A DNA stretch of 64,000 nt from Myxococcales bacterium. GTDB lineage: Bacteria > Lernaellota > Lernaellaia > Lernaellales > Lernaellaceae. A program made the position numbers and the translations under genes. The notes below the pieces were generated by a model. It saw nothing but the letters and a program-made list of their open reading frames with translations. It did not search any database and was not told the origin of the DNA. Each line of letters begins with the position of its first letter. Positions within the stretch are counted from its first letter, which is position 1. The stretch is taken from the NCBI GenBank assembly GCA_012517325.1, contig JAAYVF010000107.1, positions 3,032 through 67,031 of the forward strand, written 5' to 3'. Below, piece after piece: positions 1 to 64,000 of the stretch.

Positions 1-142
1 AGCGCCAGCAGGCGGCGGGCCGGCAGGCCGGGCGCGCGATAAACGAACGCGGCCGGCACCCGGCCGGCCGCGTAGATCGGCAACCAAAAAACGACCGCCC
101 AGGCCGCGTATTCCATTACGGTCTTTAACGTGTCGAGCGATC
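1..142 (-). CDS. N-terminal fragment of a putative membrane protein; the gene runs off the window start
   Basis: An ATG (rc of cat at 140-142) opens a minus-strand frame reading MGSGSLDTLKTVMEYAAWAVVFWLPIYAAG..., which looks like a hydrophobic helix. It is truncated by the window edge and has no clear SD. Confidence 0.3.
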
Positions 143-170
143 CGCTGCCCATTTTCACCGCATTGGTTAA

Positions 171-740
171 TTACCCCGCGGTCGATGGTTGATGGACGCG
201 CAATGCCGCCGCTTCTCGGAATCCGATCGCCAGGGCTTTCAGGTTGAGATCCTCGGTGCCCTTGGGAACGCGGGCCAGCACCGCCCGTTCGAGCGCGTTG
301 CGGCTGACGCAATCGGTCAGGCCGGCGATCGCGCCGAGCGAAACGATGTTGGCGACGAACACCTTGCCCGCTTCCTCGCGCGCCAGCTTGGTGAACGCGA
401 TGCGGTTGATCTGGTATTCGCCGGCCGGCGGCTCCGGGCACAAATCCGTATCGATGATCATCACGCCGTTTTTTTTCAGATCGTCGCTGTACTGGCCCAG
501 ACTCTTCTGGTTCAGGCACAGCAAAATGTCGAGTTGCTCGCACTTGGGAAAGTCGATTTCCTCGTCGCTGATGATGACTTCGCTCTTCGAGGCGCCGCCG
601 CGCGCTTCCGGCCCGTAGCTTTGCGTGTTCACGGCGTTCTTGTTGTCGAACAGAATGGCGGCTTCGGCCAGGATGATGCCCGCCAGTACGAGGCCCTGGC
701 CGCCGCTGCCCGCCAGCCGGATTTCCAGTCGCTTGCTCAT
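171..740 (-). CDS. korC: 2-oxoacid:ferredoxin oxidoreductase, gamma subunit
   Basis: The 189-aa ORF (MSKRLEIRLAGSGGQGLVLAG...) shows the GGQG motif typical of Por/Kor/Vor gamma subunits. It is the last gene of a delta-alpha-beta-gamma operon on the minus strand. Confidence 0.8.
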   Translation of the reverse strand: MSKRLEIRLAGSGGQGLVLAGIILAEAAILFDNKNAVNTQSYGPEARGGASKSEVIISDEEIDFPKCEQLDILLCLNQKSLGQYSDDLKKNGVMIIDTDLCPEPPAGEYQINRIAFTKLAREEAGKVFVANIVSLGAIAGLTDCVSRNALERAVLARVPKGTEDLNLKALAIGFREAAALRVHQPSTAG

Positions 741-743
741 CGG

Positions 744-1559
744 TTAGTCCTCCATCGCCAGCCGCGCCGTGCGGTGCAGTTCCTCGACGAACTCGTGGCG
801 CTGGGTGTTCAGGAAAATGCCGAGTGGAATCTTGTCCTTCACGTCGTCCAGGCTGAGGTTGTCGACGGCGTCGATCATCACGCAGTGGTCTTTCCAGAAT
901 TTCATCATTTCGACGGGACCGCGGAATTTGTTGCGCCGGCCGTACGCCGTCGGGCAGTCCTCGAGCACCTCGATGACCGAAAAGCCCTTGTGGCGGATGC
1001 CTTCGGTGATGGCCTTTTCCAGCAGCTTGACGTGGTAGGTCGTCGCCCGCGCGACGAACGTGGCGCCGGCCGCCTCGGCCAGCTTCACGAAGTCGAAGTT
1101 GTGGCTCAGGTTGCCGTAGGGCGCGGTGCTCGCGTTGGCGCCGAAGGGCGTCGTCGGGCTCACCTGGCCGCCGGTCATGCCGTAGATCGAGTTGTTGAAG
1201 ATGATCAGCGTCATGTCGATGTTGCGGCGGCAGGTATGGATGAAGTGGTTGCCGCCGATCGCCACCGCGTCGCCGTCGCCGGCGGTGATGATGACGTTGA
1301 GCTGCGGTTTGACGACCTTCATGCCGATGGCGAAGGGCAGGGCGCGGCCGTGTGTCGTGTGCAGGGTGTTGAAGTCGGCATAACCGGGCAGCCGGCTCGC
1401 GCAACCGATGCCCGACACCAGAGCGACGTCGTCCTTGGGCAGTTTCAGGGTATCGATCGACCGCAACAAGGCTTTGAAAATAATGCCGTGGCCGCAGCCC
1501 GGGCACCAGATATGCGGCAGGTTTTCGACCCGCAGGTACTGTTCGTAATCAAACGCCAT
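744..1559 (-). CDS. korB: 2-oxoacid:ferredoxin oxidoreductase, beta subunit (TPP-binding)
   Basis: The 271-aa ORF carries the CPGCGHG Cys motif and the GDGD...N TPP-binding motif. It overlaps the alpha gene by 11 nt. Confidence 0.85.
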   Translation of the reverse strand: MAFDYEQYLRVENLPHIWCPGCGHGIIFKALLRSIDTLKLPKDDVALVSGIGCASRLPGYADFNTLHTTHGRALPFAIGMKVVKPQLNVIITAGDGDAVAIGGNHFIHTCRRNIDMTLIIFNNSIYGMTGGQVSPTTPFGANASTAPYGNLSHNFDFVKLAEAAGATFVARATTYHVKLLEKAITEGIRHKGFSVIEVLEDCPTAYGRRNKFRGPVEMMKFWKDHCVMIDAVDNLSLDDVKDKIPLGIFLNTQRHEFVEELHRTARLAMED

Positions 1560-2712
1560 TTCCCGTCTCCCGCAGCGCGCGCATGATCTGGCGCGGATTG
1601 ATGATTTCGGTATCGAGCCGCTGCAACCCTTCGACGGCGCAGTGTTTGCCGGCGATGCGCTCCACCTCGAGCACCAACTGGCCCGCGTTCATTTCCGGCA
1701 CCAGAATCCGTTTCATGCCGGGCCGCCTGGCCAGCTTTTCGACCGCCTGGGCCGGAAACGGCCAGATCGTCTTCGGGCGGAACAAGCCGACCTTCCGGTC
1801 GCGCTTGCGCAACCGCTTGACCGCTTCCATCGCGCTACGCGCCACCGCGCCGCAGGCGATGATCACCTCCTCGGCGTCCTCCAGGAAGCGGCCTTCCCAT
1901 TTGACGATGTCGTTGTAATTGCGGTCGATCTTGCGCAGCAGCCGCCGCGTCTCGCTTTCGATCACCGCCGGGTCGTTGGTCGGGAAACCCGTTCGATCGT
2001 GGAACAGGCCGGTGACGTGAAAACGGTAGCCTTCGCCGTAGGGCGCCATGGTCGGCACGTCGGAGCCGCCGCCCTGGTAGGGGTAGTAATCCTTCGGGGC
2101 GCGGCGCGGTTTGCGGCGGTTGTAGACGCTGACCGTGCCGGGATTGGGCAGGAACATGCGTTCGCGCATGTGGCCGACGATTTCGTCGGAAAGCAGAATC
2201 ACCGGGGTGCGGTAACGTTCGGCCAGGTTGAAGGCGCGAATGGTTTCCCAGAAAGATTCCTCGACGCTGTAGGGGTACAACACGACGATCGGGTGGTCGC
2301 CGTGGGTGCCCCACCGCGCCTGCATGATATCGCCCTGCATCGGCCTGGTCGGCATGCCGGTGCTGGGTCCGGCGCGCTGGACGTTGACGACGACGCAGGG
2401 GATCTCGGCGATGCAGCCGTAACCGATGTTTTCCTGTTTCAGGCTGAAACCCGGGCCGGACGTGGCCGTCATCGCCTTGGCGCCGGTCAGGCTGGCGCCG
2501 AGCACCGCCGCCATCGAGGCGATTTCATCTTCCAGTTGCAGGAAAAAGCCGCCGACCTGCGGCAAGCGTTCGGACAGCACCTCCGCGACTTCCGTCGAGG
2601 GAGTGATCGGGTAACCGGCGAAGAAGCTGCAACCGGCGTACAGCGCCGCCTCGGCGATGGCCTCGTTGCCGCTCATCAGGCGCAGACCGCTTTTGAATTT
2701 GGGACCCGGCAT
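1549..2712 (-). CDS. korA: 2-oxoacid:ferredoxin oxidoreductase, alpha subunit
   Basis: The track ORF 1549..2880 has an Arg-rich spurious N-terminus; I chose the internal ATG (rc cat 2710-2712) giving MPGPKFKSGLRLMSGNEAIAEAALYAGC..., a typical alpha-subunit N-terminus. The delta gene stop lies 3 nt upstream. Confidence 0.85.
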   Translation of the reverse strand: MPGPKFKSGLRLMSGNEAIAEAALYAGCSFFAGYPITPSTEVAEVLSERLPQVGGFFLQLEDEIASMAAVLGASLTGAKAMTATSGPGFSLKQENIGYGCIAEIPCVVVNVQRAGPSTGMPTRPMQGDIMQARWGTHGDHPIVVLYPYSVEESFWETIRAFNLAERYRTPVILLSDEIVGHMRERMFLPNPGTVSVYNRRKPRRAPKDYYPYQGGGSDVPTMAPYGEGYRFHVTGLFHDRTGFPTNDPAVIESETRRLLRKIDRNYNDIVKWEGRFLEDAEEVIIACGAVARSAMEAVKRLRKRDRKVGLFRPKTIWPFPAQAVEKLARRPGMKRILVPEMNAGQLVLEVERIAGKHCAVEGLQRLDTEIINPRQIMRALRETGNGV

Positions 2713-2714
2713 GG

Positions 2715-2969
2715 CTAATCCTCCTCCGCCGGGAAGACGGCGATGGCGAAATCGGGGCAACGCAATTCGCAAAAGTAGCAGGTCGTGCATTTTTCCAGGT
2801 GGACCACGACGGCTTTGCCTTCCTTCATGGCCAGCACCTGGGTCGGGCAGAAAGCCACACAAATGCTGCAGCCTTTGCAAAAAGCGTTTTTAATCTCGAT
2901 CCGTGGCGGTTTTCTTTTCTTTTTCGGCTTTTCGGTCTTGTTTTCCACCGGGGGTGTAGTCATCGGCAT
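2715..2969 (-). CDS. korD: 2-oxoacid:ferredoxin oxidoreductase, delta subunit (2x[4Fe-4S] ferredoxin)
   Basis: Two CxxCxxCxxxCP motifs are present (CKGCSICVAFCP, CTTCYFCELRCP). I chose the start MPMTTPPVENK (rc cat 2967-2969) because GAGGA/AAGGA lies upstream; the longer 3053 start would add an Arg-rich extension. Confidence 0.7.
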   Translation of the reverse strand: MPMTTPPVENKTEKPKKKRKPPRIEIKNAFCKGCSICVAFCPTQVLAMKEGKAVVVHLEKCTTCYFCELRCPDFAIAVFPAEED

Positions 2970-3356
2970 TGTCCTTTGTCCTCGATTTCTCGCTTTCCCG
3001 TGACCCCGGTTGGCGGTCAGCCGCTGCGCGCCCTCCGTGGGCCGGAACGGCATCGGCGTAATTCATCGGAGTCGGGAAAGGTTGATTTTGTAGCCAGCTC
3101 GCTTGGTGGCGATCCGGTGCTTATCGTTACGAACACGGGCACCCGCCGTGGCCGGGCCACGGAAGGAATACGGATAACCTTGACGACCTTCACTCTTCAA
3201 ACACACCACAATCGCCGTTTTTTCGAGGCGTCATTCCGGGCGTCATTGTACCCGCCAATCCCCGGTTTGCAACCCCGCGCGGGGACCGGCGGGGTCGTTA
3301 AGTTGACAGCGACTCCGATAAGGTTGTAGTTTGCACGGCACACTCGAGGATGAGCC

Positions 3357-3830
3357 GTGAAACGCGAAACGACGATCTGGTTGCTGTTGACGGTGGCGGC
3401 GATGGCCGGCGGCATCGTGCTGGCCTGCGCCGGCGACACGGGAGGCAAGGAAGGGCCGGTCTATTGCCTGCTGCCCCTGCAAGCCTGGATGGACGAATGC
3501 GGCTTCTCGGTGAAAATGGACGGCGTCAACGAGATGACCCTCGATGAGGCCTACGATTCCTGCAAACACGGCTACGGCAAGGTCTGGCAATACTTCCTGC
3601 ACTGCTACCACGAGGTCTTCCTGAAAGAGGGGCGGGATTGCGAAGCGTTCGCCGAATGCGCCCCCGATCACGGGTTGCCGACCGATGACGACACGGCCGA
3701 CGACGATTCCTCGCCGGTCGACGACGACACCACACCGGTTGACGACGACACCACGCCGGCCGACGACGACACGACGCCGGCCGATGACGACACCACGCCG
3801 GCCGACGACGACACTTCTCCGACCGATTGA
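3357..3830 (+). CDS. small lipoprotein with C-terminal (DDDTTPA)n acidic Thr-Pro repeat tail
   Basis: A GTG start with GAGGA 9 nt upstream opens MKRETTIWLLLTVAAMAGGIVLAC, where LAC fits a lipobox. A Cys-containing ~90-aa domain is followed by DDDSSPVDDDTTPVDDDTTPADDDTTPADDDTTPADDDTSPTD. Confidence 0.6.
   Translation: MKRETTIWLLLTVAAMAGGIVLACAGDTGGKEGPVYCLLPLQAWMDECGFSVKMDGVNEMTLDEAYDSCKHGYGKVWQYFLHCYHEVFLKEGRDCEAFAECAPDHGLPTDDDTADDDSSPVDDDTTPVDDDTTPADDDTTPADDDTTPADDDTSPTD
3692..3827 (+). repeat. tandem ~24-nt coding repeats (gacgacgacaccacgccggccgac, ~4-5 copies) encoding DDDTTPA units
   Basis: Direct reading of 3683-3827: near-identical 24-nt units repeated in frame inside CDS 3357..3830. 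Confidence 0.7.
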
Positions 3831-3900
3831 AGATCAGCCGCCCCGAGCGGTAGACTGCCGGTGATCGTCGAACTGACGGCAACCTCGGCAAGGAGCGGGA

Positions 3901-5571
3901 TTGTTGTACGCGAGCGGGACGGAAACCGACGTTCCACGAAAAGCGATTTACCTCGCGGCGCTGGCGGTTTTCGCCGCCGCGTTCCTGATTTATCTCCCCA
4001 AACTGGCTAATCCGTTCACTTTTGACGATCGCTTGTTCATCCAGACCGATCCGAATCTGCGCGACTGGTCGGCCGCGCTGGGCGAGTTCGGGCGCGATCA
4101 GGCATCGCTGTACCGGCCCCTCCGATCGTTGGTTCTGGCCGGGCTGATTCGTCTGTCCGGCGTGGAAAACCCGGTTCCGTTCCATTTGACCGGCATGCTG
4201 TTGCACGCGGTCGTTTCGGCGTGCGTCGTGTTGATTGTCTGGTTGCTGACCGGGCGGCTCGCGGCCGCGCTGCTGGCCGGTTTGTTGTTCGCCTGGCATC
4301 CCGTTCATTCGGACCGCGTCGCCTTCATCACCGCCGGATTCGATCTGCTGGGCCCGGCCTTCGGCTACGCGGCCTGGGCGCTGGCGTTGGCGTACGACCG
4401 CGGCGGCCGCCGCATTCACCTGTGGGCGACCGGCCTGCTGCTGGCGATCGGCTGTTTCGGCGGCGAGGAAGCGGTGATGACCTGGCCGCTGGTCGGCGGC
4501 AGCCTGTTCTTGTTCCGGGGCGACCGCCGCCGGCGGATCGTCTTGCTCGCGGTGCTTGGCGCGGCCGTGGTTTTTTATCTGGCGGCGCGCACGATGGTGC
4601 TGGGCAGCATCGGCCGGACGCCTGATTATGCCGCAGGTAGTCTTGGCAACTCCGTTTTGTCGATGGCGGTGATTTTCTGGCGGTACATCGGGTTGACGTT
4701 CTGGCCGATCGGTCTCTCGCCGGCTTACGGGCCGACAGTTTATACGCACCTGAATTTGGCTTCGCTGGCGGGTCTGCTCGGCATCGCCGGTTTGCCGGTC
4801 CTGGCGATTGTCGGCCGCAAGCGGTCGCCGGGGCTGGCGCTGGGGATCGGTTGGTTTTTAATCGCGCTGTTTCCGTACAGCAATCTTTTGCCCGCCGATA
4901 CTTTGATGGACGAGCGATACCTCTATTCGGCGCTGGGCGGTTTCGCCGCGGCTGCCGGTCTGGCGCTGGCCTGGATGGGCGGCCAAAGAAAAGGCGCGTG
5001 GCTGGTTGTCGCCTGCCTGCTGGCGGTTTACGGCGCGAATACGGTTGCTCGCTGCCGGGTCTGGGAGCGGCCGTTGACCTTATGGACCCAGGCGGTGACG
5101 CGCGAGCCGAACAGCTTTCTGGCGAACCTCAACGCGGCTTATCATCTGCTGGCGGCGGGGGAAACGGCGGCCGGCGAGCGCTACGCCAGGCGCGCCCATG
5201 AGTTGAACCCGCGCCGCACCGAGCCGCTGTTGCAATTGGCCGATCCGGCGTTTGCCCGCGGCGACGACGCGGCCGGCGTGAATTTGCTGGAACAAGCCGT
5301 CGCCGCCGAGCCGCAATCCGTCGCGGCGCTGAGCGCGCTGGCGCAAGCCTATGTTAAAACCGGACGATTGCCCGAGGCGGCGCGCCTGGCCGAGCAGGCG
5401 CTCGCCGGCGACCGCCGCGATACCCGGGCGCATTACGTGTTGGCCTACCTGGCGGTGACGGCCGGGCGGTGCGACCTGGCGGCCCCGCATTGGCAGGCGG
5501 TTCTTTCCGCCGTTCCGCAAGCGCGGGAATACGAGGCGGCTCGGCAATTGCAGGAGCATTGTTCGCCGTGA
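3901..5571 (+). CDS. TPR-repeat membrane glycosyltransferase, GT-C fold (TMTC/PMT-like, DUF1736 motif)
   Basis: A TTG start with AAGGAG 7 nt upstream opens a multi-TM N-terminal half carrying the PFTFDDRLFIQTD motif (the same FxFDD motif appears in the paralog at 6676..9042) and a C-terminal TPR-like Ala/Leu-rich half. Family assignment is from motif memory. Confidence 0.65.
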   Translation: MLYASGTETDVPRKAIYLAALAVFAAAFLIYLPKLANPFTFDDRLFIQTDPNLRDWSAALGEFGRDQASLYRPLRSLVLAGLIRLSGVENPVPFHLTGMLLHAVVSACVVLIVWLLTGRLAAALLAGLLFAWHPVHSDRVAFITAGFDLLGPAFGYAAWALALAYDRGGRRIHLWATGLLLAIGCFGGEEAVMTWPLVGGSLFLFRGDRRRRIVLLAVLGAAVVFYLAARTMVLGSIGRTPDYAAGSLGNSVLSMAVIFWRYIGLTFWPIGLSPAYGPTVYTHLNLASLAGLLGIAGLPVLAIVGRKRSPGLALGIGWFLIALFPYSNLLPADTLMDERYLYSALGGFAAAAGLALAWMGGQRKGAWLVVACLLAVYGANTVARCRVWERPLTLWTQAVTREPNSFLANLNAAYHLLAAGETAAGERYARRAHELNPRRTEPLLQLADPAFARGDDAAGVNLLEQAVAAEPQSVAALSALAQAYVKTGRLPEAARLAEQALAGDRRDTRAHYVLAYLAVTAGRCDLAAPHWQAVLSAVPQAREYEAARQLQEHCSP

Positions 5572-5723
5572 AGTGACCTGACAGTTCTTGGATCGCTCTC
5601 GAGTAAAACAGAAGGTGATCTCTCCGCACGAATGCGCTCAGCCGCGATAACGGGGTAAAAACCGGTTTGCCGGCGTTGAAGATTTGATCTTCGCGTTTTC
5701 AGAACGGGCTATTTACGCGGGCA

Positions 5724-5757
5724 TTAAAAAGAAAACCCCGTGGTTGCCCACGGGGTT
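5724..5757 (-). terminator. Rho-independent terminator for the minus-strand gene 5781..6380
   Basis: The plus strand shows aaccccgtgg-ttgc-ccacggggtt preceded by ttaaaaagaaaa. On the minus transcript this gives a 10-bp GC stem followed by UUUUCUUUUU. Confidence 0.75.
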
Positions 5758-5780
5758 CTCAGCGTCTTTGCTACACGAAA

Positions 5781-6380
5781 CTAGCAGCCGCAGCCGCCGG
5801 AATCGTTGTCATCATCATCATCATCGCCAACCGTGTCGTCGTCCGGCGGGGTGACGTCGTCGTCAGTACCACCGAAGTACCAGACACCAGACACAAACGT
5901 GGCGCCAGCGTCGTCGCCGGTCAGCAACCAGGCGAAGCCGTCGGTAGCCGCATCGTCAGTCGTCGCCATGAACGAGAAGGTCAGCATGTCGCCTTCCGCG
6001 ATATCGCCGATTTCAGCCGACGACATGGCGCCCGTACCAGACGATTCCCAACTGATCGTGCCGGTGGTCTCGTCGAACTCGACGGTCCATTCCATATCAC
6101 TATGAATGGCATCGGGAGCCGCGTAGGTACCCATCACGTAGTTGGTGTTCGGCAGAGTGATGTCCACCTTTTTAATGGCAACATCGCCACCAGAGGTGTT
6201 GAAAACGTCGAACGCGAATTCATAGTCGGTGCCCGCAACCAGCGCGACCGAAGATTCGCCGTTCGCCGTACCGGTCAGGCCGAAGACTTCCGTAGCGTCA
6301 TCATCTTGGGCCATGACCATCCCCGACATAGCAAAGACAGCAGCCATCATCAAAGCGATCAACAGGAACTTCTTGAACAC
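5781..6380 (-). CDS. secreted protein with C-terminal Asp-rich linker ending in GCGC-COOH
   Basis: I prefer the GTG at 6378-6380 because AGGAGG lies 6 nt upstream; it gives MFKKFLLIALMMAAVFAMSGMVMA|QDDD, a textbook Sec signal peptide. The C-terminus is ...GGTDDDVTPPDDDTVGDDDDDDNDSGGCGC*. GC content is lower than the flanking DNA. Confidence 0.65.
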   Translation of the reverse strand: MFKKFLLIALMMAAVFAMSGMVMAQDDDATEVFGLTGTANGESSVALVAGTDYEFAFDVFNTSGGDVAIKKVDITLPNTNYVMGTYAAPDAIHSDMEWTVEFDETTGTISWESSGTGAMSSAEIGDIAEGDMLTFSFMATTDDAATDGFAWLLTGDDAGATFVSGVWYFGGTDDDVTPPDDDTVGDDDDDDNDSGGCGC

Positions 6381-6675
6381 GTTATCCCTCCTTTCCTCCA
6401 CTTTCCTCGGTTTTATTCTGACTCATTTCATTTCTGACCAAGGTAAGTGCTTGAACTCCGATGACTGTAGTAGTCATCACCTCCTTCTTGTTAAACTTTT
6501 CATAGCCTGCAAACGTTACCGCTCTCGCCGATACAATAATATCGACGTGATACCGCTTGATTTGTTATCTAACACGGTTTCCCCATTAAAATCAACTAAA
6601 AAAATGAGCCGGTAAGTGCTTGAAATGTGTTTTCAATAGTTAACCGTCTCAGTTGATATTATGACCCTACAGTAA

Positions 6676-9042
6676 TTATTCGTCACCCGCCGCCGGTTGG
6701 CCCTTGTCTTCCTCGCTCAACAAACCGAGATTCTTCATCTCATGGAGGGCACCTTGATGGCGAGGGTTGATTTTCAAGGTTTTTTCAAACCATTCGGCCG
6801 CGGCGACGTTGTTCTTTTCAGACAAATAGGTGAGCCCCATGGCGAACGTCGCCTCGACATCTTCCGGCACATCTTGCAGTAAACCCTGCAAAATACGGCG
6901 GGCATTTTGAGGCTGAGTATCAATATTGACCGTGGCCAGAGTCAGGCGCGCCTGGATATGTTTTGGGTCGATGGCCAGGGCGCGGCGGATGTGTGGGCCC
7001 GCTTCGGGCAGCTTGCCGGTCTGGGCCAGGATCAACCCGAGATAAGCATGGGCGTCGGCGTTCTTTTCCTTTTCCGCCAGAATTTCGTTCAGGATGGCGA
7101 TGGCTTCGTCGGTCTTGCCCTGCCGATAACGGATTTGCGACAGGTTGAGCCGGGCCTTGATGTAGCGCGGTTTTTCCCGCAACGCCTGCGTCAGATAGAT
7201 TTCGGCTTTCGCCAGATTGCCGAGCCGCAGGTAGTTGTAGCCGAGGTGATTGAGCAGGCTGGCGGAATGCGGGGTCAGGTTGAGCGCCGCGAAATAGGCT
7301 TTGTTGGCCAGTTCCCAGGCTTGTTCCTGCTGATAGCACAAACCCATTTTCACGAACGCCGCCCGGTTGTCGCGGTAGATGACCAGGCTGCGTTGATAGT
7401 ATTCGAGGGCGGATTTGCAATCGCCCATGGCGCGATAGATTTCGCCGTAATTGTACAGCACGGCGCTGTTGTGCAGGCGGGTCCGGCTGGCGAGCTTCAT
7501 CAATTGCAGGGCTTCGTCGAATCGGCGCTGCTCGGCGTAGATGCCGGCCAGGTCGTTGTAGATCCAGGCCGGTTCCTCGCGGTCGCGCGGGGCGATGTAT
7601 TCCAAGGCTTTGTTGAGGATCTTTTCCGCCTCGGCGTATTTCTTGTTCATGCGATAGATGTTGCCCAGCACCACGTAAAGCAAGGTAGCGTTGGGGGCGT
7701 CGGCGATCATCTGGGTGAAGAGCCGCTCGTTCGAGTACCAATCGACGTTGCGGTCGATCGTCAGCGCGGTGAAGGAGCCGAACATGGCGACGGTCACCAC
7801 TCCGGCCGCTAGGCGGCGCGCCTTGGAAACGGGCCATTCGCAATCCGCCAGCAGTCCGCCCAACCGCCCGATCAACCGCCCCAACACGATCGCGCCGACC
7901 AGGATGAACGGGGCGCTCGGGATATAGAGGAACCGCTCGGCGGTCATGAATCCCATGTCTTTGGGACCGCTGATGCGGATGAAGTTCGAGATCGGCAGCA
8001 GGGACGCCAGGTAGAACAGCAGCGAGAAGCTGATCAGCTTGTCGCGGGTGAAGGTCACGATGATCGTGGCGATCAACAGCGCCAGGAAAACGAAGCCGGC
8101 CAGAAAAGCCGGGTCGAGTACCGATTCGACCAGCGGATTCTGCAGGTAGGCCGACAGGTGAACCGGCACCAGCATTTTCAGCGAGTAGTAGCCGATCGTT
8201 TTGATGAAGCTGAGAATCGCCGTGATCGTGTCGAACGGATCTTTGGCCTGCTTGCTGAACCCGACCTGGAAATAGCGGAACAGGAAATAGCCGACCACCA
8301 TGCCGATCTGAATGGCGAGGATCGGCAGAAAGCGGACGAGCCGCTTCATTTTTTTAATACCGGTCACGTAAACGAACAGGTAGGCCGCGCTCACCACCGG
8401 CAGCGAAACGGCCATTTCTTTCGCCAGCAAGCTGAAGGCGAAAAGCACCAGCGAAACCGCCCCGGGAAGGTAGGGAGACCGCCGGGCGGCGTGCGGCGCC
8501 GCGCCGGGCAACGGATCGAGGTTCTGCCCGGCGGCGAGCCGTTCGGTGTAAACCTGAAACGCTAGGAAGCTGGCGAAATAGAAGAGGGCGCAGAGCGGAT
8601 CGGTCCGGCCGGCGATCCAGGTGACCGATTCGGTATGGATCGGGTGCACCGCGAACAACAAGGCGGCGATGGTCGGCGCCAGCAGGCGGCGATTGGCCAG
8701 GCGATAAAAGATCAGAAAGAGGATCACCGTGCTCAGGTAATGGATCAGCAGGTTGGTCCAATGATACCCGGCGGGGTCGGTTTGCCAGAAACGCCAATCG
8801 AGGGCGTAGGTGATCGTGACCAACGGCCGGTAATAGCCGTATTTGCGGTTGTCGTCGGAAAAACCGAAGAAATCGCGCGCAAAGATGTCTTTTAAGAAAT
8901 TCCAGCTTTTGATCTGGTAATCGAGCACGATCAGATTGATGTCGTCCCAGATGAAATCGCCCTTCGGCGCATTCCAATAGGCGGCATAAACGCAACCGGC
9001 CAGCACGATTGCGATCAGAAGCAAGGCAATTTTCGTTTTCAT
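6676..9042 (-). CDS. TPR-repeat membrane glycosyltransferase, GT-C fold (TMTC/PMT-like, DUF1736 motif), paralog of 3901..5571
   Basis: The start MKTKIALLLIAIVLAG (rc cat 9040-9042) is followed by DFIWDDINLIV, which parallels FTFDDRLFIQ in the paralog. The protein is multi-TM and its C-terminal ~350 aa are clear TPR repeats (YAEAEKILNKALEY..., AYFAALNLTPH...). Confidence 0.7.
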   Translation of the reverse strand: MKTKIALLLIAIVLAGCVYAAYWNAPKGDFIWDDINLIVLDYQIKSWNFLKDIFARDFFGFSDDNRKYGYYRPLVTITYALDWRFWQTDPAGYHWTNLLIHYLSTVILFLIFYRLANRRLLAPTIAALLFAVHPIHTESVTWIAGRTDPLCALFYFASFLAFQVYTERLAAGQNLDPLPGAAPHAARRSPYLPGAVSLVLFAFSLLAKEMAVSLPVVSAAYLFVYVTGIKKMKRLVRFLPILAIQIGMVVGYFLFRYFQVGFSKQAKDPFDTITAILSFIKTIGYYSLKMLVPVHLSAYLQNPLVESVLDPAFLAGFVFLALLIATIIVTFTRDKLISFSLLFYLASLLPISNFIRISGPKDMGFMTAERFLYIPSAPFILVGAIVLGRLIGRLGGLLADCEWPVSKARRLAAGVVTVAMFGSFTALTIDRNVDWYSNERLFTQMIADAPNATLLYVVLGNIYRMNKKYAEAEKILNKALEYIAPRDREEPAWIYNDLAGIYAEQRRFDEALQLMKLASRTRLHNSAVLYNYGEIYRAMGDCKSALEYYQRSLVIYRDNRAAFVKMGLCYQQEQAWELANKAYFAALNLTPHSASLLNHLGYNYLRLGNLAKAEIYLTQALREKPRYIKARLNLSQIRYRQGKTDEAIAILNEILAEKEKNADAHAYLGLILAQTGKLPEAGPHIRRALAIDPKHIQARLTLATVNIDTQPQNARRILQGLLQDVPEDVEATFAMGLTYLSEKNNVAAAEWFEKTLKINPRHQGALHEMKNLGLLSEEDKGQPAAGDE

Positions 9043-9186
9043 GGACTCCTTCCGTCCCGCCGCGACCACAAGTAAGGCATGAAAGTTACCCAAGCGCTCG
9101 GGCAGTGTCAAACACGGATTGAATCGCGCGAACCGGCTGTGGCGGAGCGGCTGGCCCGAGGCGCGCTTCTTGGCTAGACTGAAATC

Positions 9187-9849
9187 ATGAAAAATCACCG
9201 CTACCCAAGGCTGTTTTATTCGGTTTTATTGTTGCTCCTCGCGCTGGCGAGCCCGCAATGCGGCGATCCGGAACAGACGACCGCGGCTGGCGGCACGACG
9301 CAAGCCAGTCTCGACGCCGACGGCGACGGCAAAATCGACGGCGTTCCCGACGGCGTCGCCGATTGGTTCACGGTGCAGGAATTGGTGACGCTCGCCAACG
9401 CCGGCCTGCCGATCTACACCGGCGAAAATCCGCCGGCGATCGACGGCGTCTATCTCGCCGACACCTTGCGGATCGTCTTCGACTCCCTCGGCGCGTCCGG
9501 CGATCTGGCGGTTTATCGGTTCACCTTCGCCGACCAGCAATCCGACGGGTCACTCGTGTTGTCTTACGAAAGCGAGGGCGTGGATTCCTCCGCCGGCAAT
9601 CCCGCCTGGATCGCCGGCGAAGGCGACTGTTTTTCGGTGTTCACCAACATCGAAGGCTATCAGGAAGAGGACGATTGCACCTACCAGCGGCCGACGGTCT
9701 ATTCCGCCTGTCTGAACGGCGAAGGCGACCTGACCGGCTTTTTCTTCGGCTTCATCATGAAAGGGCTGTCGGGCGATTGTTCCGCCACGATGCCGGAGGG
9801 CGGCTACCGGGTCATCGGCGAGAACGACGGTCTCGTCGCCCGGCAGTGA
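9187..9849 (+). CDS. secreted hypothetical protein
   Basis: The 220-aa ORF opens with a signal peptide (MKNHRYPRLFYSVLLLLLALASPQCGD). It has no recognisable domain but contains a DADGDGKIDGVPDG stretch that may bind Ca2+. Confidence 0.5.
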   Translation: MKNHRYPRLFYSVLLLLLALASPQCGDPEQTTAAGGTTQASLDADGDGKIDGVPDGVADWFTVQELVTLANAGLPIYTGENPPAIDGVYLADTLRIVFDSLGASGDLAVYRFTFADQQSDGSLVLSYESEGVDSSAGNPAWIAGEGDCFSVFTNIEGYQEEDDCTYQRPTVYSACLNGEGDLTGFFFGFIMKGLSGDCSATMPEGGYRVIGENDGLVARQ

Positions 9850-9870
9850 TTTTTCCGGGCGGGCCGGCGA

Positions 9871-10626
9871 ATGGATGCATCATTGACGGAATGCGGTTTC
9901 ACCCTGGACGAGCGGTTGGCGGCCGCCTTGCGGGGCAATGACGCGGCGCGCTTCCTGGCGACGCGCGATCGCGACGGCCGGCCTTACCTGGTGCCGGCGC
10001 TTTCGGCGCAAAGCGCGGAAGGCGGCCTCATTCGGTTCGCGGCGATTTTTCCGGCGGCGGTGGAGCGCAATTTGGCGCTCGGCGGCTCGCTGGCCTTGCT
10101 GGTCGTCGATGAAAAGCTGCGCTGGTGGTCGCTGGCGGGGCGGCTGGAGGGATTCGCGGACGGCGCCGCCGGTGAGGCGGTACGGCGGTGGGGCCGGCTG
10201 CGGCCGACGGGGTTGCTGGCCCGCGGCGAGCCTTCGACCTGGGGTCTGGTCGCCGAGTATTCGCTGCTTCGGCTTTTCGGCATTCCCCGCGGCGACGGGT
10301 ATGCCGACACCCTGCCGCGCGAGGTGGCGCTCCGCCTGCAGACGCTGCAAAACGTCAAGGGCATCGCCTTCGTCGACGCGGAGAACCGATTGATCGCGCT
10401 GCCCTGCCAGAGCCTGCGTCCGGCCGGACCCGGGGCGGTGGTCTGCGGTACCTGGCTGGTCCCGGAATTGCGCCGCGTTCCTCCCCTGGCGCGCGTGGCG
10501 ATTTGTGTCTTGACGTTCGAACCGAATGCCTATCAAATTCACGGCTGTTTCGAGGGGATCGGCGGCGGGCTGTTGCGGACCGCCGCGACGATCCGCGTGA
10601 GCGGCTTGCAACCGGCGCTGGCCTGA
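9871..10626 (+). CDS. hypothetical protein (possibly PNPOx-like split-barrel; weak)
   Basis: A 251-aa ORF with coding-like composition in the gap between neighbouring genes. No confident motif. Confidence 0.45.
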   Translation: MDASLTECGFTLDERLAAALRGNDAARFLATRDRDGRPYLVPALSAQSAEGGLIRFAAIFPAAVERNLALGGSLALLVVDEKLRWWSLAGRLEGFADGAAGEAVRRWGRLRPTGLLARGEPSTWGLVAEYSLLRLFGIPRGDGYADTLPREVALRLQTLQNVKGIAFVDAENRLIALPCQSLRPAGPGAVVCGTWLVPELRRVPPLARVAICVLTFEPNAYQIHGCFEGIGGGLLRTAATIRVSGLQPALA

Positions 10627-10650
10627 GGCCCGCGCCGCACGGATCGGAAA

Positions 10651-13035
10651 ATGCCGAGTTACGATATCCAAAAAGCGGCGCGCCTGCTCGAGTGGGATCG
10701 CGTCACCGATCGGCTGGCCGAGTTCGCCGACAGCGAGCCGGGCCGCCGCCGGTGCCGGGAACTGCCGTTCCTCGACGATCCCGACCGCATCGACGAGGCG
10801 CTGGCCGACGTCGGCGAGGCGCGCGGGCTGCTCGAACGGGGCATCGCGGTCAATTTCGGCGCGGTGGTCGACCTGGGCGCGATGGCCAAGCGGGCGCGCG
10901 TCGGCAGCGCGTTGACGGGCAGCGACCTGCTGGTGCTGGCCGAGCTGCTGCGCCTGAGCCGGCGCACCAAAAAGCTGTTCGAAACCGAGGCCATCCGCCT
11001 GCCGCGCCTGTCGCAGCGGGCCAACGTGCTGCTCGAACAGGTCGCGCTCGAGAAGGAAATATTCGCGCGGATCGAACGCGACGGCCGCGTCGCCGACAAC
11101 GCCAGCCCCGAGCTGGCGCAACTGCGCGACCGTTACCGCGCGGTGCACACCCAGATTCACGCGGTGCTGGAAAAAATCATCGCCGCCCCCGAATACGAGG
11201 AGTTGCTGCAGGAAAAGCTGTTTTCGCTGCGCAACGGGCGCTTCGTCGTGCCGGTGCGCGTCGAGCGCCGCCACGCGGTGGACGGCATCGTCCACGACAT
11301 CAGTCAGACCGGTCAGTCGCTGTTCATCGAACCGCGGCCGATCACCGAACTCAACAACCGCCTGCGAACCGCCGAACTGGAAATCGAACGCGAGATTTAC
11401 CGCATTTTGCTAGAGCTGACCTACAAGGTCGGCGCGGTCATCGACGAGATCGAAACGGCGGTCGAAACGCTGACCGGCCTCGATCTGGTTTTCGCCAAGG
11501 CCCGCTATTCCCTGAAAATCGGCGCCCAACCGGTCGAGGTGTCGCGGAGCGGCGAAATCCACCTGCCGCGCCTGCGCCACCCGCTGCTCATCGAACAACT
11601 GGCCACCGTGATTCCCAACGACCTGCGCCTGGGCGTCGCCGGCACGCTGGTGCTGTCCGGGCCCAACACCGGCGGCAAAACGGTGCTGCTCAAGACCATC
11701 GGCCTGGCGGCGCTGATGCTGCGCGCCGGGCTCCATCTGCCCTGCGGTCCCGACGGCCGCCTGCCGGTTTTCAAGCGGTTGTTCGCGGTCATCGGCGACG
11801 AGCAATCGATAGAGCGCAACCTGTCGAGCTTTTCCAGCCACCTGCTCAACCTGAAAAACATCCTCGACGAGCTGGTGCCGCACAGCCTGGTGCTGATCGA
11901 CGAGATCGGCGAGGGCACCGATCCGACGCAGGGCGTGGCGCTGGCGCGGGCGATTCTGGACGAGTTGCACCAGCACGGCGCGCGGACGATCGTCACCACG
12001 CACTTCGCCGAACTGATGGCCGAGGCGCAAGTCCGCGAGGGCTGGACCAACGCCGCCATGGCCTTCGACGAAGTCGCGATGACGCCGACCTACCACCTGC
12101 TCACCGGCATGCCCGGCCGCAGCAGCGCCTTCGCCATCGCCGAGCGCCTGGGCCTGCCGCGGGCGGTCGTCGCGCGCGCCCGGTCGCTCGCCGCCGGCAC
12201 CGACACGCGGCTGGAGCAGGTCATCCGCCAGTTGGAGGAAGACCGGCAAAAATGGCGGACCCTGAGCGAACAGGCGGAAGAGGCCTGGAACAAGGCCGAG
12301 GCCGAGAAGAAGCGCCAGCAGGATTTGCTGGCGGAATTGCGGACCAAGAAAGACAAGCTGCTGGCGATCGAGCGCGAATCGCTCAAGGCGCAACTGGACG
12401 AGGCGCGCGAGGCGGTGCGGCAGGTCATCAAGGATTTGCAGGCCGGGCCGTCGTTCGCCGAGGCGGAAAGAACCCGCGAGCGGCTCAAGGAAATCGAACG
12501 GGAGCAGGAGCGGATTTTCCCCGCCCGGTCCGAGCCGGTGCCCGCCTTCCTGTTGCCGATCGCGGATTGGAGCGCGGTGCCCGCCGGGTCCGAGGTGGTG
12601 GTGCACAGCCTGGGCGAATCGGCGACCGTGTTGGAGCCGCCCGATGCCCACGGGCGCGTCCGCCTGCAGGTGCGCGACAAACGCCTGACGCTGCCTGCCG
12701 AGCAATGTTACATGAAGCGCGACCTCGTGCCCGAGCCGCCGGAACGCGAACCGGGCGGCGTGTCGGTCGTCGGCGCGGAGCCGGACGAATCGTTGATCCG
12801 CCTGGACCTGCGCGGCCAGACCGCCGACGACGCCCTGCTCGAAACCGAATGTTTCCTGGATCAGGCGATGCGGCTGCGGCTGCCGCAGGTCGCCATCATC
12901 CACGGCCACGGCACCGGCGTGCTCAAGCGAACCATCCGGGAGTATCTGCGTCGTTGTCCGTACGCCCGTTCCTGGCGCCCCGGCGAACGCGGCGAGGGCA
13001 GCGACGGCGTGACGATGGTCGAGTTGGATCTTTAA
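10651..13035 (+). CDS. mutS2: endonuclease MutS2 (MutS ATPase core plus C-terminal Smr domain)
   Basis: 794 aa with a Walker A motif (GPNTGGKT) and DEIGEGTDP, a long coiled-coil region, and a C-terminal Smr-like block (LDLRGQTADDAL...IIHGHGTGVLK). Confidence 0.9.
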   Translation: MPSYDIQKAARLLEWDRVTDRLAEFADSEPGRRRCRELPFLDDPDRIDEALADVGEARGLLERGIAVNFGAVVDLGAMAKRARVGSALTGSDLLVLAELLRLSRRTKKLFETEAIRLPRLSQRANVLLEQVALEKEIFARIERDGRVADNASPELAQLRDRYRAVHTQIHAVLEKIIAAPEYEELLQEKLFSLRNGRFVVPVRVERRHAVDGIVHDISQTGQSLFIEPRPITELNNRLRTAELEIEREIYRILLELTYKVGAVIDEIETAVETLTGLDLVFAKARYSLKIGAQPVEVSRSGEIHLPRLRHPLLIEQLATVIPNDLRLGVAGTLVLSGPNTGGKTVLLKTIGLAALMLRAGLHLPCGPDGRLPVFKRLFAVIGDEQSIERNLSSFSSHLLNLKNILDELVPHSLVLIDEIGEGTDPTQGVALARAILDELHQHGARTIVTTHFAELMAEAQVREGWTNAAMAFDEVAMTPTYHLLTGMPGRSSAFAIAERLGLPRAVVARARSLAAGTDTRLEQVIRQLEEDRQKWRTLSEQAEEAWNKAEAEKKRQQDLLAELRTKKDKLLAIERESLKAQLDEAREAVRQVIKDLQAGPSFAEAERTRERLKEIEREQERIFPARSEPVPAFLLPIADWSAVPAGSEVVVHSLGESATVLEPPDAHGRVRLQVRDKRLTLPAEQCYMKRDLVPEPPEREPGGVSVVGAEPDESLIRLDLRGQTADDALLETECFLDQAMRLRLPQVAIIHGHGTGVLKRTIREYLRRCPYARSWRPGERGEGSDGVTMVELDL

Positions 13036-14922
13036 CTACTCGATGTCCGTGGCGACGTAATCGCGGAACCGCCCCGTTTTTTCCAACAACATTTCAGTAA
13101 TGCGCCGCAGGCCCTCGTACATCGAGGCCGTGTGTTGCATGTTCCGGCGCAGGGATTCCACCACCGAAAGGCCCTGGTAATCGAAGGCGGTATTCACGAC
13201 GAGCAGTTCCTTGCCGCCGACCGCGGTCAGCAGATCGTCGTGGCGGGCCGCCAGCGTTTTCAGGCGCGCCTCGTCCTTTTCCAGCCGGGCGAGCAACTGG
13301 TCGATTTGCGCCGCCGGCCGGTTCGGGCGGTTGAGCAGGCGGAAGATTTCCGCGGTGCGGGCCAGGCCGTTTTTCGCGCAATGCTGCAATTCGCGCAGGT
13401 CGGCGGCGGTGCCGTCGAGCCGCTCCCGCAACGCCGCGCGATCGATCGGGGCGGGCCGATAGCAGACGTCCAGCCGCTCCTGGACCGGGAATTCCGCGCC
13501 CAGGAATTTTTCCGTGGCGACGGCGAAGGGCAGCGGTTCGGCGTCGCGGATGCGGGCGCCGCCCTCGGTGGCGTTGATGACCCGGACCCCGCGGGCGACG
13601 ATCGCCGGCAGGTGTTTCTCGTACCACAGCAGGTAGTTGTACAGGTTGATTTTGGTGAGCACCCGGCCGCCGTAGTAGCCTTCGACCTGCAGGTATTCGT
13701 CGGCGTCGGGCCCCTGGCCGGCGGCGAGGTTTTGCATGGCGCCGGAATCCAGGCTGAAGTCGCCGATCCGCGAGACGCCGGCGGCGTGGCTCTGGCCCGC
13801 TTCGCCGAACGCCAGATCCTGGCCGACGATGACGATCGGGTTGCAGCCCAGGCGCACGGCGAGCGAAAACGCGGCGATCGACACCGAGCCGCTGAAATCG
13901 AGCACCGCGTCAGGCTGGCCGATGAGGCCGAGCAGCCAGTTCGCGTCGGGCATGTCGTTGCCGAAATAAAAAATCCCCTTGGCCGGAAGATCCCACAGGC
14001 GGCGGTGGCATTTGACGAGCAAAGCCAGATAGGCCCGGGCGGTCTCCGGCGCGTCCGCGAACTGCGGGGTGATGTCGTTGGACTCGACGGCCAGGGTGAG
14101 GTCGGGGATCGCGCCGGCCGCCGTGCATTTGCGCAGCGCCGTGCCGACGCTCAGGATGACGCCGCGGTTTTGCCAGCGCGCCAGGCAGGCGGAATTTTTA
14201 TCGAGGCTCGGCCCGGCCGAGACGACGACCGCCGGCCGGCCCGCCAGGGCGCCGTCGAGCCGGGCGAGCGGCGCGTGCCGCGAATAGGCCGGGAAGTTGT
14301 CGATCAGGTTGTCGAACCACTCGATCTGCCGTTTCAGGTTTGTGGCGGTAATGATTTTTTGGTCCTGCTTCATCGTTTCGATGCGGCGCCGCAAGGGTTC
14401 CAATTGATCGGCGTAGAGTTGCCGGATGGGCGGCAGCAGGTACAGGCCCAGGTTGGGCTGCAGCTTCACGCCGTATTCGAATTGAAAAAACAGCTTGTCC
14501 ACCGCGTCGACCACGGTCAGCCGGTGGTCGGCCAGCGCCGCGGCGCAGTCGACGGCGCCCAGGGCGGCGCGCAGCACCGCCGGTCGCGGTTCGATCACGA
14601 ACACCTTGCCGTTGATTTTTCGCCACAGGCCGAGCGCCAGATAGCCCAGTTCAAAACCCAGCACCAGCACCACGCGGCGGGGCGAGCCGCCGGCCGGCTC
14701 CTGTTCCAGCAAAGCCGCGACGTCGCGCGCCGGCTCGTAACGCGAGAGGATCGAGCGGCCGTCGATCGAGAGCGTCGGTTCGCCGTTGCGGGCGAGGGTG
14801 ACGCTGACCGCCGCGTCGGCGGCCGTCTCGCGCAGGATTTGGGTCAGGCGGCGATCCCGCGTCTCCAAAGCCGCCAGATTTTTTTCCAGCAAGGCCGGGT
14901 CGAACCGTTCGGCGGTCGTCAC
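13036..14922 (-). CDS. DUF115 (Maf / motility-accessory-factor-like, MptE-like fold) glycan-modification protein
   Basis: It carries PAVVVSAGPSLDKN...IPDLTLAVESNDITPQ and ...IVIVGQDLAFG, characteristic of DUF115. I chose the GTG start at 14922, which overlaps the upstream stop as GTGA; the track's longer N-terminus is Arg-rich and overlaps the upstream gene. Confidence 0.6.
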   Translation of the reverse strand: MTTAERFDPALLEKNLAALETRDRRLTQILRETAADAAVSVTLARNGEPTLSIDGRSILSRYEPARDVAALLEQEPAGGSPRRVVLVLGFELGYLALGLWRKINGKVFVIEPRPAVLRAALGAVDCAAALADHRLTVVDAVDKLFFQFEYGVKLQPNLGLYLLPPIRQLYADQLEPLRRRIETMKQDQKIITATNLKRQIEWFDNLIDNFPAYSRHAPLARLDGALAGRPAVVVSAGPSLDKNSACLARWQNRGVILSVGTALRKCTAAGAIPDLTLAVESNDITPQFADAPETARAYLALLVKCHRRLWDLPAKGIFYFGNDMPDANWLLGLIGQPDAVLDFSGSVSIAAFSLAVRLGCNPIVIVGQDLAFGEAGQSHAAGVSRIGDFSLDSGAMQNLAAGQGPDADEYLQVEGYYGGRVLTKINLYNYLLWYEKHLPAIVARGVRVINATEGGARIRDAEPLPFAVATEKFLGAEFPVQERLDVCYRPAPIDRAALRERLDGTAADLRELQHCAKNGLARTAEIFRLLNRPNRPAAQIDQLLARLEKDEARLKTLAARHDDLLTAVGGKELLVVNTAFDYQGLSVVESLRRNMQHTASMYEGLRRITEMLLEKTGRFRDYVATDIE

Positions 14923-16196
14923 GAAAAGCGAACTCCGTTGCGCAGGACGCCCATGACCCACAGGTGATAGGCGCTGGTTTCTTCCTCGCCTTCCCATTGC
15001 ACCTGGTGCAGGCCGAGCAGCACGCCGTCGCCGCCGCGCACCAGGACGGAGCTTTCCTCGAAATCGCCCAGCGCGGGCAACGTTTCGACGATCTCCCCCG
15101 GTTCGCCGGGCCGCGGCGGCAGGTCGTCGCGCAGGTCGGCTTTCCAGATGGTGAGGCGGCGGTCGCGCCAGAAGGTGTAGGCGCCGGAATAGGGCGCGGT
15201 CAAGCCGCGGATCGAATTGTAAATGACCTCGGCCGGCTGCCGCCAATCGAGGCGGTCGTCGGCGTCCTGGCGCAGCGGCCAGCAGGTGGCGCGCGATTCA
15301 TCCTGCGGCCGGCGCGGCAGCGACCGGTTGATCATCCGGGGCAGGGCTTCCTCCATCTGCTCGATTTCCAATTTGAGGATGCGGTTGTAGAGCGAAGCGG
15401 CGTCGTCTTCCCGCGAGACGAAGAAGGACCGCTGGTCGGCCAGGTCGCCGGCATTGGCCTGTTCGGTCAGCCATTGCAGGCTGATGGCGCTTTCGGTCAA
15501 TCCTTTGATCAGCGTCCAGCGCAACGGCGAATGGCCGCGCCCTTCCGGCAGGCGGGTCGGGTACAGGCCGAGCGCGCCGCTTTTCGGCACGGCCAGCAAT
15601 TCCGGGCCGAATTCCTGGTTCCAACCCAGGACGCACAGGTAGTCGGGAGCGGCCGCCCGGATCGCTTCGACGACCTTGGCGTCGTTGATGTCGGCGGTGT
15701 GCAGGAAAGGGATGTCGTTGGCCAGGCAGAGCTTTTTCAGAGGGTCGGCCTCGCGCGATTTCATCCCGGCGGCTTTCCGGCCGATGACCAGCACCGGCGG
15801 CGCCTCGCGTTCGAGCAACTCCGCCAGGAGGCGGCGGGTGTGCTCGAAACCGCCGATGAACACGATGCGCAGGCCGCGCTTGGGCAGTTGCAGGGCGAAG
15901 GGCAGTTCGAGCCCGTCGGCGGCGGCGAAAAAGCCGGCCATTTGCAGGGCGGGCATGGTTTCGGGTCTCGGCCGGCGGGCGACGATCCGCTCGAGTTCCC
16001 AGTGATGCAGCGCCTGGCGGGCGCCGTGCGCGGCCAGCAAGGCGCCGAGTTCCGGGTTCTTGCCGCTGAGCCGGGCGACGCCGCGCTGGTCGACGACGAA
16101 GGCGCCTTCGTCCTCGTTCCACTTGCCGCGCACCGTCAGTCGGTCGTCTTGCCATTCGGTGCAGAGGGTAATATCTGTAAGCAATAAGGGTTTCAT
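14919..16196 (-). CDS. formyltransferase-family protein (Fmt/PurN-like domain with N-terminal extension)
   Basis: It shows the formyl_trans_N-like block LCVLGWNQEFGPELLAVPKSGALGLYPTRLPEGRGHSPLRWTLIKG. It is coupled to the DUF115 gene by a GTGA overlap. Confidence 0.6.
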   Translation of the reverse strand: MKPLLLTDITLCTEWQDDRLTVRGKWNEDEGAFVVDQRGVARLSGKNPELGALLAAHGARQALHHWELERIVARRPRPETMPALQMAGFFAAADGLELPFALQLPKRGLRIVFIGGFEHTRRLLAELLEREAPPVLVIGRKAAGMKSREADPLKKLCLANDIPFLHTADINDAKVVEAIRAAAPDYLCVLGWNQEFGPELLAVPKSGALGLYPTRLPEGRGHSPLRWTLIKGLTESAISLQWLTEQANAGDLADQRSFFVSREDDAASLYNRILKLEIEQMEEALPRMINRSLPRRPQDESRATCWPLRQDADDRLDWRQPAEVIYNSIRGLTAPYSGAYTFWRDRRLTIWKADLRDDLPPRPGEPGEIVETLPALGDFEESSVLVRGGDGVLLGLHQVQWEGEEETSAYHLWVMGVLRNGVRFS

Positions 16197-16318
16197 CGGA
16201 TCGCCGTTCCGCGCCCCGCGGCGCTGAATAATAATGCCGTTGTGACCCTGCGTCGCCGGCTCACGGGCGCCGGCCGGAATGCCACGGATTTTAACGGAAA
16301 TTTGCCTCGGGTGAAACC

Positions 16319-17452
16319 ATGACCAAACCCAAAAAGAAACCGGTGGTGGGCGCGGTGATCCAGGCCCGCCTGGGTTCTTCGCGGCTGCCGGGAAAAGTGC
16401 TGCTGCCGCTGGCCGGCAAGCCGGTCCTGGCGCACGTGGTCGAGCGCTTGCGCCGGTGCCGCCGGCTGGATCGCATCGTCGTGGCGACCAGCACCGCGCC
16501 GGAAGACGCGCGCTTGTTGAAATTGGCCGACGAGCTGGGCGTCGATTCGTTCGCCGGCAGCGAAAACGACGTGCTGGCGCGCTTTCTCGGCGCCGCCGAC
16601 CGCTTCGGCCTGGACATCGTCGTGCGCATCTGCAGCGATTCCCCGCTGCTCGACTGGGTGTTCATCGACGAGATGATCGAGCGCCTCGCGGCGGGCCGCG
16701 CGGATTACTCGATCTGCGACGAGAGTCTGCGCCACGGTTGCGAGGGCTTCGAGACGGTCACGGCGGCCGCCTTGCGCCGGGTCGCCGCGCTCACCGACGA
16801 CGCCGTCAACCACGAGCACGTCACCTGGTACATCCGCCGACATCCGGACGAGTTCCGGATCTGGCATCACCCGGTGCCGCGGGAAATGCGGGGCCCGTAC
16901 CGGATGAGCATGGACGTCGCCGCCGATTACGAATTCATGCGCCGCATCTACGAGGCGCTGTACCGCCCCGGCAACCCCATCGACCTGCGCGCCGCCCTGC
17001 GCTGGCTCAAGCGGCATCCGGAGGTGATGGCCCACAACGCCCACGTTCGGCAAAAACCGGCCGAGGACGCGACCCGGCGGATGTTGTTCATTCTCGGCGG
17101 CGGCATCGCGACCGGCCGGCGCAAAGCGCGCCTCGCCGCCGTGACCGCGCAGTTGGCCGAAAACCACCACGTCGTGCTGACCCTCGCCGCGCCGGCGCCG
17201 CTCGCCGCCCTGGCGGATTTCGGCGCGCGCGGCTACCGGCTGCTGGAACTGCCGGCGAAGTTCCGGCTGACGCGGGCCGTGGTGAGCGAACTGGCGGAGC
17301 GCTGCCGGGCGCGCCTGCTGGTGTACGACGAAGCCCTCCCGGTCGGCGAAAATCTGGTCGCCTGGCTGGCCGGCCAGGGGATCACCGCGCTGCCGCTCGC
17401 GACGCGGATCGACCGGTTGGCGAAACTGGCACGCGCGGCGGCTCAAAAGTGA
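16319..17452 (+). CDS. acylneuraminate/SpsF-type cytidylyltransferase (CMP-sugar synthetase family)
   Basis: The N-terminus VVGAVIQARLGSSRLPGKVLLPLAGKPVLAHVVERL matches the CMP-NeuAc/PseF/SpsF cytidylyltransferase signature. It is transcribed divergently from the formyltransferase gene. Confidence 0.7.
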   Translation: MTKPKKKPVVGAVIQARLGSSRLPGKVLLPLAGKPVLAHVVERLRRCRRLDRIVVATSTAPEDARLLKLADELGVDSFAGSENDVLARFLGAADRFGLDIVVRICSDSPLLDWVFIDEMIERLAAGRADYSICDESLRHGCEGFETVTAAALRRVAALTDDAVNHEHVTWYIRRHPDEFRIWHHPVPREMRGPYRMSMDVAADYEFMRRIYEALYRPGNPIDLRAALRWLKRHPEVMAHNAHVRQKPAEDATRRMLFILGGGIATGRRKARLAAVTAQLAENHHVVLTLAAPAPLAALADFGARGYRLLELPAKFRLTRAVVSELAERCRARLLVYDEALPVGENLVAWLAGQGITALPLATRIDRLAKLARAAAQK

Positions 17453-18201
17453 AATCCGGCGCTGGAATAATAGTGAACGGTCAGCGCCGTCAGTAACGGC
17501 ACCGCCCAGCGGTCGTAGGGTTGCGGCGTGTAGAGTTGGGTGACCGTGGCCACGGCGGTCGCCAGGAGGGCGCCGAAGAAGGACCAGGGCCCGAACCAGA
17601 CGCCGGGTATTTGCGCGAAACCGTAAATCACGGCGAACAGCAGGAGCAGGCTGGCGACGGCCATCCCGGCGATGCCTTCGAAGGTCCGGTTCCGCAACTC
17701 GCGGTCGCGAAACCGCTGGTGGCCCCAATAGCGGCCGACGATCGCCGCCGTCCCCCGCGCCGTCGTCTGGACCAGAACCCCCGAAATCAGAATGAATTGG
17801 TAGCCCGGCCACCAGAACAGCAGTGCCAGGACCAGGGCGGGCCACAGGGTGCCCAGCGGCGGTTCCTCGTTTTCGCCGTCCGCGAGCAGCGGTTTCATCC
17901 AGGGGTGCCGGCGGGCGCGATAATTCACGTACATCAGCAAGAGCGGCGCGAACCACATCGCGGGCCAGAGGGCGATCCAGTAAAAGGCGATGATCACCCA
18001 GCCGCCCGCGACCACCTGCAGGATGCGCCGGGCCAGCCAGGGGGAAATTCGCGACGAACGGCGTAGGAGGCGCGCGCCGGCAAGGGCCGCCAGGCCGTAG
18101 AAAACGCAGAGCATCACGCCGACGGCGTTCCGGGCCGTTCCCGTGGTGGCGAAGAGAATCGCGGTTTTGAGCAAACCGAGCCAACCGGCGTCGGGCGACA
18201 C
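17443..18201 (-). CDS. CTP-transferase-1 family membrane protein (polyprenol/dolichol-kinase-like or CdsA-like)
   Basis: A multi-TM protein with ...GTAAIVGRYWGHQRF... followed by NRTFEGIAGM, which fits the K(T/S)xEG polyprenol-kinase motif. I chose the GTG at 18201 because GGGAGG lies 10 nt upstream; the longer track ORF overlaps the radical SAM gene. Confidence 0.5.
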   Translation of the reverse strand: MSPDAGWLGLLKTAILFATTGTARNAVGVMLCVFYGLAALAGARLLRRSSRISPWLARRILQVVAGGWVIIAFYWIALWPAMWFAPLLLMYVNYRARRHPWMKPLLADGENEEPPLGTLWPALVLALLFWWPGYQFILISGVLVQTTARGTAAIVGRYWGHQRFRDRELRNRTFEGIAGMAVASLLLLFAVIYGFAQIPGVWFGPWSFFGALLATAVATVTQLYTPQPYDRWAVPLLTALTVHYYSSAGFHF

Positions 18202-18248
18202 GAGTCTATTACCTCCCGGCTGCGAATCGATTCTTGGTATACCAGAAA

Positions 18249-19298
18249 TTAAAGAAAATTGCCGTGCGGTTTTTCCGGGTTGGCCAGGTAGGCGAACAGG
18301 TCGTTGTAATGGTCGTAGCGCATGTACGAAGTGTGCCCGACGCAAATCCGTTTGCAGTGGCCGGCCGTGATCTTGCGCAGGATTTGCCGTCGCTCCTTGC
18401 CGTGCCAGAGCTCCGGCAGGCTTTTTTCGTAGATGCTGCCGAAACAATACTGCTTGTTGCCGCGCGTCGAGCAGCAGGCGTACAAGCCGCCGTCCGCGCC
18501 GAGGATCCCCACCAGGTGGTGGCCCAAGCACAGCTCGTAGGGCTTGGCGTGGATGCCCTTCGAGAAATTGTAGATGCGGAAGCCCATCACGGTGAAATTC
18601 TCATCCTCGTATTGCCGCCGGGCGAACAGGTAGTTGGCGTCGATGCTCATGTAGAGTTCGGTGTCGAACATCTCCTCGGTGGCGACGACCCGTTTGAAGG
18701 CGATGTACCGGCAGCCGGCTTCCTTGGCCCGCTTGGCCGCGATGGCCATTTCGTGGAAGGTGGACGGGTGGATGATGTAGATGATGCCGGTGTACAGATC
18801 CTTGGCGACCGCGTTGATCCCTTCCTGGATTTTGGCGAAGGCGTTCGGATTGACCGGCCGGTGGGTCATGCGGTGCGTCTCGGCGCTGCCGGCGTCGAGC
18901 GAAATCCGCAACCACGAACAGGTTTCCAGGATCACGTCGCGAAAATCGATCACCCGCTCGCCGTTGGTGATGATGCCGACGTCCAGGCCGATTTTTTTCG
19001 CGTGGCGCAGCAAATCGGCGATGTACGGATAGACCAGCGGTTCGCCGCCGCCCTTGATCACCAGGCTCCGGACGCCCATCTCCTTGGCGTCGGAGATGAT
19101 CTTTAACGCGACGTCCCGGGGCAGAAAAACGCCGCGATTTTCCTCGCGGTGGTGGTAGTCGATGCACCAGACGCAATTGTGGTTGCACGAATTGGTCGGG
19201 TCCATTTCCAGCGTGACCGGCGGCGGCAGTTCGCCGCGCAGCACCGCCTGGATGCGATCGATGTGATTGATGATCTTGAATTCGGAGAATTCCCGCAC
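18249..19298 (-). CDS. radical SAM protein with SPASM-like C-terminal Cys cluster
   Basis: 349 aa with CNHNCVWC (CxxxCxxC) near the N-terminus and additional C-terminal cysteines (CCSTRGNKQYC...CKRIC). Confidence 0.75.
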   Translation of the reverse strand: MREFSEFKIINHIDRIQAVLRGELPPPVTLEMDPTNSCNHNCVWCIDYHHREENRGVFLPRDVALKIISDAKEMGVRSLVIKGGGEPLVYPYIADLLRHAKKIGLDVGIITNGERVIDFRDVILETCSWLRISLDAGSAETHRMTHRPVNPNAFAKIQEGINAVAKDLYTGIIYIIHPSTFHEMAIAAKRAKEAGCRYIAFKRVVATEEMFDTELYMSIDANYLFARRQYEDENFTVMGFRIYNFSKGIHAKPYELCLGHHLVGILGADGGLYACCSTRGNKQYCFGSIYEKSLPELWHGKERRQILRKITAGHCKRICVGHTSYMRYDHYNDLFAYLANPEKPHGNFL

Positions 19299-19474
19299 CG
19301 GTCACTCCTCTTGTTCCGATTGTTTCGGTCGAAAAGGTCCCGGAACATTAGCTCTTTCGATAAGATAGGGTAGAAAAGGCCGCCGATCAATGGGCGGGCG
19401 CCGGTTGTTGCGAACCGGTCGGGATAATTGGCTCAGGCAGCGGCCGGCGGATGGCCGCTGAATCGTCGCCGCGG

Positions 19475-20068
19475 CTACTTCAATTTGTTGAAAATCCGCT
19501 GATTTTCCTCGGCGTCGCGGCGCAGTTCCTCGTGCCAGTCGCGCTTGAAGCGGGGAGCGGCGCGAAAATCCTCGTAAAGTTGCCGGCCCAGTTCCGATTT
19601 GCTGACGCCCTCGGGCGCGACGCGGATGTCGATCTGCGCCATCGCCAGGTCGAAGTCGGTGGACATCACGGTTTCGGCGTCCAGTTCGTAGGCCTTGAGG
19701 GCTTCGTTGATCCGGTCCGGCGAACTGCGGAACCGCCGCGCCAAGTCGTGGATGTTTTGCGGCCGGAACTGGTTGTCGGCGGTGATGCCCAGGTGATAGG
19801 CCATGAACAATTGGCACGGGTCGATGCCGTCGATCAGCTTGTAATCGCGGCGCGGCGGATAGTACAGTTCGCGCGGTTTGGCCGGCGCGGCCGATCTGCC
19901 GTCCGAAAGGCTCATCGCTTCCTTGTCGTAATACTCGTCGGGCAGTTTGCGACCCGACGGCGTGGGGGCCTGCGGTTGCGGTTCCCGGCGATCGAACGGA
20001 TCGGCGGCTTTGGGTTCCTGTTTCTTGCGGCGCAGGATGACGTCGGGCTGTTTGTAGGATTTCATCAT
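19475..20068 (-). CDS. hypothetical protein
   Basis: 197-aa ORF (MMKSYKQPDVILRRKKQEPK...). It has a basic low-complexity N-terminus and a plausible ordered C-terminal half. It sits in an operon with the radical SAM gene. Confidence 0.45.
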   Translation of the reverse strand: MMKSYKQPDVILRRKKQEPKAADPFDRREPQPQAPTPSGRKLPDEYYDKEAMSLSDGRSAAPAKPRELYYPPRRDYKLIDGIDPCQLFMAYHLGITADNQFRPQNIHDLARRFRSSPDRINEALKAYELDAETVMSTDFDLAMAQIDIRVAPEGVSKSELGRQLYEDFRAAPRFKRDWHEELRRDAEENQRIFNKLK

Positions 20069-20105
20069 CGGTTCTCTTTTTTTTCGGGCGATTGGCCGGC
20101 CGGGG

Positions 20106-21269
20106 TCATTCGCCGAGGGTGCGGCGGATCGCGCGCATCGTTTTCTCCCAATCCTCGCCCATTCGCGCAGTGATAAAAACGGCCAACAGACTGTCGAATA
20201 ATTGAATGCCGGTTTCCAGCAGGTGCAGGCGCTCGAAAAAGACCGCGTCGCGCTCGGCGGCCGGATCGGTGGTTTCGTCCTTTTCGATCCGCACGCCGGG
20301 GCACTTGTACGAGGCGAAGGCGAACGACTCGGCCTTGAGGGTCAGTTTCCAGGCCAGCTCGCCCTTTTCGAAGTGCAGCGTGGCCTCGGTCGGCTGCTTG
20401 CCGACCTGCGCCGCCTTGCGCGCCTCGGCGAAGTCCTTCAGGTGGCCGGTGAAGGCGCTTTTACGCACGCCGTGCTCGTCCTCGTCCTGAAACACCAGCC
20501 GATCGTTCACGTAGGCGATGAACGCGTCGCCGGCCGCGGCCGGGCCGGGCTGGCCGACCTCGTACGCCGAGTCGGAATGGCGGGTGCGGTGCATCAGCCA
20601 GAGGAGCAGGTCGTTGCCGATCCAGCGATTGGCTTTGAGCTGGGTGGCCACGTCCTGATCGAACGCCGGATTGGCCTCGTCGAGGGCGCGGTGCAGTTTC
20701 TTGTCGGCGACCCGCTTGGCGCGGGCGGCCGGATGCAGCGCGGTCAGCGTCAGGCCGGGAAAGGTCTTGGCGAATTCGTCCTGAATCAGATCCATCGACT
20801 TGGCCGCGGTCGTCGTCGCCGTGACGAGGCCGCGCTCCAGATTCCACACCAGGTCGATCGTCGTCGGGGTGGGCAGGGTGCGCGCCCGCAGTTCGAAGGT
20901 CACCCGGTCGCGGATTTCCAGGCGCGCCTGTGTCGGCACGCGCTGCTGGCCGGGGTGCGCCTGCAGCCATTGTTCGCATTCGCGGGCGAACAGGCGGCGC
21001 AATAAAAAGGCCGGCGGCTTGCGGCGGTCGCGGCGGAGGGTCGCCACGAGGTAGTGGTCGCGCAGAAACGAGTAGTGATTGCCGAAGTCGGCGCTCAGGT
21101 TGTCGTCGAGGGTCACCCAGCCCTGCGATTCCTCGTCGGTGGTCTCGTCGATGGCGCGGAAGCAGAACCGCGACAGGCCGTGCTCGGCCCAGACGGCGAA
21201 ATCCTTTTGCGGCGGTTTGCCGTTGACCGCGAATTGCGCGACGCTGACGGTGTTGGCTAGCAGACCCAT
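20106..21269 (-). CDS. rdgC: RdgC-like recombination-associated protein
   Basis: The internal ATG (rc cat 21267-21269, GGAG upstream) gives a 388-aa protein MGLLANTVSVAQF... whose C-terminal ...LHLLETGIQLFDSLLAVF block resembles the RdgC C-terminus. Assignment is from memory and weak. Confidence 0.45.
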   Translation of the reverse strand: MGLLANTVSVAQFAVNGKPPQKDFAVWAEHGLSRFCFRAIDETTDEESQGWVTLDDNLSADFGNHYSFLRDHYLVATLRRDRRKPPAFLLRRLFARECEQWLQAHPGQQRVPTQARLEIRDRVTFELRARTLPTPTTIDLVWNLERGLVTATTTAAKSMDLIQDEFAKTFPGLTLTALHPAARAKRVADKKLHRALDEANPAFDQDVATQLKANRWIGNDLLLWLMHRTRHSDSAYEVGQPGPAAAGDAFIAYVNDRLVFQDEDEHGVRKSAFTGHLKDFAEARKAAQVGKQPTEATLHFEKGELAWKLTLKAESFAFASYKCPGVRIEKDETTDPAAERDAVFFERLHLLETGIQLFDSLLAVFITARMGEDWEKTMRAIRRTLGE

Positions 21270-21331
21270 GTTTTTCGGCTCCTTCGAACGGGCTTGTTTA
21301 GTACACCAATCGCTTTTCGGCGGCAACCAGG

Positions 21332-21371
21332 TTGACACGAATCCGCTTTTTGAATATTGTGCATATGCACA
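21332..21371 (+). promoter_or_regulatory. sigma70-like promoter (TTGACA-17-TATTGT) overlapping a perfect 14-bp palindrome TGTGCATATGCACA (candidate operator)
   Basis: Read directly: TTGACA at 21332-21337, a 17-nt spacer, TATTGT at 21355-21360, and the palindrome at 21358-21371. It lies 16 nt upstream of the DUF134 start codon. Confidence 0.5.
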
Positions 21372-21386
21372 TAATAAGGTGGCGCC

Positions 21387-21692
21387 ATGACCGGCCGCCC
21401 GAAAAAACCGCGCTTCTGTCGCTGTCCCTACGGCGGGCGCGCGTTCAAACCGACGCGTATCCCCATGTTCGAACTGGAAAAAATCCGGTTGAGCCGGGAC
21501 GAGCTGGAGGTTTTGCGGCTTTGCGACCTGCAAGGGATGACGCAGGAGCAGGCCGGGCGGGAGATGGGCGTTTCGCGCGGGACGGTACAGCGGCTGGCGG
21601 CCGCCGCCCGGTCCAAGGTGGCGCGGGCGCTGGTCGAGGGATGCGCGCTGCTGCTGGGGGACGAGATCCCCGCAACCGAGGAGCAACCATGA
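21387..21692 (+). CDS. DUF134 (UPF0251) family putative DNA-binding protein
   Basis: 101 aa; the N-terminus MTGRPKKPRFCRCPYGGRAFKP plus an HTH-like C-terminus (LQGMTQEQAGREMGVSRGTVQRL) is typical of DUF134. AAGGTGG lies upstream. Confidence 0.7.
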   Translation: MTGRPKKPRFCRCPYGGRAFKPTRIPMFELEKIRLSRDELEVLRLCDLQGMTQEQAGREMGVSRGTVQRLAAAARSKVARALVEGCALLLGDEIPATEEQP

Positions 21693-22069
21693 ACATCTGC
21701 ATTCCGATCGAAAACGATCAAGGTCTCGACAGTCACGTCTACGGTCACTTCGGCTCGGCGCCGTTGTTTCTGGTGATCGATACCGAAACGGGCGCTTGCC
21801 GGACCATCGCCAACGCCAACCGCGTTCACGGGCACGGCATGTGCCAGCCGGTCGCGGCCCTGGGCGGCGAAAAAGTAGACGGCATCGTCGTGGGCGGCAT
21901 CGGCCTGGGCGCGCTGACCAAGCTCAACGCGGCCGGCTACCGGGTTTTTCAAGCCAACCATGCCACGGCCAAGGAAACCATTGAGGCGTTTCGCGGCGGC
22001 AAGTTGGCGGTCGTTTCCGCCGACCATGCCTGTCAGGGCGGGCATCACGGTCAGGGCGGTTGCCACTGA
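21689..22069 (+). CDS. NifX/NifB-C-terminal-like dinitrogenase FeMo-cofactor-biosynthesis-domain protein
   Basis: MNICIPIENDQGLDSHVYGHFGSAPLFLVIDTETG...VVGGIG matches the PF02579-type fold. The start overlaps the DUF134 stop as ATGA. Confidence 0.7.
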   Translation: MNICIPIENDQGLDSHVYGHFGSAPLFLVIDTETGACRTIANANRVHGHGMCQPVAALGGEKVDGIVVGGIGLGALTKLNAAGYRVFQANHATAKETIEAFRGGKLAVVSADHACQGGHHGQGGCH

Positions 22070-22115
22070 AACCACGCCGTTCGCCCGCGGGGCGGACAAG
22101 CGGAAAGATAAAAAC

Positions 22116-22346
22116 ATGCCGTTATACGAATATCATTGCGTAGCCTGCGGCCGGCGGTTCGAGCAGCTGCAACCGGCCGCCGCGAGTCCAGCGCCGGCTT
22201 GTCCCGACTGCGGCCGGCCGACCGAAAAACTCCTGTCGGCGCCCGGCGCTCTTCAAATCAAGGAAGGCGGGCATCCCGCCGGCGGGCAACCCTGTTGCGG
22301 CGCCGCCGGGCCGTGCGATCACCCGAAGCGCTGTTGCGAGCAATGA
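22116..22346 (+). CDS. FmdB-family zinc-ribbon protein
   Basis: MPLYEYHCVACGRRFEQL...CPDCG contains CxxC...CPxCG, which is the FmdB signature. The track ORF starts earlier in an Arg-rich region. Confidence 0.65.
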   Translation: MPLYEYHCVACGRRFEQLQPAAASPAPACPDCGRPTEKLLSAPGALQIKEGGHPAGGQPCCGAAGPCDHPKRCCEQ

Positions 22347-22606
22347 AGCAGCGAACCGACAAGCCGCGGCCGGTGATCGACGCGGGCCGTTGCGACAACT
22401 GCGGGATCTGTGTCGAGGGCTGCCCCAGCCGGGCGATCCAGGAAACCTTCAACACCACCTGCGCCAAGTGCGTGAAGTATTGCCTGACCTACCAGGTGCC
22501 CTGCACGCCGCGGGCGTTGATCGTCAGGCCGGAGTTATGCACCGGCTGCGGGCGGTGCGTCGAGATTTGCCCCCGCGGAGCCATCGCCTGGGAAGAAGAA
22601 GGTTGA
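22343..22606 (+). CDS. 4Fe-4S dicluster ferredoxin
   Basis: MKQRTDKPRPVIDAGRCDNCGICVEGCP...CTGCGRCVEICP carries two Cys clusters. The start overlaps the FmdB stop as ATGA. Confidence 0.7.
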   Translation: MKQRTDKPRPVIDAGRCDNCGICVEGCPSRAIQETFNTTCAKCVKYCLTYQVPCTPRALIVRPELCTGCGRCVEICPRGAIAWEEEG

Positions 22607-22619
22607 AGCCGGCCGCGGC

Positions 22620-23609
22620 CTACAGCGTGTAGGTGACGCCGGCGGTCAGCACCTCGACTTGCGCCTTGACCTCGGCGGCGATGCGCTGCAGGGAATGGTC
22701 GCAGGTGTCGTGCGCCGACAGCAAAATCCGTTCAGCGCCGGATTCGTTCAGCGACCGGATCGTGCGGTCCAGGTCGCGGTCGTCGATCCGTTCCCACCAC
22801 CCCTTGCCGGTGCCGATGATCTGCTGAAATTCGATGCCCAGTTTCGCGCCGCGCGACTGGGTGATCGGGAAATGCAGCCCGCCGATGATCGCGTGAATCG
22901 GCTCGGCCGACAAGCGGCGCACCATTTGGATGATGACTTCGATGGTCGGATGGCCGCACCCGGTGACGATGACCAGGCCTTTCCCGGCAAGCCGGGCGAT
23001 CACCGCCTGTTCCTCGGTGATGCCGGTGAAGCACAGCATCCGGGCCAGCGGGCCGGTCGAGGCGAAGCCCGTGGGGAGCGCGCGCGGCGCGTCGATCACC
23101 TCGGCCGTCAGGCCCGGCGTCGCGCAGGGAGCGGGCAGATAGCAGGGGAGATCCTGGGGCGGCGCGAATCCCGGCGGAATGAGCACCGACTTGCGCCGCA
23201 CGGCCGTCAGTCCGCCCATGTGGTCTGGGTGCAGGTGGGAAATGAAAAGCGCTTGCCAGGCGGCGGGGTCGATCCCCAGGTTGGCGGCATTGTGGGCGAA
23301 CGCCGGGCGCTCGGGACCGAAACCGACGTCCATGAGCATCACGCCCCGCTCGTGGCGCAACTGGTAGACGACCGCGGCGTCGCCGATAAAGCCGTCGGCG
23401 TGGCGATGGTCCACGATGACGGTCAACTCGAAGCGTTGCCGGGCGGGCAGCTCGAGCGGCGCGGCCTTTTCGAGCCGCGCGGCGTTCCTCGCCTCGGCCT
23501 CTTTCACCCCGGCGGTGAACTTCCGCGCTTGAATCGCCAGATAAGGAACCAAGGCGGGAGAAGTCGCCGCCAACAACGGCCACCAATAGGGAGCGATGCG
23601 GTATTTCAT
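22620..23609 (-). CDS. MBL-fold metallo-hydrolase (membrane-anchored N-terminus)
   Basis: The HLHPDHMGG motif and TGCGHPT are present. I chose the start MKYRIAPYWWPLLAA (rc cat 23607-23609). Confidence 0.7.
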   Translation of the reverse strand: MKYRIAPYWWPLLAATSPALVPYLAIQARKFTAGVKEAEARNAARLEKAAPLELPARQRFELTVIVDHRHADGFIGDAAVVYQLRHERGVMLMDVGFGPERPAFAHNAANLGIDPAAWQALFISHLHPDHMGGLTAVRRKSVLIPPGFAPPQDLPCYLPAPCATPGLTAEVIDAPRALPTGFASTGPLARMLCFTGITEEQAVIARLAGKGLVIVTGCGHPTIEVIIQMVRRLSAEPIHAIIGGLHFPITQSRGAKLGIEFQQIIGTGKGWWERIDDRDLDRTIRSLNESGAERILLSAHDTCDHSLQRIAAEVKAQVEVLTAGVTYTL

Positions 23610-24055
23610 GGCGGCGATCGTAGCGTCCGGCGAGGGCTTTGAACAGGCCGCGGCCTCGCCCTCCTTCAAGTGTAAGAGCGGCTTAGCAGCCGCGATACAA
23701 ACCCATGCCGTCTTTTCGTGCGCAAGCCGGAATCCACACCGCCGCTCACCAACCCATCACTACCAATGAGCTTTGAAAATTCTCTGATTTACAAGCCTTG
23801 ACTTTGACAACGCATTGTAGTGTTATTTATCCATGTGCTGAGGAATGATCGAATCCTCGGTTGTGAGAAATTCCGACGGTAGTCGAAGGATGGAGTTAAA
23901 TAATGCTCCTGAAACTCCAATTTCTATATACTGTCCCCGAAAATCCGGAAATCCATCGGAAATCCGGAAAGCAAAAAGCGGAGGGAGATAAGTAATGTGT
24001 CCCCGGAATTCGGAATTCCCAATATTTTATTGCCGAAATTGTTATTAATGTTATC

Positions 24056-25366
24056 TTGCTATTTGTAATTCGCGAAGGTCAGGCAAAAGTATTTCTCACT
24101 AAACTTAACCAGACCGGTTCGGTTGCTTGGGAGTATTTTGAAGAGGCGGAATTCAGTTCCGAGGATTTGTTGTTATGTGGTGATGGCCTATATTTCGTTC
24201 GTGAACAAAGTCTATCGCGTCTGACGAAAAATGGCGAATTATCCTGGCAGGACGAATATCCCTATCAATATGGAAACATGCTTTGCGATGAAAATGATCA
24301 GGTTTTGTTGTTGGTCACTACAGCGGGCGCACCTGCGACCGCGATACTTTATCGTTATTCGATCGATGGTGAAAGAGAAACCATCGGCGAATATTATCTT
24401 GGAGAATTTGAGGCGAATCCGGCCATCCTTTATCCACTATCCGAGGCAAATTATTCAATCCATGTCGAAAGTGAATATGAGATGTATGAACAAATATTGA
24501 TAATTAATAAAATAAATGGGGAAGAAACGGGACGAATTGAAATCGAAACATCGTTGGGCGAAATGCTACCTTTTAAAATTGTGCGCTCCATGAATGACGA
24601 TTCGATTATTGTCCTATTACAAGCGGGCTGGGGAAATACCTACCTACAAAGATATAAAACGGACGGAACGCTTCTCTGGGAAGAAAAGCTGGAAAATATT
24701 GCATTTCCGACCTTGAACGTAAGTGAAAACAATGAAATCGTTTTAGTGGCGGCGGAATCAAACGACGAGGAATATTTACAAGGCCTTTATGTTATTAGAA
24801 AAATATTAGTAATTAAAAATGATGAAAACGGAAAAGATATGTCCCAGAATGTAATTATTCCACTTTTTGGTGGCGACCAGTCCGCAATCGGTGAAGCGGA
24901 TTTTATTATATTAGCTGGTGATAAGGTTGCTTTTATTGCTTCTTATTGTGCTGAACCATATTACCAAATATATCGTTCTATTATCTCTCAACGATTCACC
25001 ATGGACGGCAAACAAGAAATGTATGGGATAATGGACACAAAATATTCCTATTTAAGCATGGAAGAAACCTATGTCGACGCCGCGAATAATCAATATGTGT
25101 TGAGCCAAGGGGGACCAACCGGAGGGGAAATCGGTAACGAGGATATTGTCTGCGGTAAGATCAATGAAATCGGCCAGATTCAATGGATATATCATTACGA
25201 CTGTGGCGGTGGTCTGTTGGATCGTCCTTGGGGAATGGAAGTGGACGCTGAAGGCAGCGTCTACCTAGTGGGCGATGTGTGCCATGAGCAACCGGATATT
25301 TTCGACGATGATACAACCGTCGAGACCGACGAAGATAATGGCGACGAACCAGGCTGCGGCTGCTGA
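24056..25366 (+). CDS. AT-rich (foreign-composition) hypothetical protein ending in acidic linker plus GCGC-COOH; start uncertain
   Basis: A 436-aa ORF in a region of roughly 38% GC. The C-terminus is ...DIFDDDTTVETDEDNGDEPGCGC*. The track start is TTG with no SD and no obvious signal peptide, so the N-terminus may be mis-called or the gene degraded. Confidence 0.5.
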   Translation: MLFVIREGQAKVFLTKLNQTGSVAWEYFEEAEFSSEDLLLCGDGLYFVREQSLSRLTKNGELSWQDEYPYQYGNMLCDENDQVLLLVTTAGAPATAILYRYSIDGERETIGEYYLGEFEANPAILYPLSEANYSIHVESEYEMYEQILIINKINGEETGRIEIETSLGEMLPFKIVRSMNDDSIIVLLQAGWGNTYLQRYKTDGTLLWEEKLENIAFPTLNVSENNEIVLVAAESNDEEYLQGLYVIRKILVIKNDENGKDMSQNVIIPLFGGDQSAIGEADFIILAGDKVAFIASYCAEPYYQIYRSIISQRFTMDGKQEMYGIMDTKYSYLSMEETYVDAANNQYVLSQGGPTGGEIGNEDIVCGKINEIGQIQWIYHYDCGGGLLDRPWGMEVDAEGSVYLVGDVCHEQPDIFDDDTTVETDEDNGDEPGCGC

Positions 25367-25707
25367 TTCGTCCGCCTGCCGCCGTTTTCACATTCCACTT
25401 CCGCTCGGCATGGCCATCGATCCTAGCGGATCGAAGACCATGGCACCCCGAAAAGGATCGCACCCTTCGAGACGGACAAGGACCTCCTCAGACGGCGGTG
25501 AAAACCGGACACTTGTCAAATTTACGAAAACCTTTTCTTTTCCATTGGAAAACAAATGTCATTCAGCCTGCGGCAAGATCCACCCGACCGACTGGCGATG
25601 ATGCGTCTACCTATAGCCCCGACTGGCGAGAAGCGAAATTCGTGCTATTAAGGGGCAAACTTCGCGGTCGGCCGCGGCGCGGCCGGTCGCCGGACGAGGG
25701 AGCATCA

Positions 25708-27141
25708 ATGTTCGCCACCTACGATGAACTGCTGAATTACTGCACCACGAACCGCCTGGAAATGATCGACCTGAAGTACATCGATTTGTTCGGCCGCTGG
25801 CAGCACCTCACCATTCCGATCAAGCGCCTGTCGCCGGCGCTGTTCACGGACGGCGAGCCGTTCGACGGGTCGTCGGCGCCCGGTTACAAGAAGGTCGAGT
25901 CGGGCGACATGGTTATCGTGCCGGATATCCGGACGGCCGAGATCGACCCCTTCTGGAACTATCCGACCCTGAGCCTGATCTGCAACATCTGCGAGGCCGA
26001 CACCAAGCAGTTGTTCGGCCGCGATCCGCGCGGCGTGGCCGACCGGGCCGAGCAATACCTGCGCGCGACGGGCATCGCCGATTGCAGCCTGTGGGGGCCG
26101 GAATTCGAGTTTTACATTTTCGATTCGGTCAACGTTCGCGAGGACATCAACACCAGCTTTTACATGATCGATTCGGTCGAGGCCGACTGGAACAGCGGCA
26201 TGGAAGGGCAGAACCTCGGCCACAAAATCCCGCGCAAGGGCGGCTACCACGCGGTGCCGCCGCTCGACGCCATGTTCCAACTGCGCGCCGAAATGTCGAT
26301 GACCCTCGAAAAGATGGGCATCCCGGTGCGCTACCACCACCACGAGGTCGGCGGCCCGGGCCAGTCGGAAATCGAAACGCTGCTCGACACCCTGACCCGC
26401 ATGGGCGACAACGCCATGCGCACCAAGTACATCATCAAGAACATCGCCCAGCGCCACGGCAAGACGGTCACCTTCATGCCCAAGCCGCTGTTCAACGAAG
26501 CCGGCAGCGGCATGCACTTTCACCAGTACCTGGTCGACGCGGCGGGCCGCAACCTGTTCTACGACGAAAAGGGCTACGCGGGACTTTCGGAACTGGCGCG
26601 GCATTACATCGCCGGCCTGCTGCTTCACGGCCGGGCCCTGGTGGCGCTGACCAACGCCAGCACCAACAGCTACAAGCGGCTGGTGCCGGGTTTCGAAGCC
26701 CCGACGAAGCTCTTCTTCGGCCAGGCGAACCGTTCGGCGGCGGTGCGGATTCCCAAGTATGCCGCGAAGCCGGAGGACAAGCGGATCGAGTTTCGGCCGC
26801 CCGACGCGACGGGCAACCTGTATTTCGCGATGGCGGCGCAGCTCATGGCCGGCATCGACGGCATCCGCCGGCGCCTCGATCCGACCGAATTGGGCATGGG
26901 GCCTTACGACGTCAACGTGCGCGACATCCCCGCGGCCGAGCTGGCGAAGATCCAATCGGTGCCCGCGTCCTTGCAGGAAGCCTGCCTGGCCCTCGCGGCC
27001 GATCACGAGTTTTTGCTGGAAGGCGGGGTGTTCAATCGCGGGATCATCGACACGTGGATCGACCATAAGATCAATCACGAATACTACGCCGTGCGGAACC
27101 GCCCGCACCCCTACGAAATCAAGTTGTACTTCGACCTGTAG
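25708..27141 (+). CDS. glnA: glutamine synthetase (type I)
   Basis: 477 aa from the ATG at 25708 (GAGGGAG upstream). Typical GS blocks are present: ...KPLFNEAGSGMHFHQYL..., NSYKRLVPGFEAP, RIEFRPPDA. Confidence 0.9.
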   Translation: MFATYDELLNYCTTNRLEMIDLKYIDLFGRWQHLTIPIKRLSPALFTDGEPFDGSSAPGYKKVESGDMVIVPDIRTAEIDPFWNYPTLSLICNICEADTKQLFGRDPRGVADRAEQYLRATGIADCSLWGPEFEFYIFDSVNVREDINTSFYMIDSVEADWNSGMEGQNLGHKIPRKGGYHAVPPLDAMFQLRAEMSMTLEKMGIPVRYHHHEVGGPGQSEIETLLDTLTRMGDNAMRTKYIIKNIAQRHGKTVTFMPKPLFNEAGSGMHFHQYLVDAAGRNLFYDEKGYAGLSELARHYIAGLLLHGRALVALTNASTNSYKRLVPGFEAPTKLFFGQANRSAAVRIPKYAAKPEDKRIEFRPPDATGNLYFAMAAQLMAGIDGIRRRLDPTELGMGPYDVNVRDIPAAELAKIQSVPASLQEACLALAADHEFLLEGGVFNRGIIDTWIDHKINHEYYAVRNRPHPYEIKLYFDL

Positions 27142-27147
27142 CGGTTT

Positions 27148-28713
27148 TTAGCAGCCGCACCCGCCGTCGTCGTTGTCGTCGTCACCGCTCGTCGAGCCGG
27201 CGTCGTCGTCATTGTCGTCATTGTCGTCATTGTCGTCATTGTCATCGTTGTCGTCGTTGTCGTCGTCATCGTCGGCGGTATCGTCGTCCGGTGGGGTCGC
27301 GTCGTCGTTGTCGTCGTCATCGGCGGGCGTGGTGTCGTCGTCGGTCGGCTCGGTCAACTCGTCGTCGCCGTAGGGGCCGTCGCCGGGCAGGATGCCGTAG
27401 TAAACTCCCAGCCAGTACCCGATGAGGTAATCCACCCCGTGCGCCGTGTGCGCGGGATCCTCGGGCGTGCTGCAGGATACGTGATACGGGCTGCGTTCCC
27501 ACAGCACCGAATCCCAGCAGCGGTCGTCCACCTCGTGGGCGTCGAGGGTCTGCGGATCGATGTCGAAGCCGGTCAGTTCCTCGATCCAGGGGTATTGCTC
27601 CAGCAGATCGCTGGCCCAGACCGAAAACGGGTCGAGCGGCATTTCGCTGCAGGTGACTTCGCGCTGGTAATTCGGCGCTTCCCACATCACTTCCAGGCTG
27701 TGGCGGATGTCTTCAACCATGGCTTCCAGCTCGCCCGCGTCGCAGGTGCCCAGGCGCAGGCAGGCGGCGTAATAAACCGAGTCGAAAAACGGGTTGTGCC
27801 CGTCGTTCGACCACGTGCGGACGTTGACCTTCCAGATCTGAAACAGGTGCTCCATCCGCTCGCGATCGGGCCACAGCCGGAACATGTTCGGCACGTTGGA
27901 GTAGTTGTTGATGAAGGCGTAGTAATCGCTGTACCGGTTGAAAAAGGCGATGCTCGTCACCCACAGGAGGGTCTTGTTCTTTTCGTATTCCGAGTCGAGC
28001 AGATCCCAGAAATAGGGTTCGTCGATGACGTGCGCCGCCTGGATGAGAATCGAGAGCCGGATGTCGGGCAGGATTTCGGCCGCCGAGTAGACGCCGCCCC
28101 AGGGGTCGACGATTTTCCAGTTGTTGCTTTCCAGGGTGAGGATGACGTCGCGGAAATCCTCGCGGATCGTGTCGCGCATCGTCGCGTCGTCGACGCTGTC
28201 GTAGGCCCAGGTCAGGCCCCAGAACCAGGTGATGTACTTGTCGCGGACGTTCTTGCCGAGCCAGAAATCGCCGGCGTAATCGCCCGTGCCGAGATAGCGG
28301 GCGTCGCTGTCGAGCGATTCGACGTTCCACGGCGCCTCGTCGGGCGCGGCGTAGCGGGCCAGGTAGCCCGGATCGCCGGTGATGTCCTTCAGAATATGCA
28401 TGTAATGGGCGATGCGCAGCACCTCGTCGCGCGCCTCGGTCTCGCCGGTGACCTGGTAGCGGATCGCCTGCGTGACCAGGTAGGTGCCGGTCCAGTCGCC
28501 GCTGTCGCCGCTGCCCCAGGTGCGCAGGATTTCGGTGCGGGTTTCGTCGGTGAACAGCACGTCCGAAACGCCGCCCAGGCCGGTCGAATGCCATTCGCGC
28601 AGGAAGGCGGTGTAATCGGCGGCTTTCTGGTGCAGGTACGGGTCGAAATCGCGGGCCGCCGCCGGAACGGCGAGCAGGGCCAGCAAGAGCAGCAAACAAG
28701 TCGCGAGGCGCAT
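27148..28713 (-). CDS. secreted hypothetical protein with C-terminal poly-Asp/Asn linker ending in GCGC-COOH
   Basis: The start MRLATCLLLLLALLAVPAAA|RDF (rc cat 28711-28713) gives a signal peptide. A ~450-aa Trp-rich domain is followed by ...DDDTTPADDDDNDDATPPDDDTADDDDDNDDNDDNDDNDDNDDNDDDAGSTSGDDDNDDGGCGC*. Confidence 0.65.
   Translation of the reverse strand: MRLATCLLLLLALLAVPAAARDFDPYLHQKAADYTAFLREWHSTGLGGVSDVLFTDETRTEILRTWGSGDSGDWTGTYLVTQAIRYQVTGETEARDEVLRIAHYMHILKDITGDPGYLARYAAPDEAPWNVESLDSDARYLGTGDYAGDFWLGKNVRDKYITWFWGLTWAYDSVDDATMRDTIREDFRDVILTLESNNWKIVDPWGGVYSAAEILPDIRLSILIQAAHVIDEPYFWDLLDSEYEKNKTLLWVTSIAFFNRYSDYYAFINNYSNVPNMFRLWPDRERMEHLFQIWKVNVRTWSNDGHNPFFDSVYYAACLRLGTCDAGELEAMVEDIRHSLEVMWEAPNYQREVTCSEMPLDPFSVWASDLLEQYPWIEELTGFDIDPQTLDAHEVDDRCWDSVLWERSPYHVSCSTPEDPAHTAHGVDYLIGYWLGVYYGILPGDGPYGDDELTEPTDDDTTPADDDDNDDATPPDDDTADDDDDNDDNDDNDDNDDNDDNDDDAGSTSGDDDNDDGGCGC
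27203..27273 (-). repeat. 9-nt tandem coding repeats (gtcattgtc / gtcgttgtc on the plus strand) encoding (DDN)n
   Basis: Direct reading: gtcgtcgtcattgtcgtcattgtcgtcattgtcgtcattgtcatcgttgtcgtcgttgtc... Confidence 0.7.
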
Positions 28714-28744
28714 GCGGGTTTCCTTGTTGGTGGTTGGCCGGGAC

Positions 28745-30571
28745 TCAATGCACCCAGCGAGCATACCAGTAGGCGTAACGGAAATCGACGCCGGGCAACA
28801 ACGCGTTGCCGCTGCCGCCGCCGTTCGGGCAATACGGATTCGAGCGCCAGTGGTAATTGCTCACCGGCCGCACCTCCTGCGGGATCGGCTCCTTGCAGAT
28901 CAGGTCGTCGTTGCGGCCTTTGTAGCCCAGCACCGTGACGACGTCGCCGTTTTCCAGCGTGCAGGTGCCGGCGGCGATTTCGTCCTCGTCGCAGTTGATG
29001 ATGCTGGTATCCCAGTAGGGCGGTTCGTGGAAGGCGTAGAGGGTTGCCACGCCACGGTCGACGGCGTCGAGGTCGGGCGCCTGGATCATGGAACCGTACG
29101 CCGAGGCGCCGGATTCGGCGGTCGCGTAAACGAAATCGAACAGCGAATAGGAATATTCCTCCGGCTGGCGTTGGAGCAGAAACGGCCCGTTGAAATACAG
29201 ATGATTGCGCGTGGTATAGCGGATCTTGTCGCGCACGTGCGGATTGTCGAGGTACCGTTGCGCCAGCAAAGCGCCTTCCAGCGCCATGTTCACGGCGCTG
29301 AAATTGGTGATCAGGCCCAGGTTGACGCCGAGCTGCTGGTTCATCGCGATGCGGTCGAGTTCCCGTTCATCGATCAGCGTGTTGTAGAGGTAGTCCTCCA
29401 GCACGGGGTCTTCCGAGCAGTAGGTCAGCGCGGCGACGATGCCCAGGGACATCAGCGAATACATGCCGTCTTTGATCGGCAGCCAGGCGAAGTAATAGCG
29501 GTCGAAGGCGTTTTCATTGAGGTAGCCGTGGTAGGTGGTCCGGCCGTCGGCGTCGAAAATTTCCAGGTCGAAGGCGCCGCCGAGGCTGCCCGGGCCGCCG
29601 GTCCGCTCGACCATCAGTTGCCGGCCGATGTCGCTGGCGTGCTGCTGCAATCGGGTCTTGTCCGCCGCGGCGAAATTCTCGTCGTCGCGGATGACTTCCC
29701 AGAGCGCGCCGAACGCGGCGGCCCAGCCGATGAACTGGTCGCGGCTGCACGAATCCTCCCAGATGTAATTCGGGAAGGCGTGGTCGGCCGAGTTGTCCTC
29801 GCGCCAGGTGCCGTTGTTTTTCTCGGGCGGCAGCGGGTTGCCTTCCTCGTCGAACAGCGGCGTCGTTGCCTGGGTCTGATAAGGGCCGGGGATGTCGGTT
29901 CGGCAGAATCCGCGAGCGATGATGCCCGGCTCGCCGGTGATTTCCACCGCGACGAAAAGCTGCTCGAGGTCGCGCTGGAGAAACTCGCGCGCCCGTTCGA
30001 TATCCTCGGGCGGATAATCCTGATCGCGCAGAACGCCGTACCGGAAGGCGTCGGCCGCGATGCCCACGCCGGCATACAGCCCGGCCACTTTTTGCGTGGC
30101 GGTGATGGCGTCCAGCGGATCCTTGCCGCTGAAGGCCGCGTAGTCCCAGGAATCGGAGTTCTGCAGGAAGTCGGCGATCTGCGCGCGGTCTTCTTCCTGG
30201 ATCAGATCGACGTTGACGTCGGCGTTGACGCCGTTGCCGGCGCAGTTGAACAGCAAGTGCTGGCGGTCGAAGCGGTCGGCCTTGGCTTCGAGTTCGGCGT
30301 CGTAGCCTTCCTCGGCCGGTCCGGGCAATAGCGACGTGCCTTCATAGGGTGGCGTGTTGTCGTCGTTGTCGTTGTCGTCGTTATCATCGTCGTCGTTGTC
30401 ATCATCATCGTCGTCATCATCATCGAGCGGCGAGGAGTCGTCGTCGTCATCGGCAATCCCGGCGTCGTCGTTGTCATCATCATCGCCGTTGTCGCAGGCA
30501 AGAAACGCGCTTACGCCGATGAGCAGAAGGATGAGTAAATAAAAGTAACCACGCCAGTCGGACCGGATCAT
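28745..30571 (-). CDS. lipoprotein with N-terminal poly-Asp/Asn linker; function unknown
   Basis: The start MIRSDWRGYFYLLILLLIGVSAFLAC|DNGDDDDNDD... (rc cat 30569-30571) has a lipobox FLAC. A ~70-aa acidic linker, including DDDDDSSPLDDDDDDDDDNDD...NTPP, is followed by a ~500-aa Trp/Tyr-rich domain. Confidence 0.65.
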   Translation of the reverse strand: MIRSDWRGYFYLLILLLIGVSAFLACDNGDDDDNDDAGIADDDDDSSPLDDDDDDDDDNDDDDNDDNDNDDNTPPYEGTSLLPGPAEEGYDAELEAKADRFDRQHLLFNCAGNGVNADVNVDLIQEEDRAQIADFLQNSDSWDYAAFSGKDPLDAITATQKVAGLYAGVGIAADAFRYGVLRDQDYPPEDIERAREFLQRDLEQLFVAVEITGEPGIIARGFCRTDIPGPYQTQATTPLFDEEGNPLPPEKNNGTWREDNSADHAFPNYIWEDSCSRDQFIGWAAAFGALWEVIRDDENFAAADKTRLQQHASDIGRQLMVERTGGPGSLGGAFDLEIFDADGRTTYHGYLNENAFDRYYFAWLPIKDGMYSLMSLGIVAALTYCSEDPVLEDYLYNTLIDERELDRIAMNQQLGVNLGLITNFSAVNMALEGALLAQRYLDNPHVRDKIRYTTRNHLYFNGPFLLQRQPEEYSYSLFDFVYATAESGASAYGSMIQAPDLDAVDRGVATLYAFHEPPYWDTSIINCDEDEIAAGTCTLENGDVVTVLGYKGRNDDLICKEPIPQEVRPVSNYHWRSNPYCPNGGGSGNALLPGVDFRYAYWYARWVH

Positions 30572-30747
30572 GGCCTGCCTCCGGAGACAATTTTTAAGGA
30601 ACGGCATCGAGCCGCGGTTTTGAACGCGCGTTCATTATGCGGGATCGATTCAGGGAGTCAACCGAAACGAGGCGACCCGATCGACTCGGTCGGATGAAAA
30701 AGTCGCGCGGATGGGTCGGATTCACTATCCGGAAAAGGGCGGCTAAG

Positions 30748-31245
30748 ATGGATTCGGACCAGCGGGGGGAAATCGTGGATCCCACTCAACTGTTGCAGCG
30801 TTCGGTCGATCTGGCGCGCGAGAAGATGCTCGCCGGCGAGGGCGGCCCGTTTGGCGCGGTCATCGCCCGGCAGGGCGAAATCATCGCCGAGGGTTGGAAC
30901 CGGGTCACTTCCGCGAACGACCCGACCGCGCACGCGGAAATCATGGCGATTCGGCTGGCCTGTGAAAAGCTGGGTTCCTTCTCCCTGGCCGGTTGCGAGA
31001 TTTATGCTTCCTGCGAGCCGTGTCCGATGTGTCTGGCCGCCATTTACTGGGCGCGGCTCGAGCGGGTCACCTTCGCCGCGACTCGCGAACAAGCGGCCCG
31101 GGTGGGTTTCGACGACGCGCGGCTTTACCGCGAATTGCGTCTGCCGCTGGAATTGCGGGAGGTAGCCATGGCACACCTGTCATTGCCCGCGGCCGACGCC
31201 GTTTTCGAACTATGGGAAAACAAAACGGATAAAATTCCCTATTGA
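30748..31245 (+). CDS. CDA-fold nucleoside deaminase (TadA/GuaD-like)
   Basis: HAEIMAI...CEPCPMC, the zinc-binding H(A)E / PCxxC signature. About 165 aa from the ATG at 30748. Confidence 0.75.
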   Translation: MDSDQRGEIVDPTQLLQRSVDLAREKMLAGEGGPFGAVIARQGEIIAEGWNRVTSANDPTAHAEIMAIRLACEKLGSFSLAGCEIYASCEPCPMCLAAIYWARLERVTFAATREQAARVGFDDARLYRELRLPLELREVAMAHLSLPAADAVFELWENKTDKIPY

Positions 31246-31659
31246 TCGACCGCATCGCCGGAAAAGGCGGCCGGTTTCAACGGTTATTCGGGTAAAAGCG
31301 CCGGTCCCGCGATGTCATCCCTGATTTTTTGCGGCCGGCGGAAGGCTGGTTTGCTGGATAGATACCGGTGGCACGAGCCGTTGATCGGGTCGAATCCGCT
31401 AGGATTGTCTTCTGAGGCCGAAATGAAATAAACGGTTCGCGTCCCTCGCTTCTGGATTCGAAAAGAACGGAAATCTGACCCTCTTTCAAAAATTCCTCGA
31501 CTTTTCGCCGTGGCGACGGTTTCCCTTCATTTGAGAATCAATTGTATTTACGACGTATTGTCGATGCAGATAACCATGGCACGAATCTTGCCATTAGAAA
31601 AACCATCCTTTGCTTCCTTGAGGTGTTTTCGGATCTGCCGCGGCTGAAGGGAGGTAACT

Positions 31660-33264
31660 ATGGCCATGAAAGATCGTTTTTTCGGATTCCGTTTAATTTG
31701 GGTTCTGAGTGTCGCCGTCTTGCTGCTATTTCCGTTCGGCGGTTGCGAGGATAGCGCAGGCGGCTCCGGCAGTTCGGCCGGCGGCCGATACGATGACGAT
31801 GACGCCGCGGACATGGATGACGACACCTGGGCCGGCGACGACACGGCCGACGACGATGCCGGCAGCGCGGATGACGACGGCGCCGCGGACGACGATACTC
31901 CCGTACCACCGGAAGAAGACATGGAACCCGGGACGTATCCGCAGGTCTGCCAGGGAGCGGTCTATGTGCTGGCCTCCGATTACGATTTCGTCAGCCGGAT
32001 TGACGCCGAGACCTTGGAAATCAAGACCATCACCGTGGGGCGCGAGCCGAAAATTCTGACCGCCACGCCGGATTGTTCCCAGCTTTTAACCCTGAATGCC
32101 AAGGACGACTCGGTCAGCATCATTTCGTTGCCGGGCAACGAGGTGCAAACCCTGGACATTCGCCCCGGCTTGAATTCGCTCGCGGTATCCCCGTCCGGGA
32201 ATTACGCCTTGGCCTATTATTCGTTCACCGATGACGGCCAGGATTATCAGGGATACGGCGAAATTTCGATCGTCGATTTGCGGGACCGGACGGTTCGGTC
32301 GCTGGCCGTGGGATTTCCGCCGGATAGCGTGCTTTACACCAACGACGAACGCGCCCTGCTGGTTTCGACCACCATTCTGGGCCTGGTTCGCCTGACCGAC
32401 GGCCATTTCGAAACCCTGCCGACCGGCCTGGACATCGACGCCGGCCAGCGGATTCGCAAGGCGGCGGTGTCTGCCGATTCGAGCTACGCCTTCATCCTGG
32501 CCGAGGCCGCCACGGACTTGCTGAGCATCGATTTGTCCTCGCTGGAAATCGAGGAATTGGAACTCGGCTGTTATCCGACCGACATGGACGTGGCGGCGGA
32601 GGGCGACATCACCCTGTTGCTCTGCCGCGGCACGGGACAGATTCTGGTGCTCGACAACGGCGACCTGTCGCTGGACGCCTACGAAACCGACGAAGTCGTC
32701 GGCTCGGGGGAATTGACCGCCGACGGCCGACAGGCGGTGCTTTTCACCAATTCCGAGTCGATTGAACGGGTGCATTTGTTTTCGCCGGCGGACGGCAAGT
32801 TGACCACCTACTACACGGTCAAACCGTTGGTCGGCGCGGCGATCGCGCCGGACGACCGCACGGCGGTGCTCTTTCACGAGGGCGGTGACGGCCAGCCGCT
32901 CGACGATTTCGACCAGTATTTCGACGGCCAGGAAGCCATCTCGATCTTCAATCTGAAAAACGGCCTGATCAATCCGGTGGAAACGGCGGTCCGCGCGACG
33001 ACGGTCTCGTTCGGCAGCGACGGCCATTACGCGGTAGTGCCGCAGCCGAATCGGCAAAAATTGCTGTTGCTCGATTTGCAACGGGGATTGGTTGACGTGC
33101 TGGCCACGCCGAGTCTGCCGCTCGACGCGGGCCTGATCGATGATCTGGCCCTGGTCTATGTGCTGCAGGATCACCCGCTGGGCCGGATCAGCTTTTTCGA
33201 CACCCAAACCCTGGCGGTACGGACGGTGACCGGTTTTCTGCTCAACGGCCAGATCGGCGAATAA
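31660..33264 (+). CDS. lipoprotein with acidic linker and repeated beta-propeller-like units
   Basis: GAAGGGAGG lies upstream of the ATG. The protein opens MAMKDRFFGFRLIWVLSVAVLLLFPFGGC|EDS and has a DDDDAADMDDD...DDDTPVPPEE linker. Repeated V(L/I)xxS(P/A)DG / LxVS-like strand units suggest a propeller. Confidence 0.55.
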   Translation: MAMKDRFFGFRLIWVLSVAVLLLFPFGGCEDSAGGSGSSAGGRYDDDDAADMDDDTWAGDDTADDDAGSADDDGAADDDTPVPPEEDMEPGTYPQVCQGAVYVLASDYDFVSRIDAETLEIKTITVGREPKILTATPDCSQLLTLNAKDDSVSIISLPGNEVQTLDIRPGLNSLAVSPSGNYALAYYSFTDDGQDYQGYGEISIVDLRDRTVRSLAVGFPPDSVLYTNDERALLVSTTILGLVRLTDGHFETLPTGLDIDAGQRIRKAAVSADSSYAFILAEAATDLLSIDLSSLEIEELELGCYPTDMDVAAEGDITLLLCRGTGQILVLDNGDLSLDAYETDEVVGSGELTADGRQAVLFTNSESIERVHLFSPADGKLTTYYTVKPLVGAAIAPDDRTAVLFHEGGDGQPLDDFDQYFDGQEAISIFNLKNGLINPVETAVRATTVSFGSDGHYAVVPQPNRQKLLLLDLQRGLVDVLATPSLPLDAGLIDDLALVYVLQDHPLGRISFFDTQTLAVRTVTGFLLNGQIGE

Positions 33265-33275
33265 AGGAGGTTGCC

Positions 33276-34736
33276 ATGAAAAGCGCTAGGATCTACGGCT
33301 GGCTGCTGGCCCTGGCAGCCCTGTTTTTCATCACCGGTTGCGATCAACTTGCCGATTGGTTCGGCGACGATGACGACGACAACGACGACGACAAGGCGCC
33401 GTTCCGCTATCTGTCGGATTTCGACCTCGGCGCGCGGTTGGGCGCGGTCGATCCCTATGATGGTTCGTTGGACCTCATCGATCCGCTGACGCTCGACCGA
33501 TATTCCATACCGACCTCGCCGGGTTTCAGCGCGCTGGCGTTGACTCCCGCCGGCGACCTGGTGGCGATGCTCGACGGCGAGGCGAACCTGGTGCGGATCG
33601 TCGATCCCGTCGCCGGCCGGGTGGAGGGTGAAATCGCCATCGGCGAGGGCGTGAACGCGCTGCGCGTTTCGCCGGCCGGCGATTACCTGCTCGGTTTTTA
33701 CGATCCGAGCGCGGGCGAGGTCGATTTCGGCGACAGCGGGGTGATCAACTACTACGAATTGGACGTGATCGATCTGGTGGCGTTGACCGCTCGGCCGATC
33801 CTCATCGATTTTTCCCCGTCGCAAGTCGTGTTCGCGCCGAGCGGCCGGCAGTGCCTGTTGGGTTCGGACCATCGCCTGGTCTGGCTCGATCTGGAATCCG
33901 GGGCGAAGGTCACGTATCCGCTTACCCTCGATCCGACCGAGTCGCGCGAACCGCGCGATATCGCCATCAGCCCCGACGGTTCCACGGCGCTGGTCCTGGT
34001 AAACGGCACCGACGATATTTTCGTCCTCGATCTCGTCAATCCGACCATCAACATTTTGAATCTGTCCGGGCAAGCCGAGTCCGTCACCTTCTTGCCCGAT
34101 AGCCGCGTGGCGCTGTTGCCGGTGCCCGACACCGGCCGGCTCGGCATCATCGACCTGGACGCCGCGATGCCCGCCGAAATCAGTCTGGGCGAAACGGCCT
34201 CGCGGTTGCGGCTCAACCCGGATGGAACTCAGGTCGTCCTCTATCGCGAGGGCGGCGATCAACTGATTTTTTACGATCCCGCGATGGAAGAAGTGTCGGC
34301 TTTGCCCCTGAACGTGCTCATCGAATCCGAGGAAGGCCGCCCGTCGGTCGCTTATTCACCGGATGGCCGGCGGATTCTGGTCGTCGGTCAATACGGTTCG
34401 GGACCGTCGGGCAAGCTGGACATGGATCTGGTTGATCTGAAAAAGAGCATCGCTTTTCCGATCGGTTTGGATGCGAGCTGGATCGACTATGCCTTTACGC
34501 CCGACAGCGCCCGCGTTGGTGTGCTGCTCGGCGAACGAAATAAATTCATCCGCTTGGATCTGAACTCGCTTCAGCCCGTCTGGTGGGAAATCGCCGCCGC
34601 CGCTCGCGAATTGCACTACCTGTCCGAATTGGGGATTTTTGCCGTTCAGCACCACGATCGACACGGCAAAATCACCTTCATCGGCGACCAGGGAAGCGAT
34701 TTGTATAAAATAAAACGGGGATTTTTCGACGACTGA
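33276..34736 (+). CDS. lipoprotein, tandem paralog of 31660..33264 (beta-propeller-like)
   Basis: AAGGAGG lies upstream. It opens MKSARIYGWLLALAALFFITGC|DQLADWFGDDDDDNDDDK, followed by repeats such as ISPDGSTALVLVNGTDDIFVLDL. Confidence 0.55.
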   Translation: MKSARIYGWLLALAALFFITGCDQLADWFGDDDDDNDDDKAPFRYLSDFDLGARLGAVDPYDGSLDLIDPLTLDRYSIPTSPGFSALALTPAGDLVAMLDGEANLVRIVDPVAGRVEGEIAIGEGVNALRVSPAGDYLLGFYDPSAGEVDFGDSGVINYYELDVIDLVALTARPILIDFSPSQVVFAPSGRQCLLGSDHRLVWLDLESGAKVTYPLTLDPTESREPRDIAISPDGSTALVLVNGTDDIFVLDLVNPTINILNLSGQAESVTFLPDSRVALLPVPDTGRLGIIDLDAAMPAEISLGETASRLRLNPDGTQVVLYREGGDQLIFYDPAMEEVSALPLNVLIESEEGRPSVAYSPDGRRILVVGQYGSGPSGKLDMDLVDLKKSIAFPIGLDASWIDYAFTPDSARVGVLLGERNKFIRLDLNSLQPVWWEIAAAARELHYLSELGIFAVQHHDRHGKITFIGDQGSDLYKIKRGFFDD

Positions 34737-34861
34737 CCGGCAACGGACCGAATCGCGGGGGGATGATGAGAATCATTCCCCCGTTTTTCCCCTGTAACGG
34801 CCTTTCGCAAACGGATACAATCGGTTAAACATTCCTTCGATTTTGACCGGAGGAGCCGACC

Positions 34862-36496
34862 ATGCGCCGTTTGTTGTTCATCCTGTTGCCGATTTTGTTG
34901 CTCGTCCTTTCGCTCGCCGCCTGCGACAACGATGATGATGATAATGACGATTCCACCGTCGTGGCAGATGACGATACCGGCGTCGACGATGATGACGACG
35001 ATGACGATGATGACGACGATGATGACGACGATGACGACGATGACGACAACGACGATAATGACGACAACGACGACAACGACGATAACGATGACAACGATGA
35101 CAACGACGACGTTTCGCCCGAGTGTCCCGACGCGGACGAGGACGGATATACCGACGAAAATTGCGGCGGGCTCGACTGCAACGACGCCGATCCGGCGATC
35201 AATCCTGACGCCTACGACATCTGCGGCGACAACATCGACAACAACTGCGACGACATCGTCGACAACCCGGACGATCCCGTCGTCGAATTGCCGGAGTTCA
35301 TCCTCGGCATCAGTTCGGGCGGCAGCTTCACCACGTACCTGCCCGGCTTGGGAATGACCTGGGTGCGCATCACCATTTCCTGGAAGTGGGTCCAGGCGGA
35401 AGTCACCGATCCCGACCTGACCATGGCCGACATCGAGGCGAATCCCGGCCTCATCGACGATTTCATCGCCGCGATCGACTGGACCTCGATCGACAACTAT
35501 GTGCGTGGCCTGCAAGCCGCCGGGCTCGACCCGATCCCGCTGGTCGGCCACGGCTACAGCAATACGCTGCCGGCTATCGAAGGCGAACTGGCGACGCCCG
35601 ACCGCCTGGGCACCGAGCATTATCTGGCGCTGCAATACCGCTGGGTGCGCGCCCTGGTCGAGCGCTACGACGGCGACGGTTACCTCGACGCCGACAACAT
35701 CGTCGTCAAGATCTGGCAGACCGAAAACGAGCTCAACCAGGCCATGCTGACCGCAGTCTGGGGCTGGCGCGATCCGCAGTGGCTCGACGCGCTGACCTCG
35801 GCCTGGGCCGATTGGGATTTCTGCACGACGCTCCTGTCCACGCTGTACGACGCGGTGCACGACGCCGACCCGGAGGCGATCACCGTCCAGAATCTGCACA
35901 CCGACGTGCCGCCCGAAATTTCGCACTTGTTGTTCCAGCCGTCGTGGACCGAGGCGGCCACGCAATGGCGCGATTACATGGATCTCGTCGGCTTCGACGC
36001 TTATCCGAATTATTACCTGGCCGAGCCGGTGATGGGCGATCAGATCGGCGCGCGCGTCACGCAGCTCGACGAGGCCGCGTGCGGCAAGCCGGTCATCGCG
36101 ATGGAAATCGGCTACCCATCCGGCCCGGAGGAACTGGGCTTCACCTGGGACAACCAGGCGCAGTTCATCGACGACGCGTTCCATTCGGCTTACGAAGCCG
36201 GGGCCGTGGGCTATCTGCATTTCGGGTTGAACAGCGACGACACCCACAGCGTGGAAATCACGCCCGAGGACATCGCCAACCTGGAACTGGTCAGCGGGCT
36301 TTATCTGAATGAATCGTGGCTGCAGCTCATGCTCTGGGCGGCCGGCAACCTCGATTACATCAACAATCACTTCATCGACGTGTTGCAGTCGGTCGAGGAA
36401 TATTGGGGCGTGATCTACAACGTCGGCCCGGTCTACAAGCCGGGTTATACGACGCTGCAGAATATCGCGACCGAGGTTTACGGACCGAAGGAATGA
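34862..36496 (+). CDS. lipoprotein: poly-Asp/Asn linker, Cys-rich MopE-like putative metal-binding motif, and TIM-barrel glycoside hydrolase-like domain (GH5-like)
   Basis: It opens MRRLLFILLPILLLVLSLAAC|DNDDDDND..., then CPDADEDGYTDENCGGLDCNDADPAINPDAYDICGDNIDNNCD, then a domain with TENELNQ (NEx acid/base-like) and AMEIGYP (nucleophile-like Glu). Confidence 0.55.
   Translation: MRRLLFILLPILLLVLSLAACDNDDDDNDDSTVVADDDTGVDDDDDDDDDDDDDDDDDDDDDNDDNDDNDDNDDNDDNDDNDDVSPECPDADEDGYTDENCGGLDCNDADPAINPDAYDICGDNIDNNCDDIVDNPDDPVVELPEFILGISSGGSFTTYLPGLGMTWVRITISWKWVQAEVTDPDLTMADIEANPGLIDDFIAAIDWTSIDNYVRGLQAAGLDPIPLVGHGYSNTLPAIEGELATPDRLGTEHYLALQYRWVRALVERYDGDGYLDADNIVVKIWQTENELNQAMLTAVWGWRDPQWLDALTSAWADWDFCTTLLSTLYDAVHDADPEAITVQNLHTDVPPEISHLLFQPSWTEAATQWRDYMDLVGFDAYPNYYLAEPVMGDQIGARVTQLDEAACGKPVIAMEIGYPSGPEELGFTWDNQAQFIDDAFHSAYEAGAVGYLHFGLNSDDTHSVEITPEDIANLELVSGLYLNESWLQLMLWAAGNLDYINNHFIDVLQSVEEYWGVIYNVGPVYKPGYTTLQNIATEVYGPKE
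34984..35110 (+). repeat. poly-GAY tract followed by 9-nt (gacgacaac) tandem coding repeats encoding poly-D then (DDN)n
   Basis: Direct reading of 34981-35110. Confidence 0.7.
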
Positions 36497-36651
36497 ATCA
36501 TCCAGGGGCTCCCGCCCCCGGCTACGACCATCGCCTAAATGGGCGATGCTGTGCCACCCGCATCGCGGGTTCCGGAAAAGCCTGTCACTGACAGGCGGCC
36601 GATCGCCTTCGCGATCCTAGCCAAGGGCGGAAGCCCCTGGATCTCTTTCGA

Positions 36652-38223
36652 CTACTTCGCGACCCCAAACCGCAAATACTGCACCCAGCCGGTAATCGTC
36701 ACGTCCACCGCGCCGTCGGCGGTGTCGCCGCTCGCCAGCGGGTCGCCGTTCTGGTCGTACAGTCCCCAATCGCCGGTCGCGCCGGAAGGCAGGGGCACGC
36801 TGACCGGAAATTCGTGTTCGAGCATCGTCTGGTCGTGCCAGAGGCCGAGTGTCCACGTGCCGTCGTCGGCGGCGAAGGCAAGGGCGTGCAAATCGCCGTC
36901 CCACGCCAGCGCCGCGCCCAGGTCGCCGGCGAAGCGCGACTCGCCCAGCATCTGGTCTGCGCCGACCAGCGCGTTGTAGGCCGGTTTGGCGGCGATGGTG
37001 CCGCCCGGCCACGAATACAAACCGAAGGTGTCCTCGGTCGGCGGCGTCGCGCCGCCTTCGCCGTCCCAGAAGGTGTACCAGTAGAAATATTCGACCTCGG
37101 CCTGCAGGGCGAGCAGCAGGCCGCGCGCCGCGAAGGCGCCCTGCCGTTCCTCGCCGATGAAGTAATCCGGCCAGCCCATCTCGGTGAGGTAGATCGGTTT
37201 GTCGCCGCAGCCGATATCCGCCAGCCGTTCCCGCGCCGCCGCGATCATCCCCGGCATATTGGGGTAGACGAAAAAGCCGAGGTCGAAGGTGAATTCCGGC
37301 CCCGGCTGCTGGAAGAGCGTGTAGGGGTGGATCGCCATCGCGTCGATGAAGTCGCAAAGATCGGGATGCGCCTCGGCGACCTGCGACAGGAAATTCCAGA
37401 CGCCGTTCTGAATCAGGTCCGGGATGTTGTCGAAATCCACGGTGGACAGGCCGCCGAAAAGGACGGTCGCGCTCGGATCGTTTTCATGGATCGCGGTATA
37501 GGCCGCCTTGAGCAAGGTGCCGTAGTGGTCCGGATTGGGCGCCGGCGACCAGAACCGCGTCGTGTTTTCCTCGTTCCAGATTTCGTACACGTCGATGCGA
37601 TCGGCGAAGTGCGCCGCGACCGAGCCGTTGAAATCCGCGTAGATTTCCGGATCGATGTCGTCCGGCGATCCGTTGGGCATGGCCCAGCCGACTCCGTAGG
37701 CCATCATCGCGTCCACCTGGATGCCGGCATCCAGGTTCAGATCGACCATCGTGTCGTAGCCGTCGAAGTACCATTCGTCGTCGTTGGGTTCCAGCGTGCT
37801 CCAATGAAAATCGGTGCGCATCATGCCGACGCCGGCGTTGCCGAGTTGCCCGATTTCGAACTCGCGCAATTCATCGTAGCCGGCGCCGTTGCTCATGTGG
37901 CTGGAAATGGCGAGGATTTCGCCGAGTGTTTTGCCGGACGGAGCAAATCCCGCGTATGGATCGGTCGGCGTGGTGTCGTTGTCGTCGTTATCGTCATTGT
38001 CGTCGTTGTCGTCGTTGTCGTCATTGTCATCGTTGTCGTCATTGTCATCGTTATCGTCGTTGTCGTCGTCGTCGACTGGCGAAGAGTCATCATTATTGTC
38101 ATCGTCGAGCGGCGAGGAATCGTTGTCATCGTCATCGCCGTTGTCGCAAGCGGAGAAACCGAAAAGCGCCGCCAGGCAGAGAAAAAGAAGAACCGCGTGA
38201 GGAATGGAAATCAACCGCTTCAT
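36652..38223 (-). CDS. lipoprotein with poly-Asp/Asn linker and GH5-like TIM-barrel glycoside hydrolase domain
   Basis: It opens MKRLISIPHAVLLFLCLAALFGFSAC|DNGDDDDND..., with a (DDN)n linker, EIWNEEN (NEP-like acid/base) and YLTEMGWP (nucleophile Glu). Confidence 0.6.
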   Translation of the reverse strand: MKRLISIPHAVLLFLCLAALFGFSACDNGDDDDNDSSPLDDDNNDDSSPVDDDDNDDNDDNDDNDDNDDNDDNDDNDDNDDNDTTPTDPYAGFAPSGKTLGEILAISSHMSNGAGYDELREFEIGQLGNAGVGMMRTDFHWSTLEPNDDEWYFDGYDTMVDLNLDAGIQVDAMMAYGVGWAMPNGSPDDIDPEIYADFNGSVAAHFADRIDVYEIWNEENTTRFWSPAPNPDHYGTLLKAAYTAIHENDPSATVLFGGLSTVDFDNIPDLIQNGVWNFLSQVAEAHPDLCDFIDAMAIHPYTLFQQPGPEFTFDLGFFVYPNMPGMIAAARERLADIGCGDKPIYLTEMGWPDYFIGEERQGAFAARGLLLALQAEVEYFYWYTFWDGEGGATPPTEDTFGLYSWPGGTIAAKPAYNALVGADQMLGESRFAGDLGAALAWDGDLHALAFAADDGTWTLGLWHDQTMLEHEFPVSVPLPSGATGDWGLYDQNGDPLASGDTADGAVDVTITGWVQYLRFGVAK

Positions 38224-38613
38224 GTCTGCTCCTGAAGATGTTACCTCCCGACTTTCGGAGGCGGGGCAGGGAGTGTCAAGTCCCGATACAATATAAAGAA
38301 TTTGTCATTTCAAGATCGACATCTCTTATCTGGCGGGTTGAATTTAACAAATCGATTAATGGTCTTTTTGCGCCGCGCGATTCGAAGAAGTGGATCCTTT
38401 CGTTCCTCGTCCCGAAACGCGCAACGGAGCCTTATTGCAAAAAATTTGCAACAATCGCTGGCTTTTTACCGGGTGGGACTTATTTTCAGGGTGAAAAGTG
38501 AAAGAAAAGTAGCGCGAATTGCAAATGCAGGCTGGTGGGTTCGCTGGCTGCCGAAGAAAAACGGTTGATTGCCGAATGATTATGATAATTCGCGTCGCCC
38601 CGCTTGGTCGGAC

Positions 38614-38762
38614 TAGCCGGGTGTTGAAAAACACCCGGCGTGCGATCCATGGATGGATCGCCATTTTCGGTAACTTCCGAAGTTGCCGAAAATGAAGCGA
38701 AAGAAAAACCACGCTTTTTGTTGAGCGCGGTTGAAAAAGGACAGGACGGCCTTTTTCAACAG
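38614..38762. repeat. ~145-nt structured intergenic element, copy 1 of 2 (three hairpins); candidate sRNA or MITE/REP-like element
   Basis: It is near-identical to 50418..50564. The hairpins are CCGGGTG-ttgaaaaa-CACCCGG, CGGTAACTTC-c-GAAGTTGCCG, and GTTGAAAAAGG-acaggacgg-CCTTTTTCAAC. Confidence 0.6.
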
Positions 38763-38779
38763 ACTGCTGGGAGCCATCC

Positions 38780-40333
38780 ATGAAATACGATCCTCGCATG
38801 AACACCGCGCCGGATGGATTCGACCCGCGGCGCGATTTGCCGGCCGGTTTTTGGGATTTTTATCTGCCTTTGCATCGCAAATACACCGCCTGGCAACAGG
38901 AACTCGTCGCCAAACGGCAGGCGCAGCTCCGGGCCGCGCACGAGGGCAAGCTGCCCGATTACCTGCCCCCTTCCGAAATTTCACGCGGCGACTGGAAAGT
39001 CACCTTGCCGGAATGGGTGCTCGACCAGCGCAACCAGATGACCGGCCCCGTCGACGACGCCGAACTGTCGGTCAAGATGCTCAACTCCGGCGCGCCGGGC
39101 GTCATGCTCGACCTCGAGGACTCGATGGCCAACACGTGGGAAAACCTGATGACGGGCCACGACAACGCCATCCGGGCGCTTTACGGCGAGTTGGAATATT
39201 GCTGCAAAGGCGAGGAACCCGTCGCGGTCAAGCCGAGCAAAACCGTGGTTTACCTGCGCGCGCGCGGCCTGCACCTGTCGCAAGCCGGCCTGCTGCCGGA
39301 GCGGGAATTGACCTCGGCTTCGCTGTTCGACGTGGCGTTGATCGCCTATCGCGTCGACCGCGCGAAGCTGAAGCACAACCTGTCTTTTTACATCCCGAAG
39401 ACCGAGGCGGCCGAGGAAGGCCGCTGGTGGGCCGGGGTATTCAAAGACCTCGCCGCGGCCAAGGGCTGGGAGCCCGATTACATTAAAGCGATGGCGCTGG
39501 TGGAGTCGTTTCCGATGGCCTACCAGTTCGAGGAATTCGCCTATTACCTGCGCGATCACCTGCTCGGTCTGAATCTCGGCCGGTGGGATTACATGGCGAG
39601 CCTGATCCACTTCAATCTGAACGATCCGAACTGGATTTTGCCCAACCGCAACACCATTCCGCACGACGTGCCGTTTTTCCAGAACGTTCGCGTGCGGATT
39701 CCGCAAATCTGCCACCGGCGCGGCCTGCTGGCGATCGGCGGCATGACGGCGCTGTACCCGAGTCGTGTCGACGCCGCGCTCAATAAACGCGCCCTCGAGG
39801 TGCTGGCCGTCGACAAAAAAAACGAGGCGAACTGCGGCATGGACGGCGCCTGGACCGGCCACCCCGACCAGAATCGGATCGCCCTGGAGCAGTTCCCCGT
39901 GCCCAATCAGTTGAGCCGCTGGGATCCCGTCTACGACAAGTACCCCGACCTTCGCGTGGCGCCGCTGGGCGTCGGCGCGACGACGCTGGAAGGCACGCGC
40001 ATCGCGGCGCGGACCACGATCCTTTACCGGTTCGGCTACCTGTCGGGCAAGGGGGCGAGCCTGATCAACGGCTACATGGAAGATCTGGCCACCGATCGCA
40101 TCTACCGCCTGATGATCGCCCAGCGGGTGCGGCACGGCCTCACGGCGCCCGACGAGAACGGCCGGCCGGTGAACCATACACCGGAATTGGCGACCCGGAT
40201 TTACGACGAGGAACTCGACAAGCTGCTGGCCGCCCTGCCGCCGGATACCGACGAGGCCGTGAAGGCGCGCTATCGCGAGGCGCGGCGCCAGAGCGAGGAA
40301 ATGATTGCGCAAGGCCGGTTCGATCCCGTTTGA
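38780..40333 (+). CDS. aceB: malate synthase A
   Basis: 517 aa. The VMLDLEDSMANTWENL block (malate synthase D-x-E-D-S...TW signature), the overall length and the adjacent isocitrate lyase support the call. Confidence 0.85.
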   Translation: MKYDPRMNTAPDGFDPRRDLPAGFWDFYLPLHRKYTAWQQELVAKRQAQLRAAHEGKLPDYLPPSEISRGDWKVTLPEWVLDQRNQMTGPVDDAELSVKMLNSGAPGVMLDLEDSMANTWENLMTGHDNAIRALYGELEYCCKGEEPVAVKPSKTVVYLRARGLHLSQAGLLPERELTSASLFDVALIAYRVDRAKLKHNLSFYIPKTEAAEEGRWWAGVFKDLAAAKGWEPDYIKAMALVESFPMAYQFEEFAYYLRDHLLGLNLGRWDYMASLIHFNLNDPNWILPNRNTIPHDVPFFQNVRVRIPQICHRRGLLAIGGMTALYPSRVDAALNKRALEVLAVDKKNEANCGMDGAWTGHPDQNRIALEQFPVPNQLSRWDPVYDKYPDLRVAPLGVGATTLEGTRIAARTTILYRFGYLSGKGASLINGYMEDLATDRIYRLMIAQRVRHGLTAPDENGRPVNHTPELATRIYDEELDKLLAALPPDTDEAVKARYREARRQSEEMIAQGRFDPV

Positions 40334-40378
40334 GGCCGGCCTTTTTCCAATGGGTGCGGGAAAACCACAAGGAGTCGG

Positions 40379-41521
40379 ATGATGAGCGAGAAAATGAATC
40401 TGGTCGATACCCCGCTGCTGCCGCCGGGTTTCCAAGTGCCGGCGTCGCGCTTCGTGCATCCCAGCAAGCGGTTGCGCGAGCTGTTGAAAACCGAGCCCTA
40501 CGTCTTCGGGCCGGGCGTCTACGATCCGATGACCGCGCAACTGGTGATGTATTACGGCTTCAAGGCCGTTTACTTCAGCGGTTACAGCTTCGCCATGGGT
40601 CACGTCGGCACCACCGACATGGATCTGTACACCGGCACCGAAATCGCCGACGCCGCGCGCCGCACGGTCAGCGCGTTGCGTAAGTTTCAATTGACCATGG
40701 CGATCGGCGAGCCCGAAAAGAACATCGCCCCGAAGCACCTGGACATTCCGCCGGTGATCATCGACATGGACGGCGGCTACGGTAACCTGTTCAACGTCGC
40801 GCGCACCGCCGAAAACTACGTCACCGCCGGCGTCGCCGCGGCGCACCTCGAGGACCAGGTGCTGCCCAAGCGCTGCGGGCACATCGGCGGCAAGGCGCTG
40901 ATCCCCGCCGGCGAGATGATCGGCAAGCTCAAGATCATGCGCGCCGTCGCCGACGACCTGGGCAACCGGGATTTCGTCATCATCGCCCGCACCGACGGCC
41001 TCTCGGCGGTCGACGCGCCGGAAAAAGCGCGGGGCATGGACCTGGCGGTGGGCCGGGCGTTGCAATACCTCGAAACCGGCATCCCCGATCTGATCTGGTG
41101 CGAGTTCCCGACCGCGGACCGCGGACCGCTCGAGGAGTTCACCGGTCGCGTTCATCAAGAATTCCCGGATGCGAAGTTCGCCTTCAACTACAGCTCGTCG
41201 TTCAAATGGTACAAGGACCAGAACCCCATCACCTTCGACCAACTGGGCGAATTGGGCGTCAAATTCCTGTTCATCACCCTCGGCGGTCAGCACGCGACGG
41301 CGCACGGCTTCAGCGTTCTGTTGCAGGATATGCTCCAGGCCAAGCAGCAAGGTTACATGGAGCTACAAAAGAAGGAATTCGCGCCCGGCACCGACTTCCC
41401 GTCCAAGAGCCATCACTTTTTCTCGGGCGTGCCGTACCACCACCTGATGGGCGATCTGTACGAGGCGGCCCGTCTGGGAACCCGGTTCGTCGAGGAGTTG
41501 CCGGAGGATAAGGTCGTCTGA
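40379..41521 (+). CDS. aceA: isocitrate lyase
   Basis: The KRCGHIGGK active-site signature is present in a PEP-mutase/ICL-fold protein of 380 aa. AAGGAG lies upstream. Confidence 0.8.
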   Translation: MMSEKMNLVDTPLLPPGFQVPASRFVHPSKRLRELLKTEPYVFGPGVYDPMTAQLVMYYGFKAVYFSGYSFAMGHVGTTDMDLYTGTEIADAARRTVSALRKFQLTMAIGEPEKNIAPKHLDIPPVIIDMDGGYGNLFNVARTAENYVTAGVAAAHLEDQVLPKRCGHIGGKALIPAGEMIGKLKIMRAVADDLGNRDFVIIARTDGLSAVDAPEKARGMDLAVGRALQYLETGIPDLIWCEFPTADRGPLEEFTGRVHQEFPDAKFAFNYSSSFKWYKDQNPITFDQLGELGVKFLFITLGGQHATAHGFSVLLQDMLQAKQQGYMELQKKEFAPGTDFPSKSHHFFSGVPYHHLMGDLYEAARLGTRFVEELPEDKVV

Positions 41522-41587
41522 CATACTGACCGGCCGAAGCGGGGCGGCGATCCGGGCCGCCCCCCGAACCAGCAGACGGAAACGGCG

Positions 41588-42538
41588 ATGAAAAAACGAA
41601 AACTCGGGACGACCGAGATTTACGTGACCGAAATCGGCTTGGGCACCAATGCCGTCGGCGGTCACAACCTCTACGACAATCTTTCGGAAGAGCGGGGCGT
41701 CGCCCTGGTGCGGCGCGCGGTCGAGCTGGGCGTCAATTTCATCGACACCGCCGATATCTACGGCCTGGGCCGCTCGGAGGAACTGGTCGGCCAGGCGCTG
41801 CAAGGGCGGCGAGGCGAGGTCGTGCTCGCCACCAAGGGCGCCAGCGAATGGGATGCGGCCGGCCGGCGCGTCGGCGTGAACAATCGGCCGGAGTATCTGC
41901 GCCGCGCGCTCGAAGCCAGCTTGCGCCGGCTCGGCACCGATTACGTCGATCTATATTACCTTCACCGCATCGACGGCGCCGTGCCGCTGTGCGACAGCTT
42001 CGGCGAACTGCAAAAGCTCAAGGCGGAGGGTAAAATCCGCGCCGTCGGCCTGTCGAACGTCACCGTGCCGCAGTTGCAGGCGGCGATGTGCGCCGGGACG
42101 ATCGACGCGGTTCAGAACGAATACAGTCTGTTTCAACGCGAAGCCGAGGAAGACGTGCTGCCGTTCTGCGAGGACAATGACATTTCGTTCATTCCTTACG
42201 GCCCGCTGGCCTATGGACTGCTCGCCGGTCGCTACGACCGCGGTTTTCGGTTGACCCCGAACGACTGGCGCCATCGCGTGCCGTTCTTCGACGCGAAAAA
42301 CTTCGGCAAGTTGCTGGACCGGGTCGACGATCTCAAGGAGATCGCCGCGACCCTGCATCATTCGCTGCCGCACCTCGCGATCCGCTGGGCCTTGCGCCAC
42401 CGCATGGTCTCGTCGGTCATCGCCGGCGCGAAAAATCCCGACCAGGTCGACGACAACGCCGCCGCCGTCGACTGGGATCTCACCGACGCCGAAATCGACG
42501 CCGTCGACGAAGTGACGGCCGATCTGCATTATTCGTGA
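41588..42538 (+). CDS. aldo/keto reductase
   Basis: GLGTNAVGG...DTADIYG...LATKG...LYYLHRID... are typical AKR blocks. Confidence 0.8.
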   Translation: MKKRKLGTTEIYVTEIGLGTNAVGGHNLYDNLSEERGVALVRRAVELGVNFIDTADIYGLGRSEELVGQALQGRRGEVVLATKGASEWDAAGRRVGVNNRPEYLRRALEASLRRLGTDYVDLYYLHRIDGAVPLCDSFGELQKLKAEGKIRAVGLSNVTVPQLQAAMCAGTIDAVQNEYSLFQREAEEDVLPFCEDNDISFIPYGPLAYGLLAGRYDRGFRLTPNDWRHRVPFFDAKNFGKLLDRVDDLKEIAATLHHSLPHLAIRWALRHRMVSSVIAGAKNPDQVDDNAAAVDWDLTDAEIDAVDEVTADLHYS

Positions 42539-42841
42539 CCGGTGTTGATTAACGAAAAAGTGATGAGTTTTAGAGTGGTGTATTACCCATCTAATCCAGC
42601 CATTCTGTAGATGATTTTGCAATTTGTGGAACCGCTCGCCTCACGAACAACCTACTGATTAACAGAAAAGTAAAAACGATTTTCGAAATTTTTTTTCCGA
42701 ATTTCGGATGTTGTCTTCCGCTCCCAAAGCCTAAGTACTTGAAATCACAATATCGCGCATTTGGCATGTCCAATGCTTCATGTCTCATTATCGCGCATTA
42801 ATTATTGTGATGACAATAATCGTCAGCGAAAAGGATGGTCA

Positions 42842-44215
42842 ATGAAAATCAATAAGCACCTCCTGGCTAATATCAGGATATTCAAGTGGGCACGCACAAA
42901 GGGCTTTCTTCTGTCATTTCTTGGCATCGTGATCATTGCCGTTTTCTATACATTCGGGACGGCAAAATGGGCTTGGAAAAGTGTATTCATCGGTCGACCG
43001 GCCTTTATCCCGGTGCAAATTTCCAACCAGGTAAACAGGCTGGAATTGAATGCCACGATTGGCGGCATTCCGTTTTTTCTGGCTCGTTCGCCTGCCGCGG
43101 CAGCTTATTGGTGGAAATATCATTCAATCGGCAATGGCAAGGACATTGCGGACTGCGATGTGAACGGCGGTTCGGCACTTGAATTGATCGATACGGAATA
43201 TCCCGATTCGGATAACGCGAATGGCGTTTGCCGGAGACATATTCAAGTTCGTTGTTCGACCGATAAAAACGGGGCTGACCAAACTTTAATTATCGAAAAC
43301 AAAGACATCTCTTTTAGTTATATTCCCAAGGGAGTCAAACCGGAAGACATCTCATCGGCGTCGAATATCCCCGAGGAATGCCAAACGGTTGCGTGGCCTC
43401 AATACCGGAACCTGTTTTTATTGACCAATGTTGAAGCGAAGCCGGATAAACAGGGTTCGATCGTAGTAGTCCCACAAGCAATTTATTGGCGTAAAGTCGC
43501 ATGGTCCAGTTATCAGGAAGAGCCGATTAAGCAGAGCGCCGCCGTCAGTCAGACGACAACAGTCGAAGCGAAACAGTGCGTTCCTCACTTCTTTTTCAAT
43601 GCGACGAATTCTCCCGAGTGCCAATTTGTCCGCGAGATACTGGTCAAACCATCCGTAGTGAATGAAAGAGACCCACAGTATTCCCTAACAGAGAAAGTGA
43701 AAAAGGGTGCCACTTATCTGGTCCCCATCATTTTGTATTGTGTTCTCTGGTTGGATACATTTTTATTTTGCTTTGTTCTTGGCGCCGGATTGATGTATCT
43801 GATTGTCAATAAGAAACCCAACAATCCGACAGTGAACAATGGCGATGCTGAATTGGGGCATGTCAACGAAGAACGAAGGGAATTGCGTCAATTCCTGGAG
43901 TGGCTGGAAGTTATCGGCCCGGCAATCGGTTTTTGGTTGACCGTCGGCTCGTTATTGTTGGCTTTCGAACCGGGGACTTTCGCCGATCAAGACAAAATCG
44001 CTTTTGCCTCGGGAATTTCCATGGCCATGACGGCAACCTTTGCCGGTCTGCTCATGCGCATCCTGGCCTTCACTGGCGATCGTCTGGTGTTACAAATCCT
44101 TTATCTTTACCACGGCGCCGACAAGGAAGGTTTTTTCCCGAAACCGAAAAAATTGGTGATGGAACCCAGTGGTGACACGCCCAAGGCCGGAGAGGAAAAA
44201 GGAACCGGACAATGA
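42842..44215 (+). CDS. ExbB/TolQ/MotA-family-like proton-channel protein with a ~300-aa N-terminal extra-cytoplasmic extension
   Basis: AAGGA lies upstream. The N-terminus is basic with TM1 at ~22-42. A ~300-aa Cys-containing hydrophilic domain follows. Three C-terminal TMs then match the TolQ/ExbB core: the last two, ...IGPAIGFWLTVGSLLLAF...ISMAMTATFAGLLMRILAF, resemble it. The gene lies in a low-GC island. Confidence 0.5.
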   Translation: MKINKHLLANIRIFKWARTKGFLLSFLGIVIIAVFYTFGTAKWAWKSVFIGRPAFIPVQISNQVNRLELNATIGGIPFFLARSPAAAAYWWKYHSIGNGKDIADCDVNGGSALELIDTEYPDSDNANGVCRRHIQVRCSTDKNGADQTLIIENKDISFSYIPKGVKPEDISSASNIPEECQTVAWPQYRNLFLLTNVEAKPDKQGSIVVVPQAIYWRKVAWSSYQEEPIKQSAAVSQTTTVEAKQCVPHFFFNATNSPECQFVREILVKPSVVNERDPQYSLTEKVKKGATYLVPIILYCVLWLDTFLFCFVLGAGLMYLIVNKKPNNPTVNNGDAELGHVNEERRELRQFLEWLEVIGPAIGFWLTVGSLLLAFEPGTFADQDKIAFASGISMAMTATFAGLLMRILAFTGDRLVLQILYLYHGADKEGFFPKPKKLVMEPSGDTPKAGEEKGTGQ

Positions 44216-44715
44216 TGCAAAGGGTTAATTCGCGAGATGATTTGTTTTTATCGGCTCTGGATCTCTACACTCTTTTATCATTGATGTTCATCGGTGTGGC
44301 TTACCTGACGACGTATGGTGGCATGGCGGGAAGGGATCTCGAACTGCCTACCGCAGCCGGCGATTCCACGCAACCGTCGCCGATGGATATGCCGGTTGTG
44401 CGATGGGTGACTACCGGTTTGGAAAATGGCAAATGCACCGTGAAATTCAATCCGCTTGGCAAGTTGGCCGGATTGATCCCAGCCGCGACTATAGAAGTAC
44501 CTTGTCGGCCTGCTGCTTTTCTGGGAGGGGAACGAGGCCCCGATCCGACGCTTGCTTTAGCGGCGCAAAGATGGCGCGAACTCAACGCGGGTAACGACCG
44601 CGTGCCGCGAGTGGCTATCGCTTGTGAACGGGTGGATATCGAATCCTGCGCGCGATTGCAATGGGTATTCGGCGAGGCTGGTTTCTTAACCTTTGCTGCG
44701 GTCGCCGGCAATTAG
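44212..44715 (+). CDS. ExbD/TolR-like protein
   Basis: 167 aa with a single TM (LDLYTLLSLMFIGVAYLTTYGG) followed by a periplasmic domain with ExbD-like spacing (DLELPTAAG...; VPRVAIACERVDIESCARLQWVFGEAGF). The start overlaps the upstream stop as ATGA. Confidence 0.45.
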   Translation: MMQRVNSRDDLFLSALDLYTLLSLMFIGVAYLTTYGGMAGRDLELPTAAGDSTQPSPMDMPVVRWVTTGLENGKCTVKFNPLGKLAGLIPAATIEVPCRPAAFLGGERGPDPTLALAAQRWRELNAGNDRVPRVAIACERVDIESCARLQWVFGEAGFLTFAAVAGN

Positions 44716-44731
44716 TGATGGAGTGTCGATA

Positions 44732-46384
44732 ATGAATGTCCTGACCCAACCGAATCGTTTTCGCGCGCTCTTGCGCCTCTGGCGGCGCGATCCCGCAAAC
44801 CCCGTTGCGCAAAAATTTTTTCGGGAATTCACGGCATTCTGGCAACCGCTAGCCATTAGAGTTCTTACCGGATTTTCGCAGTGTCTCACCGAGCCTATTC
44901 CTCCGCTAAAGCAACCATTGGTCAGCAATGGAGCGATGCATTGGCTGATCGGTTGTGTTTTACGAGAATTGGCGAACCGGACGATTCTGAATAGTGCCTT
45001 CGATCCGGCATCGGAGATGATCCGCGTTCAAAGCAAGATCGTTGAAGAACTGATTGCCAAACTTCACGATGATAATGTTTCGAATGTAAAAATAAAATTG
45101 CGGAATGAGTGTTTGAAACATTATCTTCGTGAAATCGTCAAATATTCGGCCGGGCAAGGGATCCCAGTTTTTAACTGGATATTGCGAGATCCCAAGTTTC
45201 TTAACGAAAAATGCCCCTGGGGTGATTGTCAACGACAAAAAGATTTACCCGGCGATCATTTGCGTCTTGGCCTTGACGATCTGGCAACTCATTTCCGGCA
45301 GGGTTGGCGATGGGCCAAAGAGATTCCCTATGATCCCATAGCCGAGGTGTATTTGCCCAAACGACCGAGCCTGACGATAGCCACGATTCCCATGTTGACC
45401 AATTTACCAGCCAGTAGCGGAGCTGTTGCGATGATTGTTGTGGTTGCAGCGAACCTCATGATTCCTTCTATTCAAGAAGAGATGTATTCCGGCGGGCAAA
45501 GCGGTGCGAACTATTTCGACGCCGAACGACATGAGCAAGTTATACCCTTACCGATCGATCCGGACGGATTGACCATGGCAATTCCGAAAGAATCAGAGAA
45601 TGAGGATGTTTTTATTATGAAAGAAAATGCGGCGGAAAAGGTGGAGCAAGCCGCAAAAAGGTGGTCGGCGGAAAATGCCTCTGGTTCCCATCCTGATTCA
45701 TTGCTCACGCAAGGGCCGAAAGACAACATGTCCAATTCATCTGGAGGGATGCATATGGATTCGCAAAGGCCTTCTTTTGGCAACCCCACCACCGTCGGTG
45801 CCGGTAGCGGAGGCGGCGGTTTGGATGGATCGCCGAACGGGGCGGCCCATGCGGTATCCACGATTGGCGTGGGTGGGGGCGGCGGTGGCAGCCTGAAAAC
45901 CGGCGGCGGTGGTAGTGGAAAGACCACGACCACCATCGGCGCAATGGGCGGAACAGGTGGCGGTATGGGAGGGTCGATTTCTTCCGGCGCTGGGGGAAAC
46001 GGCGGCGGGAAGAAACCGACAACGACGGTTGGCGCGGCGGGAACCGGAACGGGAACGGGTCAGGCCGGTTACTATACCCCGGTGACGACCAACAGGCGGG
46101 AGATCGAAGCGATACCGGGGGTGGCGCGATTGGCGCGAACGATCGCCCACTACCGAAATCAGATCCTCGCCCGGAGTTCCGAAGTGCCGGATAAATGCCA
46201 AGGCTTGGGAGTCAAAATCGAAAATGGCGTGCTGATCGCCAAGGGATACACGGTCAACGCCGGCGGAGATCACGCCACGCTCTCGTTTGGTATGCGGGCG
46301 GGGCAAGATCGTTCCGCGGTTGTCCGTCAGGCTTACAACAACGTTTCCGCCGTGCTCGAAGATTGTTTGAGCAAGTTGAAATGA
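44732..46384 (+). CDS. TonB/TolA-like-architecture protein: cytoplasmic N-domain, central TM, long Gly/Thr/Ser-rich linker, C-terminal globular domain
   Basis: The start is MNVLTQPNRF. A hydrophobic segment AVAMIVVVAANLMIPSI lies at ~aa 245-262. A ~150-aa low-complexity stretch (GGGGSLKTGGGGSGKTTTTIGAMGGTGGG...) is followed by a ~100-aa C-terminal domain. No sequence-level family match. Confidence 0.4.
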   Translation: MNVLTQPNRFRALLRLWRRDPANPVAQKFFREFTAFWQPLAIRVLTGFSQCLTEPIPPLKQPLVSNGAMHWLIGCVLRELANRTILNSAFDPASEMIRVQSKIVEELIAKLHDDNVSNVKIKLRNECLKHYLREIVKYSAGQGIPVFNWILRDPKFLNEKCPWGDCQRQKDLPGDHLRLGLDDLATHFRQGWRWAKEIPYDPIAEVYLPKRPSLTIATIPMLTNLPASSGAVAMIVVVAANLMIPSIQEEMYSGGQSGANYFDAERHEQVIPLPIDPDGLTMAIPKESENEDVFIMKENAAEKVEQAAKRWSAENASGSHPDSLLTQGPKDNMSNSSGGMHMDSQRPSFGNPTTVGAGSGGGGLDGSPNGAAHAVSTIGVGGGGGGSLKTGGGGSGKTTTTIGAMGGTGGGMGGSISSGAGGNGGGKKPTTTVGAAGTGTGTGQAGYYTPVTTNRREIEAIPGVARLARTIAHYRNQILARSSEVPDKCQGLGVKIENGVLIAKGYTVNAGGDHATLSFGMRAGQDRSAVVRQAYNNVSAVLEDCLSKLK

Positions 46385-48174
46385 TTGCAACGAAAGGGGT
46401 GTCGTTCATGGGTGCGCGATTGCCAGCGGCGATTATCCTGATGGTCTCTGTTTTTTTGCTTACCGGCGGAGCGGCGCTTTTACAAGCGCAACCCGCCCCG
46501 GCGGAGCCGCCCTCGCTGGAAAGTCCGCCCCCCGAGGGTGGGGCGACTCCCGCCGATACCCCTACCGGCGGCGAGGAGCGCATCGCTTTTCCGAGCCTGT
46601 TGCCCTCGGACCCGAACGAAGCCATCCGCCGAATCGAGGAAAACTTGCTGACCGATCAGGTGGATCACGCTTTTATCTACCTGACGGCCATTCAGGATTT
46701 TTATCAAAACTCGCAACTCTATGCCGATGGCAAGGACAAGGACGCCTATCTCAGTTTTCTGGCGAGTAATGAGACGCGTTTCACCCTGTTGCTGGCTGAC
46801 GCCTATTATCAGCTTCTCGACAACGGCGGGTTGGTCGGTAATGTAAATCGGTTGCAATTGGCCACCGCGGCGTTCGACGAGGCGATCAATTCCAATTCCG
46901 GAACGATCAAATATTATCTCGGTCGCGTGGACGCGCTGTTTCAGCTCAACGAAACCCGGGATGAAGGTGGGCTGAATGACGACAATCTGGCGCGGCTGGC
47001 CGACGCCTTGATGGCGGAGGCCGACGCCTCTCCCGGCTTTTGTAATTATCAAAACGTCAAGGATGAGAATCTCCAATATCACTTCATCGTTTATAAAATG
47101 TCGGTTACCGCCGGAGAAACGGCGGGCGCCAGCTGTCCCTGCGATGTTTATCAATATGAGTGGCGGCGGATTAGCAGCATCGTCAGCCGCACGGCGATCC
47201 TGGCTTTGCAAACGCGCTCGCCCGAACAATCAATGATTCTGGCGCCATCATTCATCCGCTTAGCCACCTGGGGTCGGACGTTCCATCCGGCAATTGGATT
47301 GATTTTCCCGTTCCCCGGAGCCGACGGCCAACCGGCGGGTTTCCGCTTTGACGAAATCATCGACAACGCCGGTTTCGACGGCGGTAATTTGAAGGCCGCC
47401 ATCGAACTGGCCCTGGCTGGTTACTACCATGACGCTCGCTTGGCTGATCGCTGTCTGGCTTTCGGGCGCCTGGGGTTGCGGGACGTGCGTTCACCGATCC
47501 TACGGGCCAAAGCCGCGTTGAAGATGTCGATGGTGTTCTATGATCCCGTGTGGGGCGATTTTTTCATACCGGGCGAAGAATTGAAATTCCGGCGCGATTT
47601 GAAATCATCGGCATTTTTCGCCGCTTCCCAATGCATCACCTCGCTCGACGGCCAGGAAACCGAGGCCACCGGGACCAAGGATCTGCGGGCGGCCTGCGTC
47701 GACCAACTCGGCTTGATGGGCGCGGCCTTATTGGCCGATTACTCTGACGCGGAAATACCGTCGGCCGATCTGGCTTCGGTGCTGCGCAATCCTGCTTTGA
47801 CAACGCTGAGCGATCAAGACCTTAGCAGTGATTTCCACCTCGAGTTGGCACGGTATTACCGCTTGCGCAAAGACAATGATCAAGCGGCTCTGCATTATCA
47901 ACTGGGAATTCGCCGCATGGCCCAGGATATCGCCTTCGTGATGCGACAAAAATTTCAAACGATTCCGGCCGGAACATCGGCGACTGAAATTGATGTCGCG
48001 TTGGTCGAATGCTGTCAGGGTGAAATCCGCGATTTCAAACGGCAGATCGAACTGGCTAAGACAGTGGTCAAGGATTTTTCTCCCCATTCGACGCTCCGGC
48101 AGCAAATCGAAAATTATTCGCAATTCGCCATGAAACTGGATGCGCCTTTCACCAACGGGGGGCTCGGATTATGA
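46381..48174 (+). CDS. secreted hypothetical protein (signal peptide), part of the Ton/Tol-like module
   Basis: The ATG at 46381 overlaps the upstream TGA as ATGA; an alternative ATG is at 46411. The signal peptide is ...MGARLPAAIILMVSVFLLTGGAALLQA|QPA, followed by a ~560-aa mature protein with no recognised domain. Confidence 0.5.
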   Translation: MIATKGVSFMGARLPAAIILMVSVFLLTGGAALLQAQPAPAEPPSLESPPPEGGATPADTPTGGEERIAFPSLLPSDPNEAIRRIEENLLTDQVDHAFIYLTAIQDFYQNSQLYADGKDKDAYLSFLASNETRFTLLLADAYYQLLDNGGLVGNVNRLQLATAAFDEAINSNSGTIKYYLGRVDALFQLNETRDEGGLNDDNLARLADALMAEADASPGFCNYQNVKDENLQYHFIVYKMSVTAGETAGASCPCDVYQYEWRRISSIVSRTAILALQTRSPEQSMILAPSFIRLATWGRTFHPAIGLIFPFPGADGQPAGFRFDEIIDNAGFDGGNLKAAIELALAGYYHDARLADRCLAFGRLGLRDVRSPILRAKAALKMSMVFYDPVWGDFFIPGEELKFRRDLKSSAFFAASQCITSLDGQETEATGTKDLRAACVDQLGLMGAALLADYSDAEIPSADLASVLRNPALTTLSDQDLSSDFHLELARYYRLRKDNDQAALHYQLGIRRMAQDIAFVMRQKFQTIPAGTSATEIDVALVECCQGEIRDFKRQIELAKTVVKDFSPHSTLRQQIENYSQFAMKLDAPFTNGGLGL

Positions 48175-48983
48175 ACGCCGCGCTGAAATGCCTGCTCCGC
48201 CTGGTGTTATTGTTCTGGCTGACACCCCTGCTCATGGGAATGGGTAGCGATCCTCTTGGCGAACCAGAGGCGACTGCGGCGATAACCGAGCCGCGAGGAG
48301 TTGAAGGAGTCGCCAAGAAACCGGTCGAGGAATGGATCGAGATCAAATCGGCAGGCGAAACGCGATGGGTGAAATTCGTTCCGGGCAATGAAGCGACCCG
48401 TCCCAATCGGGCGACGCGCCGTTTGAATCTGTTATCGGCTCGGCGAATGAATTGGCCGGAAGCCGTGGCGACTCCGACGGTTTCCCCCGCGGCGAGAATG
48501 CGCTACTTCTTCGAGGAAGACTGCCGGGCTTGGCTCGCCTCACTGACCGTGACCGATCCTACGCGCCTGCACGGCTTGTATGTGTTGATCCTCTTCCAGA
48601 CCCAGCGCATCAATGATATGTACGATTCCGTTTATGCCGATTATCGCCGAACCATGATGCCGGTCGGATTGCCGACTCCCGAGGCGGTCTATCCGGCCGA
48701 GACCTTGGCCACGCTGGTCGGCGCGTATCTGATGGCCGCGGATATTTCGGTGCGCGCCGGCTGGAAATTGGATCCGTTGCGCAAACTCGAAAAGAAGATT
48801 GCCGCTAGCGGGCTCAGCGATCCGATGGTATTGCGGCTGCCCTTTGGCGCTTACAATCCGCCTTATGCCGAATTGTTTCAGCCGTTTTCAATGACGATCG
48901 AAAAACGCTTGGATCCTCCGCCAGCGCCGGAAAACAGGACGGCAAAACAAGTTGTGGGAACGACAGACAAGGCGCCTGAATAA
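48171..48983 (+). CDS. secreted hypothetical protein (signal peptide), last gene of the module
   Basis: The start overlaps the upstream stop as ATGA. The signal peptide is MNAALKCLLRLVLLFWLTPLLMGMGS. 270 aa. Confidence 0.5.
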   Translation: MNAALKCLLRLVLLFWLTPLLMGMGSDPLGEPEATAAITEPRGVEGVAKKPVEEWIEIKSAGETRWVKFVPGNEATRPNRATRRLNLLSARRMNWPEAVATPTVSPAARMRYFFEEDCRAWLASLTVTDPTRLHGLYVLILFQTQRINDMYDSVYADYRRTMMPVGLPTPEAVYPAETLATLVGAYLMAADISVRAGWKLDPLRKLEKKIAASGLSDPMVLRLPFGAYNPPYAELFQPFSMTIEKRLDPPPAPENRTAKQVVGTTDKAPE

Positions 48984-49109
48984 TCCGGGATATTTCGGCC
49001 ACAACCGGCATTGATCGCCACGGTTGCGCCTCCATCCGAATCCATTTGAATCCGCACATCCGGGCATGGTAACTTCAATCTCAAGCCGTGACGGGAAGGG
49101 GTTTGTCCG

Positions 49110-50420
49110 ATGCAACCTGGCTACCTAATCGCTTGCGGTTTGTTGATCCTGCTGCTGATCTCCTTCAGCACAGGCTGCGGTACCGAAGGCTCTTCAACCG
49201 ACTCCGGACAATCTCGACCGACTGCCGATGATGACAATGATGATGACAACGACAATGACGACAACGACAACGATAACAACAACGATAACGACAACGACGA
49301 CAACGACAATGACGACAACGATGACAACGACGATACCACGCCCGCGGTTTCCATTCCCATCCTGGGCGTCGAGGTCGAGGACGCCACGAGCTATCGCCTG
49401 ATGAACCGGCTGCTGCCGATGAACACGGGCGATCTGTGGCCCGCCGCCTGGGCCGAGGACGACCGGCTCTATACCGCTTGCGGCGACGGGCTTGGTTTCG
49501 GATTGATTCCCGGCGATTTGGTGGTGTGCGTGGTCGACGGCAAACCGCCGGCGATGGCTGGGCACAACATTCCCGGGGCGCGCAGCGCGGCCGTCGCCGG
49601 CCTCTGGGGCCCGGAAATCCTGAAGCTGAACCGCAAGCCCACGGGGATGACCTGCGTCGACGGCGATTTGTACCTGTTTTCGCAAAACCTGGCCAACCGC
49701 TGGTCGGACGATCCGTTCGGGTATGCCGAAAACGGATCGGTTTCCGTCAGTCACGACCACGGTGCGACCTGGGATTACGATCACACCGCGCCGCTGTTCA
49801 CCGACCGCGTATTCACCACCGGCTTTTTTCTCGATTTCGGTCGCTGCGGCGAGCACGCGATCGACGACTTCGTCTACGTCTACGGCCTCGACGGCAACTG
49901 GCGGTGGTCCGAGACGGTTGCGCCCACCGAGCTCTTCCTCGCCCGCGTCCCGCGCGACCGAATCATGGAGCGATCGGCCTGGGAGTTCTACACCGGCGAG
50001 TCCCAGGGCGAACCGATCTGGTCGGCCGCGATCGCGGACAAGGCGCCGGTGCTGACCGACGAAACGCGCTACAGCGACGACTGGACCGGCGTGGCGCAAG
50101 GGAGCGTCGTCTTTTTACCGGCGTTGAACCGCTACCTGTACAGCACCCGGGCCAAAAACGAATGGATTTTTCACGAGGCGGAAAAGCCGTGGGGCCCCTG
50201 GACGAAAGTGACGGTGCGCGAATGGACCGGCGGCTGGACGGAAGAGTACCACGCCGGTTATCCGGTCACGATTCCCGCCAAGTTTCTGGACGCGGACAGC
50301 CGTGGCGGCTGGCTTTTAAGCAGCCTCTCCTCCAGCACCTTCGACGGCCTCTACTACAACATGAATTTCCGCCGGTTCGAGCTCGAGGTCGCCGCGGAAA
50401 CGAAAACGACGAATCATTAG
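49110..50420 (+). CDS. lipoprotein with poly-Asp/Asn linker and C-terminal domain of unknown function (possibly DUF4185/sialidase-like propeller)
   Basis: GGAAGGGG lies upstream. It opens MQPGYLIACGLLILLLISFSTGC|GTEG, with a ~40-aa (D/N)n linker and then a ~330-aa Trp-rich domain. Confidence 0.55.
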   Translation: MQPGYLIACGLLILLLISFSTGCGTEGSSTDSGQSRPTADDDNDDDNDNDDNDNDNNNDNDNDDNDNDDNDDNDDTTPAVSIPILGVEVEDATSYRLMNRLLPMNTGDLWPAAWAEDDRLYTACGDGLGFGLIPGDLVVCVVDGKPPAMAGHNIPGARSAAVAGLWGPEILKLNRKPTGMTCVDGDLYLFSQNLANRWSDDPFGYAENGSVSVSHDHGATWDYDHTAPLFTDRVFTTGFFLDFGRCGEHAIDDFVYVYGLDGNWRWSETVAPTELFLARVPRDRIMERSAWEFYTGESQGEPIWSAAIADKAPVLTDETRYSDDWTGVAQGSVVFLPALNRYLYSTRAKNEWIFHEAEKPWGPWTKVTVREWTGGWTEEYHAGYPVTIPAKFLDADSRGGWLLSSLSSSTFDGLYYNMNFRRFELEVAAETKTTNH

Positions 50421-50564
50421 CCGGGTGTTGAAAAATACCCGGCGTGCGATCCATGGATGGATCGCCATTTTCGGTAACTTCCGAAGTTGCCGAAAATGAA
50501 GCGAAAAAAACCACGCTTTTTGTTGAGCGCGGTTGAAAAGGCCAGGACGGCCTTTTTCAACAGC
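50418..50564. repeat. ~145-nt structured intergenic element, copy 2 of 2
   Basis: It is ~95% identical to 38614..38762, with a few substitutions and a 2-nt indel in the A-run. It begins at the stop codon of the upstream gene and lies between convergent genes. Confidence 0.6.
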
Positions 50565-50567
50565 TTG

Positions 50568-51572
50568 TTAGTGATACGGGTTGGGCGAACCCTCGGGCTG
50601 GCGTTTGTAGCGCCGGTGAATCCAGTGATAGAAGTGCGGTTGGTCGCGGATGATTTTTTCGTACTGAACCAGCAGGTTGCGGGTGTTGACGCGCAGTTCC
50701 TCTTCCGGATCGTCGGGTAGCGATTTCCAAACGATTTCCTCCAGGACTTCCGTTTTGAATTTTCCCGGGCCGGTGGGATAGCTCCAGGACGCGAACACCG
50801 GAGCGCCGGTCGTTTTCGCCACCCAGGCCACCGAGCGCACCGTGGAGGCTTGCTTTCCCAGCCACTCGACGAATACGCCCTGCTTCTTTTTCATGTTCTG
50901 GTCGACGGTCATGCCGACGGCCGCGCCACTGGCGAGGGTGTCGAGCACGGCTTGCATCGATTCCTTGTGGGCGATGGTGCCGAAATTCATACCGGACCGC
51001 GCATCGACGATCAGGCGATCCATGACCGGATTGGAGATCCGTTTGGCGATGATCGAAATCGGGTATCCCGAGGTTCCCAGGCGGCCCGCCGAAAAATCCC
51101 AGGCGCCGATGTGCGCGCCCAGAAAAATGACGCCCTTGCCGCGCGAATAAGCCTCGTGGATCCGCTCCTCGTCGACCAACTCGAAATTGTCGCGCCAGAA
51201 GGCCTCGTCCATCAGCGGCACGCGCAGGTAATTGAGCACCTGGCGGCACAGGTTGATCAGCGATTGCTTGTAGATCTCATCCTTCTCGGCGGCGGTTTTG
51301 GTGTCGCCGAAAGCGATGTCGAGATTCACGCGGGCGACGGGGCGCCGGATTTTCAGCCAATAGAGCAAGAGGCCGACCCGCCGGCCGAACGCATAAGAGC
51401 CTTCCCAGGAAAGCCGCAGGACGATCGCCGTGATCAACCAGACGAAAAACCGGCTGAGGTAGTTGCCTTTGACGGCCGTGGTCTCGCGATAAGGCGCCAT
51501 GTATTCGCGCATCTTTTCGGCGGACCAGGGAAAGGTTTCGCGCCGCATGTTTTTTTCCGTTGCCATCGCCAT
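50568..51572 (-). CDS. lysophospholipid/lipid A biosynthesis acyltransferase (LpxL/HtrB/MsbB-like)
   Basis: YLSRFFVWLITAIVLRL is an N-terminal anchor, followed by GKGVIFLGAHIGAWD... (the HX4D-like acyltransferase block) and a conserved C-terminal region. The start is at M31 or M33 of the track ORF. Confidence 0.65.
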   Translation of the reverse strand: MAMATEKNMRRETFPWSAEKMREYMAPYRETTAVKGNYLSRFFVWLITAIVLRLSWEGSYAFGRRVGLLLYWLKIRRPVARVNLDIAFGDTKTAAEKDEIYKQSLINLCRQVLNYLRVPLMDEAFWRDNFELVDEERIHEAYSRGKGVIFLGAHIGAWDFSAGRLGTSGYPISIIAKRISNPVMDRLIVDARSGMNFGTIAHKESMQAVLDTLASGAAVGMTVDQNMKKKQGVFVEWLGKQASTVRSVAWVAKTTGAPVFASWSYPTGPGKFKTEVLEEIVWKSLPDDPEEELRVNTRNLLVQYEKIIRDQPHFYHWIHRRYKRQPEGSPNPYH

Positions 51573-51691
51573 GAAAAAAGCCCCCAAGGGAATTTTCGAA
51601 TCAGTTCGCTCACCCCCGCGCAAAAGCGGTTGATAATAAGGCCATGCATGGGGAAACACCATCGCGGGAATTTGCGTTACAATCCCCGGCC

Positions 51692-53047
51692 ATGAACGAG
51701 CGTTCCGCCGATCATCGCCCGCGCGTCCTGCTCGTGAATCCGTGGATTCACGACTTCGCGGCGTACGATTTCTGGGCCAAGCCCCTGGGCTTGCTGACGC
51801 TGGGCGGCTATTTGCGCGCGGCGGGAGCGGCGGTATCGCTGTTGGATCTGACCGATCCGTGTTCGCCCCATTTACCCGACCGGCAACGCCCGCGCCGCCG
51901 GGAAGGCGGCACCGGCAAATTCCCCGCGCAACGCCTGCGCCGGCCGGTCGTTTTGCCGTACATCAACCGTTTCTACCGGCGGTACGGGATTCCGCCCGAG
52001 GCGGCCGCGGCGGCGCTGCGTGAAATGCCGGCGCCCGACGCGGTGCTCGTCACCTCGATGATGACCTATTGGTACACCGGCGTGATCGAAACCGTCGCCC
52101 TGCTGCGCGCCCGCTGGCCGCGTACGCCGATCCGGCTCGGGGGCGTTTACGCGACGCTTTGTCCCGCTCACGCCCGCCGCGTTTCCGGGGCCGACGAGGT
52201 TTTCACCGGCGAGGCGACGCGGGTCGGGCCGCTTTTGGCCGAACGCCTGGGTCTGGCGTGGCCGGAATTCGATCCGCTGGCGCCGCCGCTGCCGGTTCAC
52301 GATCTGTATCCGCGCGCCGATGCGGCCGCGCTGCTCACCTCGCGGGGTTGTCCGAACGCCTGCCCCTATTGCGGCATCCGCCTGCTGGCGCCGGAATTCG
52401 TGCGCTATTCACCGGCGCGGGTCGAGCGGGAACTGCGCTGGTTGACGCGCGACCTGGGTATTCGCGACCTGGCGATTTACGACGACGCGTTTTTGCTGGA
52501 TCGGCCGCGCGCCCTGGGATTACTCGATATATTTGCCGGGCTCGGTGAGCCGGTGCGGTTGCATGCCGCCGCGGGTTTGTCGTGCCGCGGCGTCGATGCC
52601 GAGACGTCGCGGGCGATGAAGCGCGCGGGTTTCGCCACGATTCGCCTCGGGCTTGAAACCGCCGATCCCGACCGCCAGCGGGAGTTGGGTGGCAAGGTGA
52701 CGACCGCCGAATTCGAACAGGCGGTCGCGCATCTTTTGACGGCTGGTTTCCGGCGCGAACAGATCGGTGTTTACGTTCTCGCCGGGTTGCCGGGGCAGCG
52801 GCGGGCCGAGGTCGAGGATGCGGTGGATCGCGTTTTGGCGCTGGGCCTGCAACCGCACCTGGCGGAATATTCGCCGGTGCCGGGCAGCGCGCTGTTCGCC
52901 GCGGCCCAGGCGGTTTCGAAATACGATCTGAGCGATCCCTTGTTTCACAACCCGACGCTGTTGCCCGCCGCGGCCGGCGACCTGACACCGGCGGCGCTGG
53001 CGGAAATCAAGGTCCGCATCGCGGCTCATCCCGGAATCGTCCGCTGA
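51692..53047 (+). CDS. B12-binding-domain radical SAM protein (class B)
   Basis: An N-terminal Rossmann-like cobalamin-binding region (RVLLVNPW...VLVTSMMTYWY) is followed by CPNACPYC, a CxxxCxxC radical SAM motif. Confidence 0.7.
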   Translation: MNERSADHRPRVLLVNPWIHDFAAYDFWAKPLGLLTLGGYLRAAGAAVSLLDLTDPCSPHLPDRQRPRRREGGTGKFPAQRLRRPVVLPYINRFYRRYGIPPEAAAAALREMPAPDAVLVTSMMTYWYTGVIETVALLRARWPRTPIRLGGVYATLCPAHARRVSGADEVFTGEATRVGPLLAERLGLAWPEFDPLAPPLPVHDLYPRADAAALLTSRGCPNACPYCGIRLLAPEFVRYSPARVERELRWLTRDLGIRDLAIYDDAFLLDRPRALGLLDIFAGLGEPVRLHAAAGLSCRGVDAETSRAMKRAGFATIRLGLETADPDRQRELGGKVTTAEFEQAVAHLLTAGFRREQIGVYVLAGLPGQRRAEVEDAVDRVLALGLQPHLAEYSPVPGSALFAAAQAVSKYDLSDPLFHNPTLLPAAAGDLTPAALAEIKVRIAAHPGIVR

Positions 53048-53155
53048 TTGAGACCGGCCACCGCTTTTATCCCCGCGCCGCGAAAGATTTTTTTCGCCGA
53101 GTTGCCACTCGCGCCCGCTCATGATTAAATTTTGTCGAAATTCAAGGGGTTATCG

Positions 53156-54415
53156 ATGACTCAGACGCCAGCCGGAAATCAGTTGCCGCGCGTGGTGATC
53201 ATCGGCGGCGGTTTCGCCGGGATTCATGCGGCCAAAGCCTTGCGACGTGCGCCGGTCGAGGTGGTGGTGATCGACAAGAACAACCACCACGTCTTTCAGC
53301 CGCTGCTTTATCAGGTGGCGACGGCGGGCCTCGCGGCGGTCGATATCGCCACGCCGATCCGGGCGATTTTGCGCAAGCAGAAAAACGCGCGGGTGATCAT
53401 GTCCGAAGTGCGGGACATCGACCGGTCCCGGCGTGCGGTGCTGCTCGAACACGAAGAAATCACTTACGATTATCTGATCCTGGCCGCCGGCATGGTGACC
53501 AATTTTTTCGGCCATGACGAATGGCGCGACGTCGCTCCCAGCCTCAAGGATTTGCACGATGCGCTGGCCATGCGGCGGCGGATTCTGTCGGCTTTCGAGG
53601 CGGCGGAGTTGGCGAGCGATCCGGAGGAGGTCAAGGCGCTGCTGACCTTCGTGATCGTCGGCGCGGGGCCGACCGGCGTCGAGTTGGCCGGGGCGATCCG
53701 TGAAATCGCCGGGCAGGTGATGGTGCACGATTTCCGGCGCATCGACCCGAAGCTCACGCGGGTCATCATGGTCGAGGCTGCGCCGCGCGTCTTGCCGCCG
53801 TTCCCTGAAATATTGTCGGCCAAGGCGCAACAGGCCTTGGAAAAACTGGGGGTGGAAATCCGGCTGCAGACGATCGTGAAGAACATCACCCCCGAAGGCG
53901 TGCAAGTGGGCGACGAATTCGTGCCGTCCCGCACGGTTTTATGGACGGCGGGCGTCGCCGCGTCGCCGCTCACCAAGAGCCTGGGGTTGCCGCTCGACCG
54001 GGCGGGCCGGGTGTTGGTCAACGAGGACCTGACGGCGCCGGACGATCCGCGCGTTTTCGTGGCCGGCGATCTGGCTCATTTCGAAATCGGCGGCCAACCG
54101 CCGTTGCCGGGTCTGGCGGCGGTGGCCATGCAGGAAGGCGACCACGCGGCGCTCAACATCCGGCTGGACGTGGCCGGCAAGGCGCGCCGGCCGTTTCACT
54201 ATCTCGACCGCGGCAAGATGGCGACCATCGGCCGCTACCGGGCGGTCGCCGAGGTGTTCGGCGTGCGGTTCGCGGGCTGGCCGGCCTGGCTGGCGTGGCT
54301 GTTCGTCCACGTCCTGTTTTTGATCGGATTCCGCAACCGGTTTTCGGTGCTGGTGCAATGGGCCTATTCGTACCTGGCCGTCCGGCGCTGCGCGCGGCTG
54401 ATTCTCAAGCCTTAA
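53156..54415 (+). CDS. ndh: type II NADH dehydrogenase (NDH-2)
   Basis: RVVIIGGGFAGIHAAK is the first FAD/NAD dinucleotide-binding motif and FVIVGAGPTGVELAG the second. The C-terminus is hydrophobic. Confidence 0.8.
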   Translation: MTQTPAGNQLPRVVIIGGGFAGIHAAKALRRAPVEVVVIDKNNHHVFQPLLYQVATAGLAAVDIATPIRAILRKQKNARVIMSEVRDIDRSRRAVLLEHEEITYDYLILAAGMVTNFFGHDEWRDVAPSLKDLHDALAMRRRILSAFEAAELASDPEEVKALLTFVIVGAGPTGVELAGAIREIAGQVMVHDFRRIDPKLTRVIMVEAAPRVLPPFPEILSAKAQQALEKLGVEIRLQTIVKNITPEGVQVGDEFVPSRTVLWTAGVAASPLTKSLGLPLDRAGRVLVNEDLTAPDDPRVFVAGDLAHFEIGGQPPLPGLAAVAMQEGDHAALNIRLDVAGKARRPFHYLDRGKMATIGRYRAVAEVFGVRFAGWPAWLAWLFVHVLFLIGFRNRFSVLVQWAYSYLAVRRCARLILKP

Positions 54416-54584
54416 TCGGCCTCGGAGCAGCCGAAAAACCCGTTTCGCGAACCAGTTGATCCAATAATTGGACTTTCTTCTCGACCTTGCATTCCGCCCG
54501 CGGCTTACCTTAATCTGCCGGCATGATCCACGATCGTTTGTCGTTCCGACGCCGTCCGTCCACCCACTCCCCGAGGAGCTATTC

Positions 54585-56705
54585 ATGAGACTCATCCGTC
54601 TTCTTCTCTGCGTGTCGTTGTTGCTGGTCCTGGCGGCCTGCGACGACGATTACGAGCCGCAAGACCAGTACCAGGATTCGCTCACCCGCGTCCACGTCCA
54701 GCAGACGTTCTTCAAGGACCAGCAGGGGCGCTACCTCTACCTCAACGGCATCAACCTGGCCGATCCGAAGAGCGGGCCGGTGGTTTGGGATCCCATTTCC
54801 TACGTCGGCAAGCCGTTCCCGGTGGACGAACTGGACAAGAATTTCCGGATCATCCAGCAGTTGGGCTTCAATTCGGTGCGGTTTCTCATTCAGTGGGAAG
54901 CGATCGAGCCCGATGAAAAGGGCGTCTACGACGAGGAATACCTCGATTACCTGGAAACCGCGGTGGCCAAGGCGGGCGAGTACGGCATCTACTGCCTGAT
55001 CGACATGCACCAGGACATGTTTTCGCGGCACCTGCTGAAGTACTTCAACGACGGCTCGGGCGTGATGGGCCTGGTGAACCCGGCGGAAATCGAGCTGGCC
55101 GAGCGGTACGGTTACAACAACAAGGTCAACGGCGACGGCGCGCCGCGCTGGGTGGTGCAGGCCGCGTTGCCCGAAAAGAACGTCGGCGGCCCGAAGTGGG
55201 GCCTGCCCTACGCGCTGGTCGACAACCCGAACGAGACTTCCGACGTGCTGCCCTGGACGAGCTGGTTCCTGAACGTCGGCACCTCGCTGGACGAGAACCG
55301 CTGCTACGCGGCGCTGTTCGCCGGCGACGTGGTCTGGCCCGACTATTTCATCGACGGCCAGAACCTGAAGGACTACCTGCAGGAGGCCTACGCCAATTCG
55401 TTCGCCCAAGTGGCGAAACGGCTGGCCGGTTATGACAACGTGCTCGGCTACGACATCATCAACGAGCCGGGCGGTGTGTTCATCATGCTGACCCTCTACG
55501 CGCTGCTTTACCGCGAGGCCGCGGCCAGCCCGAGCGGCGAACTGACGCCGTCGCAGGTCGAGGCGGCGCTCAACGCCTACCTGAAGGAAATGCGCGGCCA
55601 GGGCTTCCCCGAGGAGCAGAGCCAATTGCTGCGCGCGGTCCTGCTGGATTACGACCTGTTGCCGCACAGCAAAAGCGAGATCGAATCGTCGGGCTTCATT
55701 CCGGCGGCGGGCTCGCCCTATCGGCCCAACCTGTTCGCGGCCATCGCGCTCAACGCCAACTTCAACAAGACCTACCTGCAACCCTTCTACGAACGGATTG
55801 GCGCGGCCATCCAGCACGAGGATCCGAACGCGATCATCTTCTTCGAAACGATCACCGGCTTGCCCGACAAGGGCATTTCCGGCCAATGGGCGGCGCCGAT
55901 GACCCCGTTGCAGGGCATCGAGCAGCAGGTGTACGCGCCGCACAAATACGTCGATATCTACCCGAATATCGGCTTCAACCAGCCGCCGCGCGATTTCGAG
56001 GTCGGCGAAATCCGCTTCCGCGATTACGAGGGGCCGATCGACGAGGCGATCGATTACGCCACCTACAGCCTGGGCAATCCGCCGGTGGTGCTGGGCGAAT
56101 TCGGCGCGTACTTCAATTTCGGCGGCATCGACCAGGCGCGGGCGACCGGCTACGAGCTGTCGCAGTACATCATCGATCCGTATTACGAGGTCTACGAAAA
56201 GAAGCTGATGCACCGGATGATCTGGGCCTATTCGCACCTGAACAATTACGACAACGGCGACGGTTGGAACAAGGAGGACTTCTCGGTGGTGGACCCGGAC
56301 CTGAAGCCGCGCGGCTGGCAAGCGTATTCGCGCGCCGTGCCGCGCTTCACCAGCGGCCGGCTGCTGTCGATGCACTTCTATTCGCCGCTGCATTATTTCG
56401 AGCCGCGGCCGAACGAGCCGACGCCGTACCTCGAATTCGCCATGGAAATGGCGTCGAAGGAAACCACGGCGCCCACCGAAATTTACGTGCCGCCCCTGCA
56501 GTACACCGACGGCTTCTACGTGCGGATTTCCGACGGCCGCTGCTACTATGACCCGCACACCTACGTCCTCTACTGGTTCCCCGCCGCCGACGATCCCGCG
56601 ACGGTGCACGACATCCGGATTCGGCCGCCCTACGCGGACTACGGCGACGAGGATTGGGACTACTTCTTCAACGGCGACCAGGTGATCGAGGGGGTGCGCT
56701 CATGA
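54585..56705 (+). CDS. GH5 glycoside hydrolase lipoprotein, endoglycoceramidase-like
   Basis: It opens MRLIRLLLCVSLLLVLAAC|DDDYEP. It carries LIDMHQDMFS, DIINEPGG (NEP acid/base), VVLGEFGAY (nucleophile Glu) and APTEIYVPP, the last resembling the EGCase C-terminal motif. Confidence 0.65.
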   Translation: MRLIRLLLCVSLLLVLAACDDDYEPQDQYQDSLTRVHVQQTFFKDQQGRYLYLNGINLADPKSGPVVWDPISYVGKPFPVDELDKNFRIIQQLGFNSVRFLIQWEAIEPDEKGVYDEEYLDYLETAVAKAGEYGIYCLIDMHQDMFSRHLLKYFNDGSGVMGLVNPAEIELAERYGYNNKVNGDGAPRWVVQAALPEKNVGGPKWGLPYALVDNPNETSDVLPWTSWFLNVGTSLDENRCYAALFAGDVVWPDYFIDGQNLKDYLQEAYANSFAQVAKRLAGYDNVLGYDIINEPGGVFIMLTLYALLYREAAASPSGELTPSQVEAALNAYLKEMRGQGFPEEQSQLLRAVLLDYDLLPHSKSEIESSGFIPAAGSPYRPNLFAAIALNANFNKTYLQPFYERIGAAIQHEDPNAIIFFETITGLPDKGISGQWAAPMTPLQGIEQQVYAPHKYVDIYPNIGFNQPPRDFEVGEIRFRDYEGPIDEAIDYATYSLGNPPVVLGEFGAYFNFGGIDQARATGYELSQYIIDPYYEVYEKKLMHRMIWAYSHLNNYDNGDGWNKEDFSVVDPDLKPRGWQAYSRAVPRFTSGRLLSMHFYSPLHYFEPRPNEPTPYLEFAMEMASKETTAPTEIYVPPLQYTDGFYVRISDGRCYYDPHTYVLYWFPAADDPATVHDIRIRPPYADYGDEDWDYFFNGDQVIEGVRS

Positions 56706-58057
56706 AACGGATGCACGCGATTGCGGCCGGGATCTTGTTGCTCGGGATGCTCCTGACGCCGGCGTTCGGCGCGACGGCGGGCGAGCCGGCGGCGGCGACC
56801 GAGAACCTGCTGCCGGCGTTCGACATCTTCTTTCAAACCTACTTTTACGCGGCCAACGACCGCGATTTCGACCGGACCGAGCCCTTGTACGAGGCCAACG
56901 GCCAGAGCGTCGGCTACGTGCTGACCACGATGCGGCCGGGCCTGACCTGGCGGCCGGCGGAAATCCTGACCCTGCGCTATCAGCTCGAGGTCGGCGACAA
57001 CCTGTGGAGCCGCAACGATCCCTACGGCGACGATCCGTACTCTGAAGAAACGGCCGTCTTCCGGCACAAGGAAATCTGGGCCGAGGCCACGACGCCGAAC
57101 GGCAGACTGGGAACGCGGCTGGGCTTCCAGTATTTCTACGACCCCACCCATCTGGTGATCGACCGGCACATCGGCCTGGCCACGGCGTTTTACCAGGTCG
57201 GCGGCCAGCAGGTGACCGTCGGCGCGGGCCAGATTCCCGATCAGGTCTACGAGGGATTCGGCGAGGAAACCGACGGCCTGCGCCTGTCGGCGAACAATTT
57301 CGAACAGGACAATTTTCTGTTCGGCGCCTGGTCGCGCCATCCGCTGGGCGCGGGCGTGCTGTCGCCGGGCGTGTTTTTCAATTGGGATAAAACCGAAGTC
57401 GACCGGCCCAAGGGCGTGCTCAGCGTGGCGGCCAATTACCACGCGCCGCTGGGCCCGATCGTGAAACTGGACGTCGATCTGGTCGGCCAATACGGCCAGT
57501 ATTTGCGCGCCGGGCTCGACAACCGCGACGTCACCATGCTGGCCGGCGCGGCGCAGGCGAACGTGGACGCCGAATGGCGCCTGATCGGCCTGCGCTACAA
57601 CCTGCTGGCCTTCACCGCCGACGACGGCGACAAGCTCGATCAGTTCGACACCGGCTTCCGGTATTCGGGCTGGTCGAAGAGCGCCACGTTGATCCTGTCG
57701 CTCAACGAGCTGCACGACCAGTACGACAACGTCGACGAACGGGTCGCGGCGCAGGACGCCGGCCTGTTTCTGGCCGACCAGGAATTCGCGGTCAAGCCGA
57801 CCGAGGACGTGCGCCTGTTCCTGACGCTCGGCGCGGGTTTCGTGTTGGACGACACCAACACCGACGGCGAATCGTATCTCGGCACGGAAGGGCAGTTCGG
57901 CGTCGCCTGGTCGCCGATCCAGAAACACCTGACCTTCTCGCTGATCGGCGGCGGCCTGCTGCCGGGCGAGGCGGCGGGGCAGTTGCAGAACGCCATCGAC
58001 AAGACCGCCCACGACCCGCTCTATCAGGGCCAGGCGGCGATGACCGTAACGTATTAG
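56702..58057 (+). CDS. outer-membrane beta-barrel protein (putative porin/channel) coupled to the GH5 gene
   Basis: The start overlaps the upstream stop as ATGA. The signal peptide is MKRMHAIAAGILLLGMLLTPAFGA. Alternating hydrophobic strands are followed by a C-terminal ...AMTVTY aromatic terminus. Confidence 0.6.
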   Translation: MKRMHAIAAGILLLGMLLTPAFGATAGEPAAATENLLPAFDIFFQTYFYAANDRDFDRTEPLYEANGQSVGYVLTTMRPGLTWRPAEILTLRYQLEVGDNLWSRNDPYGDDPYSEETAVFRHKEIWAEATTPNGRLGTRLGFQYFYDPTHLVIDRHIGLATAFYQVGGQQVTVGAGQIPDQVYEGFGEETDGLRLSANNFEQDNFLFGAWSRHPLGAGVLSPGVFFNWDKTEVDRPKGVLSVAANYHAPLGPIVKLDVDLVGQYGQYLRAGLDNRDVTMLAGAAQANVDAEWRLIGLRYNLLAFTADDGDKLDQFDTGFRYSGWSKSATLILSLNELHDQYDNVDERVAAQDAGLFLADQEFAVKPTEDVRLFLTLGAGFVLDDTNTDGESYLGTEGQFGVAWSPIQKHLTFSLIGGGLLPGEAAGQLQNAIDKTAHDPLYQGQAAMTVTY

Positions 58058-58204
58058 CCGCGGGGCGTGTAACTTGCGGTCCCCGGTCGCCGGGGTATAA
58101 TTCGGCCAACCGCGAGTTGAACGGATTTCGATGTGTCACCGCGCCGGGCGGCGTGGCGAATGATAGGCGAAAGGTCCAACAATCCAAAAGGCGGTCAAGT
58201 TCCC

Positions 58205-60037
58205 ATGACAGAGACCATGACACATTTGACCTGGATCGATTATTCGATCATGGCGATCTACCTCGCGTTCGTGCTGGGCATCGGGTTTGCGCTCAAGCGC
58301 TACACCAAGTCCAGCAACGATTTCTTCTTGTCGGGCCGGTCCATTCCGGCCTGGATCACGGGATTGGCGTTCATTTCGGCCAACCTCGGGGCGCAGGAAG
58401 TCATCGGCATGGGCGCGATGGGCGCGAAGTACGGCATTGCCACGAGCCACTTTTATTGGATCGGCGCGATTCCGGCGATGGTGTTCGTCGGCATTTTCAT
58501 GATGCCGTTTTATTACGGCTCGCGCGCCCGGTCGGTGCCGGAATACCTCAAGCTGCGCTTCGATGAAAAAACGCGCGGCCTGAACGCCATTTCCTTCGCG
58601 GCGATGACCATCTTCTCCTCCGGCGTGTCGATGTACGCGATGGGCAAGCTCTTCGAGCTGCTGCTGGGCTGGGACTTCAACATGGCAATCCTGGTCGCGG
58701 GCGCGATCGTGCTCGTCTACATCTTCCTGGGCGGCTTGACCAGCGCCATCTACAACGAGGTCTTGCAGTTCTTCCTGATCGTCTTCGGCTTCCTGCCGCT
58801 GGTCTACATCGGCCTGAAAAAAGTCGGCGGCTGGTCGGGCATCAAGGAAAAGTTGATGGTCGCGGCGACGGCGAACGGCCTGCCGGCGACCGCCTACACC
58901 TCCTCCTGGTCGCACATGGGCAGCGCGGCGACCAACCCGATCGGCGTCGAGTGGTTCGGCCTGGTGATGGGCCTGGGCTTCGTGCTGTCGTTCGGCTACT
59001 GGTGCACCGACTTCCTCGTCGTGCAACGCGCCATGGCCGCCAATTCGATGTCGGCCGCGCGCCGTACCCCGCTGATCGCGGCGATTCCCAAGATGCTGTT
59101 CCCCTTCCTGGTGATCGTGCCCGGCATGATCGCCATGGCCGGCACCGCGCATTACGTCGCCAACTGGAGGCCGGCCTCCGATCCGGCCGCCGCCGTCGCC
59201 ACCGTGGACGGCCAGCCGGTGGTCGCCGCCGCACCGGTCGAGGAAGGCCTGATTCCGCCGAAGAAGGACGCCGACGGCAAGCCGATGGTCGACAAGCGCG
59301 GCCGGGTGCTGCTCGATTACGATCTGGCGACCCCGAAAATGCTGATGACCCTCATGCCGGCCGGTTTGCTTGGTTTGGGCCTGACGGCGCTGCTGGCCTC
59401 GTTCATGTCGGGCATGGCGGGCAACGTCACGGCGTTCAATACGGTGTGGACCTACGACATCTACCAGAGCTACATCAACAAAAAAGCCGGCGACGAACAC
59501 CTGCTCTGGATGGGGAGGTTCACGACCGTCTTCGGCATTGTCCTGAGTATCGGGGCGGCCTACGTCGCCAAGTCCTACAACAACATCATGGACCTCTTGC
59601 AGCTCGTGTTCGCCTTCGTGAACGCGCCGCTCTTCGCGACTTTCGCGCTGGGCATGTTCTGGAAGCGGACGAGCGGCCACGGCGCGTTCTTCGGCCTGCT
59701 TTCGGGCACGCTGGCGGCGGCCGCGCACCACGGCCTGACCCTGCCGGCCGGCGCGGCGGTCGGCTTCAAGGGCGGCTACCTGGGCCTCCTGGAGACGTAC
59801 CCGAGCGAGATGTCGCAGAACTTCTGGACGGCGATCTGGGCGTTCACGGTTTGCATCGTCGTTTCGATCATCATCAGCTTGTTCACCAAGCCGCGGACCG
59901 ATGCGGATATGAAGGGCCTGGTTTACTCCCTGACGCCGAAACCCGAGGACGATTCGAAATACTGGTACCAACGGCCGGCCGTGCTGGCGATCGTGGTGCT
60001 GGTGTTGACGGCCGTTCTCAATCTCATCTTCTGGTAG
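58205..60037 (+). CDS. sodium:solute symporter family (SSS) transporter
   Basis: 610 aa with about 13-14 TMs and SSS-like blocks (FFLSGRSIPAWITGLAFISANLGAQEVIGMGAMG...). Confidence 0.8.
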   Translation: MTETMTHLTWIDYSIMAIYLAFVLGIGFALKRYTKSSNDFFLSGRSIPAWITGLAFISANLGAQEVIGMGAMGAKYGIATSHFYWIGAIPAMVFVGIFMMPFYYGSRARSVPEYLKLRFDEKTRGLNAISFAAMTIFSSGVSMYAMGKLFELLLGWDFNMAILVAGAIVLVYIFLGGLTSAIYNEVLQFFLIVFGFLPLVYIGLKKVGGWSGIKEKLMVAATANGLPATAYTSSWSHMGSAATNPIGVEWFGLVMGLGFVLSFGYWCTDFLVVQRAMAANSMSAARRTPLIAAIPKMLFPFLVIVPGMIAMAGTAHYVANWRPASDPAAAVATVDGQPVVAAAPVEEGLIPPKKDADGKPMVDKRGRVLLDYDLATPKMLMTLMPAGLLGLGLTALLASFMSGMAGNVTAFNTVWTYDIYQSYINKKAGDEHLLWMGRFTTVFGIVLSIGAAYVAKSYNNIMDLLQLVFAFVNAPLFATFALGMFWKRTSGHGAFFGLLSGTLAAAAHHGLTLPAGAAVGFKGGYLGLLETYPSEMSQNFWTAIWAFTVCIVVSIIISLFTKPRTDADMKGLVYSLTPKPEDDSKYWYQRPAVLAIVVLVLTAVLNLIFW

Positions 60038-60055
60038 AAAGCGGAGGTAACGACA

Positions 60056-60265
60056 ATGAAACTCGATATCCGCGTGCCGATCGGCGGCATGTTCACGATT
60101 CTGGGTGTGATCCTGACGATCTTCGGGCTGGTGACCGCGGGCAACGCCGAAATGTATGCCCGCTCGGCCAATATGAACGTCAACCTGGACTGGGGTGTCA
60201 TCCTGCTGATCTTCGGCGTCCTGATGCTCATCCCCGGGTTGCGGGCGAACAAAAAGACTCAGTGA
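60056..60265 (+). CDS. small two-TM membrane protein downstream of the SSS transporter
   Basis: 69 aa, with two hydrophobic helices (MFTILGVILTIFGLV / GVILLIFGVLMLIPGL). Confidence 0.5.
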   Translation: MKLDIRVPIGGMFTILGVILTIFGLVTAGNAEMYARSANMNVNLDWGVILLIFGVLMLIPGLRANKKTQ

Positions 60266-60290
60266 CAAAGCGTAACCGTTAAAACAAACG

Positions 60291-60327
60291 GCCCTCGCTC
60301 CGGTGGGAGCGAGGGCCGTTTTCGTTA
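60291..60327. terminator. bidirectional Rho-independent terminator between convergent transcription units
   Basis: GGCCCTCGCTCC-ggtg-GGAGCGAGGGCC is a 12-bp perfect stem, followed by GTTTTCGTT on the plus strand and by GTTTGTTTT on the minus strand. Confidence 0.8.
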
Positions 60328-60335
60328 AGCGAAAA

Positions 60336-61682
60336 TCAGAACTTGATGTCCATCAGCGCCTGGCCGCCGTAGATTGGATCCTTGGCGGCGAGGTCGATTT
60401 CGTTGCGGACCGCGGCGCCGGATTCGCCCGGCCAGAGGCCCGCGCCCAGCACCGTGAACGAGACATACGGCGCGTAAGGCGTCCAGGTCAGGCCCAGGTC
60501 GCCTTCGACGCCCACCGTGGCGTCATCGGCCAATTCGTCGGTTTGGATCGCCCGGCCGTAACCGACGACGCCGAACAGCTCCAGGCTTTCGATCGGCAGG
60601 TAACCGGCTCGGACGTCGGCCAGCAGCATGCCCGCGTGCTGGCGCGCGACGCGCTCGTCGAGGTTGTCGTACTGGTCCTGCAGCTCGTTTTCCGACAAGA
60701 GCAGCGTCGCGCTCTTCGACCAGCCGGAATAGGTGTAGCCGGTGTCCAGCAGGTCCGCGCGGTCGCCGTTGTCGCCCGAGAAGAAGAGGGCGTTGCCGCG
60801 CAGATTCGCCTTCGTCCACTCGGCCAGCACGCCGATCTGCGCCGCGTAGCCGAACAGGTCGACATCCTTGTTGTCGATGCCGCCGTTGCGGAACAGGCCC
60901 CATTGCAGGGCCAGATCGGCGTCGAGGGCGACGTGCCGGCCGAGCGGGCCGTCGGCGTGCACGCAGGGGTTGACCAGGTTCTTTTCGCGGCCGACCTCGG
61001 TCTTGTCGTTCCAGCCGTAAATCGCCGGAACAATCGCCCAATCGCCGGCGCGCATTTCGGCCTGGAACGCGTAGATGAACGAGTCGTGCTCGAAGTTGTT
61101 CTGTTCCAGTTCGGTGGCGGGCGGTTCGGCGGTGGTGCCTTCGTAAACCGAATCGGGCATCATCGCGCCCAGCAGCACCAGGCGGAGGTTGTCGAGGTCG
61201 TAATAGAGTTGCAGCGCGCCCAGGTGCCGGTCGAGGAACAGGTGGGTCGGGTCGTACAGGTATTGGTAGCCGGTGCGGACGCCGACCTGACCGGGCAGCA
61301 GCACGTCGGCCCAGATTTCGCGGGTCTGGAAGACGGGCACGTCGGCGGCGCTCGGGTCGCGTTCCTCGGCGTTGTTGCGGCTCCAGAGGTTTTCGCCGAT
61401 CTGCAGTTGATAGCGCACGAGCACCTGCTCGATGGGGTTCCAGGTCATGCCCGGCCGCAGGATCGTCGCGAAATAGCCGACCGTCTGGCCGTTCTCGTCA
61501 TAGAGCGGATCGGTGCGGTCGAAGTCGCGGTCGTTCTGGATCAGGAAGAAATTCCGGAATTCCACGTCGAACGCCGGCAGGTTCAACTCGGTGGAACCCT
61601 CGTTCTGCGCCCGGGCCGAACCGACGGTTCCGACCAACAGCAGCGCGCCGGCGAGCAAAAGCAGCAAGGTCGATTTGTTCAT
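60336..61682 (-). CDS. outer-membrane beta-barrel protein, paralog of 56702..58057
   Basis: The start MNKSTLLLLLAGALLLVGTVGSARA|QNEG (rc cat 61680-61682) overlaps the upstream GH5 stop. The protein ends ...LMDIKF. It is collinear with its paralog. Confidence 0.6.
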   Translation of the reverse strand: MNKSTLLLLLAGALLLVGTVGSARAQNEGSTELNLPAFDVEFRNFFLIQNDRDFDRTDPLYDENGQTVGYFATILRPGMTWNPIEQVLVRYQLQIGENLWSRNNAEERDPSAADVPVFQTREIWADVLLPGQVGVRTGYQYLYDPTHLFLDRHLGALQLYYDLDNLRLVLLGAMMPDSVYEGTTAEPPATELEQNNFEHDSFIYAFQAEMRAGDWAIVPAIYGWNDKTEVGREKNLVNPCVHADGPLGRHVALDADLALQWGLFRNGGIDNKDVDLFGYAAQIGVLAEWTKANLRGNALFFSGDNGDRADLLDTGYTYSGWSKSATLLLSENELQDQYDNLDERVARQHAGMLLADVRAGYLPIESLELFGVVGYGRAIQTDELADDATVGVEGDLGLTWTPYAPYVSFTVLGAGLWPGESGAAVRNEIDLAAKDPIYGGQALMDIKF

Positions 61683-63802
61683 TGGCGTCCCTCCAACATC
61701 TTTTCGCCGTCGAAGTAGTAGTTCCAACTCGAATCGCCGTAATCGTCGTACGGCGGCCGGATGCGGATCGTGTGGCTGACGTTCGGGTCGTCGTCATAAG
61801 GATACCAATATAGGATTCCCCGCTCGGGATCGTAGAGGCAGCGGCCGTCGGAAACGTAGACGTAGAAGCCCTGGGCGAATTTCGCCTTCGGAATGGTGAT
61901 TTCGGTCGGCGCCGACGATTCCAGGCCGAGCATCTCCAGATTGAATTCCTGGTAGGGGGTCGGTACGCCGGGCCGCGGGTCGTAGTAGGCCAGCGGCGAG
62001 TTGTATTTGTAGGAAACCAGCCGGCCCGAGGTGAAGCGCGGCGTGATGCGGCTGTAGGCGTCGCTGGCGCGCGGCTGCTGGTTGGTGTCGAGGATCGAGA
62101 AGTCCTCGCGGTTCCAGCCTTCGCCCCACAGCGCGGTGTTTTCGCTGGAGTAGCACCAGATCGAGCGGTTGATCAGGTTCGCCTCGAGGGTGTCGTAATA
62201 GTTGTCGATGATGTGGGCCGGCACGATGAAATCGGATTCGGTCGCTTTCTCGATGCCGCCCAGGTTGAAGTAGGTGCCGAACTCGCCGAGGATCACCGGC
62301 ACGTTGCCCAGCGAGAAGGACGCCTGCTTGATCGCGCCGAGAATTCCCTCGCTGTAGTCGCGGAAACTGATTTCGTCGACGGTGAAGTCGCGCGGAGTCG
62401 GGTTGTAGCTGAGCACGAACGGATAGACGTCGGCGTAGTAGTGCGGTCCGAAAGCCAGTTGGTTGATGCCCTCGGGCGCGAGCATCGGCGTGATGTAAAA
62501 GCCGAACAACCCGGCCGTGTCGTCCAGCCCGATCGTCGACTCGATCACGATGATCGCGTCCGGATCTTCCGCCTGCACGGCCTGGCCGACCCGGCTGAAG
62601 AACGGCTGCAGGAAGTTCCGGTTGAAATTCGAGTTCAGCCCGAACGCCGCCGTCAGGTCGGGCTTGTAGGGGCTTTCGCCGAGCGGGAAGCCCGACGCCT
62701 CGAACTCGTCGGGAGTGCGCGGCAGTTCGACCCAATTCAGATACAGGTCGCGCATGATCACCAGGTCGCTTTCAGGCATGCCGCTGCGGCGCAATTGTTC
62801 CAGGACGATGTCGACCTGGTCTTCCACCTGCTGCTGGCTCAGAACGTTGTCCGTCGTGTCCTTGGCTTCCTGGTAGAGCAGGGCGTAGAGCGTATAGACG
62901 ACGTACAGGCCGAGCGGTTCGTTGATCAGGTCGTAGCCCAGCACGTTCGGATACGACTTGACGCGTTTGACGATCTGGAGCCACGCGTTGGCGAAGGAAT
63001 CCTGTAGGTAGTCCTGAACGTTCTTGCCGTCCACGAGGTAATTGGGATAAAGCGTTTTGCCCGCGAAGAAGGTGGCGGAACAGCGGGCGACGTCGAGCGA
63101 CAGGAAATTGTCGACTCCCCAATGCAGGGGCAGCATGTCGCTGGTTTCGCGCTGGTCGCCGACCAGCGAGCGCGGCAGGCCCCACTGCGGGCCGCCGACG
63201 TTCTTTTCGGGCAAGCCCAGTTGCACCACCCAGCGCGGCGCGCCGTCGCCCTGGATCACGTCGTTGAACGGCGGCGAGGCGAAGTCCTCGAGGCCGGGCA
63301 GGGTCTCCAGTGCGTTGCCGCCGGAGTCGTCGACGTAATATTTGCGCAGCCAGCGCGAAAACAGATCCTGGTGCATGTCGAGCATCACGTAAATGCCGTA
63401 ATCATTGGCCTTGGCGACGATCTGCTCGATGTAATCGAGATATTCCTCGTCGTACTCGCCGCTGACCTCGGGCTCCACGCCTTCCCAGATCACCAGCAGC
63501 CGGATGAAGTTGAAGCCCAGGTCGCGTAGCTTGGCGAAGTTGGCGTCGGCCTCGTCCAACGGAAACGGCTTGCCGGTGTAGGAGACCGGGTCGACCGTCG
63601 CGGGCAGTTTGGTGCTGCCGCTGACGTTGGCGCCGTGGAGAAAGAGGTAGCGGCCGTATTCGTCTTTGAAATAATTGTTTTGGGTGTGGATGCGGGTGAT
63701 GCTGTGGGTGGCCTGATCGTCGAGGGTGTAATCGTCCTCGGCGCAGGCGATGCACCACAACAGGCATCCGAGAGCAAGGAATAGGGTGAGGCTTCGACGC
63801 AT
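61679..63802 (-). CDS. GH5 glycoside hydrolase lipoprotein, endoglycoceramidase-like, paralog of 54585..56705
   Basis: It opens MRRSLTLFLALGCLLWCIAC|AEDDY and shows the same LDMHQDLFS, LINEPLG, VILGEFG and APTEITIP blocks. Confidence 0.65.
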   Translation of the reverse strand: MRRSLTLFLALGCLLWCIACAEDDYTLDDQATHSITRIHTQNNYFKDEYGRYLFLHGANVSGSTKLPATVDPVSYTGKPFPLDEADANFAKLRDLGFNFIRLLVIWEGVEPEVSGEYDEEYLDYIEQIVAKANDYGIYVMLDMHQDLFSRWLRKYYVDDSGGNALETLPGLEDFASPPFNDVIQGDGAPRWVVQLGLPEKNVGGPQWGLPRSLVGDQRETSDMLPLHWGVDNFLSLDVARCSATFFAGKTLYPNYLVDGKNVQDYLQDSFANAWLQIVKRVKSYPNVLGYDLINEPLGLYVVYTLYALLYQEAKDTTDNVLSQQQVEDQVDIVLEQLRRSGMPESDLVIMRDLYLNWVELPRTPDEFEASGFPLGESPYKPDLTAAFGLNSNFNRNFLQPFFSRVGQAVQAEDPDAIIVIESTIGLDDTAGLFGFYITPMLAPEGINQLAFGPHYYADVYPFVLSYNPTPRDFTVDEISFRDYSEGILGAIKQASFSLGNVPVILGEFGTYFNLGGIEKATESDFIVPAHIIDNYYDTLEANLINRSIWCYSSENTALWGEGWNREDFSILDTNQQPRASDAYSRITPRFTSGRLVSYKYNSPLAYYDPRPGVPTPYQEFNLEMLGLESSAPTEITIPKAKFAQGFYVYVSDGRCLYDPERGILYWYPYDDDPNVSHTIRIRPPYDDYGDSSWNYYFDGEKMLEGRQ

Positions 63803-63937
63803 GGCGAGATCTCCTTTGTCGCGCCGGGGAGTCGCCCGCCCGGAAAAAGGTCGGGGCCCCCCGTAGAAAGTGGGCCTTTTGAGTCGAGTGCGTCTTGGTG
63901 TAACATAGGGCCGCTTTTTTGTGAAGGAGGCCGATGA

Positions 63938-64000
63938 ATGCGTCGTTTGCATTGGTTGATGCTCGTGTTTCTGCTGGTGCTGTTTGCGGCTGCCTGCGAC
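63938..64000 (+). CDS. N-terminus of another lipoprotein (truncated by the window end)
   Basis: GGAGG lies upstream. It reads MRRLHWLMLVFLLVLFAAAC|D... with lipobox AAAC and Asp at +2. Confidence 0.5.
   Translation, partial: MRRLHWLMLVFLLVLFAAACD

Follow-up and report, generated by a model that had tools for sequence, protein, structure and literature searches.

A small lipoprotein with an Asp-Thr/Ser repeat tail is paired with a TMTC-like TPR glycosyltransferase in relatives of Ca. Lernaellota: a candidate dedicated O-glycosylation pair

Here we describe two neighbouring gene pairs in a 64,000-nucleotide stretch of contig JAAYVF010000107.1 (the whole of the DNA analysed, hereafter the window), each of which joins a small exported protein with an acidic segment to a TPR-bearing glycosyltransferase. 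The first gene of the first pair, at 3357..3830 on the forward strand, has the coordinates and sequence given in the initial annotation of this DNA and translates into a lipoprotein of 157 aa, of the A type within a small, as yet unnamed family. As read from the sequence, a signal peptide with a V-L-A-C lipobox (3357..3428, +) ends in Cys24 (codon 3426..3428), which is invariant across 24 homologs, and is followed by a Cys-rich helical domain (3459..3677, +; residues 35-107) that carries six further invariant cysteines and closes on C-x-P-x-H-G-F. The family is new: it is previously undescribed, has no Pfam or NCBIfam model (scans with the 3357 protein gave no match) and has no structural relative, a fold search with the Cys-rich domain having found no match and no detectable similarity to any solved structure. 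Among 5.8e9 proteins it has 24 members, and a set of 1.84e9 gave 13 representatives; all of its loci come from one narrow lineage, relatives of Ca. Lernaellota, and the window protein itself is matched with 100% identity by P0051, annotated as hypothetical in a MAG. The paper that describes Lernaellota says nothing of acidic linkers, lipoproteins or glycosylation (PMC9324843).

The rest of the lipoprotein is an acidic tail (3678..3827, +), predicted to be disordered (pLDDT 53-58), which is built of DDD-(T/S)-(T/S)-P-(A/V) units and reads DDDTADDDSSPVDDDTTPV(DDDTTPA)x3 DDDTSPTD. At the DNA level it is a 21-nt tandem repeat (3694..3814, 5.8 copies, 87% matches). These units had been taken to contain an S/T-Pro sequon, which the family does not bear out: Pro is present in 8 of 24 tails, S/T-Pro is absent from the other 16, and the tail of the Ca. 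Lernaella stagnicola ortholog is almost pure D/N, with 4 Thr in 87 residues. Rather, what recurs is the residue that follows a run of Asp, which is Thr in 64% and Ser in 8% (Thr or Ser together in 72%) of 185 cases across the 24 tails, and the position after it is filled by T/A/S/V/I/L/M in 84%. Judged by sequence, then, the family-wide tail unit is DDD-(T/S)-x and not S/T-Pro. Furthermore, Thr or Ser after the Asp runs is kept in tails with repeat periods of 5, 7 and 8 residues, which suggests that the hydroxy residue is under selection.

Downstream of the lipoprotein gene, after a gap of 70 nt as originally reported, lies a gene at 3901..5571 (+) whose 556-aa product we call GT-C1. An AAGGAG ribosome-binding site can be read from the sequence before it (3890..3895, +), and a scan of the gap from 3830 to 3901 for a terminator-like site found none; the two genes are probably co-transcribed. 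The proposal that this is a TMTC-like, TPR-bearing enzyme of the GT-C fold holds. Its polytopic membrane domain (3901..5070, +; about 390 aa) has the GT-C fold and 11 TM helices with the N-terminus inside, and leads into a TPR domain (5071..5568, +) with Pfam TPR_19 and TPR_14 matches at residues 445-517 and modelled hairpins from 391 to 554. Both the model and the loop charges turn the DD motif and the TPR domain toward the periplasm, in that Arg/Lys residues are plentiful in the short loops on the cytoplasmic side, in a positive-inside pattern, and every conserved motif falls in a periplasmic loop. These motifs are FDD (D42 D43; 4024..4029, +), YRP (4111..4119, +), HPVHSD and ERYLY (4912..4926, +); D42-D43 is invariant among 36 aligned homologs, and YRP, HPxHx(D/E) and ERxxY are conserved. 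The net charge of the TPR domain is about neutral, ranging from -8 to +7 in 14 orthologs, and electrostatics therefore do not suggest poly-Asp binding; we considered the domain as a basic poly-Asp binder and rejected the idea, as it is not consistently basic in these orthologs.

Pfam, including TMTC_DUF1736 (PF08409), gives no match to the membrane domain of GT-C1 or of its paralog at E up to 10; among the 36 aligned homologs, 5 match TMTC_DUF1736 (best E 5.8e-15) and 7 match PMT_2. PMT (PF02366) and MIR match neither of the two window enzymes and do not occur among the families listed for the 36 homologs, and Wzy_C, the O-antigen ligase domain of PglL/PilO-type O-oligosaccharyltransferases, gives no match in the Pfam scans of these window proteins and is not among the 25 listed of the 43 families that these homologs match. 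Searched against PDB sequences, both full-length enzymes retrieve TPR proteins only, and a profile restricted to the membrane domain retrieves no match. Foldseek against the PDB likewise returns mostly TPR matches, and Pmt4 and PglB are the only membrane matches near the top.

The second pair lies on the reverse strand. GT-C2 (6676..9042, -; 788 aa, with a long TPR domain) had been described as a paralog of the first enzyme and proves to be a true one, its membrane domain aligning with that of GT-C1 at 26% identity (E 2e-16). It has the canonical motifs WDD (8941..8946, -), YYRP, HPIHTE, GRTD, AKE and ERFLY. The gene downstream of it (5781..6380, -) encodes an exported protein of 199 aa with a signal peptide, a domain of about 150 aa, the acidic linker TDDDVTPPDDDTVGDDDDDDND and the C-terminus SGGCGC (GGCGC codons at 5784..5798, -); its family is likewise new, with no Pfam or NCBIfam model, and the gene is followed by a strong hairpin terminator (5731..5760, -; 13-bp stem and T run) between the convergent genes of the two pairs. 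A C-terminus of the form (S)GG(G)CGC is found in 48 of 51 homologs, and the small exported proteins paired with GT-C2 end in ...DDDDSGGCGC. We considered and rejected this ending as a known C-terminal sorting signal: in the known Cys-containing signals, MYXO-CTERM among them, the Cys precedes a TM helix, and the GGCGC proteins have none there.

Each pair is preserved well beyond the window. An A-type lipoprotein gene is followed directly by GT-C1 in all 11 loci with downstream sequence, one of which (L035) has unrelated flanks, so the two genes form a conserved unit rather than a local accident; the most distant GT-C1-type homolog, P0015, begins at a contig end, its upstream gene lying beyond the contig. 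At L035, a generic GT2 and a DUF2079 protein are encoded downstream of the GT-C1 ortholog. In the window and at L001, L004, L005, L034, L036 and L037, the gene after GT-C2 encodes a GGCGC protein, and at L036 and L037 the flanks are unrelated; the GT-C2 ortholog at L037, directly upstream of its GGCGC protein, is 40% identical. At L001, five tandem copies of the GGCGC-protein gene stand beside GT-C2, and tandem copies beside a single enzyme look like substrates rather than regulators.

To our knowledge, the characterised TPR-bearing GT-Cs (TMTC1-4 and TfpW) all act on Ser/Thr of proteins, and we know of no bacterial TMTC/PMT-like TPR GT-C apart from TfpW with an assigned acceptor. TfpW, which modifies Ser/Thr in group IV PilA of P. 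aeruginosa, is a GT-C with a DDx motif that combines 11 TM helices with a TPR domain in the periplasm, and its gene lies directly downstream of the gene for its substrate, pilA (bioRxiv 10.1101/2020.04.19.049825). Compared by architecture and gene order alone, it is like GT-C1, with the candidate target gene first and the enzyme gene second (11/11 loci here). It is unlike the window in that its target is a pilin rather than a lipoprotein with a repetitive poly-Asp/Thr tail, in that the window has two paralogous modules, and in its D-Araf genes (DprE1/DprE2, GtrA-like), none of which lies near GT-C1; indeed, no D-arabinofuranose genes of the DprE1/DprE2 type were found in the window.

TMTC1-4 (GT105) are in turn modelled with 11 TM helices, a cytoplasmic N-terminus and a non-cytoplasmic C-terminal TPR domain, and carry the conserved motifs M1-M7: DD, SHKSYRP, RxD, KE(T/Q)xxT, DW, PxxP and ERxxY (PMC7801869). 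GT-C1 shares the 11 TM helices and the C-terminal TPR domain, and of the motifs (M6 being outside the comparison) keeps M1, the loop-1 DD, together with the YRP part of M2 and the ERxxY of M7; within the same scope GT-C2 keeps M1, YRP, M3 (GRTD), M4 (AKE) and M7, with no clear M5. Unlike the TMTCs, GT-C1 lacks the M3 Arg, M4 Lys and M5 Asp: in its orthologs, GRxD becomes GSFD or AGFD, SKE becomes SEE or GEE, and ADY becomes PAY. As the TMTC model gives these three residues a part in ligand binding, GT-C1 could take another donor or be impaired in catalysis. The substrates differ as well, since TMTC1-4 transfer mannose to folded cadherin domains, whereas the candidate acceptors in the window are disordered acidic repeats and the candidate donor is a bacterial polyprenyl phosphate sugar. 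PMT enzymes (GT39) act on extended Ser/Thr-rich segments (PMC12586580); the fungal and actinobacterial PMTs differ from GT-C1 in having a luminal MIR domain in place of TPRs, and the candidate target here is dominated by Asp.

The tail unit itself has a counterpart in the general O-glycosylation of Bacteroidota, which uses the sequon D-(S/T)-(A/I/L/V/M/T) and a glycan believed to be built on a lipid carrier, from which a still unidentified enzyme transfers it (PMC12871550), so that no enzyme comparison with the window GT-Cs is possible. D-(T/S)-(T/A/S/V/I/L) in the tails has the same three-residue form, and exported proteins carry it in both cases; taken as a sequence pattern, all 7 D-(S/T)-x sites in the tail of the window lipoprotein fit the sequon, and so does the majority of those in all 24 tails. 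The two differ in lineage, and the motif is packed into repeats in the window rather than scattered over folded proteins. We know of no other bacterial O-glycosylation sequon, and the form of the DDD-(T/S)-x repeat is that of this one.

On these sequence-based grounds, the initial interpretation of the lipoprotein and GT-C1 as enzyme and substrate is partly supported, and the best reading, which we put forward tentatively, is that GT-C1 is dedicated to O-glycosylation of Thr/Ser in the lipoprotein tail and GT-C2 likewise to that of the GGCGC proteins. GT-C1, an inner-membrane enzyme that turns its catalytic Asp-Asp loop and TPR domain toward the periplasm, would take a single sugar off a polyprenyl-phosphate carrier and move it to the Thr/Ser hydroxyl after each Asp run, and the TPR domain would hold the extended tail in place. 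The product would be a mucin-like, sugar-coated polyanionic tail. GT-C2 would act likewise on the products of the genes downstream of it (5781..6380 in the window), small exported proteins with acidic linkers and a GGCGC end.

A different role for the lipoprotein is suggested by its B-type subfamily, which also has a DDDTx tail. In 6/6 loci with differing flanks, the next gene encodes a protein of 716-746 aa with a monofunctional peptidoglycan transglycosylase (GT51) domain, and one relative (L045) has no neighbouring glycosyltransferase. We know of no protein acceptor of GT51 enzymes, which makes an accessory or regulatory role of the lipoprotein the main and a serious rival, if a somewhat unlikely one. 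The lipoprotein would then be an Lpo-like partner of GT-C1 rather than its substrate, docking on GT-C1 or GT51, according to lineage, via its Cys-rich domain or acidic tail, and GT-C1 itself would act on an envelope component other than protein, such as lipid A/LPS core, peptidoglycan or a further glycan. Indeed, "partner" is the simpler description of a role for the family as a whole. LpoA, LpoB and LpoP, outer-membrane lipoproteins that activate GT51 peptidoglycan synthases, are likewise small and have a long disordered segment, and their GT51 connection is echoed by the B-type relatives; in P. aeruginosa, lpoP adjoins the gene for PBP1b. The loss of three canonical ligand-binding residues from GT-C1 is also consistent with such a role, as is the closeness in fold of ArnT (GT83), a GT-C without a TPR domain that acts on lipid A and is as near as Pmt4, and the organism makes lipid A, since the window has an acyltransferase gene for it (50568..51662). 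Moreover, many TPR domains clamp acidic C-terminal peptides, such as the EEVD of Hsp70/90. However, an Lpo linker runs between the anchor and a globular domain, whereas here the globular domain lies by the anchor, it is the C-terminal, poly-acidic stretch that is disordered, and the window pairs the lipoprotein with a GT-C rather than a GT51; nor does the Cys-rich domain have detectable similarity to LpoA, LpoB or LpoP. A purely accessory role also leaves the fixed Thr/Ser after the Asp runs unexplained, and up to five tandem target-like genes, as at GT-C2, would be unusual for a regulator.

It is improbable that no enzymatic link exists, with the acidic segments serving as unmodified spacers, cation-binding tails or surface-sorting signals, as a habit of the whole lineage, and the adjacency reflecting co-regulation or inherited synteny. 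Tandem DNA repeats can expand without selection on each residue, and the restriction of all loci to one narrow lineage would suit inherited synteny. In addition, six window lipoproteins have C-D-N-(G)-D-D-D-D or a similar run directly after the lipobox Cys, which resembles the lipoprotein export signal of Bacteroidota, C-S-D-D-D-D or K-(D/E)2 (PMC5080379). An N-terminal export signal, however, cannot explain a C-terminal tail, and the pairs outlast complete turnover of their flanks (L035 for the first, L036 and L037 for the second), while Thr/Ser after Asp is kept over different repeat periods.

The initial annotation went further than two pairs and proposed a general periplasmic system that decorates acidic linkers throughout the window. 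All of the Asp-rich-segment proteins in the window (10/10) have signal peptides or lipoboxes, D-(T/S)-x units also turn up in several window linkers and, among relatives, in unrelated proteins such as P0074, and the form of the unit is that of a sequon which, in Bacteroidota, serves a general system (PMC12871550). The motif strings first listed are indeed all in real frames of exported proteins (5781, 27148, 28745, 31660, 34862, 36652 and 49110; in a six-frame search, 2 of 17 matches fall outside called genes), but the S/T-P units are a minor part of these linkers, most of which are (DDN)n or poly-D, with Asn in place of Thr/Ser after Asp and one or two S/T-P units, mostly at the linker ends. 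The support for a general system is one of composition. The tight linkage of each GT-C to a single small protein family argues for dedicated pairs, and two such pairs fit better; modification of other acidic linkers in the genome is less likely than dedicated pairing, and the full version, in which both GT-Cs serve many acidic linkers and the lipoprotein is one substrate among them, we regard as very unlikely, the more so as S/T-Pro is missing from most family tails.

Two further elements had been put forward as a nearby supply of donor, a reading that does not stand up. The supposed sugar-modification cluster at 13036..19298 holds a Maf/PseD-like MptE domain protein, a formyltransferase, a cytidylyltransferase and a radical SAM/SPASM protein; it is of the cytoplasmic Maf/CMP-sugar type, that is, nucleotide-sugar rather than polyprenyl-phosphate chemistry. 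The gene at 17443..18201 (-), first read as a polyprenol kinase, is a genuine gene for a polytopic membrane protein (GC3 0.85) that matches no Pfam, NCBIfam or PDB family. Neither a polyprenyl-phosphate sugar synthase nor a GtrA-type flippase nor a polyprenol kinase was found in a search across the window, which counts against the substrate reading.

For both GT-Cs, the strict pairing with one small protein provides a concrete, clonable candidate acceptor or partner. Should the pairing be regulatory, lipoprotein control of envelope glycan synthases would extend from GT51 to GT-C. A bolder claim would be that relatives of Ca. Lernaellota carry out sequon-directed (Asp-Thr/Ser-x) periplasmic O-glycosylation by TMTC-like TPR GT-Cs, each paralog being wired to its own small-protein family; we consider this unlikely. 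If true, it would give a first function and first substrates to the large, uncharacterised bacterial group of TMTC/PMT_2-like TPR proteins, and would make this enzyme class a candidate for the missing D-(S/T)-x transferase of Bacteroidota. A scan of genome contigs with GT-C1 found one close ortholog (L006), the others being distant TPR GT-Cs of other phyla, among them Verrucomicrobiota, Gemmatimonadota, Chloroflexota and Bacteroidia.

The lipoprotein gene at 3357..3830(+) encodes 157 aa, in which a lipobox (V-L-A-C24) is followed by a Cys-rich segment and then by an acidic tail, DDDTADDDSSPVDDDTTPV(DDDTTPA)x3 DDDTSPTD; the (DDDTTPA)n ending reported in the initial annotation is indeed present in the translation, and the DNA of the tail is a tandem repeat with a 21-nt period and 5.8 copies. 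The family is tiny (24 members among 5.8e9 proteins; 13 representatives among 1.84e9), has no model in Pfam or NCBIfam, and keeps invariant seven Cys, the lipobox Cys included, together with a C-x-P-x-H-G-F end. Its Cys-rich domain is predicted to form four short helices (pLDDT 84-95) and its tail to be disordered. Across the 24 family tails the general unit is DDD-(T/S)-x: of 185 Asp runs, 64% are followed by T and 8% by S, the position after that is T/A/S/V/I/L/M in 84%, and Pro is found in only 8 of the tails. In form, DDD-(T/S)-x matches the sequon D-(S/T)-(A/I/L/V/M/T) used in Bacteroidota, for which a transferase has yet to be found (PMC12871550).

The gap to the next gene measures 70 nt, the spacing originally noted, and contains an AAGGAG site; a terminator scan of it returned no terminator-like site. 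That gene, GT-C1 (3901..5571(+)), encodes 556 aa, the last 165 forming a TPR domain of about neutral charge, and the proposal of a paralog, GT-C2, at 6676..9042(-) is borne out (26% identity, E 2e-16 over the membrane domain). The membrane domains of both matched no Pfam model, and a PDB sequence search with the membrane domain gave no match; among 36 aligned homologs, 5 match TMTC_DUF1736 and 7 match PMT_2. The AF2 model of GT-C1 built on these 36 homologs is confident (pLDDT 93.6), and the predicted topology places 11 TM helices with the N-terminus inside, the TPR outside and short Arg/Lys-rich cytoplasmic loops. The same arrangement of 11 TM helices and an outside TPR is described for TfpW and modelled for TMTC1-4 (PMC7801869).

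In a tblastn census of all fetched loci, counting for A-type lipoproteins (those of the 3357..3830 kind) only loci with downstream sequence, the lipoprotein was followed by GT-C1 in 11/11. GT-C2 has a neighbour of another kind. Between both GT-C genes, 5781..6380(-) encodes an exported protein of 199 aa that has an acidic linker and ends in SGGCGC, and (S)GG(G)CGC-stop is the exact C-terminus in 48 of 51 homologs. These GGCGC proteins (about 200-250 aa, with a signal peptide, a ~150-aa domain and a poly-Asp linker) have no Pfam or NCBIfam model; their end, unlike known Cys-containing C-terminal sorting signals, has no TM helix after the Cys, and possible roles for it include lipidation, metal binding, thiol linkage or S-glycosylation. 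The family always lies beside a GT-C2-type gene: in the window, in Ca. Lernaella stagnicola (L001, 7746..11542(-)), where five GGCGC genes stand in tandem between the two GT-C genes, and in L036 (7001..7654) and L037 (7001..7771), loci with unrelated flanks where a GT-C2 ortholog, 40-47% identical, sits directly upstream. Each of the two paralogs is thus accompanied by a small exported protein of its own, and both pairings are conserved. In L036 the GT-C2 ortholog (4409..6710) is called as two ORFs that overlap, one of 463 aa for the membrane part and one of 310 aa for the TPR part; a frameshift, an error of assembly or a genuine split would account for this.

We tentatively favor, at somewhat short of an even chance, a dedicated enzyme-substrate relation in which each GT-C would modify its own small exported neighbour. 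We count towards this the conserved pairing, the constancy of Thr/Ser within the repeat, the presence of several GGCGC gene copies next to GT-C2, and the order of lipoprotein and GT-C1, which resembles that of TfpW, where the target gene precedes the enzyme gene. To our knowledge, characterised TPR GT-Cs have protein acceptors, which we count likewise. TfpW already exemplifies both the enzyme class and the target-beside-enzyme layout. What is new here is the lineage, the existence of two modules in parallel, the families of the targets and the poly-Asp/Thr repeat. The substrate question is directly open to co-expression and mass spectrometry.

It is possible, if rather unlikely, that the lipoprotein is instead a partner or regulator of the enzyme and that the GT-C1 acceptor is not a protein. 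Pointing this way, B-type lipoproteins, a sister subfamily with the signature HWFDC...CQFAxGNMW and a tail of the same kind, are paired with GT51: in 6/6 loci (L031 8001..10895; L032 8001..10674; L033 8001..10883; L044, L047 and L048) the next gene encodes a 716-746 aa monofunctional peptidoglycan transglycosylase-domain protein. This protein combines a DUF748-like N-terminal region with the GT51 domain and carries no transpeptidase domain. Furthermore, the ligand-binding residues of GT-C1 are altered. Compared against seven TMTC motifs, GT-C1 and GT-C2 share the DD motif, YRP, HPxHx(E/D) and ERxxY, and GT-C2 also keeps GRTD and AKE; in all GT-C1 orthologs, GRxD, SKE and ADY have become GSFD/AGFD, SEE/GEE and PAY, and the replacements are conserved. 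As the TMTC model gives three of the residues replaced here sugar, phosphate or metal binding roles (PMC7801869), GT-C1 constitutes a divergent subfamily and, judging from its sequence, may use a different donor or have impaired activity. The L. stagnicola ortholog also has a Thr-poor tail, almost all D/N, and the fold by itself does not tell a protein acceptor from a lipid acceptor.

That lipoprotein and GT-C share no enzymatic link we consider improbable. No glycosyltransferase adjoins one further lipoprotein relative, whose tail is short; the pair in L035 sits among entirely different flanks, so the pairing is more than inherited synteny. Just downstream of that pair, on the other strand (10289..12894(-)), are a DUF2079 membrane protein and a generic GT2, which could serve donor supply or further glycan building.

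The general system decorating acidic linkers that was initially proposed appears least probable. Every S/T-P string on which it drew is real and belongs to an exported protein, but poly-D or (DDN)n dominates these linkers and S/T-P occurs at the ends. Six lipoproteins (28745..30607(-), 31660..33264(+), 33276..34736(+), 34862..36496(+), 36652..38223(-) and 49110..50420(+)) carry 20-70 residues of poly-Asp or (DDN)n from the lipobox Cys or a few residues on; their starts (C-D-N-D-D-D-D, C-D-N-G-D-D-D-D and similar) resemble the Bacteroidota acidic lipoprotein export signal (PMC5080379) and may need no glycosylation as explanation. Two of the six have weak glycan-related matches, to Glyco_hydro_42 (marginal, sub-threshold) and DUF4185.

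Nor did the 64 kb window yield a polyprenyl-phosphate sugar synthase or flippase. The supposed sugar-modification cluster (13036..19298) does hold nucleotide-sugar genes (Maf/PseD-like MptE (PF01973), ArnA-like formyltransferase, KdsB/PseF-like cytidylyltransferase, radical SAM/SPASM), but their chemistry is cytoplasmic. Distant locus L036 likewise has genes for an MptE-like protein and a formyltransferase (3513..4283 and 9228..10658) no more than a few kb away from its GT-C2/GGCGC pair, which could be coincidence or a link. The putative polyprenol-kinase-like gene, 17443..18201(-), is real (coding-type GC3 0.85) and encodes a polytopic 252-aa membrane protein, but matches no family in Pfam, NCBIfam or PDB; its string AAIVGRYWGHQRF...RNRTFEGIAGM resembles, by eye, a CdsA/dolichol-kinase motif.

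The contig shows 100% identity to P0001, a MAG contig of 102 kb labelled Myxococcales. For all three gene families examined, the closest named relative is Ca. Lernaella stagnicola (candidate phylum Lernaellota), and the public NCBI label 'Myxococcales bacterium' (P0001, P0051) is probably wrong. Two low-GC islands, 24056..25366 (GC3 0.40; an ORF of no family) and 42761..44215 (GC3 0.52; a weak MotA/ExbB match), have a local GC of 0.47-0.50 in a window of about 62% GC and may both have been horizontally acquired.

Follow-up and report, generated by a model that had tools for sequence, protein, structure and literature searches.

Unrelated exported proteins in FEN-1099/Candidatus Lernaellota genomes appear to share a lineage-wide C-terminal tag, in which a long aspartate-rich linker runs into a short cysteine motif, most often Gly-Cys-Gly-Cys (GCGC), at the very end of the protein. 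Three open reading frames (ORFs) bearing this tail lie in the window, the whole 64,000-nucleotide stretch of DNA analysed here. With moderate confidence, the tail is taken to be a tag that anchors or sorts proteins by their C-terminus, a "pre-cleaved" counterpart of the MYXO-CTERM signal, consisting of a disordered poly-Asp spacer of ~50 residues and the ending G-C-x-x-COOH. All of the evidence for the tag is computational.

Tailed proteins of the window

The coordinates and translations of the three ORFs were re-derived (Table 1), and each one ends in an Asp-rich linker, GCGC and a stop codon, as the initial annotation had described. The C-terminal sequences are DDDDDDNDSGGCGC-TAG in gene 1, DEDNGDEPGCGC-TGA in gene 2 and GDDDNDDGGCGC-TAA in gene 3, and no other of the 1026 stop-to-stop ORFs (>=30 aa) in the window has a GCGC end. 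The near identity previously reported for the last four codons holds for the codons in the window but not for the stop codons, which are different in each tail. As reported before, two of the proteins have a signal peptide, those of genes 1 and 3, and gene 2 has none. At the DNA level, the pattern GGNTGYGGNTGYTRR has four matches in the window versus 0.01 expected from dinucleotide shuffles. The fourth match (50675..50689) is not a tail; it covers 12 codons on the strand opposite an LpxL-like gene.

Table 1. Positions of the tailed genes, their parts and the neighbouring or comparable genes in the window.
Feature	Position	Strand	Remarks
Small lipoprotein	3357..3830	+	Lipobox IVLAC; Asp/Thr/Pro-rich C-terminus without cysteine
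Polytopic membrane protein with C-terminal TPR domain	3904..5571	+	Flanks gene 1; context only, no shown link to the tag
Intrinsic terminator hairpin	5731..5760	-	Directly 3' of gene 1; 13-bp stem, 8 G-C pairs, then TTTTT
Gene 1, 199-aa exported protein	5781..6380	-	ORF and translation; public gene call coordinates identical
Gene 1 tail	5781..5867	-	Linker TDDDVTPPDDDTVGDDDDDDNDSG; GCGC nt 5784..5795, stop TAG 5781..5783
Gene 1 signal peptide	6309..6380	-	MFKKFLLIALMMAAVFAMSGMVMA, then QDDD
Second polytopic membrane and TPR protein	6676..9042	-	Flanks gene 1; context only, no shown link to the tag
Gene 2, orphan ORF, 436 codons	24056..25366	+	Low-GC island; possible beta-propeller body
Gene 2 tail	25295..25366	+	DIFDDDTTVETDEDNGDEP; GCGC nt 25352..25363, stop TGA
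Gene 3, 521-aa exported protein	27148..28713	-	Signal peptide, predicted (alpha/alpha)6-barrel body and tail
Gene 3 tail	27148..27366	-	68-residue Asp/Asn-rich linker (residues 450-517); GCGC nt 27151..27162, stop TAA
Gene 3 signal peptide	28654..28713	-	MRLATCLLLLLALLAVPAAA, then RDFDPY
Lipoprotein comparator	28745..30571	-	Lipobox Cys and poly-Asp (FLAC, then DNGDDDDNDD); no C-terminal tail
Lipoprotein	31660..33264	+	Lipobox and poly-Asp; no C-terminal tail
Lipoprotein	33276..34736	+	Lipobox and poly-Asp; no C-terminal tail
Lipoprotein	34862..36496	+	Lipobox and poly-Asp; no C-terminal tail
Lipoprotein	36652..38223	-	Lipobox and poly-Asp; no C-terminal tail
Lipoprotein (DUF4185)	49110..50420	+	Lipobox and Asp/Asn linker; no C-terminal tail

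Genes 1 and 3 are well-supported instances of the tag, each combining a Sec signal peptide with a family of homologues that retain the tail. In gene 1, GCGC forms the terminus of 17 out of 18 homologues. The AlphaFold model of this protein contains a beta-sandwich at residues 30-170 (pLDDT >90), the Foldseek matches of the body are Ig-like proteins, cohesins and pilins, and the body is predicted to be an Ig/cohesin-like beta-sandwich, followed by a tail with a pLDDT of ~50 that is predicted to be disordered. The strong terminator previously noted after gene 1 is real, with its stem running from 5760 to 5731 on the minus strand ahead of a T run.

The two membrane proteins flanking gene 1 are paralogues in which DD and HPxH motifs are invariant, and their synteny around gene 1 is conserved across the phylum. 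Pfam and PDB sequence searches with the membrane domain gave no match. From their DD and HPxH motifs, these proteins may be TMTC/GT-C-like, which is a lead only.

A search for relatives of gene 3 found 109 homologues, and the tail is retained in orthologues at identities as low as ~31%. The fold of the AlphaFold model (pLDDT 89) weakly resembles that of six-hairpin enzymes (GH9, GH76 and AGE-epimerase); on this model, the body is an (alpha/alpha)6-barrel of an undescribed family, and the tail is again disordered. In place of the tail, two family members (P0045 and P0077) have a C-terminal hydrophobic segment and then an Arg cluster, with a cysteine ahead of these in P0045, and no NCBIfam sorting model recognises either of these tripartite-like ends. 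The gene immediately upstream of gene 3, in the same orientation, encodes the lipoprotein at 28745..30571; a paralogous relationship between the two is not claimed, the pairwise match being marginal (E = 0.001).

Gene 2 is the weakest instance, since it lacks a signal peptide from any canonical start codon, has no homologue at E<=1e-3 and no relative within ~800 kb of related loci, lies in a low-GC island (about 35-44% GC) and is covered by the public gene call over its last 121 residues only. A family scan yielded weak SBBP and PQQ_2 matches. The ORF may be truncated, mis-started or acquired horizontally.

Distribution and sequence of the tail

A scan of 185,579 species genomes returned at least 109 ORF ends with poly-Asp, GCGC and a stop codon. 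Among the in-frame matches listed, 109 of 112 have a long poly-Asp linker, all in 8 related MAGs, and one MAG alone has at least 29 loci with the narrow DDDGCGC-stop variant. The matches listed from other taxa (~17) are at chance level and all lack poly-Asp. The tail is thus far above chance, and the lack of enrichment that the initial annotation named as a refutation does not apply. No match was obtained in the viral contigs scanned. Pfam and NCBIfam scans of the three proteins and of their isolated tails found no model for the tail; the literature search yielded no paper, those on Lernaellota included, in which a tag of terminal GCGC or poly-Asp is described.

The ending is GCGC in 45 of 83 tails, and a cysteine occupies position -3 in 71 of the 83. 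Glycine precedes the tail cysteine in 70/90 cases, and around one-fifth of the tails contain a single cysteine. Looser endings (GCCG, ACCG, GGCG, GCGG and GCS) are also found, and a few orthologues have no tail cysteine (P0126). As read from these endings, the motif rule is G-C-x-x-COOH, with a near-invariant cysteine third from the C-terminus.

Among the matches listed, the tails (n=136, from independent assemblies) terminate in TGA (95), TAA (28) or TAG (13), and GCGC is encoded by more than 20 synonymous codon combinations. The use of three stop codons together with this synonymous variety indicates selection at the protein level. Moreover, the tail is retained where the linker shifts from poly-Asp to Ser/Asn/Pro (P0117 and P0124).

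Cargo and genomic context

The recurrence of the tag on exported proteins, inferred earlier from the window, extends to signal-peptide exoenzymes of at least 35 families: the complete tail proteins among the matches listed (n=91) fall into at least 35 unrelated clusters. A plain signal peptide is present in 91 of the 106 complete tail ORFs among the matches listed, a lipobox is scored in 7 and neither in 8; the lipobox scores are mostly false regex matches. The Pfam domains found in tail proteins comprise Peptidase_C25, S8, M14, M28, PAD_porph, GH43, GH2, GDPD, PKD and FG-GAP, and the predicted cargo consists of exported proteases, glycosidases and adhesin-like proteins. NCBIfam body matches include "T9SS-dependent M6-like" and "myxosortase-dependent M36", families that use other sorting systems elsewhere.

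No candidate processing enzyme emerged from the neighbourhood of the tail genes. Clustering of 658 ORFs from 120 tail-anchored loci gave no recurrent non-tail neighbour family, the annotated window context contains no gene suggesting tail processing or modification, and no myxosortase (CPBP/Rce1-like, NF040914) is present in ~100 kb of annotated context.

Tail and N-terminal lipobox

The tail and the N-terminal lipobox anchor are mutually exclusive alternatives within one orthologous family. In the gene 3 family, 57 members have a signal peptide and a Cys tail, 18 have a lipobox without tail and only one, dubious, has both (Fisher p = 1e-7). Across the loci, 26 of 28 proteins with a lipobox and poly-Asp lack the tail, and the two exceptions are regex artefacts. 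Conversely, the tail proteins are not classical lipoproteins: a search for [LVI][ASTVI][GAS]C found no true lipobox in them, their signal peptides being type-I-like and the apparent lipoboxes regex artefacts.

The same linker is found at both ends, with a median length of 47 aa (IQR 32-67) before the C-terminal motif and 52 aa (IQR 29-61) after the N-terminal lipobox. The lipobox cysteine has a Gly before it in 14/34 and after it in 19/34 proteins, and forms a C-x-C in 4/34, e.g., LAGCGCGDDDDDDD. This paired design, in which poly-Asp also accompanies an N-terminal lipobox cysteine, is unusual and undescribed. Furthermore, the orthologues of the small lipoprotein at 3357..3830 in L125 and L126 have a poly-Asp C-terminus without Cys, and the retention of this ending in a lipoprotein family suggests that poly-Asp may have a function independent of the cysteine.

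Comparison with known sorting and anchoring systems

The initial annotation recognised no described sorting signal in the tail. This is correct insofar as no family HMM matches it, but the dismissal of MYXO-CTERM does not stand, GCGC being the published MYXO-CTERM signature (Haft 2023; PMC11980579). That signature comprises an invariant Cys within a "generic GCGC motif", and an unknown enzyme, possibly similar to Lgt, has been proposed to attach a lipid to this Cys before the transmembrane helix is cut off by myxosortase (Haft 2023; PMC11980579). The Lernaellota tail is best described as the MYXO-CTERM signature minus the transmembrane helix and Arg cluster.

Both MYXO-CTERM (NCBIfam TIGR03901) and the tail are C-terminal on Sec-exported surface proteins, number dozens per genome, have an invariant or, in the tail, near-invariant Cys that is often accompanied by a second one, and are found on similar proteases. 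The proposed mature MYXO-CTERM product ends at the modified Cys, an end that the Lernaellota genes encode directly. In contrast, the tail has a long poly-Asp spacer before the motif and lacks both the transmembrane helix and the Arg cluster, with the stop codon 0-2 residues past the Cys, and in principle it would need no myxosortase. TIGR03901 matched none of the full proteins at E<=1 and none of the isolated tails at E<=10. The ranges also differ, with MYXO-CTERM and its myxosortases (MrtX/MrtC/MrtP) found in Myxococcota and Bradymonadales and the tails in FEN-1099/Ca. Lernaellota MAGs.

N-terminal lipoproteins (Lgt/LspA) share with the tail a small residue (Gly/Ala/Ser) before the cysteine and, in Lernaellota genomes, a poly-Asp linker of the same kind and length after the lipobox Cys, sometimes with C-x-C. 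However, the tail is C-terminal, has no h-region presenting the Cys to Lgt and needs no cleavage, and modification of its Cys has not been demonstrated. In Bacteroidota, negative residues beside the lipidated Cys act as a signal for export to the surface or OMVs (PMC5080379, PMC10319031).

Eukaryotic prenylation (Rab CXC/CC/CCXX and CAAX) likewise relies on C-terminal Cys motifs that stand alone, with no hydrophobic segment. The tails meet the criterion for such motifs, a Cys within the last four residues and nothing hydrophobic beyond, and their endings include the Rab spectrum of CXC, CC and CCXX. Rab CXC motifs undergo no proteolysis, while CAAX motifs are subject to Rce1-type cleavage. Myxosortases are Rce1 homologues, and the tail relates to MYXO-CTERM as Rab CXC does to CAAX, although this is only an analogy: prenylation is cytosolic and uses a soluble prenyltransferase, whereas the tail proteins carry Sec signal peptides.

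Finally, the tail resembles PEP-CTERM/exosortase, LPXTG/sortase, GlyGly-CTERM/rhombosortase, JDVT-, Synerg- and CGP-CTERM and the T9SS CTD in being lineage-specific and attached to many exported hydrolases and adhesins that are not related to one another, with identical catalytic domains bearing different tags in different phyla. To our knowledge, all described prokaryotic C-terminal sorting signals are tripartite and each one requires a dedicated membrane protease. In the tripartite signals, the motif is joined by a transmembrane helix and a basic cluster, while the tail is a disordered acidic spacer with four residues. The T9SS CTD is a folded beta-sandwich of about 70-100 aa, unlike the low-complexity tails, which are predicted to be disordered and gave no Pfam or NCBIfam CTD match.

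Possible roles of the terminal cysteine

In the anchoring or sorting role proposed above, the proteins would leave the cytoplasm via Sec, using an ordinary type-I signal peptide, and the terminal cysteine(s) would then be covalently modified at the membrane, most likely by S-lipidation, as proposed for the GCGC Cys of MYXO-CTERM. Poly-Asp would act as an extended acidic tether holding the enzyme or adhesin off the membrane or cell surface. With translation stopping right past the motif, there would be no transmembrane helix to remove and no need for myxosortase-type cleavage. Three points of this pathway are inferred: the modification of the cysteine, its nature as a lipid and the final location of the protein. 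The more specific proposal, that S-lipidation of a bare Gly-Cys-x-x takes place outside the cytoplasm and fixes more than 100 exoproteins per cell without a membrane-spanning segment, is possible but remains tentative. We know of no established C-terminal lipid or surface anchor that does not hold its substrate at the membrane via a hydrophobic segment.

Some observations speak against an anchor. A soluble acidic tail has no obvious route to a membrane-embedded transferase, no modifying enzyme has been identified, looser endings and a few orthologues without the cysteine exist, a lipoprotein family retains poly-Asp without Cys, and the cysteine could equally serve disulfide or metal chemistry.

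Such chemistry is the basis of an alternative that we consider unlikely, in which the terminal Cys-x-Cys forms disulfides with an envelope partner or with other tails, or binds metal or mineral together with poly-Asp. CxC and CC are typical of sites that bind metal or form disulfides, poly-Asp has affinity for Ca2+ and for mineral surfaces, and the Cys-less poly-Asp C-terminus of a lipoprotein family fits this role. Nevertheless, a common metal requirement at a disordered tail is unlikely for 35 or more unrelated enzyme families, around one-fifth of the tails offer one cysteine only, and the same poly-Asp is plainly a spacer after the lipidated N-terminal Cys. The metabolism of the lineage, inferred from MAG reconstructions, is largely anaerobic and fermentative (PMC9324843), from which periplasmic disulfide formation can be inferred to be less favoured.

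Somewhat more doubtful still is a role as a secretion or recognition signal without lipid, read by an envelope translocon or receptor for outer-membrane crossing and maybe trimmed. The cargo does resemble that of T9SS and T2SS (gingipain-like C25, PAD, M6-like and subtilases), and the tail is disordered and located at the extreme C-terminus. However, such a signal explains neither the near-invariance of the cysteine itself, nor the exclusion with the N-terminal lipid anchor, nor the linker common to both ends, and no dedicated machinery lies beside the tail genes.

It could also be argued from the MYXO-CTERM signature that the stop is not the real end, with readthrough, a frameshift or a sequencing error hiding the transmembrane helix and Arg cluster of an ordinary MYXO-CTERM protein. 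This is effectively refuted, and the initial claim that the protein truly ends at the motif is upheld: all three stop codons are used across the 136 listed tails of independent assemblies, a hydrophobic 14-mer follows downstream in any frame in only 14/134, no transmembrane segment being found there, and the open length past the stop is often below 5 codons, with a terminator directly 3' of gene 1. Moreover, a Cys-containing tripartite C-terminus is absent among the 4677 ORFs of the loci. The near-identical codons in the window and the weak 6-bp hairpin that the tail can form might suggest that the motif arose by chance or from base composition, or that it is a DNA-level element with the GC-rich GGCTGCGGCTGC in a terminator or repeat, but this is refuted by the 0.01 matches expected in the window, the synonymous codon variety, the conservation of the motif as protein in two families and the chance-level matches without poly-Asp outside the lineage.

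Implications for Lernaellota

The whole phylum appears to use the motif alone at the end of a poly-Asp tether, on 100-200 proteins per genome by rough extrapolation. The tail may serve as a sharp marker for surface-proteome annotation in this uncultured phylum and as a marker for taxonomic binning, and its shortness makes it a candidate for surface display. Should the cysteine be modified, cysteine-based C-terminal anchoring would require neither a transmembrane helix nor its cleavage, the tail would offer a simple test substrate for the Cys-modifying enzyme, and the comparison of Lernaellota and Myxococcota with the rest would provide a comparative-genomics handle on that enzyme. If S-lipidation is true, the tail would be the first lipid anchor of the terminal-cysteine type in prokaryotes that does without a sorting protease, and a minimal natural substrate for finding the unknown enzyme that modifies the MYXO-CTERM Cys.

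C-terminal ends of the three ORFs

The initial annotation had reported three ORFs with an Asp-rich linker and the same cysteine-containing end. All three are present as described, and translation confirmed that each finishes in GCGC directly followed by a stop codon (table below). The terminator proposed downstream of gene 1 was also recovered, with a 13-bp stem, as were the signal peptides of two of the three proteins, which are clear type-I signals in genes 1 and 3. Only these three of the 1026 stop-to-stop ORFs in the window (at least 30 aa, six frames) have a GCGC end. At the DNA level, a degenerate pattern for GCGC with a stop codon matches four times in the window, against 0.01 matches expected from dinucleotide-preserving shuffles. 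The fourth match (GGTTGCGGGTGTTGA, 50675..50689(+)) terminates a run of just 12 codons, lies antisense to the LpxL-like gene 50568..51662 and was rejected as a chance occurrence. Predicted structures indicate an Ig/cohesin-like beta-sandwich for gene 1 and, for gene 3, whose family is undescribed, an (alpha/alpha)6 barrel weakly similar to six-hairpin glycosidases and epimerases.

Features of the window and of two related loci (L125 and L126)
Feature	Source	Positions	Strand	C-terminal end and stop
Gene 1	window	5781..6380	-	...DDDDDDNDSGGCGC-TAG
Third ORF	window	24056..25366	+	...DEDNGDEPGCGC-TGA
Gene 3	window	27148..28713	-	...GDDDNDDGGCGC-TAA
Small lipoprotein, end without Cys	window	3357..3830	+	
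Small lipoprotein, end without Cys	L125	12460..13005	-	
Small lipoprotein, end without Cys	L126	12408..12989	-	
Flanking TPR membrane protein	window	3904..5571	+	
Flanking TPR membrane protein	window	6676..9042	-	
Flanking TPR membrane proteins	L125	4735..7140 and 10706..12325		
Flanking TPR membrane proteins	L126	4129..6510 and 10666..12351		

The third ORF is a weaker instance than genes 1 and 3. It sits in a 1.6-kb island (23700..25300) with 35-44% GC, against 61% for the window. No signal peptide was found from any canonical start codon, and neither a homologue search nor the related loci gave detectable homologues of this 436-codon ORF, of which the gene call in the public assembly covers just the final 121 residues. 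The GC content of the island climbs towards the GCGC tail, and short repeated ggaaatcc/ggaattcc motifs lie upstream. The orphan ORF may have been acquired horizontally, may stem from an insertion into a native tail gene, or may be a gene whose start was misplaced.

Distribution and anatomy of the tail

Homologues of genes 1 and 3 are found in MAGs of Candidatus Lernaella stagnicola and Candidatus Alcyoniella australis and in bins named "FR-FEN-1099", "bacterium" and "Deltaproteobacteria bacterium"; the gene order near gene 1 is shared with Ca. Lernaella stagnicola (GCA_030765525.1). On this evidence the source of the window, which lies within ENA contig ERZ928041 k127_68437 (102,722 bp), is a member or a close relative of the phylum Candidatus Lernaellota (FEN-1099). 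A scan of 185,579 species, one genome each, for DNA encoding DDDGCGC plus stop yielded at least 120 loci. Among the matches listed, at least 103 loci come from a group of eight related MAGs (at least 29, 30, 21, 12, 4, 3, 3 and 1 per MAG), an enrichment to be compared with the approximately nine matches expected by chance, and a long poly-Asp linker precedes 109 of 112 in-frame ORF ends. The 17 listed loci in other taxa (Bacteroidales, Rhodobacteraceae, Nocardia and others) correspond to the chance level, and none has poly-Asp. Six of the off-lineage matches lie in rumen Bacteroidales/Prevotella MAGs (L019, L047, L054, L080, L096 and L102), at least five of them with neighbouring genes in common. 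This match is probably a conserved internal sequence, since it is not located at an ORF end with poly-Asp.

These loci contain at least 136 tail ORFs in total. Because the narrow pattern recovers only about one tail in six, by our extrapolation from unbiased family samples, some 100-200 tail proteins per genome are suggested, a rough extrapolation and not a count. Rather than three coincidences, the tail represents a tag of the whole lineage.

Asp accounts for 53% of the 40 residues preceding the ending, the linker has a median length of 47 residues (IQR 32-67), and structure models predict the tails to be disordered. The endings include GCGC (45), GCCG (7) and ACCG (4), as well as GGCG, GCGG, GCSC, CCGx and others; in 71 of 83 tails the third residue from the end is Cys, and Gly precedes the first Cys in 70 of 90 cases. 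Selection on the tail operates at the protein level. More than 20 synonymous codon combinations encode GCGC, and the 136 listed tails use TGA (95), TAA (28) or TAG (13) as stop codon. The gene-3 family retains the tail down to approximately 31% identity, while 17 of 18 members of the gene-1 family end in GCGC, which is kept in two members with a Ser/Asn/Pro linker instead of poly-Asp.

Cargo and genomic context

Sequence clustering places 91 complete tail proteins in 35 unrelated groups. A plain signal peptide was scored in 91 of the 106 complete tail ORFs; eight have none and seven score as lipobox proteins, mostly through false regex matches. Pfam assigns peptidases (gingipain-like Peptidase_C25 with its propeptide, subtilases, M14, M28 and trypsin-like) together with Porphyromonas-type peptidylarginine deiminase, GH43, GH2, GDPD, PKD, FG-GAP, RCC1 and BNR. 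Furthermore, several protein bodies match NCBIfam families whose names refer to dependence on other sorting systems ("T9SS-dependent M6-like" and "myxosortase-dependent M36" among them). Such a cargo profile is that of a surface-display or sorting tag.

Gene-1-family genes form arrays of 1-5 tandem copies (1, 4 or 5 per array), all with the tail, and in all three genomes examined the array has a polytopic-membrane plus TPR protein on either side, the two being paralogues. The gene order common to three Lernaellota genomes is MptE-like, MutS2, two small genes, TPR protein, array, TPR protein, lipoprotein, ferredoxin and POR. The membrane domains of the TPR proteins have invariant DD and HPxH motifs and match neither a Pfam family nor a PDB sequence; a role as transferases acting on the array proteins or their tails is possible. 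Elsewhere in the window, an almost unannotated five-gene same-strand cluster (42842..48983(+)) encodes proteins of 457, 167, 550, 597 and 270 aa, the first with a weak C-terminal MotA/ExbB proton-channel match exactly at the Pfam gathering score.

Exchange with the N-terminal lipid anchor

Many lipoproteins in these genomes carry the same poly-Asp linker directly after the lipobox Cys, seven of them in the window (e.g., FLAC|DNGDDDDNDD). With a median of 52 residues, the N-terminal linkers are comparable in length to those of the tails, and the anchors are local mirror images, x-[GAS]-C-G-D-D-D against D-D-D-G-C-G-C. C-x-C occurs at 4 of 34 N-terminal anchors, one of them LAGCGCGDDDDDDD. This N-terminal design, itself undescribed, seems to be a habit of the phylum. 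Six lipoproteins of this kind (436-608 aa, with an immediate poly-Asp/Asn linker) lie in 28745..38223 and 49110..50420; five have no Pfam domain, and 31660 with 33276 and 34862 with 36652 are paralogue pairs.

The two anchors exclude each other. In the gene-3 family, 57 members combine a plain signal peptide with the Cys tail, 18 have a lipobox without tail and one, dubious, has both (Fisher p = 1e-7). Several entries filed as "signal peptide, no tail" are really lipoproteins or have weakly acidic tails, which strengthens this result. Likewise, 26 of the 28 proteins with lipobox and poly-Asp in the listed loci are without the tail, the two exceptions being regex artefacts. In the small lipoprotein family adjoining gene 1, the lipobox is N-terminal and the long C-terminus, rich in Asp, Asn, Thr and Pro, contains no Cys, a case of one cysteine anchor point per protein; poly-Asp C-termini therefore exist also without the GCGC end. 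Two gene-3 homologues, P0045 and P0077, end instead in a hydrophobic segment and an RRR(R) cluster without poly-Asp-GCGC, with a Cys ahead of the segment in P0045 (CGTVPADARGGHGW...). Both resemble classical tripartite sorting signals in their ends, but no NCBIfam sorting model recognizes them.

Comparison with MYXO-CTERM

It has been proposed that the C-terminal transmembrane helix of MYXO-CTERM proteins keeps them in the inner membrane, that the Cys is lipidated by an unknown, possibly Lgt-like, enzyme, that the Rce1-like protease MrtX cleaves after the Cys, and that T2SS carries the protein to the surface (Haft 2023; PMC11980579). The initial annotation correctly noted that this signal runs on into a transmembrane helix. 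GCGC, with an invariant Cys, is the published MYXO-CTERM signature. The Lernaellota tail has the same signature, with a stop codon in place of the helix start; no helix or Arg cluster is encoded, not even when the other frames beyond the stop are considered. The sorting-signal model TIGR03901 matched neither full proteins nor isolated tails, and no Cys-containing tripartite C-terminus was found among 4677 ORFs of related loci. Lacking helix, Arg cluster and model match, the tail fails the test for MYXO-CTERM membership.

Rce1 is a homologue of the myxosortases. Among eukaryotic ends, those of the Rab type (CXC, CC and CCXX) receive their lipid without any proteolytic step, whereas the CAAX type requires Rce1. 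The eukaryotic pair is a close analogy for the Lernaellota tail and MYXO-CTERM, and the tail plausibly works like the processed form of the latter.

Proposed role of the tail

Modification of the terminal cysteine(s) is inferred from the Sec signal peptide, the disordered acidic spacer, the near-invariant G-C two residues before the C-terminus, the exclusivity with and mirror-like relation to the N-terminal lipid anchor, and the identity with the MYXO-CTERM signature. The cysteine(s) would be covalently modified after export, most probably by S-lipidation; the poly-Asp spacer would tether the protein to a membrane, probably at the cell surface, and no sorting protease would be needed. A cysteine-dependent anchoring or sorting tag is considered probable, if far from certain, while lipidation specifically is only a tentative proposal.

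The main weakness of the lipid-anchor reading is the absence of a hydrophobic element bringing the tail to a membrane enzyme, and no candidate modifying enzyme was found in the window context or beside tail genes. Cysteines devoted to disulfide or metal/mineral chemistry are an alternative that we regard as unlikely. Bacteroidota lipoproteins are exported to the surface or OMVs by acidic residues beside the lipidated N-terminal Cys (PMC5080379, PMC10319031), a precedent for an acidic stretch next to an anchoring cysteine. That the tail is an export recognition signal without anchoring is more doubtful still. Hidden readthrough past the stop, with three stop codons in use and no helix beyond them, is very improbable, and an artefact hardly deserves consideration.

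The lineage-wide spread, the exported cargo and the anchor swap support the view of the tail as a sorting-signal-like tag and make it more specific. The tail belongs with the cysteine-containing C-terminal sorting signals as a variant outside MYXO-CTERM. No description of a terminal GCGC or poly-Asp tag was found in the literature searched; the tail, which an uncultured phylum employs on a very large scale, has apparently escaped description.

Follow-up and report, generated by a model that had tools for sequence, protein, structure and literature searches.

A Low-GC Gene with the Asp-Rich GCGC Tail of Its Host Lineage in "Myxococcales bacterium" GX444

A low-GC open reading frame (ORF) in the metagenome-assembled genome (MAG) "Myxococcales bacterium" GX444 ends in the same Gly-Cys-Gly-Cys (GCGC) tail as native genes of its host. 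Sequence comparison indicates that this tail is a lineage-wide protein module, consisting of an Asp-rich linker and GCGC-COOH, and that it is selected at the protein level. The analysis was centered on a 64,000-nt stretch of the genome, designated here as the window. The best overall explanation would be that the ORF encodes an exported propeller protein with a C-terminal Cys-anchor module, that it arrived in promoter-plus-gene units from a lower-GC relative, and that the copy in the window is frameshifted; our confidence in this combined account is evenly balanced.

The Low-GC Gene and Its Product

The ORF at 24056..25366 on the forward strand, annotated at NCBI as hypothetical protein GX444_18485, has 436 codons counted from a TTG, and the open frame itself starts at 23996, which gives 456 codons. 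When the same bases were shuffled 2000 times, open frames reached at most 185 codons, with a mean of 72. The ORF is thus a real gene rather than a chance frame. The MGnify gene call includes only the last 121 of the 436 codons, the low-GC gene having been shortened by a gene caller trained on GC-rich DNA.

The GC content is 42.1% for the ORF and 40.3% for its body (24056-25177), with minima of 35-39% in 300-nt windows. The figure of roughly 38% in an earlier note on this DNA is fair for the 300-nt windows and slightly low for the ORF and the body. GC3 is 0.40, against 0.82-0.89 in the neighboring genes, and GC1/GC2 is 0.50/0.32, against ~0.62/0.42. The last 189 nt at the 3' end reach 53% GC and are more host-like than the 40% body. 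The codon adaptation index (CAI) against the host, a check that the earlier note proposed, is 0.32 and the lowest among 44 scored genes (41 in the window and three added for comparison, with 33 host genes as the reference); typical host genes have ~0.6-0.8. The low-GC stretch extends from ~23.70-23.76 kb to ~25.1-25.4 kb inside DNA of 61-67% GC, and contains no other ORF longer than 51 aa.

The AF2 model of the product, built from an alignment of 2 sequences, is all-beta with a pLDDT of 61.6 and a pTM of 0.57. Foldseek matches to this model were propellers throughout, with TM-scores of only 0.3-0.5. The product is predicted to resemble a beta-propeller protein. Residues ~337-423 show 30-37% identity to multi-repeat proteins scored as SBBP by Pfam. 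The SBBP model (PF06739) itself stayed below threshold, since neither the ORF nor its last 121 residues nor its paralogue P0111 matched at E<=1, and NCBIfam Lepto_SBBP_lipo gave only 19 bits against a cut-off of 400. SBBP proteins share with the ORF product this aligned segment and the propeller-like all-beta architecture predicted for it, but they are typically much longer with regular repeats, whereas the first 300 residues of the ORF product match the paralogue alone.

The Paralogous Locus and the Shared Upstream Block

Among 1.84 billion representative proteins, the sole relative of the ORF product is P0111, encoded at a second locus (L082) of the same MAG and 30% identical. It was found by a full phmmer scan; a word-indexed protein search matched nothing, the ORF itself included. 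A protein-based locus search in JGI metagenomes and IMG/VR revealed no relatives. P0111 is also encoded by a low-GC gene, has the same GCGC tail, and has an intact signal peptide. Identity between the two proteins falls from 36-38% at the start to 12-28% in the middle and rises again to 40-47% at the end. At the DNA level, the last 190 nt are 69% identical and the upstream block is 86% identical. "Myxococcales bacterium" GX444 contains two very divergent low-GC paralogues, each behind a conserved 285-nt promoter/5'-UTR block. The two were assigned to one MAG by binning, and binning can err.

The block occupies 23670..23954 on the forward strand and corresponds to positions 9696-9980 of L082, as aligned with blastn. 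Its first 91 nt are 59% GC and the remainder is 40% GC. An AT-rich island had been placed at 23.67-25.40 kb in the earlier note; a low-GC stretch is present, while 23.67 kb is the start of the homology with the paralogous locus, where the DNA is still GC-rich. A sub-repeat of 32-45 nt has one copy in the block (~23699-23741) and three copies upstream of the paralogue, where it is also present in host-like DNA.

A candidate promoter core was recognized by eye from the sequence and the alignment at 23798..23826 (+), with a TTGACT/TTGACA doublet at 23798-23809 and TGTTAT at 23821-23826. It lies within a 76-nt stretch that differs at only 2 positions between the two loci; a consensus promoter scanner made no call at 23798-23826. 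A possible 5'-UTR hairpin, TGGAGTT...AACTCCA at 23891..23919 (+), is weakly suggested by RNAalifold with two sequences, the paralogue having TGGAATT...AATTCCA with one compensatory pair. The search of 23500-25800 against Rfam returned one chance-level match only and none for the block. An exact match to a 24-nt sequence of the promoter core was absent from JGI metagenomes, a second 24-mer was absent from IMG/VR, and neither the rest of the window nor 80 loci from other genomes contain another copy of the block.

The N-Terminus

The TTG at 24056 has no Shine-Dalgarno sequence, and its product has no hydrophobic leader, the best Kyte-Doolittle score over 11 residues being 0.5; both points agree with the earlier note. 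A strong Shine-Dalgarno sequence, GGAGGG at 23980..23985 (+), serves ATG 23995 and GTG 23997 instead of the annotated TTG. The ATG opens a 17-codon ORF in another frame (MCPRNSEFPIFYCRNCY, 23995..24048, +), which is the tiny Cys-containing ORF already noticed there, and a loss of 7 nt would align the reading frame of this ATG with that of the main ORF. A 23-codon ORF in the third frame (VSPEFGIPNILLPKLLLMLSCYL, 23997..24068, +) encodes what is predicted to be the first half of a signal peptide. In the DNA alignment with L082, the paralogue has an extra A after the position corresponding to 24050; addition of 1 nt there fuses the 23-codon ORF to the main ORF and generates MPKLLLMIILLFVIREGQA-KVF.... 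Either change, +1 nt or -7 nt, restores a signal peptide, and the repair models were aligned with the signal peptide of P0111. This intact paralogue shows the N-terminus expected of the low-GC gene.

A tandem duplicate of GGAATTC is located at 24005..24018 (+), and one or three copies would set ATG 23995 or GTG 23997 in frame. The 5' UTR of the paralogue likewise contains two copies of a related motif, the imperfect pair CGGAAATCT-CGGAATTCC, which weakens the idea that the frameshift arose by a recent 7-nt tandem duplication. A 1-nt deletion fits the paralogue better than the 7-nt duplication does. The enrichment of the motif CGGAA[AT]T proved to be merely a small local cluster in the 5' UTR. 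The lipobox Cys (L-x-[GAS]-C) is absent from the ORF, from both repaired versions, and from P0111.

The same run was also assembled independently by Logan, with an identical sequence. The suspicion of a frameshift was right: as judged from the alignment with the paralogue and the repair models, the signal-peptide region of this copy is out of frame with the body. The copy is probably switched off, or was inactivated very recently. A product translated from TTG 24056 would be cytoplasmic and unable ever to use its tail.

Occurrence and Conservation of the GCGC Tail

The tail of the low-GC gene is encoded at 25352..25366 (+) by GGC TGC GGC TGC followed by TGA (GGCTGCGGCTGC-TGA), and is preceded by an acidic linker, QPDIFDDDTTVETDEDNGDEP, at 25289..25351 (+). 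Two native genes in the window encode tail proteins. The gene at 5781..6401 (-) encodes a family A protein of ~200 aa with a signal peptide, an Asp-rich linker, and SGGCGC-stop. The gene at 27148..28764 (-), called as 521 aa at 27148-28713, encodes a family B protein with a signal peptide, a long Asp/Asn linker, and GGCGC-stop. The tail DNA of the former (5781-5795, -) is GGCTGCGGCTGC-TAG, so that the identity reported in the earlier note is real, and the latter ends similarly, with GGGTGCGGCTGC-TAA at 27148-27162 (-). Allowing <=2 mismatches, four matches to the tail DNA are found in the window against 0.19 expected, and three of them are true C-termini in which GCGC follows an Asp-rich run.

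The 85 kb examined from this organism encode five tail proteins (three in the window and two in L082), which belong to three unrelated families and amount to ~6% of the genes. Four of the five have clear Sec signal peptides, and the fifth is the frameshifted ORF product. The CGC ending is present in 21 of 22 family A homologues, and all three tandem paralogues at another locus (L092) have it. In family B, the tail is kept in ~61 of 105 homologues, and 65 of 109 end in poly-Asp and Cys; the variants include GCGC, GCCG, ACCG, and GGCG, also CCG, and those with a single Cys are GGCG, DGCS, and GGCA. The codons of the tail vary between genomes, as in the homologue P0049 with GGC GGA TGT GGG TGC. 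The tail was proposed in the earlier note to be functionally selected and widespread, and both parts hold within the lineage, since the amino acids are kept with varying codons and in unrelated families. The 12 identical nucleotides are mostly the host codon bias for G-C-G-C. Near glnA in the closest genomes no tail proteins were found, in a sample of ~20 kb each that is too small to mean anything.

Comparison with Known Anchoring Systems

MYXO-CTERM (TIGR03901; myxosortase MrtX) has an invariant Cys, very often in G-C-G-C, which is proposed to be lipidated, and it is located at the C-terminus of Sec-exported, otherwise non-homologous proteins, many per genome, behind a disordered region (10.1101/2023.06.07.544157; PMC11980579). 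The enzyme that modifies the invariant Cys is not yet known (PMC11980579). The tail described here is alike in its GCGC signature and its Sec-exported, unrelated carriers, and the host MAG is classified as Myxococcales at NCBI. MYXO-CTERM, however, has a transmembrane helix directly after the signature and ends in an Arg-rich cluster, whereas the bare tail is followed by a stop codon (TGA, TAG, or TAA), the tail proteins have no Arg cluster, and the region preceding the tail is extreme poly-Asp. There is thus nothing for an intramembrane protease to remove. Read-through past the GCGC stop reveals no hydrophobic stretch, and the gene at 27148 ends 6 nt from glnA, which leaves no room there for a hidden transmembrane helix.

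The MYXO-CTERM HMM matched neither the tail proteins of the window (E<=1) nor P0111, the 218-aa protein of L082, P0045, and P0077 (E<=5). In 85 kb of the organism, no tripartite MYXO-CTERM signal was found, and a search of the window and of relatives for hidden ones yielded off-frame artefacts only. No CPBP/Abi family of the MrtX/MrtC/MrtP type is present among the precomputed Pfam labels, which span 651-54715 of the window (~85 kb of the MAG covered).

N-terminal lipoproteins, processed by Lgt and LspA at the lipobox, resemble the tail proteins in that one extremity of the mature protein bears a Cys adjoining a flexible, acidic stretch. The lipoproteins of this lineage, with ...AC-DNGDDDD..., are a mirror image of the tail, ...DDDDGGCGC. 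One of them, a distant family B relative at 28745..30607 (-), has the lipobox LAC and then an N-terminal Asp-rich linker, with no C-terminal tail; two more are encoded at 34862-36496 (+) and 36652-38223 (-), for a total of three in the window. In Bacteroidota, surface exposure is directed by acidic residues that follow the lipid-bearing Cys (PMC5080379; PMC6222051). The difference is that the N-terminal Cys is presented to Lgt by the h-region of the signal peptide, while the tail Cys, a putative lipidation site, is C-terminal and without an h-region.

The tail and an N-terminal lipoprotein Cys are mutually exclusive. Among 105 family B members, 61 have the tail only, 21 the lipobox only, 5 both (a class that rests on a loose rule), and 18 neither, an anticorrelation with an odds ratio of 0.07 (p=2e-7). 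Eleven distant members of the family have Cys and then poly-Asp at the N-terminus in place of the tail, and the homologues P0045 and P0077 have a C-terminal hydrophobic helix and an Arg cluster in its place.

The C-x-C-COOH ending is also seen in eukaryotic prenylation (CaaX; Rab CXC/CC). CaaX proteins are cleaved by Rce1, a homologue of myxosortase, and Rab-type CXC/CC proteins are modified without cleavage. By analogy only, MYXO-CTERM with its transmembrane helix would relate to the helix-less tail as the cleaved CaaX relates to the uncleaved Rab CXC. Eukaryotic prenylated proteins are cytosolic, however, whereas the tail proteins have Sec signal peptides, and to our knowledge there is no protein prenyltransferase for bacterial exported proteins.

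Putative Function of the Tail

These comparisons suggest that the tail is a putative C-terminal Cys anchor. The ORF product would be built for export and then held by the standard module of the lineage, the acidic linker with Gly-Cys-Gly-Cys-COOH. One or both terminal cysteines would be covalently modified, most likely lipidated, and the modified Cys would tie the protein to a membrane or to the cell surface, the Asp-rich stretch serving as a spacer. The tail may be regarded as the MYXO-CTERM signature minus the transmembrane helix and the Arg cluster, so that cleavage by a myxosortase would not be needed. It is tentatively proposed, with somewhat more doubt than confidence, that poly-Asp-GCGC-COOH represents an undescribed class of bacterial C-terminal anchoring, a ready-cleaved MYXO-CTERM without helix or protease, used by a small percentage of the genes in a deep Myxococcota-like/Lernaellota-like clade and portable on foreign surface-protein cassettes composed of promoter block, beta-propeller, and tail. 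How a soluble tail that lacks a membrane helix would reach a membrane-bound lipid transferase is not obvious, which speaks against an anchor.

If the tail were instead a reactive dithiol, it could serve as a CXC redox or disulfide cross-linker, or as a metal or mineral site together with a cation-binding Asp run. The two cysteines of C-x-C at a free, flexible, highly acidic end would suit such a role, as would the retention of two adjacent thiols in the CCG and GCCG variants and the lack of a hydrophobic segment to reach a membrane enzyme. Peptides with CXC are known to mimic the redox activity of protein disulfide isomerase. However, single-Cys variants (GGCG, DGCS, and GGCA) occur, and the sample presumably comes from an anaerobic digester, where disulfides are unstable. 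The tail is exclusive with lipoboxes, and within family B it is interchanged with lipobox-plus-poly-Asp and helix-plus-Arg endings; such exclusivity and interchange in one family are predicted for alternative anchors, not for a binding site. The dithiol is considered rather doubtful. It is likewise judged less likely than not that the ORF is a dead gene or pseudogene remnant whose tail is a mere fossil, silent on current selection. In favor of a dead gene, two independent assemblies of the run both show the signal-peptide region out of frame, TTG 24056 has no Shine-Dalgarno sequence, and only the last 121 codons are kept in the MGnify gene call. On the other hand, 436-456 codons are still open in 40% GC DNA, whereas the shuffles average 72 and never exceed 185, so that any inactivation must be very recent unless translation of the body continues. 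The paralogue is moreover intact, and selection on the tail was established independently in the native families.

Under the putative anchor reading, the tail would mark a large set of probable surface proteins, mostly unannotated, in uncultured lineages. A lineage with the bare signature and nothing to cleave would imply that the modification step of MYXO-CTERM is separable from the proteolytic step, and comparison between genomes with bare tails and genomes with the full signal could point to the Cys-modifying transferase. Radical-SAM genes near tail genes brought up the idea of a Cys-Asp cross-link in the tail; this is unsupported, as the radical-SAM protein beside P0049 is HydE and the radical-SAM/SPASM protein of the window is unrelated to it.

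Origin of the Low-GC Gene

Horizontal acquisition from an AT-rich source, as put forward in the earlier note, is too simple. No homologue was found in any AT-rich genome among the 1.84 billion representative proteins, and import from a distant AT-rich taxon is unlikely because the only relative is a low-GC paralogue from the same MAG with the same tail and the 86% identical block. Relatives that use the same tail with a GC content of 0.48 and 0.52 exist, and a donor within the clade is therefore possible. Both transfer from such a lower-GC relative and in-situ evolution are possible. In the former case, the paralogue pair would have entered as promoter-plus-gene units from a lower-GC relative sharing the tail system, which would explain a compositionally foreign gene with a native tail. 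The lowest GC content found among tail-using relatives is 48%, not 40-42%, an observation against import. The 86% identity of the non-coding block far exceeds the 30% amino acid identity, a pattern not expected from one import and a later duplication.

As in genomic islands, the ORF is atypical in composition and codon usage. Signs of mobility are absent, with no tRNA gene in the window and no flanking repeat, integrase, or transposase, and no closer homologue was found in a donor lineage, the only homologue being the paralogue of the same MAG. The ORF had no match in PHROGs or PADLOC, and P0111 had one weak PHROGs match of unknown function; a phage or defense origin thus has no support from these databases. 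No long repeat involves the gene, and a diversity-generating retroelement or template repeat was rejected.

Two other explanations concern the low-GC DNA itself. The pair may be long resident in the genome and belong to a native, fast-evolving family of surface proteins, in which relaxed or diversifying selection, together with AT-biased mutation, draws the variable middle toward low GC, while the block and the 3' end are kept by purifying selection or gene conversion. The high-low-high conservation along the unit (block, middle, and the end with the last blade, linker, and tail), the host-like 53% GC of the 3' end against 40% in the body, the absence of mobility genes, tRNA genes, and flanking direct repeats, and the confinement of the homologues to one MAG all agree with this, and the block fits a native origin better because it opens with GC-rich, host-like sequence and a repeat seen in host-like DNA. 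However, GC1 and GC2 are shifted besides GC3, as after long residence in a low-GC genome, and no mechanism is known to keep two single genes at 40-44% GC amid 63-67%. A second atypical cluster in the window (42842-48983, CAI 0.33-0.50) indicates that the genome takes up foreign DNA. Native drift is judged to be unlikely, and import from a tail-using relative is retained in the preferred account. An assembly chimera, an AT-rich piece of another organism wrongly joined to a GC-rich contig, is highly improbable. The Logan contig is limited to 23983-25424 and breaks off on either side of the AT-rich piece, as a chimera would predict, but the gene is embedded in long GC-rich DNA in both the 102,722-nt contig of ENA/MEGAHIT and the 72,664-nt contig of the NCBI MAG, the same architecture is present at the second locus, and the gene has the tail and linker of the host lineage itself.

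A Low-GC Gene with a Single Paralogue

The ORF at 24056–25366 (+) comprises 436 codons from TTG, or 456 open codons counted from 23996, while over 2000 shuffles of its own bases the longest open frame averaged 72 codons and never exceeded 185; it is a genuine gene, as the earlier note had taken it to be. Its foreign composition was also confirmed. The GC content is 42.1% (40.3% in the body), with 300-nt windows down to 35–39% in surroundings of 63–71%, and GC1/GC2/GC3 are 0.53/0.33/0.40 against about 0.62/0.42/0.86 in neighboring genes. The codon adaptation index (CAI), calculated with the 33 window genes of GC3 > 0.75 as the reference set, was 0.32, the lowest among 44 genes (41 from the window and three added for comparison); the scores of glnA and of the native tail gene at 27148 were 0.81 and 0.80, respectively.

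When 1.84 billion representative proteins were scanned, P0111 (407 aa, 30% identity) was the sole full-length relative, and no homologue came from any AT-rich genome. The scan also returned a 121-residue fragment; this is the MGnify call of the ORF itself, which covers only the last 121 codons (25001–25366) and has no Pfam match in the precomputed tables. Gene callers readily shorten or overlook low-GC genes embedded in GC-rich contigs, and the ORF was missed by word-indexed protein search because of this shortened call. The P0111 gene lies on a different 108-kb contig (L082) from the same sample, and both proteins are placed by NCBI in one MAG, "Myxococcales bacterium" GX444 (GX444_18485, GX444_03460). 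Its composition is similarly low (GC 0.44, GC3 0.48, CAI 0.35) within DNA of 0.63–0.67 GC. P0111 starts with a clean signal peptide, MIKIRPIAILILLLLIITLESSWG, and ends with ...NDADQGCGC, encoded by GGC TGC GGC TGC TGA as in the low-GC ORF.

The AF2 model of the low-GC protein is all-beta (pLDDT 61.6), and its Foldseek matches were beta-propellers only, with TM-scores of 0.3–0.5. Residues at about 337–423 match multi-repeat proteins scored as SBBP by Pfam; the SBBP model scored the low-GC protein itself below threshold.

The odd N-terminus and the suspected frameshift pointed out earlier both proved real. TTG 24056 has no Shine–Dalgarno sequence (SD), its product has no leader, and in the alignment with P0111 the ORF begins partway through the signal peptide. 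GGAGGG (23980–23985) is an SD for ATG 23995 and GTG 23997, which open short ORFs, one in each of the two non-main frames. The frame-0 upstream ORF contains ...NILLPKLLLM, where the paralogue is one base longer at the DNA level (CTGATTATC versus ATG-TTATC). One base added after 24050 generates MPKLLLMIILLFVIREGQA-KVF from TTG 24030 (Kyte-Doolittle 3.76) and gives the best alignment to the P0111 leader; dropping one copy of the tandem GGAATTC (24005–24018) generates a leader from ATG 23995. An independently assembled Logan contig from the same run is identical across 23983–25424, and thus the frameshift is not an artefact of the assembler, even though the same reads underlie both assemblies. Since the body is fully open, the disruption is recent, varies within the population, or is bypassed to a small extent.

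Distribution of the GCGC Tail

The final 15 nt of the low-GC ORF are GGC TGC GGC TGC TGA. The gene at 5781 (−) closes with twelve identical bases, so that the foreign-composition ORF and a native gene share the same tail as the earlier note had read, and the gene at 27148 (−) closes with GGG TGC GGC TGC. All three proteins show an acidic run followed by the GCGC end, and recoding at the tail is not a concern because the three genes have three different stop codons. The search for the tail DNA with up to two mismatches found four matches against 0.19 expected.

In 85 kb of this organism (the window and 21 kb of L082), five proteins carry an Asp-rich linker and GCGC, and they belong to three otherwise dissimilar families: family A (about 200 aa; window 5781–6401 and L082 1477–2133, 54% identical), family B (521–538 aa; window 27148–28764), and the low-GC, beta-propeller-like pair. 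The CGC end is present in 21 of 22 family A homologues from many metagenomes (19 GCGC, 1 NCGC, and 1 SCGC). The full-length ones have an N-terminal signal peptide, and one related genome contains three tandem paralogues, all with the tail. In family B, 65 of 109 homologues end in poly-Asp with a Cys among the final six residues; 28 end with GCGC, and other variants include GCCG, ACCG, GGCG, GCGG, and CCGN/K/R. Among the named sources are Candidatus Lernaella stagnicola, Candidatus Alcyoniella australis, and several "Deltaproteobacteria" or "bacterium" MAGs. In relatives of 48–52% GC, the peptide is kept with different codons, as in the homologue P0049 (GGC GGA TGT GGG TGC), and the homologue P0029 ends with TCCGN. 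The tail is therefore selected at the amino-acid level, which supports the main proposal of the earlier note that it is selected and recognized. The tail is a protein module rather than a DNA motif.

Comparison with MYXO-CTERM and Possible Alternative Anchors

The MYXO-CTERM sorting signal has GCGC as its generic signature, with a transmembrane helix and an Arg cluster after it; in the current model, an enzyme not yet known lipidates the Cys, and the intramembrane protease myxosortase then cleaves (10.1101/2023.06.07.544157; PMC11980579). The tail proteins here, in contrast, stop at GCGC. Read-through past the stop of the low-GC gene contains no helix, and only 6 nt separate the gene at 27148 from glnA. 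The tail cannot be assigned to MYXO-CTERM, as it lacks both the helix and the Arg cluster that define the signal, and the MYXO-CTERM HMM does not match the tail proteins. No NCBIfam model matches the helix-less tail, and no description of a helix-less MYXO-CTERM was found in the literature searched. Because the protein ends at GCGC without a helix, the tail resembles the mature end that is predicted for MYXO-CTERM proteins. These features point to a Cys-containing C-terminal sorting signal of a known kind in a form without the helix, which is carried here by a low-GC, frameshifted orphan gene for a probable beta-propeller protein.

Within family B, the tail and an N-terminal lipoprotein signal exclude each other: among 105 full-length members, 61 have the tail only, 21 an N-terminal lipobox only, 5 both under a loose rule, and 18 neither (odds ratio 0.07, p = 2 × 10−7). 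In four of the five with both, the Cys falls within an ordinary signal peptide, and in the remaining one the tail is doubtful. Among the more distant members, eleven show ...A-G-C-G-G-D-D-D-D... N-terminally without the C-terminal tail, a mirror image of the C-terminal ...D-D-D-D-G-G-C-G-C. Two further homologues, P0045 and P0077, end with a hydrophobic helix followed by an Arg cluster. This swapping of tail, lipobox, and helix with Arg cluster looks like a pattern of alternative anchors, and an anchor function of the tail is inferred. The terminal Cys pair would be modified, most likely lipidated, with the Asp-rich run as a spacer.

Three lipoproteins in the window are of this mirror-image type, with a lipobox Cys followed directly by a long Asp/Asn run: 28745–30607 (−), a distant relative of family B adjoining the family B tail gene, 34862–36496 (+), and 36652–38223 (−). 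This N-terminal acidic tether, for example LAC-DNGDDDDNDD, is seemingly as frequent in this genome as the C-terminal one, and is reminiscent of the acidic signal for lipoprotein export in Bacteroidota.

The family A gene of the window lies between two genes for large polytopic membrane proteins, 3901–5571 (+) and 6676–9198 (−), which have TPR repeats at the C-terminus and N-terminal membrane domains without a Pfam match. The same layout is seen in a related genome (L092), and PMT/PMT_2-type membrane proteins lie within a few kb of tail genes in L090, L091, and L093. This neighborhood could reflect either lineage synteny or a functional link. The window also encodes an unclassified radical-SAM/SPASM protein at 18249–19298 (−), whose best NCBIfam score of 75 bits falls short of the cut-offs (380 or more), as well as a B12-binding radical-SAM protein at 51692–53047 (+); no link of either to the tail proteins was established.

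Origin of the Low-GC Gene

The two low-GC loci share an upstream block (23670–23954 and L082 9696–9980) with 86% identity across 285 nt, including one 76-nt stretch with two differences that contains a TTGACT/TTGACA doublet. The coding DNA is alignable only in the last 190 nt (69% identity), and homology terminates exactly at the stop codon. Protein identity is 36–38% at the start, 12–28% in the middle, and 40–47% at the end. The block opens with 91 nt of 59% GC, which include a 32–45-nt sub-repeat, which has three copies in the GC-rich DNA 5' of the paralogue. JGI metagenomes and IMG/VR yielded neither the block nor the low-GC protein, and the block has no Rfam family. The window has no tRNA, and neither a mobility gene nor a flanking repeat was found at the low-GC locus.

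On the horizontal acquisition proposed in the earlier note, the evidence is divided: the composition suggests a foreign origin, whereas a native one is suggested by the tail, by the style of the linker, and by the GC-rich sequence with which the block begins. Both promoter-plus-gene units may have come from a lower-GC relative using the same tail; tail-using genomes are known down to 48% GC, and the shift in GC1 and GC2 agrees with a long stay in a low-GC genome. The less probable alternative is a native fast-evolving family whose ends were held similar by selection or gene conversion. Transfer from a lower-GC relative is the favored reading. A single import followed by duplication fits poorly with either of these two readings; by the time the proteins had reached 30% identity, amelioration should long since have removed the low GC.

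The three sub-repeat copies lie at L082 9349–9767, and their core, TTTCCGTGCGCCAGCCGGAAACCAC, forms a TTTCCG-N9-CGGAAA palindrome. The stretch of about 200 nt separating the first copy from the second contains an imperfect inverted repeat (about 70% identical) with CCCAGCGTTTCAACGCTGGG-type hairpins, and the region resembles a small non-autonomous element or a group of binding sites. A putative small upstream ORF with a poor SD, MELNNAPE(T/I)PI(S/F)IYCPRKS..., is conserved at both loci (23891–23991 and L082 9916–10005); a hand count over 21 codons gave 5 synonymous and 4 non-synonymous differences. The 5' UTR in the window has a 66-nt internal expansion, with the repeats TGTCCCCGAAAATC at 23932 and TGTCCCCGGAATTC at 23998.

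A second atypical cluster, at 42842–48983, consists of five co-directional genes (457, 167, 550, 597, and 270 aa) without Pfam matches. Their GC3 is 0.53–0.66 and their CAI 0.33–0.50, against about 0.6–0.8 in typical host genes, and several begin with hydrophobic segments.
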